A stretch of 36,042 nucleotides of DNA from the NCBI GenBank assembly GCA_964571035.1, contig CAZNBU010000001.1, positions 5,533-41,574 of the forward strand, in the 5' to 3' direction. Shown one piece after another: positions 1-36,042 of the stretch. How positions within the stretch are numbered: position 1 is the first letter of the stretch; every line of letters starts with the position of its first letter. Source of the stretch: an uncultured Planctomycetaceae bacterium. Lineage in GTDB: Bacteria > Planctomycetota > UBA8742 > UBA2392. A program made the translations under genes and the position numbers. A model generated the notes under the pieces. That model was not told the DNA's origin. It saw only the letters and a program-made list of their open reading frames with translations, and ran no database searches.

Positions 1-1
1 T

Positions 2-1264
2 GACGCCGACATCATCGGCACCCGCAGCCGCGTCGCCGACGCCGAGTGCATCGCCATCGTCTGGCGCGTGCTGAAGTCGCTGGGCCTGTCCGACGCGACG
101 ATCGGCGTGAACAACCGCAAGCTGTTCCGCGGGTTGCAGGGGCGCATCGGCGTCTCGGAGCCGTCGGTGATGGACGGTGTGATGCGCGGCGTCGACAAGT
201 TCGACAAAGTCGGCGAGAAGGGCGTGCGGGCTGAGTTGAAGGCGCTGGTCGGCCAGGGCGGCCTGAGCGAACCCGGTGTCGACCTGGTGTTCGACTTCCT
301 GAAGATCGCCGAAGCCAAGGTCTCCAACGCGCAGCGCGTTGACCAGCTTGAAGCGTTCCTTGGTGCCGGTGAAATGGGCGCGCAAGGTTGCGCCGAGTTG
401 CGCGAAGTGTTGCGTGCAATTGATGGCTTGGGCGTGCCGGACGACGTCGTCCGGGTGGACCCGACAATTGTCCGCGGGTTGGACTACTACACCGGCACCG
501 TGTTCGAAACCTTCCTCAAGGACCTGCCGGGGTTCGGCAGTGTCATGTCCGGCGGGCGCTATGACGGCCTGATCGGGTTGTTTGCGGGCGAAGAGATTCC
601 CGCCGTAGGGATCAGCGTCGGCATCGACCGGCTGATCAGCGCGCTGGAAGAGTTGAAGCTGCTGCCGAAGTCACGCAGCACCGCGGCTGTACTGGTGACG
701 GTGTTTTCGCCCGAAACGCTGGATTTCAGCCTGCGCGCAGCGCGTGAGTTGCGACGCGCCGGAGTTCCCACTGAACTGTACCTCGACACCAAAGCCAAGC
801 TCGGCAAGCAGTTGAAGTACGCCAGCCGCAAGGGCTTTCCGCTGGTCGTGATCGCGGGCTCCGAGGAAGTGAAGGAAGGCGTGGTCAGCCTGCGCGACAT
901 GGCGACCGGCGAGCAGCTACGCGTCACGATTGAGCAACTGCCGCAGGTGGCGCAGGACAACTATGTCGAGCCCGATCCCGGCACACCCACCGGCCGCAGT
1001 TGGGACTGGGCGTTCCGCGAAGACATGATCGACCGCGTGCCCGCCGTCGGCGGCGTGTTCCTGCTGCGCAACGACCGGCATGAGGTGCTCAAGTGCGGGT
1101 GGGCCGCGTACGGCAAGCTGCCGGAAACGGTGCGCGACAGCGTAACCGCCGAGCAACGCGCCGAGGTGGCTACGTTCGACTGGTACGAAATCCGCGATGA
1201 CAAGCTAAGCCAGATGCTGGCCGACTTCATGAATGAGAAACTGCAACCGAAGTTCGGCCCGTAG
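2..1264 (+). CDS. hisS: Histidine--tRNA ligase (HisRS), 5'-truncated by the window edge, with a non-canonical ~100-aa C-terminal extension
   Basis: The frame is open from nt 2 (DADIIGTRSRVADAECIAIVWRVLKSLGL...) to TAG 1262-1264. Class-II HisRS hallmarks are present: 'RGLDYYTGTVFE' and motif 3 'GGRYDGLIGLFAGEEIPAVGISVGIDRL'. An anticodon-binding domain follows ('AAVLVTVF...GKQLKYASRKGFPLVVIAGSEEVKEGVVSLRDMATGEQ'), which argues for HisRS rather than HisZ. Confidence 0.85.
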   Translation, partial: DADIIGTRSRVADAECIAIVWRVLKSLGLSDATIGVNNRKLFRGLQGRIGVSEPSVMDGVMRGVDKFDKVGEKGVRAELKALVGQGGLSEPGVDLVFDFLKIAEAKVSNAQRVDQLEAFLGAGEMGAQGCAELREVLRAIDGLGVPDDVVRVDPTIVRGLDYYTGTVFETFLKDLPGFGSVMSGGRYDGLIGLFAGEEIPAVGISVGIDRLISALEELKLLPKSRSTAAVLVTVFSPETLDFSLRAARELRRAGVPTELYLDTKAKLGKQLKYASRKGFPLVVIAGSEEVKEGVVSLRDMATGEQLRVTIEQLPQVAQDNYVEPDPGTPTGRSWDWAFREDMIDRVPAVGGVFLLRNDRHEVLKCGWAAYGKLPETVRDSVTAEQRAEVATFDWYEIRDDKLSQMLADFMNEKLQPKFGP

Positions 1265-1882
1265 CTACGCCCACGCCTTCATCTTTGCGGCAACCTGCGG
1301 CTCGTCCTCGGGGCGGATCAGCTCGGCGAAGCTGTCCCAGTCAATGAACTCCAGCTTTTCCTCGCCCGGACCTGCGCCGATTGCTTCGCGCGAGAACTCG
1401 GAGATACGGCGAACCTCGAACGCGAGGCAGCGGTAGTCCGGGGCGTCTTCATCGGGCGGCGGTTGGTGTCGCGGGTGGCCGTCGGGCGGCTTGCTGGCAC
1501 TGATGACCAACGGGTGCTTTTGCGCCTGCTTGATCGCCTTGCGCACACCGTTCGCGTCGCGCAGCGGTGCGATCTGGCGCAGCAAGACCACGGCACCGTT
1601 CTCGCCTTGCTTCGCCCGCTCGCTCAGCATGGCGATGAAGTCAAAGGGAGCAATCTCGCGTACCTCGTGCTTCGCAATCAGCTCCAGCGCGCTCTCGTCG
1701 CCTTGCGGTGTCAGCACACAGATCCGGTCGGGTGAAGCCACCTGCTTCGCAATCAAAAGCTGATGGTCCAGCAGGTTGACGCCGCCCACCGAAAGCTCGC
1801 CAGGCGAAGCCATGCGCCCGCCGGTCATTCGCACCTGCCGCGTAACTTCAATGCCCACCCAGATGTTTTCCGCGTCGCTCAT
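1265..1882 (-). CDS. Hypothetical protein, 205 aa, no recognisable motif, acidic C-terminal third
   Basis: ATG at 1882 and TAG at 1265-1267. Third-codon positions are GC-rich like the neighbouring genes. The gene is convergent with hisS with zero spacer and divergent from rimO with a 47-nt spacer. Confidence 0.55.
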   Translation of the reverse strand: MSDAENIWVGIEVTRQVRMTGGRMASPGELSVGGVNLLDHQLLIAKQVASPDRICVLTPQGDESALELIAKHEVREIAPFDFIAMLSERAKQGENGAVVLLRQIAPLRDANGVRKAIKQAQKHPLVISASKPPDGHPRHQPPPDEDAPDYRCLAFEVRRISEFSREAIGAGPGEEKLEFIDWDSFAELIRPEDEPQVAAKMKAWA

Positions 1883-1929
1883 GGCTGCGCCACCCTACTA
1901 AGGGGCGGGCAGGCTGCTACTATTCCGCC

Positions 1930-3282
1930 ATGAAGACCGCGCTGGGCACCGTTGCGTTCATTTCGCTGGGCTGCCCCAAGAACCTGATCGACAGCGAATC
2001 CATGCTGGGCCAGATTGCCGGCGAGGGGTTCGTCGTCACGCCCGACTACGAAAGCGCGGATGTGGTCGTAATCAACACCTGCGGGTTCCTCGACGCCTCG
2101 CGCAAGGAATCGCTCGACCACATCAACCGCATGGTGGAGCTGAAACAGCAGGGTGCCGTAAAGCGCGTGGTGGTTGCCGGGTGCATGGTCGGCAATTATC
2201 GCCCGATGCTGGACCAGCAGGCGCCGGGCGCCGACGCGCTGGTGAGCGTCAATGACCGGGTGAGGCTTGGCGACGTGCTGCGCGAGCTGGGCAACTCCGG
2301 CGAGCTTTCCCGCGCCGTCGCCATCAGCGATCCTGACGCGCGTGGCACGGTCTACGACGACCGCGCCCGCATGCGCATGACGCCGCGACACTACGCTTAC
2401 CTGCGAATCTCGGAGGGTTGCGACCACAAGTGCGCCTTCTGCACGATCCCGTCCATCCGCGGGCGCTTTCGATCCAAGCCGCGCGCACAGATCCTGGAAG
2501 AAGCGCGCGAACTGGCAGCCGACGGCGCCAAAGAGCTGATCATCGTGGCGCAGGACAGCACCTACTACGGCCTCGACAGTGAAGGCCGCAAGTCGCTGCA
2601 CGAGCTGCTGGCTGACCTCGCGCAGGTAGACGGCATCGAATGGATTCGCCTGATGTACGCCTACCCCACGCAGGTGACGGACGGATTGATCGACCTGCTG
2701 GCGAACGAGCCGAAGCTGCTGGGCTACATCGACATGCCCTTGCAGCACATCAGCACGCCGGTGCTGCAACGCATGCGACGCGGCAGTACGCGCGACACCA
2801 CGCTGCGGTTGATTGAAAAGCTGCGGTCGCGAGTGCCGGGGCTGACGCTGCGCAGCACGTTCATTGTCGGGTTCCCCGGCGAGACGGACGAGCAGTTGGA
2901 CGAACTGCTCGACTTCGTGCGCCAGGGCCACATCGACCGGGCGGGCGCGTTTCCTTACTCGGATGAAGACCAAGCCGCCAGCTACGCACTGGATGGCAAG
3001 CTGCCCGAGGATGTGATCACTGAACGCCACCGCCGCTTCATGGAGGTCGCGCGCGAGGATCTGTTCCGGCGCAACGAGGCGCTGGTCGGCACGACGATCC
3101 AGGTGATCGCCGAGGGCCAGTCGCAGGACCCGAAATACCCCACCGAAGCCCGCTCAAGGGCCGATGCCCCTGAAATTGACTGCACCGTCCGCATGAAGGG
3201 CCGCATTGAACCGGGCACGATCACGAACGCCAAAGTCGTCCGCAGCCTCGGGTACGACCTGCTGGGTGAGCCCGTAAGTTAG
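1930..3282 (+). CDS. rimO: Ribosomal protein S12 methylthiotransferase RimO (radical SAM MTTase)
   Basis: N-terminal MTTase signature 'VAFISLGCPKNLIDSE', radical-SAM CxxxCxxC 'CDHKCAFCTIP', and a C-terminal TRAM-like segment. The N-terminal pattern is typical of RimO rather than MiaB. Confidence 0.88.
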   Translation: MKTALGTVAFISLGCPKNLIDSESMLGQIAGEGFVVTPDYESADVVVINTCGFLDASRKESLDHINRMVELKQQGAVKRVVVAGCMVGNYRPMLDQQAPGADALVSVNDRVRLGDVLRELGNSGELSRAVAISDPDARGTVYDDRARMRMTPRHYAYLRISEGCDHKCAFCTIPSIRGRFRSKPRAQILEEARELAADGAKELIIVAQDSTYYGLDSEGRKSLHELLADLAQVDGIEWIRLMYAYPTQVTDGLIDLLANEPKLLGYIDMPLQHISTPVLQRMRRGSTRDTTLRLIEKLRSRVPGLTLRSTFIVGFPGETDEQLDELLDFVRQGHIDRAGAFPYSDEDQAASYALDGKLPEDVITERHRRFMEVAREDLFRRNEALVGTTIQVIAEGQSQDPKYPTEARSRADAPEIDCTVRMKGRIEPGTITNAKVVRSLGYDLLGEPVS

Positions 3283-3474
3283 TAGCGACCAAAGTATAAT
3301 CCCTGTGGTGGCAATCACTTGCAACTGCGACACGGTCGCACAGGTCGTTTCATCTGGAATGACCCCTCGAAACGCGCCTGCCGGGCTAATTAAGGACGCG
3401 TCGGCGCACCTCGGGCGTTACATCACTGGTAGAGGGAATGGCCGCAGAAGGCCGCAACAAGCGCTGTCTAAACG

Positions 3475-3502
3475 TTGACACGCTTCAAGGATAGGCTATA
3501 CT
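3475..3502 (+). promoter_or_regulatory. Putative sigma70-type promoter (TTGACA-16 nt-TATACT)
   Basis: TTGACA at 3475-3480 and TATACT at 3497-3502 with a 16-nt spacer. It lies in a lower-GC intergenic region about 265 nt upstream of the bshA-like start codon. Confidence 0.4.
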
Positions 3503-3591
3503 AACTTCTGCGGTTGATTGAACGTCGGCTTGAGTGACCCCTTATGCCTCGCCGGCGCCCACCCCTCCGCCAGTGAAAAGTAAAGCCCGAT

Positions 3592-3692
3592 GCAGTGTGA
3601 TCGCCCACATTGCACCGGTGCCATGCGGCCGAGACGTGATTGAAAGGGTAGCTTTACGCTCTCCTTTCCGGCCCTTTCTGCGCGTCTCGGCC
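3592..3692 (+). other. Cluster of stem-loops in the long 5' leader upstream of the bshA-like gene (candidate cis-regulatory RNA or small RNA)
   Basis: Hairpin 1 pairs GCAGTGTG (3592-3599) with CACATTGC (3606-3613), 8 bp including one G-U. GCACCGGTGC (3612-3621) is a 10-nt palindrome. Hairpin 2 pairs GGCCGAGACG (3627-3636) with CGTCTCGGCC (3683-3692), 10 bp. It is extended by GAAAGGG (3642-3648) pairing with CCCTTTC (3672-3678). Confidence 0.35.
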
Positions 3693-3768
3693 CTCTCCTT
3701 TAACCCGCGATCGCCTATGCTGCACCCCGCCCGGAATAGGCTGGGCGTTCTGGCTGTTTGCTCAGCGC

Positions 3769-4911
3769 ATGAAGATCGGCATTGTCTGTTACCCAACCCA
3801 TGGCGGGTCCGGCGTGGTCGCGACCGAGCTTGGGGCTGCCCTGGCCGAGAACGGCCATAGCGTCCATATCATCAGCTATGCCATCCCGTTCCGGTTTGAG
3901 AGCTTCCGCCCCAACCTGAAGTACCACGAAGTTGAGGTGACAGCCTACCCGCTGTTCCGCTACCCGCCGTACGACCTGGCGCTGGCGGGCACGATCATGG
4001 AAGTTGCGCAGCAGTACGGCCTGGACATCCTGCACGCGCACTACGCCATTCCGCACGCGGTAAGCGGCCACCTGGCGCGCGAGATGCTGAACGGCGGCGG
4101 CAAGGACGTCCGGTTGATTACGACGCTGCACGGCACGGACATTACCATCATCGGCCAGCAGCGGATCTTTCAGCGCGTGACAGCCTTCGGCATTCGGCAG
4201 AGCGACGGCGTTACCAGCGTGTCCGCGGAGCTCAAACGCCGGGTGATCCAGACCATCGACTGCGGCGCCAGCAACATTGAGGTGATCCCGAACTTCGTCG
4301 ACACCAACCGCTTCAAGCCGGGGTGCTGCCCGGACAAGCGCTCACAACTCGCCGCCCCGGACGAGAAGATCGTGTTCCACGTAAGCAACTTCCGCGAGGT
4401 GAAGCGGCCGAAAGACGTGGTCCGGGCCTTTGCCGCGGGCACCAAGGACGTGAAGGCGCGGCTGGTGCTGGTGGGCGACGGGCCGGAACTGGGCGCAACG
4501 CGGGAGTTGGCGCGCGAACTCGGTGTTGCGGACCGCGTGACGTTTCTAGGCACCTACGACGCGATCTGGGAGTTGCTGCCGCAGGCGGACCTGTTCTTCC
4601 TGCCCAGCGAGTACGAAAGCTTCGGGCTGAGCGCACTGGAAGCCATGGCGTGCGGCGTGCCGGTAGTAGCCAGCAACACCGGCGGGCTGCCGGAGGTCGT
4701 TGAGCACGGCGTAAGCGGTCTGCTGCACCCGCCCGGCGACGTTGACGCATTCGCCGGGGCAATCCGCACGCTGCTGACCGACGACGCAACAAGAAGCCGC
4801 ATGGCAGAAGCCGCCCGCGAACGCGCCATGAGCAGCTTCCGCCAGGAAGCGCTGCTGCCGGTGTGGGAGAGTTACTACGAGCGAATCCTGAGCTCGCCGC
4901 GCCGCGCCTAG
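3769..4911 (+). CDS. bshA: GT4-family glycosyltransferase, BshA-like (N-acetyl-alpha-D-glucosaminyl L-malate synthase, bacillithiol pathway)
   Basis: The N-terminus '[42 protein letters not shown]' closely parallels Bacillus BshA as I recall it, as do 'YPPYDLALA', '[10 protein letters not shown]' and 'TTLHGTDIT'. The C-terminal GT4 'E..G....[18 protein letters not shown]' motif is present. Confidence 0.8.
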
Positions 4912-6897
4912 CTAGCCAATCCACCGCTCGATCCACCCCAGCACTTCGCCGTACCAGTGGATGCTGTTCTGTGGCTTCAGGATCCAGTGGTTCTCGTCGG
5001 GATAGACCACAAGCCGGGCGTCGCGGCCCTGGGCCTTGTACGCGTTGTAGGTCTGCAGCCCCTGGGTGTACGGCACGCGGTAGTCCAGCTCGCCGTGGAT
5101 CACGAGCATCGGCGTCTTGAACCCCTTGCTGTGGCGCATCGGACTGTAGCGGTCGAGCCCCCCAAGGTCGCCCCACGGCTCGCCGCCGAGTGCCTTTTCG
5201 CGCCCCGGCGTTACGTCGCGGGCGTATTGGGCTTGCAGGTCGCTTACGCCGGCGTGGTTTACCAGGCACTTGAAGCGTTCGGTGTTCGCGGCAATCCAGC
5301 TCACCAGGTACCCGCCGTAGCTGCCGCCGGCTGCGGCGAGGCGATCGGGGTCAGCCCACCCGCGCGCCACAAGCGCGTCGGTCGCGCGCATGATGTCGTC
5401 GTACGGCCGCCTGCCCCACTCGCCCATGATGCACTTGGCGTACTCCTGCCCCCACCCGGTGCTGCCGTGGAAGTTGACCATCACGGTCAGCCATCCCCTG
5501 GCCGCCCAAGCCTGCGCGCACCAGCGCCAGTGCCACGAATCGCCAAAGCTGGCGTGCGGGCCGCCGTGGATCAGGTGGACGGTCGGCAGGTTCTTCGGGT
5601 CGGTGACTCCGGGCGGCAGCAGGATCCAGGCCTGCACCTGAGCACCGTCGGCGCCCTCAAAGTACAGCTCGCGCGACTCGCCCAGCGCGACGCCTTTCAG
5701 CACCGGCCCCGAGAAGTCGGTCAGTTGCTGCTCGTCGTTGCCCGCCAGCGCAAAGCTGACGCATTCGGCTGGCTTAGCGAGTGACTGCGCGCAGCACCAC
5801 ACGCGCCCTCCGGCGACTTTGAGGCCCGAGTATGTTCCGCCGCGCGCCAGCAACGCGGGCTCCGCGTTCTTGTCCAGCGGCATCGTGTACAGCGCGCTGG
5901 CGCCGCGATCCTCCGCGCTCAAGACCAAGTTGCGCTCGTCCGCGAACTCCCAATCCGCGGCGCTGCGGTCCCAGCTTTCCGCGAGCACCTGCCGCTCGCC
6001 TGTGGCGCGTTCGTACGCCACGGGCCGAACGCGGTCGGCGTAGAAGGAGTTGTCTTCCTGCACGCCGAACACGATCCACTCGCCGTCCGACGAGTAGCGC
6101 GGGCGGGCGGCGTGGCTGCCCGACCATTCCGTGATCAGCTTCGGCTCGCGCTTCTCGTGACCGGTGGAAATCAGGAACACGCCCGAAATCAGTTGATCGT
6201 ACGGCGCCACCGTGCGGTTCGCCGTGAGTGCGATCTCGCTGCCGTCGGGGCTGATGGCCCAGGTGCCAGCCGCATCCATCAATGGCAGGAAGCGGCGGAA
6301 GTCGGGCGTCAAATCACGCACCGCACCACTTGCGATCTCCAGCGACCACAGGTGCTGCCATGGGTCCTCGCACACCCAGTGGTCCCAAAAGCGGTAGAAG
6401 CGGTCTTCACTGACCTTGGCTTTGACTTTGCTTTCCTTGCGGCGGGCAGCCTCCTCCGCGGTGGCCTCAACGGTGAAGTGCCCGTCGTACAACGCGGAGA
6501 CGAACGCCACGCGCTTGCCGTCAGGGAACCACTGGGGGTCGCTGACACCCAGCGGCATGTCGGTCACCTTGCGCGGCTCGCCGCCGCCCAGCTCCAGCAG
6601 CCACAACTGCGGCTTGTCGCCGCCTGGCCCGGGCGCCTTGCGCACGAACACAACATGCGTGCCGTCGGGGCTGATCGCGGGCTGTGACGCGCTTTCGGTC
6701 TCGCTGGTCAGCGGCTTGAGCGTGTCGTCCCGCTTGATCCAGAGGCGGGTCAGCCCCTCGTTCTTTTCGATGTCGTAGGTAGTAACCGGGATGATGCAGA
6801 ACGAGCCGTCGGGCGCGGGCACCGGGTTGCCCACTCGGGGCAGACGCCAGAGCAGCTCGGGCGTGAAACGATTGTCAGGCACGGCAACCTCCGCCAT
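4912..6897 (-). CDS. S9-family serine peptidase (prolyl oligopeptidase/acylaminoacyl-peptidase type) with an N-terminal TolB-like beta-propeller
   Basis: Catalytic Ser motif 'GGSYGGY', Asp region 'VIHGELDYRVP' and His region 'YPDENHWI'. PD40-like repeats occur upstream ('SPDGTHVVFV', 'FPDGKRVAFVS', 'SPDGSEIALT'). The start is set at ATG 6897 (MAEVAVP...); the ORF track's longer form begins at 6972. Confidence 0.85.
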   Translation of the reverse strand: MAEVAVPDNRFTPELLWRLPRVGNPVPAPDGSFCIIPVTTYDIEKNEGLTRLWIKRDDTLKPLTSETESASQPAISPDGTHVVFVRKAPGPGGDKPQLWLLELGGGEPRKVTDMPLGVSDPQWFPDGKRVAFVSALYDGHFTVEATAEEAARRKESKVKAKVSEDRFYRFWDHWVCEDPWQHLWSLEIASGAVRDLTPDFRRFLPLMDAAGTWAISPDGSEIALTANRTVAPYDQLISGVFLISTGHEKREPKLITEWSGSHAARPRYSSDGEWIVFGVQEDNSFYADRVRPVAYERATGERQVLAESWDRSAADWEFADERNLVLSAEDRGASALYTMPLDKNAEPALLARGGTYSGLKVAGGRVWCCAQSLAKPAECVSFALAGNDEQQLTDFSGPVLKGVALGESRELYFEGADGAQVQAWILLPPGVTDPKNLPTVHLIHGGPHASFGDSWHWRWCAQAWAARGWLTVMVNFHGSTGWGQEYAKCIMGEWGRRPYDDIMRATDALVARGWADPDRLAAAGGSYGGYLVSWIAANTERFKCLVNHAGVSDLQAQYARDVTPGREKALGGEPWGDLGGLDRYSPMRHSKGFKTPMLVIHGELDYRVPYTQGLQTYNAYKAQGRDARLVVYPDENHWILKPQNSIHWYGEVLGWIERWIG

Positions 6898-6990
6898 CAA
6901 AGCTATCGCGTGCGCAGGGTGTGTCCATAACCCGCCGAAAATGCAAAGCCCCCGCGATTGCGGGGGCTGCATGTTTCGGTCGGTGCCGGG

Positions 6991-7731
6991 CTACTTCTGG
7001 ACGCTGGTCTTGCTGGGAAGGCCGATGCTCAGTGCATCCGGCTCACCCATGTAGACCTCAACGCGGCGGTTGCGCTGCTTGGCTGCGCTGTTGTTGCCAC
7101 CAGCGATCGGCCAGTTCTCGCCGAACCCGGCGACAAAGATGCGATCCTTCGGCAGACCCTTGGAGACCATAAAGTCGCGGACAGCCATGGCGCGCATCGT
7201 GCTGAGGTGCACGTTGTCCTTGATGCCCTTGCCTGTCAGCTTCTTGATCGGGTCAGTGTCGGTGTGACCGTCAATGCGGCAGAAGACGTTCGGGTTGGAC
7301 ATCTCGCCCTTCATCACGTCGGCCAGCTTGCCGAGACGCGACTTGGTGTTGTCGGTGAGTGTCCACGAGCCGCTCTGGAACAGCACGCCGCTATCGTCCA
7401 GGCGCACGCCCATCGCGTTGCCATTGCGTACGAACTCCCACTCGCTCTTGTTAGCGCCCCTCCAGATGTCCTTGAGCTGGTCCGTCAGGTCGGCCTTGCT
7501 CATGTTGCTGGCCGCCTTGATGTCGGCCAGCGACTTCTCAAGCAGCACGTTGTCGCCGCGCAGCTTGGTGACTTCGCCTTCGAGGCGGCGGTTTTCTTCA
7601 GCCAACGCCGCGTTTGCTTCCTGTTCGCTTTCCAGTTGCCGCGTGTTGCGGTTGAACTCCTCAAGCGAGACACACCCGCCGAGCAGCGCCACGGCGGAGA
7701 CGGACACGAGAATCAATAGAACCTTCTTCAT
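6991..7731 (-). CDS. OmpA/MotB-domain lipoprotein with a coiled-coil linker
   Basis: Start at ATG 7731 (MKKVLLILVSVSAVALLGGC; lipobox LGGC) with GGAG 7 nt upstream. The middle is a coiled-coil-like segment. The C-terminal OmpA-like domain reads 'RIDGHTDTDPI...STMRAMAVRDFMVSKGLPKDRIFVAGFGENWP...RNRRVEVYM'. Confidence 0.85.
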   Translation of the reverse strand: MKKVLLILVSVSAVALLGGCVSLEEFNRNTRQLESEQEANAALAEENRRLEGEVTKLRGDNVLLEKSLADIKAASNMSKADLTDQLKDIWRGANKSEWEFVRNGNAMGVRLDDSGVLFQSGSWTLTDNTKSRLGKLADVMKGEMSNPNVFCRIDGHTDTDPIKKLTGKGIKDNVHLSTMRAMAVRDFMVSKGLPKDRIFVAGFGENWPIAGGNNSAAKQRNRRVEVYMGEPDALSIGLPSKTSVQK

Positions 7732-7755
7732 GGCTACTCCTGGAGAGTTAGGTAG

Positions 7756-7784
7756 CAATTAGGGTGTTGGCGCACCTCGGCCAA
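7756..7784 (-). promoter_or_regulatory. Putative promoter for the OmpA-like lipoprotein gene (TTGGCC-17 nt-TAATTG on the minus strand)
   Basis: On the minus strand, TTGGCC lies at 7784-7779 and TAATTG at 7761-7756 with a 17-nt spacer. This is about 25 nt upstream of ATG 7731, in a 129-nt intergenic gap. Confidence 0.3.
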
Positions 7785-7860
7785 GCCAAAGGGGACATCG
7801 GCAAGGGCAAGGCCGACCCTTTGAACAAACTGCGAAAATTGTCGGTCGATTGCGGGGTGG

Positions 7861-8754
7861 CTACTCGCCAGGCTCGTTGGCCTTGCGGCGGGCTTCGCGA
7901 ATGCGCACTTCGGCGGTGATGGACTTGGCCAGCTCGTCCAGCTTGTCGCGCAGCGACTGGTCACTGGTGTCGTCGCGCATGGCTTCGCACAGGCTGGCGT
8001 CGGATTCCAGAAACGCGCGCGGGTATGCTTCCACCAGCTTGGCAAGCTCGTCGGCAGCATCCTTGCGATCCTGAATCTTCTTGCCGCGCCGAATGCGCTT
8101 GTACTTTAGCGACTTGATGCGCGCCTCCACCATGCCTTGCGACGCAAGTTCCAGGTCCTGCTTGGTCTGCGTGGTCAGCAGCTTGCCGGCTGCTTCGCGG
8201 GCCTGCTGCACCTGCTCGAAGCGCTCCTCGGTGATGATGGACCCGCGGTCGCGCGCGATGAAGATGATCTCCACCACGGCGTTCTGCGCGTTGTATCCGC
8301 CTTGCTTCAGGTGCCGGATCAACAAGTCCCAGAACGCGGTTGTGCGTTCTTCGCCTTCCTTCTGCGCTTCCAGCTTGACGAACTCCTCGCAGACGCGGCG
8401 CTTGTCTTCCGCTTCCGGCTCACCTTCAGGCGTGAGCACCGGCTTGCCGACGAGCGAGTACCCGCCCGACGCGATCGACTTCAGGGCGAACAGCGCGCGA
8501 ATCGCCTGGTCAGCCTTCAGCGTCTTGGGATCGGTGTACAGCAGCGAGACCGAACGCAACTCGGTCTTGCCGTACAGCACCTCCTGCACCGTGATCTCAA
8601 CCTGGAACCCGCCGCTGACACGCGTGCGCTGTGCTGACGCCACGCCCTGCACAATCAGGTCGCACTCAGCCAGAATCACGCGCCCGAAATTGGACTCGTA
8701 TTCCGCCGCGAGCGGCGCGCAGACCAGCAGTGCCAGCAGCAGGGCGCGCATCAT
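7861..8754 (-). CDS. Hypothetical secreted protein, 297 aa
   Basis: Signal-peptide-like N-terminus 'MMRALLLALLVCAPLAAE', with a charged, helical-looking C-terminal half. Its start ATG overlaps the M16 peptidase stop (ATGA at 8754-8751). I recognise no family. Confidence 0.6.
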   Translation of the reverse strand: MMRALLLALLVCAPLAAEYESNFGRVILAECDLIVQGVASAQRTRVSGGFQVEITVQEVLYGKTELRSVSLLYTDPKTLKADQAIRALFALKSIASGGYSLVGKPVLTPEGEPEAEDKRRVCEEFVKLEAQKEGEERTTAFWDLLIRHLKQGGYNAQNAVVEIIFIARDRGSIITEERFEQVQQAREAAGKLLTTQTKQDLELASQGMVEARIKSLKYKRIRRGKKIQDRKDAADELAKLVEAYPRAFLESDASLCEAMRDDTSDQSLRDKLDELAKSITAEVRIREARRKANEPGE

Positions 8755-11471
8755 TCGCCTTCGGGCTCCTCGGGCGCGGGGGTGACCTTCGTGACTGGGC
8801 CACTGACCACTTCGACCATCTGCTCGGGCACGAGGTACTTCAAAGCCACGCGCTGGATGTCCTCAGCCGTGACGGCATCGATGCCCTGCGCGAACTTGAC
8901 CAGGTAATCAAACCCCAGGTCGAACCGCTCCATGTTGACCAGCATGCCTGCAAGCTGGCCCGTCGTTTCCAGATCAAAGACGAAGTTGCCCTTCAGGTAA
9001 TCCTTGGCGGTCGTGAGTTCTTCGGCGCTGACGGGCGTAGTGCGAATCTCGTCAATCAGCTTGTACATCGTCTTGATCGACATCTCGACGTTCTCCGGCC
9101 GTGTGCCGATGTAGCCCACAAACGCGCCGGGATAGTGCCCCGAGCTGCCGCTGATGTTCGCGAACGCGCTGTAGGCCAGCCCCATCTGGTCACGCAGCAC
9201 GCGCGAGAACCGGTCGGTGAACCCGGGCGAGGTGCCGAGGATGTTGTCCATCACCCGCAGCGCCAGGTAGTCCGGGTTGTCGCGCGTGACACCCAGCGTC
9301 TGCAACCGCACCACCACCTGGTCCTTTTCGGGGTGGTCGATGGCAACCCGCTTGCGCGCGGGGTCCACCTTGGACGCATCAAAGCTGCTGAAATGAAACA
9401 CCTGCGCGCCTTCCAGCTTCTCCGGGCGCGCGAACTTGTGCTTCGGGAACTGCAGCGGCTCGGCGGGTTTGCGCCAGTCGCCGAACGCCGCGGTGATCTG
9501 CTGCAACAGCGAGTTGGCGCTGAAATCCCCCACGGCTGCGATCACGCAGTTGTCCGGGCGGAACCACTTGCGGTGCCATTGCTGCACCTGCTCGCGCGTG
9601 AAGGCGGTTACGCTGGCTTCAGTGCCCTGCGACGGCCGCCCCAGCGGGTTCGCCGGGCCGAAGATCGCCGCGCCGGCCGCCGCGCGCGCGAACCACGCGG
9701 TTTCGTTCTTGCTGGATTCGATCTCGGAGAGTGTCTGCTTTCGCAACAGCTCAATTTCCTGCTCCGGAAACGTCGGGTGCTGCATGCATTCGGCCAGCAC
9801 CTTCATCGCGGTGCCGCGATGCTCGCTCAGCGCGCGCACGGTGGCGCCATCGGCGCCCACACTCAACTGGCCGCCGATGCTCTCCATCAACTCGGCGAGC
9901 ACCTGCTTGCTCCAGCTTTTGGTGCCCGCATCCAGCAACGTGCCGGTGAAGGCTGAAAGACCGGCCTGTGGGGCGGTCTCCGCGGCGCGGCCGCTGCGAA
10001 CATCCGCGGTAATTGTGAGCAAGGGCAGTCCCGGCCGCTCCAGCAGCAGCACGGTCAGGCCGTTGGGCAGCACGTGCTTTTGCACAGGCAGCGGCTGCGG
10101 CTTGGCGTCAGCCACCGTCGCCCCGGCCCCTTCCGGCGACAGCTCGGGCACCAGCCACCCGGTGACGCTGTTCGCCGCGCCGAGATACTCGCGGGCGACA
10201 CGCTGCACGTCGGACGCGCTTACGCTGCGAATGCGCTCGGGCTGCGAGAGCGCGAGGCGCCAATCGCCCAGCACAACCTCGGCTTGCCCCAGGGTGCTGG
10301 CGATGCTGCTGCTGCTTTCCTGCTGGAATAGCAGGCCTGCAATGATCTTGTTGCGGGCGCGCTCAAGCTCAGAGTCCGTTACGCCCTCTTCGACAAGCTT
10401 GTCCACGACGGCCTGAATGCCGGCGGTCAGCTCCTCGCGTGTGTGGTCGGGCGAGAGCGATGCCCACATCCAGAACGTGCCCGAAAGAATCTGCTCCTGG
10501 TGACCGGAAGCAACGCCGGTCGCGATGCCGGCATCGTCCACCAGGGCGCGGTACAAGCGGCTTGTCACGCCACCGCCGAGAATGGTTGCCAGTACGTTCA
10601 GTGCGGCTTCGTCGTCGTGGCCGGCTGGCTGCGTGAGATACAGCCGCCCCATCTCGACGACGCCGGACGCGCTCTTTACTTCAAGAGTCTGTGCGCCGTT
10701 GCGCTTGATCTCGCGCGGCTTGGGCCGATCAAGCTCGGGCCCGCGAGGCAGGTCGCCGAACAGCTCAGTCACGACCGGCTTGGCTTCTTCCACCGTGATG
10801 TCCCCCACCAGCACCAGCGTCGCGTGGTTCGGGTGGTAGTGCGCGTCATAGAACAGGCGCATGTCGCGGCGCGACGTGTCCTGCACATCCTGCGGCCACC
10901 CCAGAACCGGGTGCGAGTACGGATGACCGGCGCCGTGCTGCGCCTGCGTCAGGCGCTCCCAAAGCTGGTCGCTGGGGTCGTCGGCTGAGATGTCGCTTTC
11001 GGACTGGACCACCTTCTTCTCGGCGTCGAACTCCTTGAGGTCCAGCGTCAGGTGGCGCATCCGGTCGGCTTCGATCTTGAGGCCTTCCTTGTAGCGGCTC
11101 TTGGGAAGGTTGATGAAGTAGGTTGTGTAGTCGTTGCTGGTAAACGCGTTGTTGCTGCCGCCGTTGCGCACGGTCACGCTGTCCACCTCGCCGACTTTGT
11201 AGTTGCGGCTGCCCTTGAACATCATGTGCTCAAGGAAATGCGCCATGCCGGTGATGCCACGGCGCTCGTCCATCGATCCCACCTTGTACCATACGTAGCT
11301 GCTGACCACCGGCACAGCCGGGCGGTTGACCACCACAACCTTCAACCCGTTCTCCAGCGTGAACTCGCTGGCATCGAGGCCGCGTTTGGCGGGCTTATCC
11401 TGCGCAACGGCAGGGGCAATCGAGGTGGAAACCAGCAGGGCAAGCGAGGTAAGCAGCATCAAACGTGGCAA
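8751..11471 (-). CDS. Fused two-unit M16 (pitrilysin/insulinase-like) zinc peptidase
   Basis: The inverted zinc motif HxxEH ('HFLEHMMFKG') occurs in the first half. The second half is M16-like without HxxEH, so this is a fused active plus inactive pair. I prefer a TTG start at 11471, which has AAGGAG 6 nt upstream and gives the signal peptide MPRLMLLTSLALLVSTSIAPAVAQ. Alternatives are ATG 11459 and the ORF-track ATG 11531. Codons 11472-11531 end in A/T unusually often. Confidence 0.85.
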   Translation of the reverse strand: MPRLMLLTSLALLVSTSIAPAVAQDKPAKRGLDASEFTLENGLKVVVVNRPAVPVVSSYVWYKVGSMDERRGITGMAHFLEHMMFKGSRNYKVGEVDSVTVRNGGSNNAFTSNDYTTYFINLPKSRYKEGLKIEADRMRHLTLDLKEFDAEKKVVQSESDISADDPSDQLWERLTQAQHGAGHPYSHPVLGWPQDVQDTSRRDMRLFYDAHYHPNHATLVLVGDITVEEAKPVVTELFGDLPRGPELDRPKPREIKRNGAQTLEVKSASGVVEMGRLYLTQPAGHDDEAALNVLATILGGGVTSRLYRALVDDAGIATGVASGHQEQILSGTFWMWASLSPDHTREELTAGIQAVVDKLVEEGVTDSELERARNKIIAGLLFQQESSSSIASTLGQAEVVLGDWRLALSQPERIRSVSASDVQRVAREYLGAANSVTGWLVPELSPEGAGATVADAKPQPLPVQKHVLPNGLTVLLLERPGLPLLTITADVRSGRAAETAPQAGLSAFTGTLLDAGTKSWSKQVLAELMESIGGQLSVGADGATVRALSEHRGTAMKVLAECMQHPTFPEQEIELLRKQTLSEIESSKNETAWFARAAAGAAIFGPANPLGRPSQGTEASVTAFTREQVQQWHRKWFRPDNCVIAAVGDFSANSLLQQITAAFGDWRKPAEPLQFPKHKFARPEKLEGAQVFHFSSFDASKVDPARKRVAIDHPEKDQVVVRLQTLGVTRDNPDYLALRVMDNILGTSPGFTDRFSRVLRDQMGLAYSAFANISGSSGHYPGAFVGYIGTRPENVEMSIKTMYKLIDEIRTTPVSAEELTTAKDYLKGNFVFDLETTGQLAGMLVNMERFDLGFDYLVKFAQGIDAVTAEDIQRVALKYLVPEQMVEVVSGPVTKVTPAPEEPEGE

Positions 11472-11490
11472 GGGAGGCTCCTTATCAGAA

Positions 11491-11516
11491 CGGGCGCCCG
11501 GCGAAGGGGGCGCCCG
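11491..11516 (-). other. GC-only 9-bp stem-loop between the PEGA lipoprotein gene and the M16 peptidase gene
   Basis: CGGGCGCCC (11491-11499) pairs with GGGCGCCCG (11508-11516) around an 8-nt loop. No U-tract follows on the minus strand, so it is not a classic intrinsic terminator. Confidence 0.3.
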
Positions 11517-11544
11517 TAGAGTATTACGCATTCGGCGACTATCG

Positions 11545-11982
11545 CTAGTCGGTGAAAACCATCCGGTGCGTCGGCAGGTCGCGATCGAGCACGAACTCGA
11601 CTTCCACGCCCTCGCTGCTCGGCGTCGCCGCCACCCAGCGGGTCAGGGGGAGGTACCCGTTCGCCGACACGCGGAACAGCTCAGGCTTGCCGGTGGCCTC
11701 GACCACGATTTCGCGTGTGGGCGTGGTGCCTACCGCAACCCAGATGCCTTCCTTGTTGTACCACTCGACCAGCGCGCCGGGCGGTGTGCTGCGGATGATG
11801 GCTCCGGTCTTGGGAGCGTGGAACTCGTAGAAGTTCTGGGCGGCGCGCTGCGCGGCGAACTCGGCTTCATAGCGCGAGCTCAGCCCCACTTCTCCAACGC
11901 GGCTGGGACGCTCCTGGGAGACGCCGCAACCCGCCACGACTACAAGCAGCGCTAGCAGTGCGCACAGACGAACAATCGTCAT
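11545..11982 (-). CDS. Small lipoprotein with a PEGA-like domain
   Basis: Lipoprotein signal 'MTIVRLCALLALLVVVAGC'. The segment 'IRSTPPGALVEWYNKEGIWVAVGTTPTREIVVEATGKPELFRVSANGYLP' fits the PEGA-domain pattern (S.P.GA.V..dG...G.TP......G.h.v.v...GY). Confidence 0.6.
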   Translation of the reverse strand: MTIVRLCALLALLVVVAGCGVSQERPSRVGEVGLSSRYEAEFAAQRAAQNFYEFHAPKTGAIIRSTPPGALVEWYNKEGIWVAVGTTPTREIVVEATGKPELFRVSANGYLPLTRWVAATPSSEGVEVEFVLDRDLPTHRMVFTD

Positions 11983-12052
11983 GGTTCAGTCCTGCAGTGT
12001 CCGGGGGTGCTGCGGAGGATAGCCGGACGCAGGCAGCAGGTAAAGTGCGGGT

Positions 12053-12727
12053 TCACAGGCCCAGGCGCGGCTTGGCCAACTGCACAATCGCGTCGGCCAC
12101 CTGCTCGGGGGTCATGTCGCTGGTATCGAGCTCAACGGCGTCAGGGGCCTTGCGCAGGGCGCCCACTTCGCGGCTTTGGTCGAGGTGGTCGCGTTTGCTG
12201 ACGTCTTCAAGGATTTCGGGGTAACTGACGTCCATGCCCTTTTCCGCCAGCTCTTTGTGGCGACGGCGGGCGCGCACCTCAGGCGAGGCGTACATGTAGA
12301 CCTTCAGCAGCGCATCCGGAAACACCACTGAGCCCTGGTCGCGGCCCTCGGTGACAAGGTCGCCCTGGCCCGCGATCTCGCGCTGCATTGCGACCAGCTT
12401 GGTGCGGACTTCCACCACGTCGGCTACGTGGTGGATGTTGCGGGTCACTTCCAGCGTGCGGATCTTGCCGGTGACTTCTTCCTTGCCAAGAAACACCTTC
12501 ATCGGCCCGTCGGTCACCAGCTCAACGCGCAGTGCCAGCGACGCGAGCGTGCCGGCGACCGCCTTCGGGTCTTCCAGCCGCACACCGCTGCGCATGCAGT
12601 GCAGGGTGACGGCGCGGTACATCGCGCCGGTATCGAGGTAGCGCACCCCCAGCCGCTGGGCGGTCAGCCGCGCGATGGTGCTTTTGCCGGCGCCTGAAGG
12701 GCCGTCGATTGCGATGACTCGTTTCAT
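12053..12727 (-). CDS. cmk: Cytidylate kinase
   Basis: 'VIAIDGPSGAGKSTIARLTAQRLGVRYLDTGAMYRAVT' (P-loop plus Cmk signature). The start ATG overlaps the upstream gene's stop (ATGA at 12727-12724). Confidence 0.9.
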   Translation of the reverse strand: MKRVIAIDGPSGAGKSTIARLTAQRLGVRYLDTGAMYRAVTLHCMRSGVRLEDPKAVAGTLASLALRVELVTDGPMKVFLGKEEVTGKIRTLEVTRNIHHVADVVEVRTKLVAMQREIAGQGDLVTEGRDQGSVVFPDALLKVYMYASPEVRARRRHKELAEKGMDVSYPEILEDVSKRDHLDQSREVGALRKAPDAVELDTSDMTPEQVADAIVQLAKPRLGL

Positions 12728-15700
12728 TCCTGTCCTGACTGGCCCAGCTTGATGCGGACCCTCATTCGAACGCCTGATACGCGCGTCATCACTCCACGAT
12801 TTTCGGTCGGCACAAGGCTGATGCTGCGCATGCCCTCAACCGTGACGCCGGTGTCGTCCGGCAGCTTGATCGCCGCGCCGTCCAGCTTGGCCGAGCCGTC
12901 CTTGCCCTGCGACAGCCTGCTGCCGCGCAGTTCATACTGATCGCGCTTGAGCAGGATCGGCCCGGTGGCATCCAACGCAATGACATCGCCCGCGCCGTTG
13001 AACGTCACCACGAGGTCGCGCAGCGTCAGGTTCATCGGCGGCGTGCCTACGTTGCGCGCGTAGAAGTCGGCTTCCAGCCCGCCGCGGGCGGCGATGTCGA
13101 TCAGCGCATCCAGCAGCTTCCGCGCGCGGCGCAGCCCCCCTAGCGCTTCTTTCTCGCGCGAATCCTCGTCCTGATCGGGCAGCAGCGGCGTTTCGCCACT
13201 CAGCATGGCGCGCGCGGCGTCGATCGCGTCAAGCGCCTTGCGTGGCTGTTCAAGCTCGGCGGGAACGTTTTCGGCGCCGGTGTCGATGTCGCCGATCGCG
13301 CGCGCCAGCGCGTCGCGGGCCTGCGTTGCAAACTCGATTCGCGCGGCAACCTCCAACTTCTTGGTAACCGCTTCGCCCAACAGGTCGCGCACCACCTTGC
13401 GCGACGTGCGGGGGAACACCTTCTTGGCAACCGCTTTGCCCAGCAGGTCGCGCACTGCCTTCAGCGACTTGCCGGGGAACACCGTATCCACGGGACGCAT
13501 GGTCAACTCAAGGCGGTCGTCGGCTTTCAGGACCCACTCGCCGTCGTACGAAAAGACGCCCGTGCGAACGTACTGGCCGAAGAACTCGGCTGCACGCTCA
13601 AGGTGCAGTTGCGAGCTACCAAGCAGCACGGCTGTGAAGGGCGATTCGCTGCCGTCTTTCCCCTGCGCGCCGGTGATCTCGATGGCGGTGGAGGCAGCGG
13701 CATCCACGCCGTCCATGTCAGAGCGCACGACGGCGTCGCCCTCCAGGCGCAAGACGTTGATCGCGGGCGGTTCTTCACCGTCCGGCCCGGGCGCGAGTGA
13801 ACGGAACGAGCGCATGAAGGCGCGCTCGCCCGAGAGGTGATACAGGTGCTGCACTTCCGGCAACCTGAGCTCGGCAAGGTCGTTCAGCGCGGACGCGCCC
13901 GCGCGCGGCGGCTCAAAGTCGCCGTAGACGAGAAATGCGCGCGGCTGCTCAATCTCAAGGGTGCGGCTTTCTTCTTTGCCCGCATCGCGCAATGACGCGA
14001 TGGTGCATTTGCTTCCGAATTCCACCCACCCTGCATCCGGGCTGGGAAGATCGCGCTCCTCAGGGTTCCGCCGTGGCAGGCGGTTGAGCGTGTCCAGGAA
14101 GAACTGGATGCTGTCACGGTCACGCACGACAAGCCGGCCGGGGCCATCCACTTCCGTGACCAGGACGCCGCCGCTGCCGCGAGTGCGCAGGTTGCCGGCC
14201 AGCAGCAGGTCGTACCCCAGGGTCGCAACCGCGCCCTCCGTGCCTTCGGCGGCAAGATCAGCCGAGCGCAGGATGCCGTCGACCAGCTCGACGGCGACCA
14301 CGCTGCCCGTGAGCGACACCAGGTTGGCGTCGTCGCGCGGCAGCGGGTAGTGCACCAGCGAAACTTGCCCGTGCGCGGCAATGCGCAGATCGCCCGCGCC
14401 ATCGCGCGTCGTCAGCACTCCCAGTTCAAGCGTGTCGCGGGCGTTGACCGTCAGGCGCCCGTCGCGCCGCGGGATTGGAGCGCGCGACCGCAGCCCAAGC
14501 GCGGTGCGAAGCACATCGGCCATCGCGAAGTCGGCGTACACCACCGCCATGGTCTCGGGCCCGTCGACACGCACGTCGCAGCGGTTGCCGATCAGCGTGC
14601 CCTCGGCGCGTGAGCCGGTTACCGTTGCGCGTGAAACCTCCGGCGCTTCGCCCGCGCCGGGCACCGCACCCGGAAACACGCTCAGCAGCGGAGAAAACCC
14701 CTGCCCGACGACGTCGAACGAGTGGCTGTAGGATTTCGCGGTGTCGCGCCATGAGAACAGGCGCACCTGCGTGCCGACAATTTGCCAGTCCGGCACGCCG
14801 TTGCGCAGGCGCTTCACGTTCGCGCCGCCGAACAACTCCACGCGCGCGCTTTGCGGCGAGCCGCCGCCTTCGGTGTTGCGGGCGAACACGTCGACATAGT
14901 CGTCGGCACGCAGGTTCATGGCGATGAGTTCTTTGGTGTCTTCGTCTTCGCCGCGGTCCAGCGTGAGCTCCGGGTAGATGCCCAGCCGAAGCTCGGTGTG
15001 CAGCGGCAACTGCCGGTAGGTCAGCTCGCCGCCACGGCCGCGCATGCCCTTGCCGCGCAGTTGCACGTTGCTGGTGGCGGTGAACTGCACGTTGGTGAGC
15101 ACCGTGATCTGCTCGCCCTTCGGCTTCTTCTCGTCGCGCGGCACGCGCTTTAGATCGCCTTGCAGCTCGATGTACTCGGACGTCACCTGGAAGTCCTGGT
15201 TCTCACTCAGCACCTGCATGCTCGCACGCCGCAGCATGCTGAGCGACGCGCGCTCGCCGCCGTCGGTGAGTTCCAGCGACGCATCGCCGAAGCAGCCCAG
15301 TGTTACGCTGGCGGCTTCGGTCTGCTCGCCTTGGAGGTTCGGCACGGAATCCAGCTTGACGGTCATACTGGCGCCGCGCGTGGACTTGAGTTCCAGCTTC
15401 TTGAGCTTGAACCCGGTTGGCACCAGCTTGCCTGCGGCGTTCGGGGCCTTCACGGTGTCGAGTTCCAGCGACGCGGTGGGGTCCTTGATGCTGGCTGAAA
15501 GTGCCCCGTCGCCGGTCTTGAGAGTAGCGTCGCCCGGCGACGTCAGCTTCAGCGTGAGCGGATCGCCGAGCGAAAGCTCACCCTTGCCCGGCGGGAACGT
15601 CAACGTTCCGCCGTCCGGCAACTCCGTGCTTAACCCGCTGGGGCATGCGAACGCGCCGGTCTTGGGCGAGTAGTTGAACTCTTTCGCGGTGATGGAGTAG

Positions 15701-15975
15701 ACGTCCTCGCCACTGAACACCCGCAGCTTCGCGTCATCCACCTGCACCAGCCCGTCGGCGCGCTTATGCGCACGCGAGCCCTCCAGCACCGCGCGGCGGC
15801 CGTCGTCGTCGAGAAAGATCACGCGGTAGTTCTTGATTTCCAGCCGCTCAACATCCGGCAGGCCCTGCGCCGCAAGCGACGCAGCCGTGAGCGCAAGAAG
15901 CGCAAGCAGGCTACTTCTTAGTGCACTCAAGAGTGAGCCCCGTGATCTTCTCGTACTGCTCGTCCGACAGGCCAT
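12724..15975 (-). CDS. Large (1083 aa) secreted protein of unknown function, Gly/Asp/Leu-rich and probably beta-rich
   Basis: One uninterrupted ORF with GC-rich third-codon positions. The N-terminus 'MACRTSSTRRSRGSLLSALRSSLLALLALTAASLAAQG' looks like a signal peptide with a basic n-region. I recognise no catalytic motif. The 5' end overlaps the cdaR 3' end and the 3' end overlaps the cmk start. An alternative TTG start lies at 15930. Confidence 0.75.
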   Translation of the reverse strand: MACRTSSTRRSRGSLLSALRSSLLALLALTAASLAAQGLPDVERLEIKNYRVIFLDDDGRRAVLEGSRAHKRADGLVQVDDAKLRVFSGEDVYSITAKEFNYSPKTGAFACPSGLSTELPDGGTLTFPPGKGELSLGDPLTLKLTSPGDATLKTGDGALSASIKDPTASLELDTVKAPNAAGKLVPTGFKLKKLELKSTRGASMTVKLDSVPNLQGEQTEAASVTLGCFGDASLELTDGGERASLSMLRRASMQVLSENQDFQVTSEYIELQGDLKRVPRDEKKPKGEQITVLTNVQFTATSNVQLRGKGMRGRGGELTYRQLPLHTELRLGIYPELTLDRGEDEDTKELIAMNLRADDYVDVFARNTEGGGSPQSARVELFGGANVKRLRNGVPDWQIVGTQVRLFSWRDTAKSYSHSFDVVGQGFSPLLSVFPGAVPGAGEAPEVSRATVTGSRAEGTLIGNRCDVRVDGPETMAVVYADFAMADVLRTALGLRSRAPIPRRDGRLTVNARDTLELGVLTTRDGAGDLRIAAHGQVSLVHYPLPRDDANLVSLTGSVVAVELVDGILRSADLAAEGTEGAVATLGYDLLLAGNLRTRGSGGVLVTEVDGPGRLVVRDRDSIQFFLDTLNRLPRRNPEERDLPSPDAGWVEFGSKCTIASLRDAGKEESRTLEIEQPRAFLVYGDFEPPRAGASALNDLAELRLPEVQHLYHLSGERAFMRSFRSLAPGPDGEEPPAINVLRLEGDAVVRSDMDGVDAAASTAIEITGAQGKDGSESPFTAVLLGSSQLHLERAAEFFGQYVRTGVFSYDGEWVLKADDRLELTMRPVDTVFPGKSLKAVRDLLGKAVAKKVFPRTSRKVVRDLLGEAVTKKLEVAARIEFATQARDALARAIGDIDTGAENVPAELEQPRKALDAIDAARAMLSGETPLLPDQDEDSREKEALGGLRRARKLLDALIDIAARGGLEADFYARNVGTPPMNLTLRDLVVTFNGAGDVIALDATGPILLKRDQYELRGSRLSQGKDGSAKLDGAAIKLPDDTGVTVEGMRSISLVPTENRGVMTRVSGVRMRVRIKLGQSGQE
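13357..13455 (-). repeat. In-frame 63-bp tandem duplication inside the 1083-aa gene
   Basis: The 36-nt cores 13357-13392 and 13420-13455 match at 33 of 36 positions with a 63-bp period. They encode '(A/V)VRDLLG(K/E)AV(A/T)KK' twice. Confidence 0.8.
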
Positions 15976-17245
15976 CGCGGACGTGCTTGGCCGTCAGCCT
16001 GTCGTACCGGATCCAGAGGGAATGCCACCACTCCGGCTGCTTGAGCGTGGCAATGGTGGTCTTGTTCTGGTCATTAAGGTCGTCGATCGGCGGGTTGAAG
16101 TCGAAGTCCTCCGGCTTCAACGCGCCGAGGTCCACGATCACCCGGACGTTTTCTTCGTTGAAGCGATCCTGCTGGCCCTTTGCGACAAGCAGCTCGACTT
16201 TCAGCTCCTTCTGGATGCCGCCGGTGGGTCGCACACTGTAGTCCTGAAGCCAGGCCGGAAGCAGAACCTGAACCGGAAAGGTCTGCTGAAGCGGAACGGT
16301 GTCCTGCTCTTTCGTGAAGTGAAACTCAAGGTTGACGTGGGTGACCGGCTCCGTGCCCGGCTCGCCGTCGGCGGGCTTGGTCACTTGCAGCACGGTGATC
16401 TCATCCCGCACCGCGAACGCCGCGGATACGGTGAGCTTGGCCTCCTGTGAAAGCAGCTGCTCGATCGTCTTGTTCTCGTTGGTCCTGCGGATGTTGATCG
16501 TCTCGCCGACATCCAGCCTTTGCAGCGCAAGCTTGGCTTCGGTGGCTGTTCCGCCCAGTTGTTCAATCCGGCTTAGCGGGCCGCGCACCTTCAGCTCGGT
16601 GCCGGGAACCACGCTGATCTTGTGCGCGTAGCCCGGTACCTTGCCGACGATGCCGCCGCTTGCGCTGAGATCCACAACCGCGGGCCGGGTTACATAGGGC
16701 TCCAGCTCGACCACTACCTTCTCGCCGGTAACCGCGACCACGTCCAATTCCGCCGGTTGCTTGCTGTCGTCAGAGACACGAATGTCGTCGCGCCCGATCT
16801 CAAGGGTGATGGGCCGGCCGGCTGCGGCGGCCCCTGCGGGTATGTCCGATGAGGCGATGCGGCAAACGTACATGTAGCGGCCGGGGTTCTCGCGCAGTTC
16901 GTTGGCGAAGTCGTTCAACCTGCGCGCGGGCCCGGACACCTCCACCGTAATCGGGATTGAGTTGTCGGCGGCGGGACCGCGACCGGAGCGGTCCCCGGGC
17001 GGCATGATGCGCCATTGCCCACGAAGTTCGTCCGCCAGCTCAAACCGCAGGCGGGAGTAGTCTTCAAGCCGCTGCGTCTCCGTCACCTGGCCGCGCGCGA
17101 TCCACCACACCAGCACTGAAAGCACGATCAGCACCACATGCACGCTGATCCCCAGCGGCAAAGCCTTTGGTTTGCGGATGGTGTCCGTGCGCCGGGAAAC
17201 CCCGGAGGCCCGCGCCCCGCTGATTGTCGTCGCGCCGCTGTTCAT
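15911..17245 (-). CDS. cdaR: YbbR-domain protein, CdaR-like regulator of diadenylate cyclase
   Basis: It has an N-terminal TM anchor ('LGISVHVVLIVLSVLVWWIA') followed by about 400 aa of repetitive beta-rich sequence, as in YbbR/CdaR. It sits immediately downstream of cdaA with an ATGA overlap (17245-17242), the conserved cdaA-cdaR arrangement. The call rests mainly on position and architecture. Confidence 0.7.
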   Translation of the reverse strand: MNSGATTISGARASGVSRRTDTIRKPKALPLGISVHVVLIVLSVLVWWIARGQVTETQRLEDYSRLRFELADELRGQWRIMPPGDRSGRGPAADNSIPITVEVSGPARRLNDFANELRENPGRYMYVCRIASSDIPAGAAAAGRPITLEIGRDDIRVSDDSKQPAELDVVAVTGEKVVVELEPYVTRPAVVDLSASGGIVGKVPGYAHKISVVPGTELKVRGPLSRIEQLGGTATEAKLALQRLDVGETINIRRTNENKTIEQLLSQEAKLTVSAAFAVRDEITVLQVTKPADGEPGTEPVTHVNLEFHFTKEQDTVPLQQTFPVQVLLPAWLQDYSVRPTGGIQKELKVELLVAKGQQDRFNEENVRVIVDLGALKPEDFDFNPPIDDLNDQNKTTIATLKQPEWWHSLWIRYDRLTAKHVRDGLSDEQYEKITGLTLECTKK

Positions 17246-18033
17246 GTCTGTGCCGCCTGGGTGTTGCCGACCGCCGCCTGCAGCGCGTCGCCAAGGTTCT
17301 CGCGCAGGTAGCGTTCCAACTGATCGCGGGAAAGGTCCTGCTGCAATTCGCCTTTCAAGGCGACGCTTACCTTGCCCGTTTCTTCACTTACTACGATTAC
17401 CAGCGCGTCCGTCTCCTCGCTCAACCCGATACCCGCCCTGTGGCGCGTGCCGAGCCGCTTGCTGATATCCGGGTTCTCGGTCAGCGGGAACAGGCAACCT
17501 GCGGCCACGACGCGCGCGCCACGAATCACGATCGCGCCATCGTGCAGCGGGTTGCCGGGGTAGAACACACTGTCGATCAACTCTGGGGTCAGCAGCGCGT
17601 CAAGCTCCACACCGCGCTCAATGTAGTTGCGCAGGCCGACGCCGCGCTCAATGGCCATTAGTGCGCCGGTTTTGGCGCGCGCGAGACGAAACACCGTCGC
17701 CACCAGCCGCGGTACCAGGTCTTCGCGCCGCGCGACAAGCCGCAGAAAAAGCCGGTTCTGGCCAAGGCGCGAGAGGCCGCGCCGCAACTCCGGCTGAAAG
17801 ATGACGAGCACGCCGATGAAAAGGTAGTCAACCACCTTTTCCATCAGGCTTTTGATGCGGAAGAGTTGCAGGGCATCGGCAACCAGGTAGATGCCGATCA
17901 GCAGCGCCGTAAAGATGATCGCCACGCCGCGCAGGGCGCTGTCGCCGGTGCTGCCCTTCACGAACTTGTAGACAAGCAGCAGGAACAAGTAGATGAGGAG
18001 AATCTCGACGCCGTAGATGAGATACTCGGTCAT
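17242..18033 (-). CDS. cdaA: Diadenylate cyclase CdaA (membrane-anchored DAC/DisA_N domain)
   Basis: Three N-terminal hydrophobic helices are followed by the DAC domain 'TGALMAIERG...FYPGNPLHDGAIVIRG.RVVAAGCLFPLTE...LGTRHRAGIGLSEETDALVIVVSEETGKVS'. The start is set at ATG 18033 (MTEYLIYGV...), which overlaps the folP stop (ATGA). The ORF-track start is 18087. Confidence 0.9.
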   Translation of the reverse strand: MTEYLIYGVEILLIYLFLLLVYKFVKGSTGDSALRGVAIIFTALLIGIYLVADALQLFRIKSLMEKVVDYLFIGVLVIFQPELRRGLSRLGQNRLFLRLVARREDLVPRLVATVFRLARAKTGALMAIERGVGLRNYIERGVELDALLTPELIDSVFYPGNPLHDGAIVIRGARVVAAGCLFPLTENPDISKRLGTRHRAGIGLSEETDALVIVVSEETGKVSVALKGELQQDLSRDQLERYLRENLGDALQAAVGNTQAAQT

Positions 18034-18887
18034 CCGTCCCCCTGGGGCTGCATCGCGCGCGCAACAGTGAGCGCACGGCGCATCCACCCGACTTCATGCA
18101 CCCGCAGCACCGCCGCGGCATGCAGCGCGCCCATCAGCCCGGCTGCCAGGCTTTCGGGCTCGCGGTCCTGCACCGGTGCGCCCGTCAGGCTGCCCAGCGT
18201 TGATTTTCTGGAGACGCCGAGCAGGACAGGCAAGCCTAGAGCGGTCAGTTCACCAAGCCTTGCAACCAGCTCCAGGTTGTGCCGCGGAAGTTTACCAAAC
18301 CCGAAACCGGGGTCTATCCAGAGGTGTTCACGCGGCACGCCCGCGTTCTCGGCCGCCTTTGCGCGCGCAGCCAGATAGTCCCGCACCTCCACGACGACGT
18401 CGTCGTACTCCGGGTGGTCCTGCATGGTTCGCGGCGTGCCGACCATGTGCATGAGCACCAGCAGGCACTCGCGCTCGGCGCAGACACGCAGGATGCGGGG
18501 GTCGATTGTGCCGGCTGTGACGTCGTTGACGATGTCGGCGCCGGCATCCAGGGCGGCCGATGCGACCTGGGACTTCATGGTGTCGATGCTGATGGCGACG
18601 TTCGGCGCAAGGGCGCGCACTTCGCGGATCACGGGCACGACGCGGGCGATTTCTTCCTGTGTATCAACCGGCGCGGCGCCCGGGCGGGTGGACTCGCCGC
18701 CGATGTCGATGATGTCAGCCCCGTCGCGCACCAGCTTCATAGCGTGCTGCACAGCACTGCCCGCGCCCGCATGCTTCCCGCCGTCGCTGAAGCTGTCGGG
18801 GGTAACGTTGACGATGCCCATCAGCAGCGGCCACGGCGCTTGAAGCGGGCGTTCTGGTGTGTGCGAGAAATGGTCCGGAAGCGGCAT
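18030..18887 (-). CDS. folP: Dihydropteroate synthase
   Basis: 'LMGIVNVTPDSFSDGG', 'DIIDIGGESTRPGA', 'ISIDT' and 'ADIVNDV' are canonical pterin-binding DHPS motifs. Confidence 0.9.
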   Translation of the reverse strand: MPLPDHFSHTPERPLQAPWPLLMGIVNVTPDSFSDGGKHAGAGSAVQHAMKLVRDGADIIDIGGESTRPGAAPVDTQEEIARVVPVIREVRALAPNVAISIDTMKSQVASAALDAGADIVNDVTAGTIDPRILRVCAERECLLVLMHMVGTPRTMQDHPEYDDVVVEVRDYLAARAKAAENAGVPREHLWIDPGFGFGKLPRHNLELVARLGELTALGLPVLLGVSRKSTLGSLTGAPVQDREPESLAAGLMGALHAAAVLRVHEVGWMRRALTVARAMQPQGDG

Positions 18888-18924
18888 GGCGACAGCATGC
18901 GAATTCGGGTGGCGCGCTTCAACG

Positions 18925-19305
18925 CTACGCCGAGCCGCCGTCCGCCTTGCAGGCGGCGACGAGCATGCGGGTTACTTCTTTCTGCCGTACGTCGGCGGCT
19001 TTGCGCAGCTTGATGTGGCGCAGGTCTTTGCCGGTGCCTTCGAGCAGGCCGTCGGGATCTTCGAGGTGCGCGCCGCGCCAGAATTCGAGGTTCACGTATT
19101 TGCGCATCACGAGCAGGCTGACGATGTTTCCGTTGCCGGTCCAGCAAGGCCATCCCCACTTCACCGTCTGCTGTGCGTGCGGGATGTGCTTTTCGATCGC
19201 CTGGACCGCGGCGTTGACGATTGGGCCCAGTGGGCGGCCGAGGCGCCTGGCGTAGTCGCGGGCGGGTTCGTCCTTTGCTGCCTTGGTGGATTTGCCGGCG
19301 CCCAT
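18925..19305 (-). CDS. Small DUF1801/YdhG-like protein (126 aa)
   Basis: Start at ATG 19305 (MGAGKSTKAAKDEP...). 'VKWGWPCWTGNGNIVSLLVMRKYVNLEFWRG' resembles the DUF1801 core. The upstream part of the 241-aa ORF-track version is Arg/Pro-rich and overlaps the ftsH 3' end. Confidence 0.55.
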   Translation of the reverse strand: MGAGKSTKAAKDEPARDYARRLGRPLGPIVNAAVQAIEKHIPHAQQTVKWGWPCWTGNGNIVSLLVMRKYVNLEFWRGAHLEDPDGLLEGTGKDLRHIKLRKAADVRQKEVTRMLVAACKADGGSA

Positions 19306-19376
19306 GAACGGTCTTATGCAATTGGATGACTCTGCCGGGTCGGCCCCTCGCTTGCGCTTCGGGCTCCTGCTCTCCG

Positions 19377-21428
19377 CTACGCGGTTCCTGGTTGCTCGGC
19401 TGGGCCGGCGAACCCTGGCGACTCGCCCGACTTGTGGCGCTCGCGGGCTTCTTCCATGGCGCGGTGCTTGGCGGCGGCCTGCTCGCGCTTGGTCTCTTCG
19501 GCGGCTTGCCGGCGGTGCGCCTCCAGATCGCCGCTCTTGAGGATGATCTCGAGGTCGGCGTGGTCCAGCGTTTCGTACTTCAGCAGCGCTTCGGCAATTG
19601 TGCGCAGCTTCTCGCGGTTTTCGTTGATCAGCGTGACCGTCTTCTCCCACGCTTCATCGATCAGCCGCCGCATTTCCTCGTCGATCGCCTTGCGCGTTTC
19701 ATCGCTGTGGTCACTTGGCCGCATGACCGCCTGGCCCATATACGTCTGGTCTTCGTCGCCGGAGTAATTCAGGAACCCGATGCGCGGGCTCATCCCCCAC
19801 TCCGTGACCATCTTGCGCGTAAGGTTGGTGGCTTGCTGGATGTCGCTCGCGGCGCCGGCATCGATCTCGCCGAACTCCACGTGCTCGGCCGCGCGCCCGC
19901 CCATGAACACCATCAGCATCTGCTCGGCGCGCGACTTGGGCATGCCGTAGCGATCTTTCTCTGGCAAGCTCATGGTCGCGCCCAGCGCCCGGCCGCGCGG
20001 GATAATCGTTACCTTGTGGACCTTGTCGGTCTTTGGCGTCAGTTCCTGCACAAGGGCGTGACCGGCTTCGTGATATGCGGTCAGCTTCTTTTCTTCCTCT
20101 TCCATGACGCGCGAGCGCTTCTGGCGGCCGAAGGCGACGCGGTCGCGCGCTTCAAGCATGCACTCGCGGTCGATCTCGTCGAGGTTGCGCAGCACGGCGA
20201 TCAGCGCGGCTTCGTTGACGAGGTTCATGATGTCCGCGCCGCTGAACCCGGGGATCAGCTTGGCGACCTCATGCGCGTCCACCGCCGGGCCCGCCTTGAC
20301 CTTCTTGAGGTGCACGCGAAGGATTTCCTCGCGGCCCTTAAGGTCAGGCAGATCGATGAACACCTGGCGATCGAAGCGGCCGGGACGCAGCAACGCGTTG
20401 TCAAGCACGTCCGGGCGGTTGGTGGCTGCCAGAATGATCACGCCTTCGCTGCTGCCGATGCCGTCCATTTCGACCAGCAGGGCGTTGAGTGTCTGTTCGC
20501 GCTCGTCGTGCCCGCCGCCCACGCCGGTGCCGCGACGGCGGCCCACGGCGTCGATCTCGTCAATGAACACAATGCACGGCGCGCTTTCGCGGGCGGTGCG
20601 GAACAGGTCGCGCACGCGCGAGGCGCCCACGCCCACGAACATCTCTACGAAATCGCTGCCGCTGATGCTGAAGAACGGGCGGTCCGCTTCGCCGGCAATC
20701 GCCTTGGCCAGAAGTGTCTTGCCGCAACCCGGCGGGCCGATCAACAGCACGCCCTTGGGGATCTTGGCGCCAAGCCGCGAGAAGCGTTGCGGGTTGCGCA
20801 GGAACTCCACGATCTCGGAGACTTCTTCCTTGGCTTCGTCCGCGCCCGCGACGTCGGTGAACGTGACGGTGACGTCTTCCTTGTTGAACATCTTGGCGCG
20901 CGACTTGCCGAATGCCATCACGCCGCCGCCCAGCGGGCCGCCCGCGCGGCGGAAGAAGAAGAACCACACCAGCGCGATGATGATGATGAACGGGACGATG
21001 TTCTTCAGGAACCACCCGAGATTATCGTTCATCTCCTCGGGCTTGATCTTGACGTTGGCGTGGATGACGCGCTCTTTGCCTTCCTTCTCGGCGTTGACCC
21101 ACTTGTCCCAGGTCGCCTTGTCCACCTCGGCGGTGAACTGCTGCGGCTTGTCCTCCGGCGCGTTGGCGTACTTGCCGGTGATGTGGATGACGTTGCCGCT
21201 TTCGGGGAACTTGGGGTTGAGCGACTCAATCTCGTTGGCGCGCAGCTTGGCTTCCAGCTCGTTGGACGCGAGCTTTTCGTTGCTGCCGTTCATCTCAACG
21301 ACAGCCAGCAGCACCAGCAGCATCACCATCGCGCCGAGCGCCAGCACGAACAGGGGCAGGCCCTTGGGACGCTTGCCCGGCGGGCCGGGGCGGCGCTGTT
21401 CTTCAGGCTTATTGTCTTCGATCTTCAT
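19377..21428 (-). CDS. ftsH: ATP-dependent zinc metalloprotease FtsH
   Basis: Walker A '[18 protein letters not shown]', Walker B 'IVFIDEIDA', SRH '[19 protein letters not shown]' and zinc site 'HEAGHA'. The start is set at ATG 21428 (MKIEDNK...) with AAGGAAG just upstream. The ORF-track start is 21479. Confidence 0.95.
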
Positions 21429-21522
21429 CGACTTCCTTATGCCGCGGTGCCCGGCAACCCTGCCGGCCGCCCGCGTCACCCCTGAAACGCACTACTGTAC
21501 CACGGGTGTTCCCTTATGTGCG

Positions 21523-22065
21523 CTATTTCTCAGGCGCCCATTCCGTATCGGCAGCCACGTCCAGAATCTCGCGCGATAGCTCCCGCCACAGCCGATCCAG
21601 CCCCGCTTCGCGCGAATCGCCGATGCCCGGTGTGTAGTTAATCGAAACCGTCACCGGCCGGTTCAAACGTTTCCCCGGCAGGGCGTCGCCGATGGCCTGC
21701 ACCTGCGCCTTGGCAAGCAGCTGGATTTCGGCGCGCTCACCGGTGTCCAGGTCTTCAACCAACGTGGGTTCCGTGAAGTATGTCAGCGACACTTTCAGGC
21801 GGACGTCCGCGGCGCCATCTCTCAAGATCAAACGACGGTCCGTGGCGATTTCATCCTTCAGACGGCGCGTCAGGTCGTACTCGAGGTTCGGGCGGTGCGG
21901 GATGGTGCGGTTCTCGACTGTGTCCAGCGAAACGGTTCGCGGCGGCTGTGAATCCAGCGACGCCCCCCACCGGTAACCGCACCCGCTCAAACACATCACC
22001 AACAGGGCCGCCAGCACACCCAACCCGGGTTGCATCGCTACGCGAATCCAGTTGCGAGTCAGCAT
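21523..22065 (-). CDS. lptE: LptE-like LPS-assembly lipoprotein (tentative)
   Basis: Lipobox followed by 'LSGCGYRWG', compared with E. coli LptE 'TAGCGWHLR'. The segment '[29 protein letters not shown]' and the size (180 aa) fit LptE-like proteins. The start is 2 nt after the upstream gene's stop. Confidence 0.5.
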
Positions 22066-22067
22066 GA

Positions 22068-23258
22068 TTACCCCGCCTGGGGTCCGGGTTGCAGCGCCTT
22101 CTTGCGTGCCACCAGCTTCTCTTCGGTTTCTTCGGCAAGGGCGATGTAGTAGTCGCGCGCAGCCGACTCACCTAGGCGCGAGTAGGTATCGGCAGCGTTG
22201 AGGTGCCGCTCGACAAACACGCCGTACACCTTCTCGAGCAGCAGGATGAACTGCGAGTGCAGCGACTCGGGGATGTTGGGGTTTTCGAAGCGATACAGCT
22301 CGTACTCACCAAGCAACTCGTCGGCGCGCTCGTAGTACACGCGGTCGTAGATGTACCCCTTGCTGGTCGCCATGGTCTGGTCGATCTGCCACATCAGGGC
22401 GTAGGGGCGCCAGCGGGTGTCGGTATCGCGCAGTCCGGCGCCGCGGTACAGCAGGCCGAACGTGTTGGCGGCAATCGGCGCCGCACCGTTGCGGCGTTGT
22501 GCATGCCCCATGATGAAGAGCGTGTCGGCCTTAACGCTCGGTGGCGGGTTAATTGACAGCATGTCCTCGGCGGTGAAGATCGTGCGGTTGAAGTCCTGCG
22601 CCGCGTACATCAGCCAGCACACGTCACGGCCAAGGTTGCCGACATCGCGTCGATAGCGCGAAAGCTGGATTGCCGGCAGGTAGAAGTTCGCCAGCGTCTC
22701 CACGTCGCGCTGCGCGGCTTCAAGCCGGCCGCTGCGGTAGATCGCATAGGCGTCCGGCTCAAGCATTTCAATGAACTCCTGCACCGGCAGCGCGCGAATC
22801 TGCGTTGCGACCTCGCGGGTCTGCGCGGTGCCGGCCATCAGGGCGCGCAGGTCGTCATCGTGGTTCGGCGCGAGATAGACGAACATCCAGCGATCGAGCG
22901 AAAGGGCCGTGGAAAGGCGGCTCTCGGCGCCGGCGCGGCCGGCTTCAAACTGTGCGCGGATACGCAGCAGAATTGCATCGACGGCCCGCGAGCCTTCCGG
23001 GTACGTCTGTGTCAGCGCCAGCGAAAACGCGATGCACTCATCCCAGCGGCGCTCATCGAAGGCCGCCTCGGCGGAGTTGAACAGCGTCTGCTCGGTCTGG
23101 TTTGTCGCGGCGTTCTCGCGTGTGATGCCGACGCCGGGCTCGTAAACCAATCCGCCGGCGCCGGGCGGCCCGACATACATCGGGTCGGGCGCCTGCTTGC
23201 ACCCAGCCAGCAGCGCCACGAGACACAGGGATGCCAGAGGCAGGTAGGTTCGCGTCAT
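22068..23258 (-). CDS. Helical-repeat (TPR-like) lipoprotein, function unknown (BamD/YbgF-like N-terminal repeat?)
   Basis: Start set at ATG 23258 (MTRTYLPLASLCLVALLAGC; lipobox LAGC). 'FNSAEAAFDERRWDECIAFSLALTQTYPEGSRAVDAILLRIRAQFEAG' resembles a BamD/YbgF-type TPR. The ORF-track start is 23372. Confidence 0.5.
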   Translation of the reverse strand: MTRTYLPLASLCLVALLAGCKQAPDPMYVGPPGAGGLVYEPGVGITRENAATNQTEQTLFNSAEAAFDERRWDECIAFSLALTQTYPEGSRAVDAILLRIRAQFEAGRAGAESRLSTALSLDRWMFVYLAPNHDDDLRALMAGTAQTREVATQIRALPVQEFIEMLEPDAYAIYRSGRLEAAQRDVETLANFYLPAIQLSRYRRDVGNLGRDVCWLMYAAQDFNRTIFTAEDMLSINPPPSVKADTLFIMGHAQRRNGAAPIAANTFGLLYRGAGLRDTDTRWRPYALMWQIDQTMATSKGYIYDRVYYERADELLGEYELYRFENPNIPESLHSQFILLLEKVYGVFVERHLNAADTYSRLGESAARDYYIALAEETEEKLVARKKALQPGPQAG

Positions 23259-23272
23259 CTTCTTCACATCGA

Positions 23273-24019
23273 TCAAGCAGCCCCCGCAACTTCCAGCGCC
23301 TGTACTGTTTTCAGCCGTCTCCCGCCCTGCATTGCTACAAGCCAGGCGAGAAGCGTAAAGGCGCCGGCCCATGCGTCAACGGCGATTCCGTCGCCCCGCT
23401 CCTGCCTGGCCAAAGTCGTCAGCGCGCCGAGGACCGCCGGGGACACACGCACGAGATCGCTGCGACCGTCGGTGTACGGCGGCGCGAGCAGTCCCATCTC
23501 CCGCAGGCTGAAGTTAACCCCCACCTTGCCCGAAGGCTCCTGCCCGGACGCAACGCACTGCGTGACCACCGGCTCAACGCCGAGCGCACACAGCAGGCCC
23601 CAGGCGAACGTGGCCTGTACGCGCGAGGGGTCTGTGCCGGCCAGCGCGCGCAACGCCCGCACAGCCAGCAGCATCACCGCCGGGCCGTCCTGCGGGCCGA
23701 CTTCGATGGACAGCAGCAACTCGCGAATGCTCTCGATGGCCCGGAACTGGGCGTAGTCGCGCCGCGTGCCCGGAAAGAAATCCACCAACTCAGCCTGCGC
23801 GAGAATGCTCAGCGTGCCGCGGCGCGAGCGGTCGTACAGCGCGACGTTGTAAAGGCTCATCAGGTCCAGCGGGCCGCCAATGCTTGATTTCTCGCGCTTG
23901 GCGCCCTTGGCGATGGCGCCGACTGTGCCGGCTTTGTCGGTCAGCAGGGTGAGGATCTGGCTGGTCTCGCTGAAGTCCACTTTGCGAAGGCACAGCGCGG
24001 TGGTGGTGATCAGGGCCAT
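23273..24019 (-). CDS. recO: DNA repair protein RecO
   Basis: The N-terminal OB-fold pattern 'ALCLRKVDFSETSQILTLLTDKAGTVGAIAKGAKREKSSIGGPLDLMSLYNVALY' and the size (248 aa) are typical of RecO. Confidence 0.78.
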   Translation of the reverse strand: MALITTTALCLRKVDFSETSQILTLLTDKAGTVGAIAKGAKREKSSIGGPLDLMSLYNVALYDRSRRGTLSILAQAELVDFFPGTRRDYAQFRAIESIRELLLSIEVGPQDGPAVMLLAVRALRALAGTDPSRVQATFAWGLLCALGVEPVVTQCVASGQEPSGKVGVNFSLREMGLLAPPYTDGRSDLVRVSPAVLGALTTLARQERGDGIAVDAWAGAFTLLAWLVAMQGGRRLKTVQALEVAGAA

Positions 24020-24067
24020 GTGGGAGATGATCGGTCAGCGCCATGCGCACAACAAGTGGGGTGCCGC

Positions 24068-25441
24068 CTACTGCTTGACCTCGGGCTCGGTCGCGTCGGC
24101 GAGCTTTGCGATCTTTACGCGCTTGATGCGCTTTTCGTCGGCTTCCAGCACAGTCAGCCGGTATCCCTCGATGTCCACGGTGTCGTCCGGTTGTGCCAGC
24201 CGCCCCAGGTGATGCAGGATCAGCCCGCCCACGCTGTTGTATTCGTCTTCCTCGGGCAGCTCGATGTCGAGGATGCGGTTGACTTCATCCAGGTCGGCGT
24301 CGCCGTCGGCTTCTGCTTCTTCTTCGCTGATCTGGCGCACGGCCTTGTGCTCGGTGTCCGTTTCGCCCGGATCGTACTCGTCCTGAATATCGCCGACGAT
24401 TTCTTCAAGGATGTCCTCCAGCGTGATCATCCCGGCTGTACCGCCGTGCTCGTCGGTGAGGATTGCAATCTTGAGCCTGTCCGCCCGCATCTCGCGCAGC
24501 AGGTCATCGAGCGGCTTACCCGCGGGCCAGAAACGCGCGGGGCGGATGATCTTGCGCAGGCTTAGCTGGCGGTCTGCTGGCGCCACGGACCAGCTTGGCA
24601 CCAGGTCGCGAATGTAGAACACGCCGATGATGTGGTCGCGGTCGCCCTCATAGACCGGCAGCCGGCTGTGGCCTTCCGTGATTGCCAGTTGCAGCGCGCC
24701 GTTGATGCCCTCCTCGACATCGGCGCAGACCATGTCGGTGCGTGGGATCATGGCGCGCGAGGCGGGCGTTTTGCCCAGCTCCACGACGTTGTGGATCATC
24801 TCGCGTTCTTCTTCATCCAGCACGCCTTCGCGCTCAGCCTCCTCAAGGCTGTCCGCAAGGTCGTCCTCGAAGGACTCTTGCGCGTCTTCGTTGACTTCCA
24901 CGCCTTCAATGCGGGCGCCCACTTTGCGCAGGCTGCCGCCGATGGCGGTGAGCGGCTTGAACGGGATCGCCAGCACCGCGAACGTCGGCAGCAGCACCAG
25001 CAATGCGGCCTCTTCACGATGGCGCAGAATCAGCGGCGGCACGATGATCACGCACACCACCAGCGAGATCACGCCTAGCCCCGCCATCAAAGGCATGCTC
25101 AGCATCAGGATGTCGCGAAGCTGCACCACCAGCAGCGGGGCCGGCGTGGCCTGCATTTCATATGCAGAGCCGGGGATGACGATGGCTGCCCACCCCACCA
25201 GGTGCAGCACAAACCCGATTACGCGGCCGATCTCGGTCACCTGGATGAACTCGTCATCGCGGCGGCACAGCTCCTCGAAGCGGCGCTGGGTGGATTCGTC
25301 CTTTGCGGGGATCAGTTCAAACAGGTGCGCAAGGGCGTAGTTGCGCAGGGCCTCGCCGACGATGGAAACGTAGGCGATCCAGCAAAAGCTCAGGATGACT
25401 GTGGCGACGCCGAACGTGAACGCCGCACTCTCAAGGTCCAA
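24068..25441 (-). CDS. HlyC/CorC-family transporter (DUF21 membrane domain, CBS pair and CorC_HlyC C-terminal domain)
   Basis: It has TM helices with 'GEALRNY' after TM1, a CBS-pair region ('MIPRTDMVCADVEEG...HSRLPVYEGDRDHIIGVFYIRDL') and a C-terminal 'EADGDADLDEVNRILDIELPEE.EYNSVGGLILHHLGRLAQPDDTVDIEGYRLTVLEADEKRIKRVKI'. I prefer a TTG start at 25441 (AGGAG 6 nt upstream; first TM follows directly). The ORF-track ATG is 25537, with another ATG at 25516. Confidence 0.85.
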   Translation of the reverse strand: MDLESAAFTFGVATVILSFCWIAYVSIVGEALRNYALAHLFELIPAKDESTQRRFEELCRRDDEFIQVTEIGRVIGFVLHLVGWAAIVIPGSAYEMQATPAPLLVVQLRDILMLSMPLMAGLGVISLVVCVIIVPPLILRHREEAALLVLLPTFAVLAIPFKPLTAIGGSLRKVGARIEGVEVNEDAQESFEDDLADSLEEAEREGVLDEEEREMIHNVVELGKTPASRAMIPRTDMVCADVEEGINGALQLAITEGHSRLPVYEGDRDHIIGVFYIRDLVPSWSVAPADRQLSLRKIIRPARFWPAGKPLDDLLREMRADRLKIAILTDEHGGTAGMITLEDILEEIVGDIQDEYDPGETDTEHKAVRQISEEEAEADGDADLDEVNRILDIELPEEDEYNSVGGLILHHLGRLAQPDDTVDIEGYRLTVLEADEKRIKRVKIAKLADATEPEVKQ

Positions 25442-25514
25442 GACCGACTCCTGGGGCAGGCCCACATGCGCTGCGCGTTGTGGAAGGTGCCACCTGCCCT
25501 TATGATGAGGCTGC

Positions 25515-25793
25515 ATGGCCTCTACAGGACCAAGCATGTCCTCAAAAAGCAGCGACGTCTACGACTACTATTATGAGAACTACCTGATCCTGTACAACCT
25601 GTACGGCAGGGGCCGCCCCTACCTTACCCGTGAGCTCTTCGAGCAGCTTGATACAGAACTGATGCAGATCGTGGCACTGGCAGACAACGCGCAACTTTCC
25701 CGCGACCAGATCGCCCGCGTGCGCGACATCGAATACATGCTGATGGACGACATCGCCGAAGCCCTGCTGGATCGGCCGTCAGCCGCTCGATAG
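25515..25793 (+). CDS. Small hypothetical protein (85-92 aa) with a Tyr-rich N-terminal segment
   Basis: GC-rich third-codon positions match the surrounding genes. Eight Tyr occur within 'DVYDYYYENYLILYNLYGRGRPY'. An alternative in-frame ATG lies at 25536 (AGGA 6 nt upstream). The gene is co-directional with glmS and ends 76 nt upstream of it. Confidence 0.5.
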   Translation: MASTGPSMSSKSSDVYDYYYENYLILYNLYGRGRPYLTRELFEQLDTELMQIVALADNAQLSRDQIARVRDIEYMLMDDIAEALLDRPSAAR

Positions 25794-25835
25794 GCGCAGA
25801 AACCTGCAATCGCTCCACCTCTCGCCCCTCGCGCG

Positions 25836-25850
25836 CCGATATGATATCGG
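25836..25850. promoter_or_regulatory. Perfect 7+1+7 palindrome CCGATATGATATCGG upstream of glmS (candidate operator)
   Basis: CCGATAT (25836-25842) and ATATCGG (25844-25850) are exact reverse complements. The centre is about 27 nt upstream of the glmS GTG and just upstream of its GGAG ribosome-binding site. It is AT-rich in a GC-rich background. Confidence 0.35.
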
Positions 25851-25869
25851 GACCGCCGGAGATGAAAGC

Positions 25870-27696
25870 GTGTGTGGAATCGTTGGATACGTCGGGCCGA
25901 GGGAGGCCACCGAGGTCCTGATCGAGGGCCTGCGGCGGCTTGAATATCGCGGGTACGACTCGGCGGGCGTGGCGGTGCTGAACGGCACGGGCATCGCGGT
26001 GCGCAAGGCGGTCGGCCGGCTTTCCAGCCTTGAGAAAGAGCTGGCGAGCAACGGCGTCCACGGCGGTGTGGGCATCGGCCACACGCGCTGGGCCACCCAC
26101 GGCGCGCCGAGCGTGGTCAACAGCCACCCGCACGTCAGCTATGACGGCAAGCTGAGCATCATTCACAACGGCATCATCGAGAATTATCGCGAGCTCAAGA
26201 ACGAGCTGGTCGCGGAAGGCATCAAGTTCGCCAGCGATACGGACACTGAGGTCGTCGCGCACCTTGTGGCCCGTGAGTTCCAGGGCGACCTGGTGAAGGC
26301 GCTGGCAACCGTGCTCAAGCGCATTCGGGGCGCGTACGCGCTGGCTGTGTGCCACGCCGATCAGCCGGATCGCATCGTCGCCACCCGCATGGGCAGCCCG
26401 CTGGTACTGGGGTTGGGCGACGGCGAGAACTTTGTCGCCAGCGACGTGCCCGCGTTGCTCAAGTACACACGACGCGTGGTGTTCCTTGAAGAAGGGCAGA
26501 TCGCCGAGGTCTCCAGCAAAGGCGTGCGGATCTTCGACGCCGAGCTTGACCCTGTGACGCCGAAGGAAGTCACCACCAACCTGACGCTCGATGCCGCCGA
26601 GAAGGAAGGCTACGAGCACTTCATGCTCAAGGAGATTCACGAACAGCCGACTTCGCTGGCGGAGACAATCCGCGGGCGGTTGGCCGATGGGCGCGTGGAT
26701 CTTTCTGAGCTGAACCTGGACGCCGACACGCTGAAAGGCATTCGCCGGGTCGCCATTCTGGCCTGCGGCACCAGCCTGTATTCCGGCATGGTTGGCAAGT
26801 ACCTGTTCGAGCACTTCACCGGCTTGCCTACGGAGGCCTGGAGCGCGAGCGAGTTCCGCTACGCTGACCCGATCGTGAATGACCAGATGCTGGTCATCGC
26901 CGTAAGCCAGAGCGGCGAGACCGCCGACACCCTGGAAGCGCTGCGCATCTGCAAGCAGGGCGGCGCGAAGACGCTGGCCGTCTGCAACGTCATGGGCAGC
27001 AGCATCCCGCGCAACGTTGACGCCACGCTGTACACCCGGGCGGGGCCGGAAATCGGCGTTGCCAGCACCAAGGCCTACACCACGCAGCTCGCCGCGTTCG
27101 CGCTGCTGGCGGTGGGTATCGGCCGGATGCTGGGCCACGCCAGCGAACCCGATGAGCAACGCATCGTAGCCGGGTTGCAGCAGCTTCCGCGCCAGGTGCG
27201 CGACCTGCTGACCGAGGACATCGTCGCCGTAAAGCGCTGCGCCAAGCGCTACAAGAAGGTGTTCAACTTCATGTACATCGGGCGGCACTACAACTACCCC
27301 ACCGCCATGGAGGGCGCGCTGAAGCTGAAAGAGATCAGCTACATCCACGCCGAAGGCTACGCCGGCGGCGAGATGAAGCACGGCCCGCTGGCGCTGGTGG
27401 AAGACTCATTCCCTACGATCGCCATCGCGCCCAAGGGGCGCACGCGCGAAAAGATGATCAGCAACGTACAGGAAGTGAAAGCCCGCAAGGGCGTCGTCGT
27501 GGTGGTCAGCACTCACGGCGACGAAGAGGCCCGCGAGCTTGCCGACTACCTGATCGAGATCCCGGACTGCGAAGAAGAGCTCAGCCCGATCCTCGCCATC
27601 GTGCCGCTGCAACTGCTGGCGTACTACACCGCCATGCAACTCGGGCGCGACGTAGACAAGCCGCGCAACCTGGCCAAGTCGGTCACCGTCGAATAG
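25870..27696 (+). CDS. glmS: Glutamine--fructose-6-phosphate aminotransferase (isomerising)
   Basis: GTG start giving (M)CGIVGYVG with the Ntn catalytic Cys2. Two SIS domains are present ('ACGTSLYSG', 'AVSQSGETADT') and the C-terminus is 'DKPRNLAKSVTVE'. GGAG lies 9 nt upstream. Confidence 0.95.
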   Translation: MCGIVGYVGPREATEVLIEGLRRLEYRGYDSAGVAVLNGTGIAVRKAVGRLSSLEKELASNGVHGGVGIGHTRWATHGAPSVVNSHPHVSYDGKLSIIHNGIIENYRELKNELVAEGIKFASDTDTEVVAHLVAREFQGDLVKALATVLKRIRGAYALAVCHADQPDRIVATRMGSPLVLGLGDGENFVASDVPALLKYTRRVVFLEEGQIAEVSSKGVRIFDAELDPVTPKEVTTNLTLDAAEKEGYEHFMLKEIHEQPTSLAETIRGRLADGRVDLSELNLDADTLKGIRRVAILACGTSLYSGMVGKYLFEHFTGLPTEAWSASEFRYADPIVNDQMLVIAVSQSGETADTLEALRICKQGGAKTLAVCNVMGSSIPRNVDATLYTRAGPEIGVASTKAYTTQLAAFALLAVGIGRMLGHASEPDEQRIVAGLQQLPRQVRDLLTEDIVAVKRCAKRYKKVFNFMYIGRHYNYPTAMEGALKLKEISYIHAEGYAGGEMKHGPLALVEDSFPTIAIAPKGRTREKMISNVQEVKARKGVVVVVSTHGDEEARELADYLIEIPDCEEELSPILAIVPLQLLAYYTAMQLGRDVDKPRNLAKSVTVE

Positions 27697-27773
27697 TCGC
27701 GCTGCCCGTTGCCGCTGCGCCCCGCCGCCGTTAACCTGAGCGCGCCCTGATCCAGCCCCGTCCAGGCTCTACC

Positions 27774-29180
27774 GTGAAGGCAACTTTCGTTCTGTCCGCT
27801 TTGCTGTTGCTCGTGGCGTGCACCTCAACCGCGCCGGGCGACGATGAAACTTCACGCAAAGAGTTCGTGGCTGCGGAAACAGCCAGCGGCGCCCACGAGC
27901 GCGAAGCCAAACCGGCTGCCAATCAACCGCTCAGCGCCCAGGAACAATCCGACGCGGCGCTGCTGATCGCCAAGCTCGAACAGACCGCCGACCAGGCCGA
28001 GCGTGACACGCTGTTGCAGCAGTTGATCGGGCTGGGCCCACGCTACCTGCCGTACTTCCGCAAGGTGAACCGCGACGCGGTGCTGCTGGACATGATGTAC
28101 GTGATCCGCAAGATTGAAGGCGACAGGCAGCCGCCCGAAAGCGTAAGCGCCGAGAAGCCTGAGCGCGAAAGCACTGGCGGGGAGAGCCCAAAGGGCGCCG
28201 ACGCCGCAACCACCACCGACTACAACAAGGAAGAAGTCGAAAAGTACTGGGCGGCGCTGTTGAAAGAGGCCCAGCGCCTGCTGGAGATCGGCCGCTACGA
28301 CGCCGCCGTAAGAACAGCCGAAGCCGCCATCATCCTGCGGCCCGAAAGCCGCTGGCGCAGCGAGTTCGACGCCATCATCGTGCGCGCCCGCAGCGAAGGC
28401 CAGTCGGAGTTGCTGATTGCGGGCACCATGTCGATCGATCCGCCCTACGTGCGGTATGCCGAAGCAAAGCAAGGTGCGCCGTTCGCTGCGCCGTTGCAGG
28501 TGCATTGCTATCTCAAGAACGTTTCCGCGCAGCAGATCACGCTGCGGCTGAACGAGGGCGATGAAAGGCGCAGCCTGCTGCAACTGCTGGTGCGCTACGA
28601 GCAGACCGACTACCTCGGGCACGCCATGAGCCAGCAGGACAACGTCAGCCTGCCGATTGATGCCGGCGCGGCAGTCACGCTGCGGCCCGGCGAAAGCTAC
28701 GAGTTGATCGTGCCGCTGGCTGGGTTGACCTCGCTGGACGCAGATGCGCCGGTCAAGAACGCGCTGGGCAAGGCGCAGATTGACGCCTCGCTGCGCGTGT
28801 ACGGCGCGCTTGACGGCGACGGAAATCCGCTGATCCTGCGCCCGGTACGCTTCTCGCGACGCAGCGTGCTGATCTTCCCCGCCGAGTTCGAACTGGACGA
28901 AGCCAGGGACAAGCCGCTCACCTACATCCGCGAGTGCATCGACGAGGAACGCGCGCAGGACCTGTTTCTCGCGGCACACCTGGTCGAAGCAAAGGCACTG
29001 CGCAGCGCCGGCGACACTCTGACCGGCAACGACTTCGCCGACAGCCCGCTGGCGATGCAGCGCGCCCGGCTTCGCGCCCTCACGACGTTGTTCGGCGTCG
29101 GGCCGACCTGGGACATCCGCCAGTGGCGCGAATGGTGGAACTCCAACCGCCTGCGCGACCACGCAAAACTTAACGACTGA
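27774..29180 (+). CDS. Hypothetical lipoprotein, 468 aa
   Basis: GTG start. Signal and lipobox 'MKATFVLSALLLLVAC'. The N-terminal half looks helical and the C-terminal half beta-rich. I recognise no family. Confidence 0.6.
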   Translation: MKATFVLSALLLLVACTSTAPGDDETSRKEFVAAETASGAHEREAKPAANQPLSAQEQSDAALLIAKLEQTADQAERDTLLQQLIGLGPRYLPYFRKVNRDAVLLDMMYVIRKIEGDRQPPESVSAEKPERESTGGESPKGADAATTTDYNKEEVEKYWAALLKEAQRLLEIGRYDAAVRTAEAAIILRPESRWRSEFDAIIVRARSEGQSELLIAGTMSIDPPYVRYAEAKQGAPFAAPLQVHCYLKNVSAQQITLRLNEGDERRSLLQLLVRYEQTDYLGHAMSQQDNVSLPIDAGAAVTLRPGESYELIVPLAGLTSLDADAPVKNALGKAQIDASLRVYGALDGDGNPLILRPVRFSRRSVLIFPAEFELDEARDKPLTYIRECIDEERAQDLFLAAHLVEAKALRSAGDTLTGNDFADSPLAMQRARLRALTTLFGVGPTWDIRQWREWWNSNRLRDHAKLND

Positions 29181-29224
29181 AGTTTCGGGCCGCTGCCTGC
29201 CGATTCACCGCACGGAGGTGATCC

Positions 29225-29710
29225 ATGGCCCTGCCACGAAACCTGAAGCTCACGACCGACAACCGCACACGCATCGGAAGCCAGTTGCTGCGACTGGCGA
29301 ACCGCTACGATCGCGCGCTTTCCGAGCGCCTGTCGCGCTGGCGGCTTTCGCCTTCGCACTATGAGCTGCTGAAGCTGCTCTACTCAGCGCCCGACTACTC
29401 GCTGACCCACACCCAGTTGGCCGAAGCCACCGGCGTAACGCTGCCCAGCATCACGCTGGCGGTGAAGAAACTTGGGGCGATGCGGCTGGTGGGCAGCCAG
29501 CGCGGAGAGGACCGGCGCTCACGCATTGCGACGCTGACTGTCAAAGGCGCGGAAACGCTTGCGCTGCTATACGACCAGTACGAGCAATTCGCTGAGCTTC
29601 TGTTCACGTCGGTCGGAGACGCGGGCTCAAAGGCGCTTGAGAAGTCCATCCAGCGGCTGCTTTCGCGCCTTAGTGAGCTTGAAGATCAGCGTCAGGCTTT
29701 GGCGGCGTAG
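29225..29710 (+). CDS. MarR-family transcriptional regulator
   Basis: The 161-aa size and a winged-HTH region 'LTHTQLAEATGVTLPSITLAVKKLGAMRLVGSQRGEDRRSRIATLTVKG' fit MarR. A strong GGAGGTG lies 4 nt upstream of the ATG. Confidence 0.8.
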   Translation: MALPRNLKLTTDNRTRIGSQLLRLANRYDRALSERLSRWRLSPSHYELLKLLYSAPDYSLTHTQLAEATGVTLPSITLAVKKLGAMRLVGSQRGEDRRSRIATLTVKGAETLALLYDQYEQFAELLFTSVGDAGSKALEKSIQRLLSRLSELEDQRQALAA

Positions 29711-30689
29711 CATCGGCGCGGGTGAGCGGCATGCTCCAGATTCCTTCGGCGTTGCCTTCGCGCGCGCTGAAGAACAGCCGGTCGCCGCCCGGGAGCGATA
29801 CGACCACGGGCGACGCAACCTCGTCCAGCCCGCCCGGCTCGCGCAGGTCCGCTACCGTCTGACCGCGCGCATCCATCAACACAAACCCGTCTCCTCCCAC
29901 CGGCGCGGCGTCGGCTTTTGCCACGCTGACGGCGATCAATCCGCCGCCCCGCAGCGGCGCCGGCTGAATGCCGCCCCACGTGCGAACCGGGGCCAGCGAA
30001 AACAGGCGGCCGCTGTGCATGTCAAAGCGCATGAGTTCAAACCAGCGCGGCGTGAGCGTCGGGGCGTCCTGGAAGATCAATTGTGACGCCGACCCCGCCA
30101 CGAAGGCCGGGTGCGTGCCGATCAGCGGCCGCCCGCCGGAAGTCAGCAGCACTGAATGAATTCCGCCCACCATGTCGATGGTCTGCACCGCCCAGTTGAC
30201 TTCGCCCGGCAGCCACCCCGCGTATGCGATGGTGGTACTATCCGCAGACCAGGCCGGCTGAATGCTGTCATTGGCTTCGCCGGTGACGCAGGTGCTGATC
30301 CCGCTGCCCAGTTCCAGAACGCAGATGCGCCAGCGCCCGTCGCGGCGCGAGCCGTAGGCCAGGCGGGCTCCATCGGGTGAAACGCGGGGCCACAGTTCGT
30401 CGCCGGGATGATCGGTCAGCCGCTCGGCGGCAAACGAATCCAGCCGCTGGCGGTAGATGTTGAAACCTGCGCCGTCGCGGTCCGTGGCGTAGTAGAGCCA
30501 CGGCTCGCCGTCATGGATGGCAACAAACGGGTGAACGCTGCGGGTGCGCCCGTCGCCGACGTGGCGTGTCAGCGCTGCGCTGCCGTAGTCGCGGCCCGCG
30601 GCAACCCCCGGCAGGTCAGCCGGAATCACGGGCTTTGGCGCATGGCAGGCAGCCAGCAGCAACGGCAAAAGGATCCACGCGACCCGCAT
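29670..30689 (-). CDS. TolB-like (PD40/WD40-like beta-propeller repeat) lipoprotein
   Basis: Start set at ATG 30689 (MRVAWILLPLLLAAC; lipobox LAAC) with GGAGA 5 nt upstream. PD40-like repeats are present ('YYATDRDGAGFNIYRQ', 'WPRVSPDGARLAYGSRRDGRWRI', 'PAWSADSTTIAYAG'). The 3' end overlaps the MarR gene by 41 nt. Confidence 0.7.
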   Translation of the reverse strand: MRVAWILLPLLLAACHAPKPVIPADLPGVAAGRDYGSAALTRHVGDGRTRSVHPFVAIHDGEPWLYYATDRDGAGFNIYRQRLDSFAAERLTDHPGDELWPRVSPDGARLAYGSRRDGRWRICVLELGSGISTCVTGEANDSIQPAWSADSTTIAYAGWLPGEVNWAVQTIDMVGGIHSVLLTSGGRPLIGTHPAFVAGSASQLIFQDAPTLTPRWFELMRFDMHSGRLFSLAPVRTWGGIQPAPLRGGGLIAVSVAKADAAPVGGDGFVLMDARGQTVADLREPGGLDEVASPVVVSLPGGDRLFFSAREGNAEGIWSMPLTRADATPPKPDADLQAH

Positions 30690-30823
30690 GGGTTTCTCCA
30701 GACCCTTTCCCCGTACAGAGTTAATCGGCAGCCGCACCCCCGGAATTCAGCACAAAGTTGGCCTGTGACTGTCAGCCGAATTCAAGAACCACCGCGACGC
30801 CTGCCGATGCGCCGTTGGTGAAC

Positions 30824-31408
30824 ATGATGCGCAGAATGAGAAAGTGGTTGTTTCGCGGCATCATTGTCGCTGCCGTCATCGCCGCGGGATTGCTTTCAGC
30901 GGTGGTGTCCGGCGGCGCGGTTGAATCCGGCGAGAATGCCGACTGCATTGTTGTGCCCGGCGCGGCGGTCAAGCCCGGCCGCGTACCCAGCGACGCGCTG
31001 CAGTACCGGCTGGAAGGCGCGTTGAAACTATTCAAGCAACGGCGCGCGCCGCGCGTGATCGTGACCGGCGGTGGCGAAGGCGACTACGCAGAAGCCGAAG
31101 TCATGACCGATTGGCTTGTGGAGCGGGGCGTGCCGCGACTCGCCATTCTTGCAGAAACGCAATCCGCCACCACACGCGATAGCGGCGTGTACGTGGCCGC
31201 GCTGATGCGCAAGCACGGCCTGAAGTCGGCGCTGGTCTGCACCCAGTGGTTTCACGTCGCACGCACGCGCCTGTGCCTTGAGCAGGAAGGCATCGATACT
31301 CTGCCCGCGCCCTGTGGCGGCAACACGCTAGTGAAAGAGCCGTTCTTTGTGGCACGGGAGATGATTGCCCTGCCGGCGTACGCCTTGCGGGCGGACGAGC
31401 TGCGTTAG
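30824..31408 (+). CDS. DUF218-domain protein (YdcF/SanA/ElyC family)
   Basis: Start set at ATG 30824 (MMRRMRKWLFRGIIVAAVIAAGLL, a TM anchor). The DUF218 core is 'CIVVPGAAV....PSDALQYRLEGALKLFKQRRAPRVIVTGG...EAEVMTDWLVERGVP...ILAETQSATTRDS'. Confidence 0.75.
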   Translation: MMRRMRKWLFRGIIVAAVIAAGLLSAVVSGGAVESGENADCIVVPGAAVKPGRVPSDALQYRLEGALKLFKQRRAPRVIVTGGGEGDYAEAEVMTDWLVERGVPRLAILAETQSATTRDSGVYVAALMRKHGLKSALVCTQWFHVARTRLCLEQEGIDTLPAPCGGNTLVKEPFFVAREMIALPAYALRADELR

Positions 31409-33108
31409 TCGGCCAACTTCTGGTAATCGGGGTTCGCCTTGAGTGTCAGGTCGATCTTGAACCCCTTCTCGTCATCAACTTTGATCTGAATCTCGTCCGT
31501 GACGAGGTTGAAGTTCTCGATCTCGACCCACTCGTCTTCCGTGAACGCGCGGCCGCCGGTCATCGCGGCAAAGCGCAGTTTGAACGTGCTGCCGTAGTCC
31601 AGCAGCGGCACGAACACCATCCCACGCTCTTTCAGCTTGGGGTTATCGCGGAAGGCGTCGTTGCGGTACGGGCCGTACTCGCGCCCGTCAGCCTTCACCA
31701 GCTTGATGAACGCCACCATGTTCTTGCACAACTCGCCGTCGGGCAGCTTCACACTGCCGTAGGCAAACGGGATCTTGAACTCCAGCGTGATCTGCTGCTT
31801 CGCCTGGTCATCCACGCTGATCTCGCCCAGGAACATCGCCCCGCTCGCGCCGAAGGCTTCATACGTGCCGTTGGCAAGCCCGAGAAAACGCGCGATGCCA
31901 TCGGCGTCGGTGGACGCGCCCGCCGAATACGTCTGCTGGATGTGCTGCGGCACGTCGATCTTCTTGGGCAGCAGTTTGATATCGAGGTCCATGACCGGCA
32001 GGTCCTGCTCGTGCGTCACGACCTTGATGTCCACCTGCCTCATGTCCTCAGTGAACAGCTTCCACTCGATCTCTTTGCCTTCGAGCTTCGACGCCGACTG
32101 GTTCGGGATCACCTTGGTGACCGCTTCGCTGCCCTGCGGCTTGATCACGACCGTGAAGTCTTCCGGGTCGATGCTCCAAGCCTGAAAGTTGAAGGTCCCG
32201 ATCGGCCACATGACCGGCTTGTCGTTTTCATCGTAGGCGTCGGCGTGAAACCCGTCCGCGCTGGGGTTGCGAAGCTGGCGCAGGTACAGGTTGCTGTACA
32301 GGTCAATGGAAGCCGCGATCCCCTTGCCGGTACGCGCGTCGATTACCTTGCCCTTGAGTTGCGGCCCGCGCCGCAACGTCAGGTTCAGTGTCTGATCCTT
32401 GAACACCGGCAATTGGTTTTCGACCTTAATGTACCCGATCCAGTCGTTGGTACTGCGGTCGGTCCAGTAGCTCCATGCCCGGTAGTACCCGGTCGGCAGG
32501 TTGACGCTGTACTGGCCGTTGTCGTCCGTCAGCACGGTGATCGGGTGATCAAACAGGCGCGAGCTGCCGTCCTGGCCGACATCCAGCGGGGCAAAACTGA
32601 CGTTCGCGCGGCCGGGGCGTGTTTCGCTGCCCTCGATGGAAACGCGCCCGCTGATCCGCACGTCTTTCAGCGAACGCACGCGCAATTCCCAGGTGTTCGG
32701 CTCGTCCGCCTTCAGCGTGGAAACGGGGATGTTGGACCACCCGTCCGGAATGATGTAGTCGCCGAAGGCGAACACGCGAAGATCATCCGCCTTGGTGTTC
32801 AGCGTGATCGCGATCGCGCCTTTGTCGCTGGTAATGCAGGTCGCCTTTTCGTGTGGCTTTCCAGCAAACTTGGCGTGGACCAGCAGCTTGAACCCTGGGA
32901 CCGCATCCTCGCCGCCCAGCATCTTGAGCGTCGCGGTGACCTTCAGCGGCTTCGCGCCTTCCGGCAACACGCCGCCGAGCGTCACTTCACTCTTGAGTTC
33001 GGGCTTCGCCTCCTGCGCGATGGCCGGCGACGGCGCCAGCAATAACAGCGCAGCCGCCACTGAGGCAAGCATCGCGCAGATTACGCAGATTGCGGTTCTC
33101 GGCATCAT
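31405..33108 (-). CDS. Secreted multi-domain protein with carboxypeptidase-regulatory-like beta-sandwich modules
   Basis: Start set at ATG 33108 (MMPRTAICVICAMLASVAAALLLLAPSPAIAQE). Repeated patterns match CarboxypepD_reg-like domains: 'ISGRVSIEGSETRPGRANVSF...TDDNGQYSVNLPTGYYRAW', 'LKGKVIDARTGKGIAASIDLY' and 'TDADGIARFLGLANGTYEAF'. The ORF-track start is 33231. Confidence 0.6.
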   Translation of the reverse strand: MMPRTAICVICAMLASVAAALLLLAPSPAIAQEAKPELKSEVTLGGVLPEGAKPLKVTATLKMLGGEDAVPGFKLLVHAKFAGKPHEKATCITSDKGAIAITLNTKADDLRVFAFGDYIIPDGWSNIPVSTLKADEPNTWELRVRSLKDVRISGRVSIEGSETRPGRANVSFAPLDVGQDGSSRLFDHPITVLTDDNGQYSVNLPTGYYRAWSYWTDRSTNDWIGYIKVENQLPVFKDQTLNLTLRRGPQLKGKVIDARTGKGIAASIDLYSNLYLRQLRNPSADGFHADAYDENDKPVMWPIGTFNFQAWSIDPEDFTVVIKPQGSEAVTKVIPNQSASKLEGKEIEWKLFTEDMRQVDIKVVTHEQDLPVMDLDIKLLPKKIDVPQHIQQTYSAGASTDADGIARFLGLANGTYEAFGASGAMFLGEISVDDQAKQQITLEFKIPFAYGSVKLPDGELCKNMVAFIKLVKADGREYGPYRNDAFRDNPKLKERGMVFVPLLDYGSTFKLRFAAMTGGRAFTEDEWVEIENFNLVTDEIQIKVDDEKGFKIDLTLKANPDYQKLAD

Positions 33109-33152
33109 TGGTCCTGTAAACGAGCCAATCGCCCGGGCGTTCACTTCCGCGA

Positions 33153-34568
33153 CTACTTGTTCCGCGCGGCTTCCATTGCAGTCTTGCTGAACTCGCTGTC
33201 GTAGGCCACCGGGTACTCGCCCGTGAAGCAAGCCGCGCAGTAGTTGCCGCCGTCGCCCACGGCTTTACGCAGGCCCTCTACACTTAGATACGCAAGGCTG
33301 TCGATACCCAGGTAGTTGCGGATCCCGTCCACCGAGTCCAGCTGGTTTGCGATCAGCTCGTTCGGGTCCGGGAAATCGATACCGTAAAAGCACGGGTGGC
33401 GCGTCGGCGGGCACGAGATGCGCAGGTGGACCTCTCTGGCGCCCGCGTCGTACAGCCGCTTTACGCGGCCCTTGCTGGTGGTGCCGCGGATCACGCTGTC
33501 GTCCACCACGATCACGCGCTTGCCGGCCACCACGTCGCGCACGGCGTTCAGCTTGATCTTTACACCGATGTCGCGCTGCCCCTGGCTTGGGGCGATGAAC
33601 GTGCGGCCCACGTAGTGGTTGCGGATGAAACCCTGCTCAAGCGGCAACCCGGTCTCTTCGGCATAGCCCTGTGCGGCGCTGTTGCCGCTGTCCGGCACCG
33701 GCACGACGATGTCGGCATCGATGTGGCTTTCACGCGCGAGCTGCTTGCCCATTTCCTTGCGGGAAAGGTGCACGTTCAAACCGAACACCCGCGAATCGGG
33801 CCGCGCGAAGTAGACGTGCTCGAAGATGCAATGGGCGTGACGCTGCGGCTCGCTCCAGCGCCGCGAGTGCAGGCCGTCGCCGTCGATGCGCAGCAGCTCG
33901 CCGGGTTCGATGTCGCGCACGTACTCAACGCCCAGCATGTCGAAGGCGCAGGTTTCACTGGCCAGCACCCAGGCGTCGCCCAGCTTGCCCAACGCAAGCG
34001 GGCGGAACCCCTGCGGGTCGCGCGTGGCGTACACCGCGTCGTTGGTCATGAACACAAAGCTGAACGCGCCCTGCATGCGCTTGAGCGCCTCGGCAATCGG
34101 GTTCTCCGCGCACTTGATTTCGGGCCGCGCCAGCAGGTGCAGCACGACTTCGCTGTCGCTGGTCGTCTGGAAGATGCTGCCCTGGTCCTCAAGCTCGCGC
34201 CGAAGCTGCCATCCATTCGACAGGTTGCCGTTGTGGGCCACGCTGATTTGCCCGCCCGAGTAATCCACGGTAATCGGCTGCGCGTTGCGCACGTTGCTTG
34301 ACCCGGCCGTGGAATAGCGCGTGTGGCCGATCGCCTGGCTGCTGCTGAACTTGGAGAAGAAGTCGTCGTCAAAGACCTCGCCGACCAGCCCCATGCCAAG
34401 GTAGCTCTTGATGCGCCCGTCCATCACGCAGGCGATGCCGGCGCTTTCCTGGCCGCGGTGCTGCAAGGCGAACAACCCGTAGTAGGTCAATTCGACGGCG
34501 TCGGGGTGGTTGAAGACGGCGAAGATACCGCACGCTTCCCTGGGTCGGTCTGCCAAAGGCGCCTCCAT
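33153..34568 (-). CDS. purF: Amidophosphoribosyltransferase (glutamine PRPP amidotransferase), Fe-S/propeptide type
   Basis: Start set at ATG 34568, giving an 11-residue propeptide (MEAPLADRPRE) before the Ntn Cys in 'CGIFAVFNH'. 'LQHRGQESAGIA' and the PRPP loop 'VIVVDDSVIRGTTS' are present. The Cys ligands 'CPPTRHPCFYGID' and 'YCAACFTGEYP' match the B. subtilis-type [4Fe-4S] enzyme. Confidence 0.92.
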   Translation of the reverse strand: MEAPLADRPREACGIFAVFNHPDAVELTYYGLFALQHRGQESAGIACVMDGRIKSYLGMGLVGEVFDDDFFSKFSSSQAIGHTRYSTAGSSNVRNAQPITVDYSGGQISVAHNGNLSNGWQLRRELEDQGSIFQTTSDSEVVLHLLARPEIKCAENPIAEALKRMQGAFSFVFMTNDAVYATRDPQGFRPLALGKLGDAWVLASETCAFDMLGVEYVRDIEPGELLRIDGDGLHSRRWSEPQRHAHCIFEHVYFARPDSRVFGLNVHLSRKEMGKQLARESHIDADIVVPVPDSGNSAAQGYAEETGLPLEQGFIRNHYVGRTFIAPSQGQRDIGVKIKLNAVRDVVAGKRVIVVDDSVIRGTTSKGRVKRLYDAGAREVHLRISCPPTRHPCFYGIDFPDPNELIANQLDSVDGIRNYLGIDSLAYLSVEGLRKAVGDGGNYCAACFTGEYPVAYDSEFSKTAMEAARNK

Positions 34569-34574
34569 CAGCAC

Positions 34575-34584
34575 TGTTATAACA
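34575..34584. promoter_or_regulatory. AT-rich 10-bp perfect palindrome TGTTATAACA 6 nt upstream of the purF start codon
   Basis: TGTTATAACA (34575-34584) is self-complementary and occupies the position where the purF ribosome-binding site would be expected. Confidence 0.3.
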
Positions 34585-34696
34585 ACGCCCGCGACATTGC
34601 TAAGTATCCCGGTGGCCTGCCAGTTTTTTGGCAGCGCGCACCGGCGACCCCGTGGCAATACTGCGCGCACCCTTGGGGCCCCTCAAGAGGTCAACC

Positions 34697-35086
34697 ATGC
34701 GACGCGCTCTCGGAGCCGTTCCCGCTTTCGCAGCCGCCTTGCTGTTGGCGATCCTGCCGGCATGCGGGTTTCCGCGCTGGATGTATCCGTCCACTGTTGA
34801 GTACGCCGGGCCGATTGAAAACCCGCACATTGCGGAAAGAGTCGCGCCACGCGACCCGGAGCTGCCGGCCCGTATCGAGCGCCAAGCCGGGGAGTTCTGC
34901 CCACCGGCGCCGGCGGGTGAACTGTGGTTCCTCTTTCTGTTCTACGGCATCTTCTACTTGGGATACGCGATCGGGTGGTGCTTTGTTGAGCTGGTGAACC
35001 TGATCGGCGACGCCTGCAGTAAACACTCGCCGGATGAGGACGCCCACGAACCCGCGCCGGAAGAAGACCCGGACGACGATTCGTAG
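34697..35086 (+). CDS. Small membrane (lipo)protein with an acidic C-terminal tail, 129 aa
   Basis: ATG at 34697 with AGAGG 6 nt upstream. The signal is 'MRRALGAVPAFAAALLLAILPAC', a lipobox-like LPAC with an atypical Pro at -2. A hydrophobic helix 'LWFLFLFYGIFYLGYAIGWCFVELV' follows and the tail is 'EDAHEPAPEEDPDDDS'. Confidence 0.5.
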   Translation: MRRALGAVPAFAAALLLAILPACGFPRWMYPSTVEYAGPIENPHIAERVAPRDPELPARIERQAGEFCPPAPAGELWFLFLFYGIFYLGYAIGWCFVELVNLIGDACSKHSPDEDAHEPAPEEDPDDDS

Positions 35087-35141
35087 CAGCACGCGGCGCG
35101 TACGGATCATCCCCGACAAGGCGGGAAACCCTGCCCTCTGC

Positions 35142-35169
35142 TTGACTTAGCGCGCGTTGCCGCTAGTTT
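35142..35169 (+). promoter_or_regulatory. Putative promoter upstream of nusA (TTGACT-16 nt-TAGTTT)
   Basis: TTGACT at 35142-35147 and TAGTTT at 35164-35169 with a 16-nt spacer, about 85 nt upstream of the nusA ATG. Confidence 0.3.
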
Positions 35170-35252
35170 ATGGGCCACGTTTCAGGGAAGTAGCATACCC
35201 GGAGCGGCCGCTGGGCCAGCTCCTTTCTTTTTGAGGACTTGAGGTCTGGACA

Positions 35253-36042
35253 ATGTCAGGCGTAAACGGCGTAGAGATGCTGCGGTTTGTCGAGATGATT
35301 GCCCGCGAAAAGGGCATCGAAAAGTCTGAAGTTCTGGCTGCCATTGAGCAAGCCATGATCGTCGCGCTGCGCAAGCGCGTCGAAAATCCCGACACGCTCG
35401 TGGTGACGGTAGACCCCAACAACGGCGAGATCATCGCCAAGGAAACTGACCTCGACGGCGTCACCAGCGACGTCCAGCTCGCGGACATGGGCCGCATCGC
35501 AGCCCAGACCTTCAAGCAGATCTTCGTGCAGAAGAACCGCGAAGCTGAGCGCGACAACGTCTACGAAAAGTACATCCACCTCAAGCGCGAGATCCGCAGC
35601 GGCACCATCCAGCGCGCCGAGGGCCCGAACTACGTGGTCAACCTCGGCGACGCCGAAGCCTTCTACCCGCGCAAAGAGCAGGTGCCGACCGAAAGCTACA
35701 ACATCGGCGAGCGCGTCCGCGGCCTGATCCTGGACGTTCGCAAGCAGGGCCAGAAGGTCAAGATCATCCTGTCGCGCACGCACCCCGAGTTCGTGAAGAA
35801 GCTCTTTGAGCTGGAAGTACCCGAAGTCGGCGAGCGCATCATCGAAATCAAGGCGATCGTCCGTGAGCCGGGGTTCCGCAGCAAAGTCGCGGTCGCCAGC
35901 TACGACCCCAAGGTGGACGCCGTCGGCGCATGCGTCGGCGTGCGCGGCTCGCGCATCAAGGGCATCATCGACGAGCTCAACAACGAAAAGATCGACATCA
36001 TCCGCTGGAACGAGTCGGCGGAAATCCTGATCACCAACGCGC
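35253..36042 (+). CDS. nusA: Transcription termination/antitermination factor NusA, 3'-truncated by the window edge
   Basis: This ORF is missing from the ORF track because it runs off the window, so I translated it by hand. The N-terminal domain reads 'MSGVNGVEMLRFVEMIAREKGIEKSEVLAAIEQAMIVALRKR'. An S1-like region follows ('GTIQRAEGPNYVVNLGDAEAFYPRKEQVPTESYNIGERVRGLILDV'). The KH region is 'EPGFRSKVAVASYDPKVDAVGACVGVRGSRIKGIIDELNNEKIDIIRW'. Confidence 0.92.
   Translation, partial: MSGVNGVEMLRFVEMIAREKGIEKSEVLAAIEQAMIVALRKRVENPDTLVVTVDPNNGEIIAKETDLDGVTSDVQLADMGRIAAQTFKQIFVQKNREAERDNVYEKYIHLKREIRSGTIQRAEGPNYVVNLGDAEAFYPRKEQVPTESYNIGERVRGLILDVRKQGQKVKIILSRTHPEFVKKLFELEVPEVGERIIEIKAIVREPGFRSKVAVASYDPKVDAVGACVGVRGSRIKGIIDELNNEKIDIIRWNESAEILITNA

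Follow-up and report, generated by a model that had tools for sequence, protein, structure and literature searches.

A predicted GIY-YIG-fold domain without catalytic residues at the C-terminus of histidyl-tRNA synthetase in uncultured Planctomycetota

The histidyl-tRNA synthetase (HisRS) gene at the start of the window (the whole 36,042-nucleotide stretch analysed here, from contig CAZNBU010000001.1 of an uncultured Planctomycetaceae bacterium) reads past the anticodon-binding domain for 99 further codons before its stop, and the resulting tail is predicted to adopt the GIY-YIG nuclease fold. The data are best explained by a genuine fusion of HisRS to a non-nucleolytic domain with the GIY-YIG fold, a reading to which we assign a probability of about 0.8. 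Within a family of uncultured Planctomycetota this fusion is inherited and carried by the single housekeeping HisRS.

Gene layout and distribution of the tail

The coordinates of the hisS gene, its domains and the diagnostic columns of the tail are collected in Table 1. Both Pfam HisRS domains, PF13393 and PF03129, match the 420-aa fragment encoded in the window, and the TIGR00442 (hisS) score rises from 235 bits for this fragment to 429 bits when the piece upstream of the scaffold gap is included, above the cut-off of 286.75. The same Pfam scan leaves approximately 100 residues (window 962-1261) uncovered by HisRS domains. The tail and the core have nearly equal third-position GC content (GC3; 0.84 and 0.82, respectively), in agreement with the earlier note, which had described a 99-codon extension with the same GC-rich third-codon usage and whose quoted peptide strings were all found as written. 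That note also placed the end of a canonical HisRS at '..QDNY'. The tail-less HisRS of sister genera terminate 0-3 residues from this position, so the domain boundary can be taken as correct.

Table 1. Features of the hisS gene and its C-terminal domain, in window coordinates
Feature	Position	Strand	Basis or remark
hisS frame, open to stop	2..1264	+	420-aa fragment within window
Opening ~39 codons of the hisS frame; probable contig-end chimera or variant following a 10-N scaffold gap	2..118	+	see text below
Class II HisRS catalytic domain, C-terminal part	8..634	+	Pfam PF13393 tRNA-synt_His, E 8e-23, fragment residues 3-211
HisRS anticodon-binding domain	689..955	+	Pfam PF03129 HGTP_anticodon, E 2e-17, fragment residues 230-318
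Pro/Gly-rich linker VEPDPGTPTGR, predicted disordered	965..997	+	pLDDT <50 in both AF2 models
Predicted GIY-YIG-fold domain without catalytic residues (tail residues 13-100)	998..1261	+	AF2, Foldseek, hhalign, dN/dS
F33, column of the 'GIY' Tyr (T. maritima UvrC Y19)	1058..1060	+	hhalign and HMMER alignments
K44-C45-G46-W47, columns of 'YIG-K' (UvrC Y29, K32)	1091..1102	+	alignments
T56-V57-R58, T56 at the catalytic Arg column (UvrC R39)	1127..1135	+	alignments
F72-D73-W74-Y75-E76, strand 3 signature motif	1175..1189	+	alignments
A87, column of the metal-binding Glu (UvrC E76)	1220..1222	+	alignments
G99, column of the motif-E Asn (UvrC N88)	1256..1258	+	alignments
hisS stop codon TAG	1262-1264	+	abuts stop of convergent 205-aa ORF
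Convergent 205-aa ORF	1265-1882	-	its stop adjoins the hisS TAG

In the source genome, a fragmented metagenome-assembled genome (MAG) that is 76% complete and comprises 689 contigs, the window begins directly after a run of N at contig 5523-5532. The contig upstream of this gap already codes for the homologous HisRS positions in their family-consensus form, and the closest relative (L033) agrees with the upstream form and not with window 2-118. This segment has a GC3 of 1.00, as opposed to 0.82 elsewhere in the gene. On this sequence evidence the window probably opens with ~117 nt of chimeric or variant contig end, an observation separate from that of the tail.

The same tail is found in the same frame on approximately 22 full-length Planctomycetota HisRS (540-548 aa; 57-82% identity). 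It is therefore not a lost stop or an assembly accident, and a survey of these orthologues, which the earlier note had called for, found no stop near nt 960. The in-frame fusion occurs in at least 22 independent assemblies from four genera, on contigs that include some of 0.9-3 Mb. Exactly one tail copy is present in 16 of the 23 genomes of the same family, always within a long frame that is either hisS or a contig-end hisS fragment; no second copy was found in the organism's own genome. Every genome tested contains one hisS above the TIGR00442 cut-off, the relatives' HisRS scoring 382-404 bits, along with a separate HisZ-like paralogue (112-142 bits). A search of these genomes for a second canonical hisS, a further check proposed in the note, returned only HisZ-like, ThrRS or ProRS matches. 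Because the organism's own MAG is only 76% complete, the statement that this is the sole hisS rests on the near-complete relatives.

The tail is absent from the HisRS of three sister genera (g2, g5 and g6). Since these genera do without it, the tail is an accessory part of the enzyme; its loss there also indicates that it is dispensable and that its function is possibly weak. The base of the HisRS tree is unresolved, and its starred branches require at least two gains or losses of the tail, so that a single origin is not supported.

Predicted fold and catalytic positions

The AlphaFold2 (AF2) model of the tail has a pLDDT of 88.5 (94-97 across the domain) and a pTM of 0.78, and predicts the order helix, strand 1, strand 2, two short helices, strand 3 and a long helix. 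The GIY-YIG superfamily is defined by a domain of ~100 aa in which three beta-strands are surrounded by helices (PMC1564403), and the predicted topology has this form. In a Foldseek search of the PDB with the model, ranks 1-9 were all UvrC GIY-YIG domains (probability 1.00, TM 0.65-0.74, rmsd 2.3-2.5 A), followed by a plant Grx GIY-YIG domain and Eco29kI. Profile comparison gave the same assignment. Aligned with hhalign to five planctomycete UvrC N-termini, the tail profile reached a probability of 96.4% (E 1.4e-9), and leaving the standalone relative out of it gave 94.9% (E 4.4e-8); the profile also retrieves UvrC N-termini in other Planctomycetota genomes (E 2e-6 and 2e-5). An HMM search against the PDB matched UvrC at E 0.011 with the standalone protein P0030 in the profile, and the match was gone once P0030 was removed; this line is weak for that reason.

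The Pfam GIY-YIG model PF01541 did not match the tail, and in this respect the profile search suggested in the earlier note came out against it. The nearest Pfam model is DUF7508 (PF24348), which the window tail matches at 15.0 bits (E 0.028), below the gathering cut-off of 26. The note's proposal of a GIY-YIG/URI-type module, made from motif spacing, is supported by the predicted fold and the 95-96% profile-profile probabilities.

Between the two parts of the protein lies a linker of ~12 residues whose length and sequence differ among the aligned relatives. In the tail model pLDDT falls below 50 at tail residues 1-5 and 7-12, and in the model of a full-length relative it does so at residues 448-460. 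According to these models the tail is an independent domain on a flexible tether. The full-length model, with a pTM of only 0.59, is uninformative on where the tail docks.

Three independent alignments place the same window residues at the catalytic columns, namely F33, K44, W47, T56, S60, A87 and G99, each of which differs from the catalytic residue. This is also the register read in the earlier note (GVF as GIY, KCG as YIG and 'KLQPKFG' as 'kP.YN'), and the substitutions it had listed at the YIG Tyr and the terminal Asn are K44 and G99; the Glu, which it regarded as possibly lost, is Ala87. The window has G-V-F at the first motif, as do several relatives with F, while most have G-V-Y. Position 44 is K, A, Y, S or F among the tails, with K44 lost in divergent members, and W47 is nearly invariant. 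The catalytic Arg column holds T, A or S; two positions further along, where UvrC has R41, the tails have the conserved R58. At the site of the metal-binding Glu, each of the 22 HisRS tails has Ala or Cys. At the motif-E Asn column, which is a criterion of the UvrC-like lineage and not a universal one, relatives have G, N, D, H or S. The tail thus lacks the YIG Tyr, the central Arg, the metal-binding Glu and the motif-E Asn. FDWYE is invariant in all HisRS tails, and F-D-W-Y also occurs in the standalone proteins P0030, P0036 and P0037.

All 22 HisRS tails are acidic (pI 4.5-5.2, net charge -2 to -7), in contrast to the basic UvrC domains (pI 8.3-10.5). Over 90 pairs, the tail has a median dN/dS of 0.205 and the adjacent HisRS core one of 0.232. 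Purifying selection acts on the tail with the same strength as on the core.

Relationship to known domains

The closest structural match is UvrC's GIY-YIG domain (PDB 1ycz, 1yd0-1yd6), which shares the predicted fold and topology over ~86 residues and the register P-x-x-x-G-V-Y, 10 residues, x-x-G, Arg helix, strand 3 and a long helix ending in 'P-K-F/Y-x'. Identity is about 21-27%. In the UvrC model the YIG Tyr is the general base. UvrC Tyr29, Lys32, Arg39, Tyr43, Glu76 and Asn88 are replaced in the tail by K, W, T, S, A and G, respectively, and whereas the UvrC domain is basic and N-terminal on an excision-repair nuclease, the tail is acidic and C-terminal on a synthetase. The lineage retains a normal UvrC with canonical motifs. 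A recent copy of the host uvrC 5' end can be rejected as the source of the tail, as the canonical N-terminus of host UvrC is only ~25-30% identical to it.

DUF7508, a GIY-YIG-like family for which no function is assigned, outscores all other Pfam models with each of the tails tested (12-27 bits). Its cut-off is reached by one distant HisRS tail only (P0028, 26.7 bits), with other relatives at 12.5-18.2 bits, and the model cross-matches UvrC N-termini. A DUF7508 domain likewise forms a C-terminal appendage on an unrelated enzyme, an 871-aa Fe-S/flavin oxidoreductase from another Planctomycetota genome (28.9 bits). The FDWYE and SWDW motifs distinguish the HisRS tails and the standalone subgroup from DUF7508.

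That subgroup, of 105-114-aa 'FDWY' GIY-YIG proteins (P0030, P0036 = VAX19685.1 and P0037), contains the closest relatives of the tail outside HisRS. A phmmer search with the window tail alone finds P0030 at E 4e-5, and identity of the standalone proteins to the tail is 27-36%. Their W-x-W, VPAVGG and FDWY motifs also occur in the tail. Unlike the tail, they are free-standing and keep GIY/F, YIG (YIA in P0036), an acidic residue in the last helix and the terminal Asn. P0037 scores 21.4 bits against PF01541, for which the cut-off is 22.6, and P0036 is named 'GIY-YIG domain-containing protein' in UniRef. The P0036 gene is located 11 nt upstream of a pair of parC/parE-like topoisomerase genes, a neighbourhood that suggests DNA-related work for this protein.

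Small domains appended to synthetases have precedents in the WHEP domain of eukaryotic HisRS and the Trbp111/EMAPII-type C-terminal domains of MetRS. Like the tail, these are small, tethered, found in one lineage and dispensable for the core reaction; unlike it, they have a different fold and belong for the most part to the basic RNA binders or to known interaction modules.

Possible roles and significance

HisRS thus continues through a flexible Pro/Gly-rich linker into an 88-residue domain, predicted to have the GIY-YIG fold, next to the anticodon-binding domain. The tail is probably a pseudo-nuclease, a non-catalytic binding module, because the catalytic set is gone and the domain is acidic. 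Rather than binding or cutting nucleic acid, it would bind a protein partner or a small ligand, or fold back onto the face of HisRS that is basic and binds tRNA, and in this way regulate or localise the enzyme. From charge and the missing catalytic residues, we put binding of a protein or ligand at slightly under an even chance. The earlier note had proposed a degenerate nucleic-acid binder rather than an active nuclease. The loss of the catalytic residues agrees with the second half of this proposal; nucleic-acid binding is disfavoured because the tails are acidic where UvrC domains are basic.

The tail could nonetheless be an auxiliary tRNA- or RNA-binding domain that raises affinity or specificity for tRNA-His, a role we consider unlikely. 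Flexibly tethered and placed immediately behind the anticodon-binding domain, it resembles in position the appended tRNA-binding domains of other synthetases, and it has conserved surface-type aromatics together with R36, R58 and R78. GIY-YIG domains are nucleic-acid-binding folds. A 2006 survey describes a similar three-dimensional organisation in a yeast RNase H1 domain (PMC1564403). An acidic net charge is compatible with a local RNA-binding patch, and the conserved aromatics W14, W16, W47, F72, W74 and Y75 could stack on bases. Besides the charge of the tails, tRNA-His itself speaks against such a role. Its architecture (encoded G-1, C73, GUG anticodon and encoded CCA) is the same with and without the tail, and sister genera with near-identical tRNA-His manage without one. 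A comparison of tail-bearing with tail-less genera found no tRNA-His position that co-varies with the tail, A37 versus G37 included, and co-variation was rejected.

The dead fold of the DUF7508 type could serve PVC bacteria as a reusable adaptor or regulator, acting on HisRS either as an acidic tRNA mimic that gates the tRNA-binding face or by recruiting HisRS, and in other lineages an Fe-S flavoenzyme, to a shared partner; we hold this broader idea to be quite doubtful.

It is improbable that the tail is an active nuclease or phosphodiesterase with a site of the Hpy188I type, in which Lys stands for the YIG Tyr, the Arg has migrated and another acidic residue binds the metal. R.Hpy188I, like the tail, has Lys at the YIG-Tyr position and is active, and in one branch of its family the catalytic Arg is relocated to a non-homologous position (PMC2630997). 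Most tails keep GVY, K44 and the conserved R58, the acidic residues D73, E76 and D80 are invariant, and the domain is under purifying selection. R.Hpy188I, however, keeps the metal-binding Glu (E149), an Arg and the first Tyr, and has a mostly positive surface. In the acidic HisRS tails the Glu column never holds an acidic residue, divergent members have A, Y, S or F instead of K44, Phe replaces the first Tyr in the window's tail and in several more, the Arg column is Thr, Ala or Ser, and the Asn column varies. A constitutive nuclease on an essential synthetase also has no evident rationale. Such an unorthodox Hpy188I-like site, acting on RNA, is less likely than the adaptor idea above.

The draft state of the MAG, the chimeric-looking contig end at the scaffold gap and the existence of free-standing relatives might suggest an artefact, in which a missing stop or a frameshift has joined hisS to a separate small gene, or a selfish remnant, such as a mobile GIY-YIG cassette decaying in frame, but both are rejected and together very improbable, given the conservation of the frame across assemblies, the single tail copy per genome, a dN/dS (0.2) and codon usage equal to those of the core, and the lack of convincing terminal inverted repeats (the best being 12 nt at 92% in 64% GC DNA).

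No GIY-YIG-fold appendage on a synthetase was found in the searchable literature, in which DUF7508 has zero matches, and the combination of HisRS with GIY-YIG is absent from the 2006 survey of the superfamily (PMC1564403). HisRS with a GIY-YIG fold is an additional domain architecture, and DUF7508 gains a fold assignment from the analysis of the tail. Appended domains are a route by which aminoacyl-tRNA synthetases gain functions beyond charging, one that has been much studied in eukaryotes and is not common in bacteria. Until a partner or an activity of the tail is known, practical impact will be modest; related genera that have it and others that lack it provide a natural comparison in which its contribution is testable. 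In a lineage with no cultured member, a nuclease fold that appears to have lost its chemistry is kept under selection on an essential enzyme. If the tail does act as an adaptor or regulator, histidine charging in these bacteria would be tied to another cellular signal.

The C-terminal tail of HisRS and its distribution

The window opens within a hisS frame whose product, a 420-aa fragment identified as hisS by NCBIfam, ends in a tail of about 100 residues. GC3 is equal in the tail and the core (0.84 and 0.82, respectively). The earlier note had the tail begin after '...QDNY', and this placement is correct, since tail-less HisRS proteins of sister genera end a few residues from that position; all peptide strings it gave are found in the window translation. 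The stop codon of a convergent 205-aa ORF adjoins that of hisS (TAGCTA), and no Pfam family matches this ORF at E ≤ 0.1.

Locations of the features discussed (G000, the window's own genome; G044, another Planctomycetota genome)
Feature	Location	Strand	Basis
hisS frame	window base 2 to TAG at 1262-1264	+	ORF reading
HisRS catalytic core	residues 3-211 of 420-aa fragment	+	Pfam
HGTP anticodon-binding domain	residues 230-318 of 420-aa fragment	+	Pfam
Tail, without Pfam coverage	window 962-1261	+	Pfam
Convergent 205-aa ORF	window 1265-1882	-
Region preceding the window	G000:C1:5018-5532
Unusual tRNA-His(GTG), 72 nt	G000:C457:1569-1640		ARAGORN
P0036 gene, 114 aa	L055:5001-5345 (GCA_900491345.1)
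871-aa oxidoreductase	L015:792-3407 (G044, contig 16)

A 10-N scaffold gap lies directly 5′ of the window, and the contig before it encodes HisRS as far as '..EIRINNR', with a sequence that agrees with the family consensus. Codons 1-39 of the window cover these homologous positions again with a divergent sequence (DADIIGTRSRVADAECIAIVWRVLKSLGLSDATIGVNNR; GC3 = 1.00). Because these positions are already encoded before the gap, and the closest relative matches that version, the window appears to start with ~117 nt of chimeric or variant contig end, in which case the true hisS product would be ~546 aa.

Used as a query within the HisRS fragment, the tail region yielded 23 proteins, 22 of which keep the tail in frame at 57-82% identity; almost all of the 22 are 540-548 aa long. 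All that are named are histidine--tRNA ligases of Planctomycetota MAGs. Among 61 related genomes searched, exactly one tail copy is present in 16 of the 23 from the same family, always on a long frame of hisS or, at contig ends, on a fragment of it, and close matches beyond this family were not found. A scan of species-representative genomes added 13 tail loci, all from uncultured Planctomycetota and some on contigs of 2-3 Mb. The earlier note had asked about a second, canonical hisS; in each genome tested a single gene exceeds the TIGR00442 cut-off, with only HisZ-like paralogues (112-142 bits) as further matches of note, and the tailed enzyme is thus the housekeeping HisRS.

Within the family, genera g1, g3, g4, and g7 have the tail, while in g2, g5, and g6 the HisRS is canonical, at about 442-452 aa, and the domain was not found as a standalone protein either. 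In a tree of HisRS cores the basal order is not resolved, but the branches with good support require a minimum of two gains or losses. A more distant tail occurs in P0028, a HisRS whose core resembles that of a neighbouring family, which hints that the tail may have been gained earlier and then lost.

A GIY-YIG fold without the catalytic constellation

The 100-residue tail was modelled with AlphaFold2 from a 23-row alignment (mean pLDDT 88.5, pTM 0.78). In the model, 12 disordered N-terminal residues precede a compact domain whose topology is strand-strand-helix-helix-strand-helix. In Foldseek against the PDB, UvrC GIY-YIG domains occupy ranks 1-9 (probability 1.00, TM 0.65-0.74, rmsd 2.3-2.5 Å, 83-86 columns), followed by the plant glutaredoxin GIY-YIG domain and R.Eco29kI, with no further significant match beyond GIY-YIG entries. 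When the tail profile was compared with a profile of five planctomycete UvrC N-termini, the probability was 96.4% (E 1.4e-9), or 94.9% (E 4.4e-8) with the standalone relative left out of the tail profile. The GIY-YIG-like fold proposed from motif spacing is supported. Over other Planctomycetota genomes the tail profile matched UvrC N-termini (E 2e-6 and 2e-5), and a UvrC N-terminus query retrieved tails by plain tblastn at 26-30% identity; in an HMM-against-PDB search, B. caldotenax UvrC was matched (E 0.011) only with the standalone relative included. In a full-length model of a relative, the tail keeps its fold (pLDDT 85-93) after a linker of pLDDT < 50 (residues 448-460); its docking is not readable from this model, given an overall pTM of only 0.59.

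The GIY-YIG superfamily is defined by GIY, YIG, a central Arg, and a C-terminal Glu (2006 survey, PMC1564403). Positions Y19, Y29, Y43, and N88 of T. maritima UvrC are from PDB point mutants and PMC2630997. The active enzyme R.Hpy188I has Lys at the YIG-Tyr position, and the Arg can also migrate (PMC2630997), so K44 of the tail is not disqualifying by itself. All 22 HisRS tails are acidic (pI 4.5-5.2, net -2 to -7), whereas UvrC GIY-YIG domains have a pI of 8.3-10.5. Three alignments agree on the residue mapping, and the catalytic positions are substituted, as had been suspected for several of them.

UvrC positions and their tail counterparts (K32, R39, and E76 follow the numbering of the UvrC structure)
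UvrC	Tail	Relatives
Y19	F33	Tyr in most
Y29	K44	K/A/Y/S/F
K32	W47	nearly invariant
R39	T56	T/A/S; conserved Arg two residues downstream
Y43	S60	-
E76	A87	Ala/Cys in 22/22 HisRS tails
N88	G99	variable (G/N/D/H/S)

DUF7508 and free-standing relatives

The Pfam model nearest to the tails is DUF7508 (cut-off 26 bits), which scores 15 bits with the window tail, 12-18 with those of relatives, and 26.7 with one distant HisRS tail. The model cross-matches UvrC N-termini across the phylum, making DUF7508 a GIY-YIG-like family. With the window tail alone as query, phmmer was run exhaustively against 1.84 billion representatives and matched HisRS fragments, P0028 (at 35% identity), and P0030, a free-standing protein of 109 aa (E 4e-5); other matches were repetitive proteins, taken as spurious.

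P0030 shares the motifs W-x-W, VPAVGG, and FDWY with two further standalone proteins, P0036 (VAX19685.1) and P0037, and all three keep the terminal Asn and canonical GIY/F and YIG(S) half-motifs (YIA in P0036). UniRef names P0036 a GIY-YIG domain-containing protein, and P0037 scores 21.4 bits against PF01541 (cut-off 22.6). The P0036 gene, from a hydrothermal vent metagenome, is followed after 11 nt by a parC-like and then a parE-like type IIA topoisomerase gene on three independent contigs, which suggests that the free-standing form has a DNA-related role. An ancestor of this type was probably captured by hisS at its 3′ end.

A bona fide DUF7508 domain (28.9 bits), also matched by the HisRS-tail profile (E 5e-4), forms the C-terminus of an 871-aa 2Fe-2S/NuoG-like/4Fe-4S/GltD-like flavin oxidoreductase, and similar frames of 886-956 aa occur in other Planctomycetota. 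The dead GIY-YIG-like fold is thus also appended to unrelated metabolic enzymes.

Possible role of the tail

The GIY-YIG fold and superfamily, degenerate non-catalytic versions, DUF7508, and ordinary HisRS are already known. The literature searched holds no description of the HisRS and GIY-YIG combination: 'synthetase' has zero occurrences in the 2006 survey (PMC1564403), 'histidyl-tRNA synthetase' and 'GIY-YIG' occur together only in one unrelated paper, and 'DUF7508' is not mentioned.

The losses in sister genera would fit a structural appendage of little consequence, to which we leave what probability the other readings do not take up. An auxiliary RNA or tRNA binder is unlikely, given the acidic charge of the tails and the absence of tRNA co-variation: tRNA-His genes have the same architecture in tail-bearing and tail-less genera, and no position tracks the tail between them. 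The window's genome has a canonical G-1/C73/CCA-encoding tRNA-His on contig C57; a second, unusual one, without G at the upstream -1 position, lies on a 3-kb contig and may be a contaminant or a divergent paralogue. It is very improbable that the tail is still a nuclease of an unorthodox kind, as the missing metal ligand, the variability at K44 and the first Tyr, and the acidic charge argue against catalysis. That the tail is an artefact or selfish remnant is scarcely credible: no convincing inverted repeats flank it, and a lost stop, frameshift, or decaying insert is ruled out by in-frame conservation in 22 relatives, one copy per genome, and a dN/dS of 0.205 (adjacent HisRS core, 0.232; 90 unsaturated pairs).

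The sole HisRS of these Planctomycetota thus has a conserved in-frame fusion to a domain with the GIY-YIG fold. This domain is acidic and flexibly tethered, is devoid of the catalytic constellation, and evolves under purifying selection. We infer that it is a pseudo-nuclease working as a binding module; the favoured contact is with a protein or ligand partner or, in a regulatory manner, with the basic tRNA-binding face intramolecularly (probability roughly 0.45-0.5).

Follow-up and report, generated by a model that had tools for sequence, protein, structure and literature searches.

An exported giant protein of predicted Lpt-like fold in the glmM position of a planctomycetal cdaA-cdaR module

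The window analysed here, a stretch of 36,042 nucleotides from an uncultured Planctomycetaceae bacterium, carries a gene for an exported giant protein (BIG) directly after cdaA and a cdaR-like gene, at the position that other Planctomycetota give to glmM. BIG is predicted to fold almost entirely into beta-sheet, with modules resembling the lipopolysaccharide transport proteins LptA and LptC. We tentatively interpret it as a periplasmic Lpt-fold protein partnering the CdaR ectodomain, and its fold makes it a candidate for what CdaR senses. As such, BIG may contact CdaR, bind lipid and influence c-di-AMP synthesis.

The reading frame proposed in the earlier note, 1083 codons on the minus strand at 12724-15975, is real, and its full length is maintained down to ~26% identity among 22 aligned homologues. 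The giant measures about 1,070 residues in these uncultured Planctomycetota. The NCBI call (P0001) is shorter: it begins at a TTG at 15930, the probable true start, and encodes 1068 aa. The ATG of the longer frame (15975) falls 65 nt within the upstream gene, whose stop occupies 15911-15913. Starting at the TTG leaves a 20-nt overlap with that gene, in agreement with most homologous loci, where the cdaR/BIG junction is a 16-23 nt overlap or of the ATGA type. At its other end, BIG shares an ATGA between its stop and the cmk start. BIG is co-transcribed with the lineage-specific long CdaR and probably translationally coupled with it. The export and tight coupling to both neighbours suggested earlier are upheld.

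Table 1. Features of the BIG locus, in window coordinates (residues counted on the 1083-aa frame)
Feature	Position	Strand	Basis
cmk, cytidylate kinase, closing the four-gene module	12053..12727	-	PF02224 4e-68; ATGA overlap with BIG
BIG, giant exported protein	12724..15975	-	Longest ORF, 1083 aa; homologues full length
C-terminal short-strand beta module, residues 957-1075	12751..13107	-	12 strands in model
Helical insert, poorly conserved, residues about 830-955	13111..13488	-	Helices 839-954 in model
63-bp in-frame tandem duplication inside the helical insert	13357..13483	-	Tandem Repeats Finder, 2.0 copies, 85% match
Beta-rich core, residues 165-835	13471..15483	-	Separate model, pLDDT 82.2, pTM 0.75
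N-terminal short-strand beta module, residues 47-164	15484..15837	-	11 short strands in model
Sec-type signal peptide, residues 16-36	15868..15930	-	Probable cleavage ...LAA↓QGLPD
Putative long divergent CdaR (YbbR-domain) homologue, 444 aa	15911..17245	-	Relatives' YbbR matches, hhalign, position
cdaA, membrane diadenylate cyclase	17242..18087	-	PF02457 2e-40; TIGR00159 2e-66, above cut-off
folP	18030..18887	-	PF00809 2.5e-85
DUF1801 gene	within 18925-19650		Pfam or NCBIfam
ftsH	19377..21479	-	PF01434 and PF00004
lptE-like lipoprotein	21523..22065	-	PF04390 7.5e-9, 36.7 bits (cut-off 23)
BamD-like TPR gene	22068..23372	-	Weak TIGR03302 (4.5e-7) and TPR_18 matches

Pfam or NCBIfam agree with the earlier naming of ftsH, the DUF1801 gene, folP, cdaA, cmk and the lptE-like gene. 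Positional orthologues of the BamD-like gene in loci L023, L024 and L025 match PF13525 (YfiO). Of glmS and glmM, the window holds glmS only (25870-27696). The naming of the gene upstream of BIG as cdaR stands in part. The window copy itself has no Pfam YbbR match, but YbbR (PF07949) is matched in 3/17 of its relatives (best E 0.0015), and hhalign aligns the long CdaR with Pfam-YbbR positional orthologues at 89.7% (E 1.9e-6, 279 columns). Its position directly after cdaA, which it overlaps, agrees. Together, relatives, profile alignment and position suggest a longer, divergent YbbR/CdaR homologue, with a predicted N-terminal membrane segment.

CdaA-CdaR-GlmM forms the c-di-AMP synthase operon of Firmicutes, in which GlmM is a cytoplasmic inhibitor of CdaA. 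The BIG locus shares with this module a cdaA followed by a YbbR-domain gene in overlapping frames. However, its third gene encodes an exported giant instead of a cytoplasmic phosphoglucosamine mutase, cmk follows, and its CdaR belongs to a longer, divergent subfamily. That BIG itself acts as a GlmM was rejected, as it has no PGM_PMM Pfam match and is exported rather than cytoplasmic. The idea of a glmM slot proved sound: L023 and L025 read YfiO-LptE-(FtsH)-FolP-DAC-YbbR-GlmM, sharing the upstream BamD-LptE-FtsH-FolP block with the window, and their GlmM proteins match all four PGM_PMM domains. The glmM slot after cdaA-cdaR is thus real in Planctomycetota, and the glmM arrangement is ancestral. 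In a Brocadia locus, PdxJ holds the position after YbbR. A distinct long CdaR, 405-446 aa in length, accompanies BIG in all its lineages, compared with YbbR proteins of 333-367 aa in the Brocadia locus and in the two loci where GlmM follows. The A4 HMM recognises the long CdaRs at 1e-44 to 1e-58, including those of lineages whose BIG sequences can hardly be aligned.

There are four flanking contexts, each different, in which cdaA, long cdaR, BIG and cmk recur as a module. One is the window type. L020 has an RR-HDOD gene upstream and a sulfotransferase downstream, L021 provides another context, and L026 has an MFS gene upstream with cytochrome c and YidC downstream. Although the BamD/LptE/FtsH context is absent from L020, L021 and L026, cdaA-cdaR is still attached to BIG. 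Among homologues with upstream sequence, none was found apart from the cdaR-like gene; each lies directly after the cdaA-cdaR pair, including the three lineages with unrelated flanks, so the refuting case named in the earlier note, homologues mostly elsewhere, did not arise. This conservation, the tight junctions and the co-occurrence of a single long-CdaR subfamily in a real glmM slot speak for a partnership with CdaR, as do the signal peptide and the Lpt fold. On the other hand, cmk is linked to BIG as constantly as cdaR is; adjacency by itself therefore lacks specificity, and conserved order need not mean a complex.

Judged by sequence, BIG is without relatives outside its Planctomycetota lineage. 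None of 22 members matched Pfam or NCBIfam with the threshold relaxed to E<=10, in keeping with the earlier impression of a protein lacking recognisable motifs, and when 1.84 billion representatives were searched exhaustively with a profile, the 26 proteins returned all belonged to the BIG family. Divergent giants were nonetheless connected: the L021 giant to the A3 profile (hhalign 99%, E 6e-18), the L020 giant to L021 (phmmer 9e-25, plus collinear weak profile matches) and the L026 giant to the A3 HMM (1.7e-14).

BIG is predicted to be exported by Sec and would be soluble and periplasmic. In nearly all full-length family members the N-terminus is hydrophobic and a conserved A↓Q-x-LPD motif comes next. 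On sequence inspection, the h-region is short (12-17 residues) and the conserved site follows it in the style of a cleavable signal peptide; the model places a helix at 14-36, covering this region, and no further hydrophobic segment recurs across the family. Informal inspection of the listed N-termini revealed no consistent lipobox cysteine, and the C-termini are variable and charged. In the model, core strands are long (12-20 residues) at 167-423, and residues 447-830 then form modules of short strands along with three short helices. Apart from the signal peptide, no part of the protein is less conserved than the helical insert, where the alignment contains many gaps. Its 63-bp duplication is missing from all homologues, appearing in the alignment as a 21-aa insertion confined to the window protein. 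The C-terminal module is well conserved (0.46-0.48 across residues 991-1050).

AlphaFold2 models, built on only 8 sequences, are nearly all beta (pLDDT 78.6 for the whole protein and 82.2 for the core). The suspected LptC/LptA likeness holds at fold level. Foldseek aligned the whole model with LptC and LptA at TMt about 0.55 and probability 1.0, the responsible module not being localised by the tool. Across the two models, LptC 6mit_C matched at TMt 0.55 and probability 1.00, and LptA structures (2r19_A, 2r1a) at TMt 0.47-0.57 and probability 0.99-1.0, including 2r19_A at TMt 0.56 and probability 1.00. The core alone matched LptA at probability 1.0 and TMt 0.56. Overall, BIG's predicted jellyroll modules resemble LptA (2r19) and LptC (6mit chain C) at TMt 0.5-0.57 and probability 1.0. 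A jellyroll of about 15-16 antiparallel strands, as in OstA/LptA/LptC, is likewise found in the prediction, the matching module not being localised. From the model, residues 47-164 are a candidate LptC/LptA-like jellyroll and residues 957-1075 a candidate LptA-like one.

Such a fold opens the main rival reading, a possible but doubtful one, in which BIG is an autonomous periplasmic lipid-transfer bridge without regulatory link to c-di-AMP, and the block of BamD, LptE, FtsH, CdaA-CdaR and formerly GlmM is an envelope-biogenesis neighbourhood. At the level of domains, only LptA and LptC match the fold (probability 1.0, TMt about 0.55). Over the whole chain the best match is LptD, followed by ApoB100, BLTP1/LPD-3 and a chorein-N protein of viral origin, and all of these are lipid-groove proteins. 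LptA is also soluble with a cleavable signal peptide, as predicted for BIG, and lptE and the BamD-like gene lie five to six genes upstream. Moreover, cmk regenerates CDP/CTP, required for CMP-Kdo and CDP-diacylglycerol synthesis, which suits a lipid-related role. An Lpt-type fold indeed suggests lipid transport first and signalling second, which counts against the CdaR partnership. BIG differs from LptA and LptC in being about 7 times longer, in having a helical insert, and in showing no likeness to them by Pfam, HMMER or hhalign. Sequence and context pull away from a bridge. OstA, LptC, LptD, AsmA, TamB and YhdP models found nothing in the 22 members at E<=10, nor did PF03968, PF13100 and PF06835 (OstA/LptA/LptC), and membership of that family by sequence was rejected. 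Searching the BIG family profile with hhalign against E. coli LptA, LptC and LptD was equally empty (probability 0.2% or less for LptA and LptC), and terminal-module profiles returned no Lpt protein from PDB sequences. Membership by context was rejected as well: lptB, lptC, lptF and lptG are absent from the window and the examined loci, where only lptE lies upstream, and BIG is linked to cdaA-cdaR-cmk, not to lptB, lptC or kdsC. The persistence of cdaA-cdaR beside BIG in L020, L021 and L026, despite the lost BamD/LptE/FtsH, also argues against a bridge.

AsmA-like and other bridge-like lipid-transfer proteins (TamB, YhdP, BLTP1/LPD-3, VPS13 chorein-N) are of similar size (about 1,000 aa) and extended all-beta architecture. 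As to the continuous beta-taco hydrophobic groove of AsmA-like proteins, matches were weak: the core aligned with BLTP1/LPD-3 (9cap_A) at TMq 0.21 and probability 0.6, and a viral chorein-N protein was matched at E 4e-4. No TamB or YhdP structure appeared among the top 50 PDB matches. In anchor and sequence domains BIG does not resemble the AsmA family: AsmA-like proteins carry an N-terminal inner-membrane anchor, whereas BIG has a short h-region with the conserved A↓Q site and no AsmA, DUF490, DUF748 or YhdP Pfam match. Pfam does detect an AsmA-type protein (AsmA/DUF490/YhdP/DUF748) in L023, another Planctomycetota locus.

LptD chains gave the best Foldseek E-values (4e-8 with the whole model and 4e-4 with the core), and with an lptE gene nearby BIG might appear to be this lineage's LptD, the outer-membrane LPS translocon partnering LptE. 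LptD ends in a 26-strand outer-membrane barrel (PF04453) plugged by LptE. In BIG, TM-scores reach only 0.09-0.19 against LptD across 760-990 aligned columns and 0.05-0.16 against the listed outer-membrane barrels (TonB-dependent, SusC and OprC types), so nothing indicates a closed barrel. The C-terminal organisation also differs: a helical insert of 125 residues lies between the core and the C-terminal jellyroll-like module, inspection found no C-terminal beta-signal, and neither PF04453 (OstA_C) nor PF03968 is matched. This already disfavoured identity is highly improbable.

A further reading, quite unlikely in our view, makes BIG a non-lipid structural protein of the envelope (periplasmic spacer, fibre or surface adhesin) with superficial Lpt likeness. 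Its top viral fold match is a phage tail fibre (E 5e-6), phmmer weakly matched a 'Fiber' chain (E 0.018), and global TM-scores stay at or below 0.21 against every known structure. Very fast evolution, a variable helical insert and a recent 63-bp duplication are typical of surface or structural proteins. However, the fibre match has a TM of only 0.14, whereas the LptA/LptC matches are specific. Adhesin, beta-helix and autotransporter folds are missing from the top PDB matches, and informal inspection noticed no sorting signal beyond Sec export.

Rates of evolution bear on several of these readings. BIG has a mean distance of 1.10, while its neighbours, the long cdaR excepted, all fall within 0.28-0.76; an essential transporter is seldom the fastest-evolving gene of its block. 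Between lineages, the long CdaR evolves much slower than BIG, which is unlike the expectation for a tight co-evolving interface, and a mirror-tree test over 10 taxa gave no co-evolution signal between the two (residual r = -0.04). Both this residual and the equal linkage of cmk count against the CdaR partnership.

Should BIG nevertheless partner CdaR, it would be a soluble periplasmic giant composed mainly of Lpt (OstA/LptA/LptC) jellyroll-type beta-sheet modules, interrupted by a helical insert and closing with a conserved jellyroll-like module. Within the diadenylate-cyclase module it would join CdaA and CdaR as a third, extracytoplasmic component. Lpt jellyrolls pair with each other by edge strands, and BIG could plausibly contact the periplasmic YbbR ectodomain in the same manner, tuning CdaA through the CdaR membrane helix. 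The cue may be lipid or LPS occupancy of a BIG groove, or contact with the outer membrane, providing a periplasmic input at the site where the genomes of other Planctomycetota encode GlmM. In a more specific form, which we regard as unlikely, BIG would span the envelope as a lipid conduit or ruler of the Lpt type, and the YbbR ectodomain would read it directly. If true, outer-membrane lipid or LPS supply would set c-di-AMP synthesis in these diderm bacteria, and BIG would be the missing extracytoplasmic partner of CdaR.

BIG, the giant and probably exported protein of the window, is encoded directly after a probable divergent YbbR-domain protein, in an operon that represents a new version of the familiar cdaA-cdaR-glmM arrangement. 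Conservation puts its status as a gene beyond doubt: across 22 aligned sequences the full length is kept, even where identity falls to about 26%. The genes around it lie on the minus strand, in a window of about 64% G+C. The earlier note had described a reading frame that overlaps both the upstream gene and the start of cmk, and this arrangement is present: the upstream gene ends at the stop codon 15911-15913, the ATG at 15975 falls 65 nt inside that gene, and the BIG stop and the cmk start have an ATGA in common. The NCBI record of the identical protein (P0001, 1068 aa) nevertheless starts at a TTG at 15930 rather than at this ATG, leaving a 20-nt overlap. At the cdaR/BIG junction of homologous loci, the frames either overlap by 16-23 nt, BIG then starting at TTG, or meet in an ATGA-type overlap; the exception is L001, where the called gap is about 200 nt. 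A consensus scan for an operon promoter and terminator returned fewer sites than in shuffled sequences. Within the gene, the helical insert of BIG is lengthened by 21 aa (VRDLLGKAVAKK... / VRDLLGEAVTKK...) through an in-frame tandem duplication, which is missing even in the 77%-identical homologue P0002 and is therefore recent.

The upstream 444-aa protein has no match in Pfam, and its family is as narrow as that of BIG (14 proteins, none annotated). Three lines of evidence support its probable identity as a CdaR. PF07949 (YbbR) is matched by 3 of 17 family members (best E 0.0015), and the family profile aligns with Pfam-YbbR positional orthologues from other Planctomycetota over 279 columns (89.7% probability, E 1.9e-6). 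An N-terminal membrane segment is predicted from the sequence, and the gene lies directly 3' of cdaA with overlapping frames. Members of this group, here called long CdaR, measure 405-446 aa versus 333-367 aa for the YbbR proteins of loci without BIG. For c-di-AMP biology in general, the input of the CdaR YbbR ectodomain is not known in any organism (PMC9259658).

Among the neighbours, ftsH, the DUF1801 gene, folP, and cmk were confirmed by Pfam and NCBIfam, and cdaA by TIGR00159 (2e-66). Farther upstream, the same models identify lptE (PF04390, 7.5e-9, scoring above its cut-off) and a BamD-like TPR gene, together with recO and a CorC/CNNM gene. The window contains no glmM. The gene for the preceding enzyme of the pathway, glmS, is located divergently upstream of the CorC gene, likewise in L001. 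Positions are collected in the table, in which residue numbers follow the 1083-aa ORF. Of the listed 241-aa ORF, only residues 145-232 match the Pfam DUF1801 domain, homologues measure about 124 aa, and the gene occurs in some relatives and is missing in others; in L002 (5339-6988), an extra 549-aa gene separates it from folP. The 145-aa putative lipoprotein and the 297-aa protein flank an M16 peptidase and, in every close relative, keep the same order with respect to the block.

Features of the window and of the AlphaFold2 model of BIG
Feature	Position	Strand	Remarks
297-aa signal-peptide protein	7861-8754	-	no Pfam match
145-aa putative lipoprotein	11545-11982	-	conserved; no Pfam match
cmk	12053-12727	-	
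BIG ORF	12724-15975	-	1083 aa
63-bp tandem duplication in BIG	13357-13483	-	2.0 copies, 85% match
long cdaR	15911-17245	-	444 aa
DUF1801 ORF as listed	18925-19650	-	241 aa; overlaps ftsH 3' end
BamD/YfiO-like gene and lptE	21523-23372	-	
glmS	25870-27696	+	GATase and 2x SIS domains; divergent
ORF pair downstream of glmS, first	27774-29180	+	~1.4 kb; no Pfam match
ORF pair downstream of glmS, second	27852-29162	-	~1.4 kb; no Pfam match
BIG, N-terminal helix	residues 14-36		
BIG, ~60 beta-strands	residues 47-830		three short helices only
BIG, helical region	residues ~830-955		gap-rich, least conserved stretch after signal peptide
BIG, final 12-strand module	residues 957-1075		

Every locus of the clade with 69-99% CdaA identity keeps the complete block of about 20 kb in one order, namely CorC, RecO, BamD-like, LptE, FtsH, (DUF1801), FolP, CdaA, CdaR, BIG, Cmk, 145-aa lipoprotein, M16 peptidase, and 297-aa protein. 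Collinearity among close relatives alone says little that is specific to BIG. Three distant loci (L020, L021, and L026; CdaA 57-61% identical) have flanks completely different from the window type, yet in each of them cdaA is followed by long cdaR, then by a giant gene of about 1,000 aa, and then by cmk. The L021 giant aligns with BIG (hhalign 99%, E 6e-18), the L020 giant matches that of L021 (phmmer 9e-25), and the L026 giant matches the BIG HMM (1.7e-14); by these scores, all three are distant BIG homologues. Scored against the long-CdaR profile, their CdaRs still reach 1e-44 to 1e-58. The four-gene module survives a shift in G+C from 64% in the window to 42% in L020, where the giant protein is barely alignable and long CdaR is still recognized at 2e-58. 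A census of linkage to cdaA-cdaR, proposed in the earlier note, thus finds the association kept in four flanking contexts, and no BIG homologue was seen outside the module.

The same comparison bears on the position after cdaR, which the earlier note regarded as a glmM slot occupied by BIG. In two loci from other Planctomycetota (L023 and L025; CdaA 46-49% identical), the order is YfiO/BamD-LptE-(FtsH)-FolP-CdaA-YbbR-GlmM. Assemblies of GlmM-slot relatives are GCA_016200105.1 and GCA_964486315.1. Because GlmM follows CdaA-YbbR there, the slot truly exists in this phylum, and in a sub-lineage it is filled by the BIG-cmk pair. In a Brocadia genome (L024) the block recurs, and YbbR is followed by PdxJ. 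At L027 (8001-11212), a 762-aa Ser/Thr kinase-TPR protein follows cdaA with no YbbR gene in that place, a different putative regulator in the same position. An identity of BIG as a GlmM analogue was rejected outright. The observation in the earlier note has survived checking with its comparative part strengthened, and its signalling reading stands as a hypothesis. In the window as in L023, L024, and L025, lptE comes immediately after a BamD/YfiO-like gene, upstream of (ftsH-)folP-cdaA-ybbR. This conservation, which includes Brocadia, suggests an old supra-operon of outer-membrane biogenesis and c-di-AMP genes.

Nearly all full-length BIG family members open with an n-region that is short and basic, then show a hydrophobic core of 12-17 residues and a conserved A|Q-x-LPD motif, in agreement with the signal peptide noted earlier; no second recurrent hydrophobic segment occurs across the family. 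BIG is thus probably a soluble exported protein with a cleavable Sec signal peptide. A word-indexed search of 5.8 billion proteins returned just 8 relatives, and when 1.84 billion cluster representatives were searched exhaustively with a profile, 26 proteins were obtained, all BIG family members, full length or fragments, with no partial matches to other families. Scanning GTDB species genomes yielded 12 BIG loci, all in Planctomycetota MAGs (submitter labels include one Phycisphaerales and one Planctomycetaceae); the carriers identified by name so far are all uncultured MAGs. Records that bear BIG include JADJRK010000001.1 (4.1 Mb), JAOSKM010000001.1 (2.45 Mb), BOKI01000001.1, and JADKGX010000002.1. 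The initial impression of a protein with no recognizable motif was borne out, since Pfam and NCBIfam gave no match for BIG and Pfam none for 22 members even at E<=10. Phmmer and profile searches of PDB sequences with the whole protein and its N- and C-terminal modules gave nothing relevant, the sole marginal match being the CPAP G-box beta-meander (E 0.021), and hhalign with the individual LptA, LptC, and LptD sequences of E. coli likewise found no relevant match. Segment-against-segment hhalign produced weak signals of internal repeats (best P 3e-4 to 8e-4, probability <=40%), and no claim of a repeat architecture is made from sequence. Literature searches brought up no description of BIG, of c-di-AMP signalling in Planctomycetota, or of a giant Lpt-like partner. 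The family is new at the sequence level, and its predicted fold modules appear to be of a known class.

An AlphaFold2 model of whole BIG, built from 8 sequences, reached a mean pLDDT of 78.6 and a pTM of 0.60; a separate model of residues 165-835 was better (pLDDT 82.2, pTM 0.75). In whole-chain Foldseek searches of the PDB, LptD leads (E 4e-8 for whole BIG, 4e-4 for the core), at TM-scores of only 0.09-0.19, too low for the two chains to superpose. For barrels of the TonB-dependent, SusC, and OprC types the TM-scores are 0.05-0.16. That BIG is an LptD orthologue is accordingly very improbable, and this identity was rejected on TM-scores and architecture. Domain-sized matches fall on LptA (2r19, 2r1a) and LptC (6mit chain C) with probability 1.0 and TMt 0.47-0.57, and the LptA match is retained with the core alone. 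The OstA-like (LptC/LptA) pattern suspected earlier thus finds backing at the fold level and none from Pfam or hhalign. Our reading of the models is an elongated open beta-sheet protein with more than one LptA-type jellyroll module and without a closed barrel.

Weaker fold matches involve lipid-groove proteins, namely ApoB100, the BLTP1 homologue LPD-3 (9cap_A, TMq 0.21), and a chorein-N protein from the viral library. An autonomous lipid-transfer bridge, which the predicted fold favours, tentatively ranks a close second; it is disfavoured because no lpt ABC-transporter genes lie near BIG, the BamD/LptE context is lost in three lineages, and BIG evolves very fast. At L023 (15024-16804), about 6 kb downstream of cdaA-ybbR-glmM, Pfam finds an AsmA-like protein of the canonical type (1189 aa, with DUF748 and YhdP), and can therefore recognize bridge-like lipid transporters of Planctomycetota. 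The best match in the viral library is a phage tail fibre, with a TM of 0.14; a non-lipid structural or fibre protein is an unlikely identity for BIG.

Within the clade, no other gene of the block evolves as fast as those of BIG and long CdaR, with mean Kimura distances of 1.10 each versus 0.28-0.76 for the other block genes. A mirror-tree analysis with the housekeeping background regressed out, weak at 10 taxa, gave BIG-CdaR residuals of r = -0.04 and was counted as no support for co-variation. The high BIG-FtsH value of 0.79 is, at this number of taxa, probably an artefact of saturation.

A role as periplasmic partner or sensor arm of CdaR is tentatively ranked first, because four pointers would tie BIG to the CdaA-CdaR machine: the four-gene order kept across four contexts, the frame overlap with cdaR, co-occurrence exclusively with one CdaR subfamily, and a predicted location on the same membrane side as the CdaR sensory domains. 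LptC, LptA, and LptD jellyrolls join by edge-strand pairing, and BIG could plausibly contact the beta-rich YbbR domains of CdaR in a similar manner. The CdaR-partner and lipid-bridge readings are not mutually exclusive and may be combined.

GlmM is a known CdaA regulator, and the envelope of the phylum Planctomycetota is still debated. BIG always lies directly after long CdaR, frame-overlapping or closely abutting, and its lineage offers a genetically fixed candidate partner for the CdaR YbbR ectodomain, drawn from a sequence-orphan family of predicted Lpt-type fold. Should BIG carry lipid, it would represent a periplasmic bridge of a new kind; if it signals, outer-membrane biogenesis would be tied to a nucleotide second messenger.
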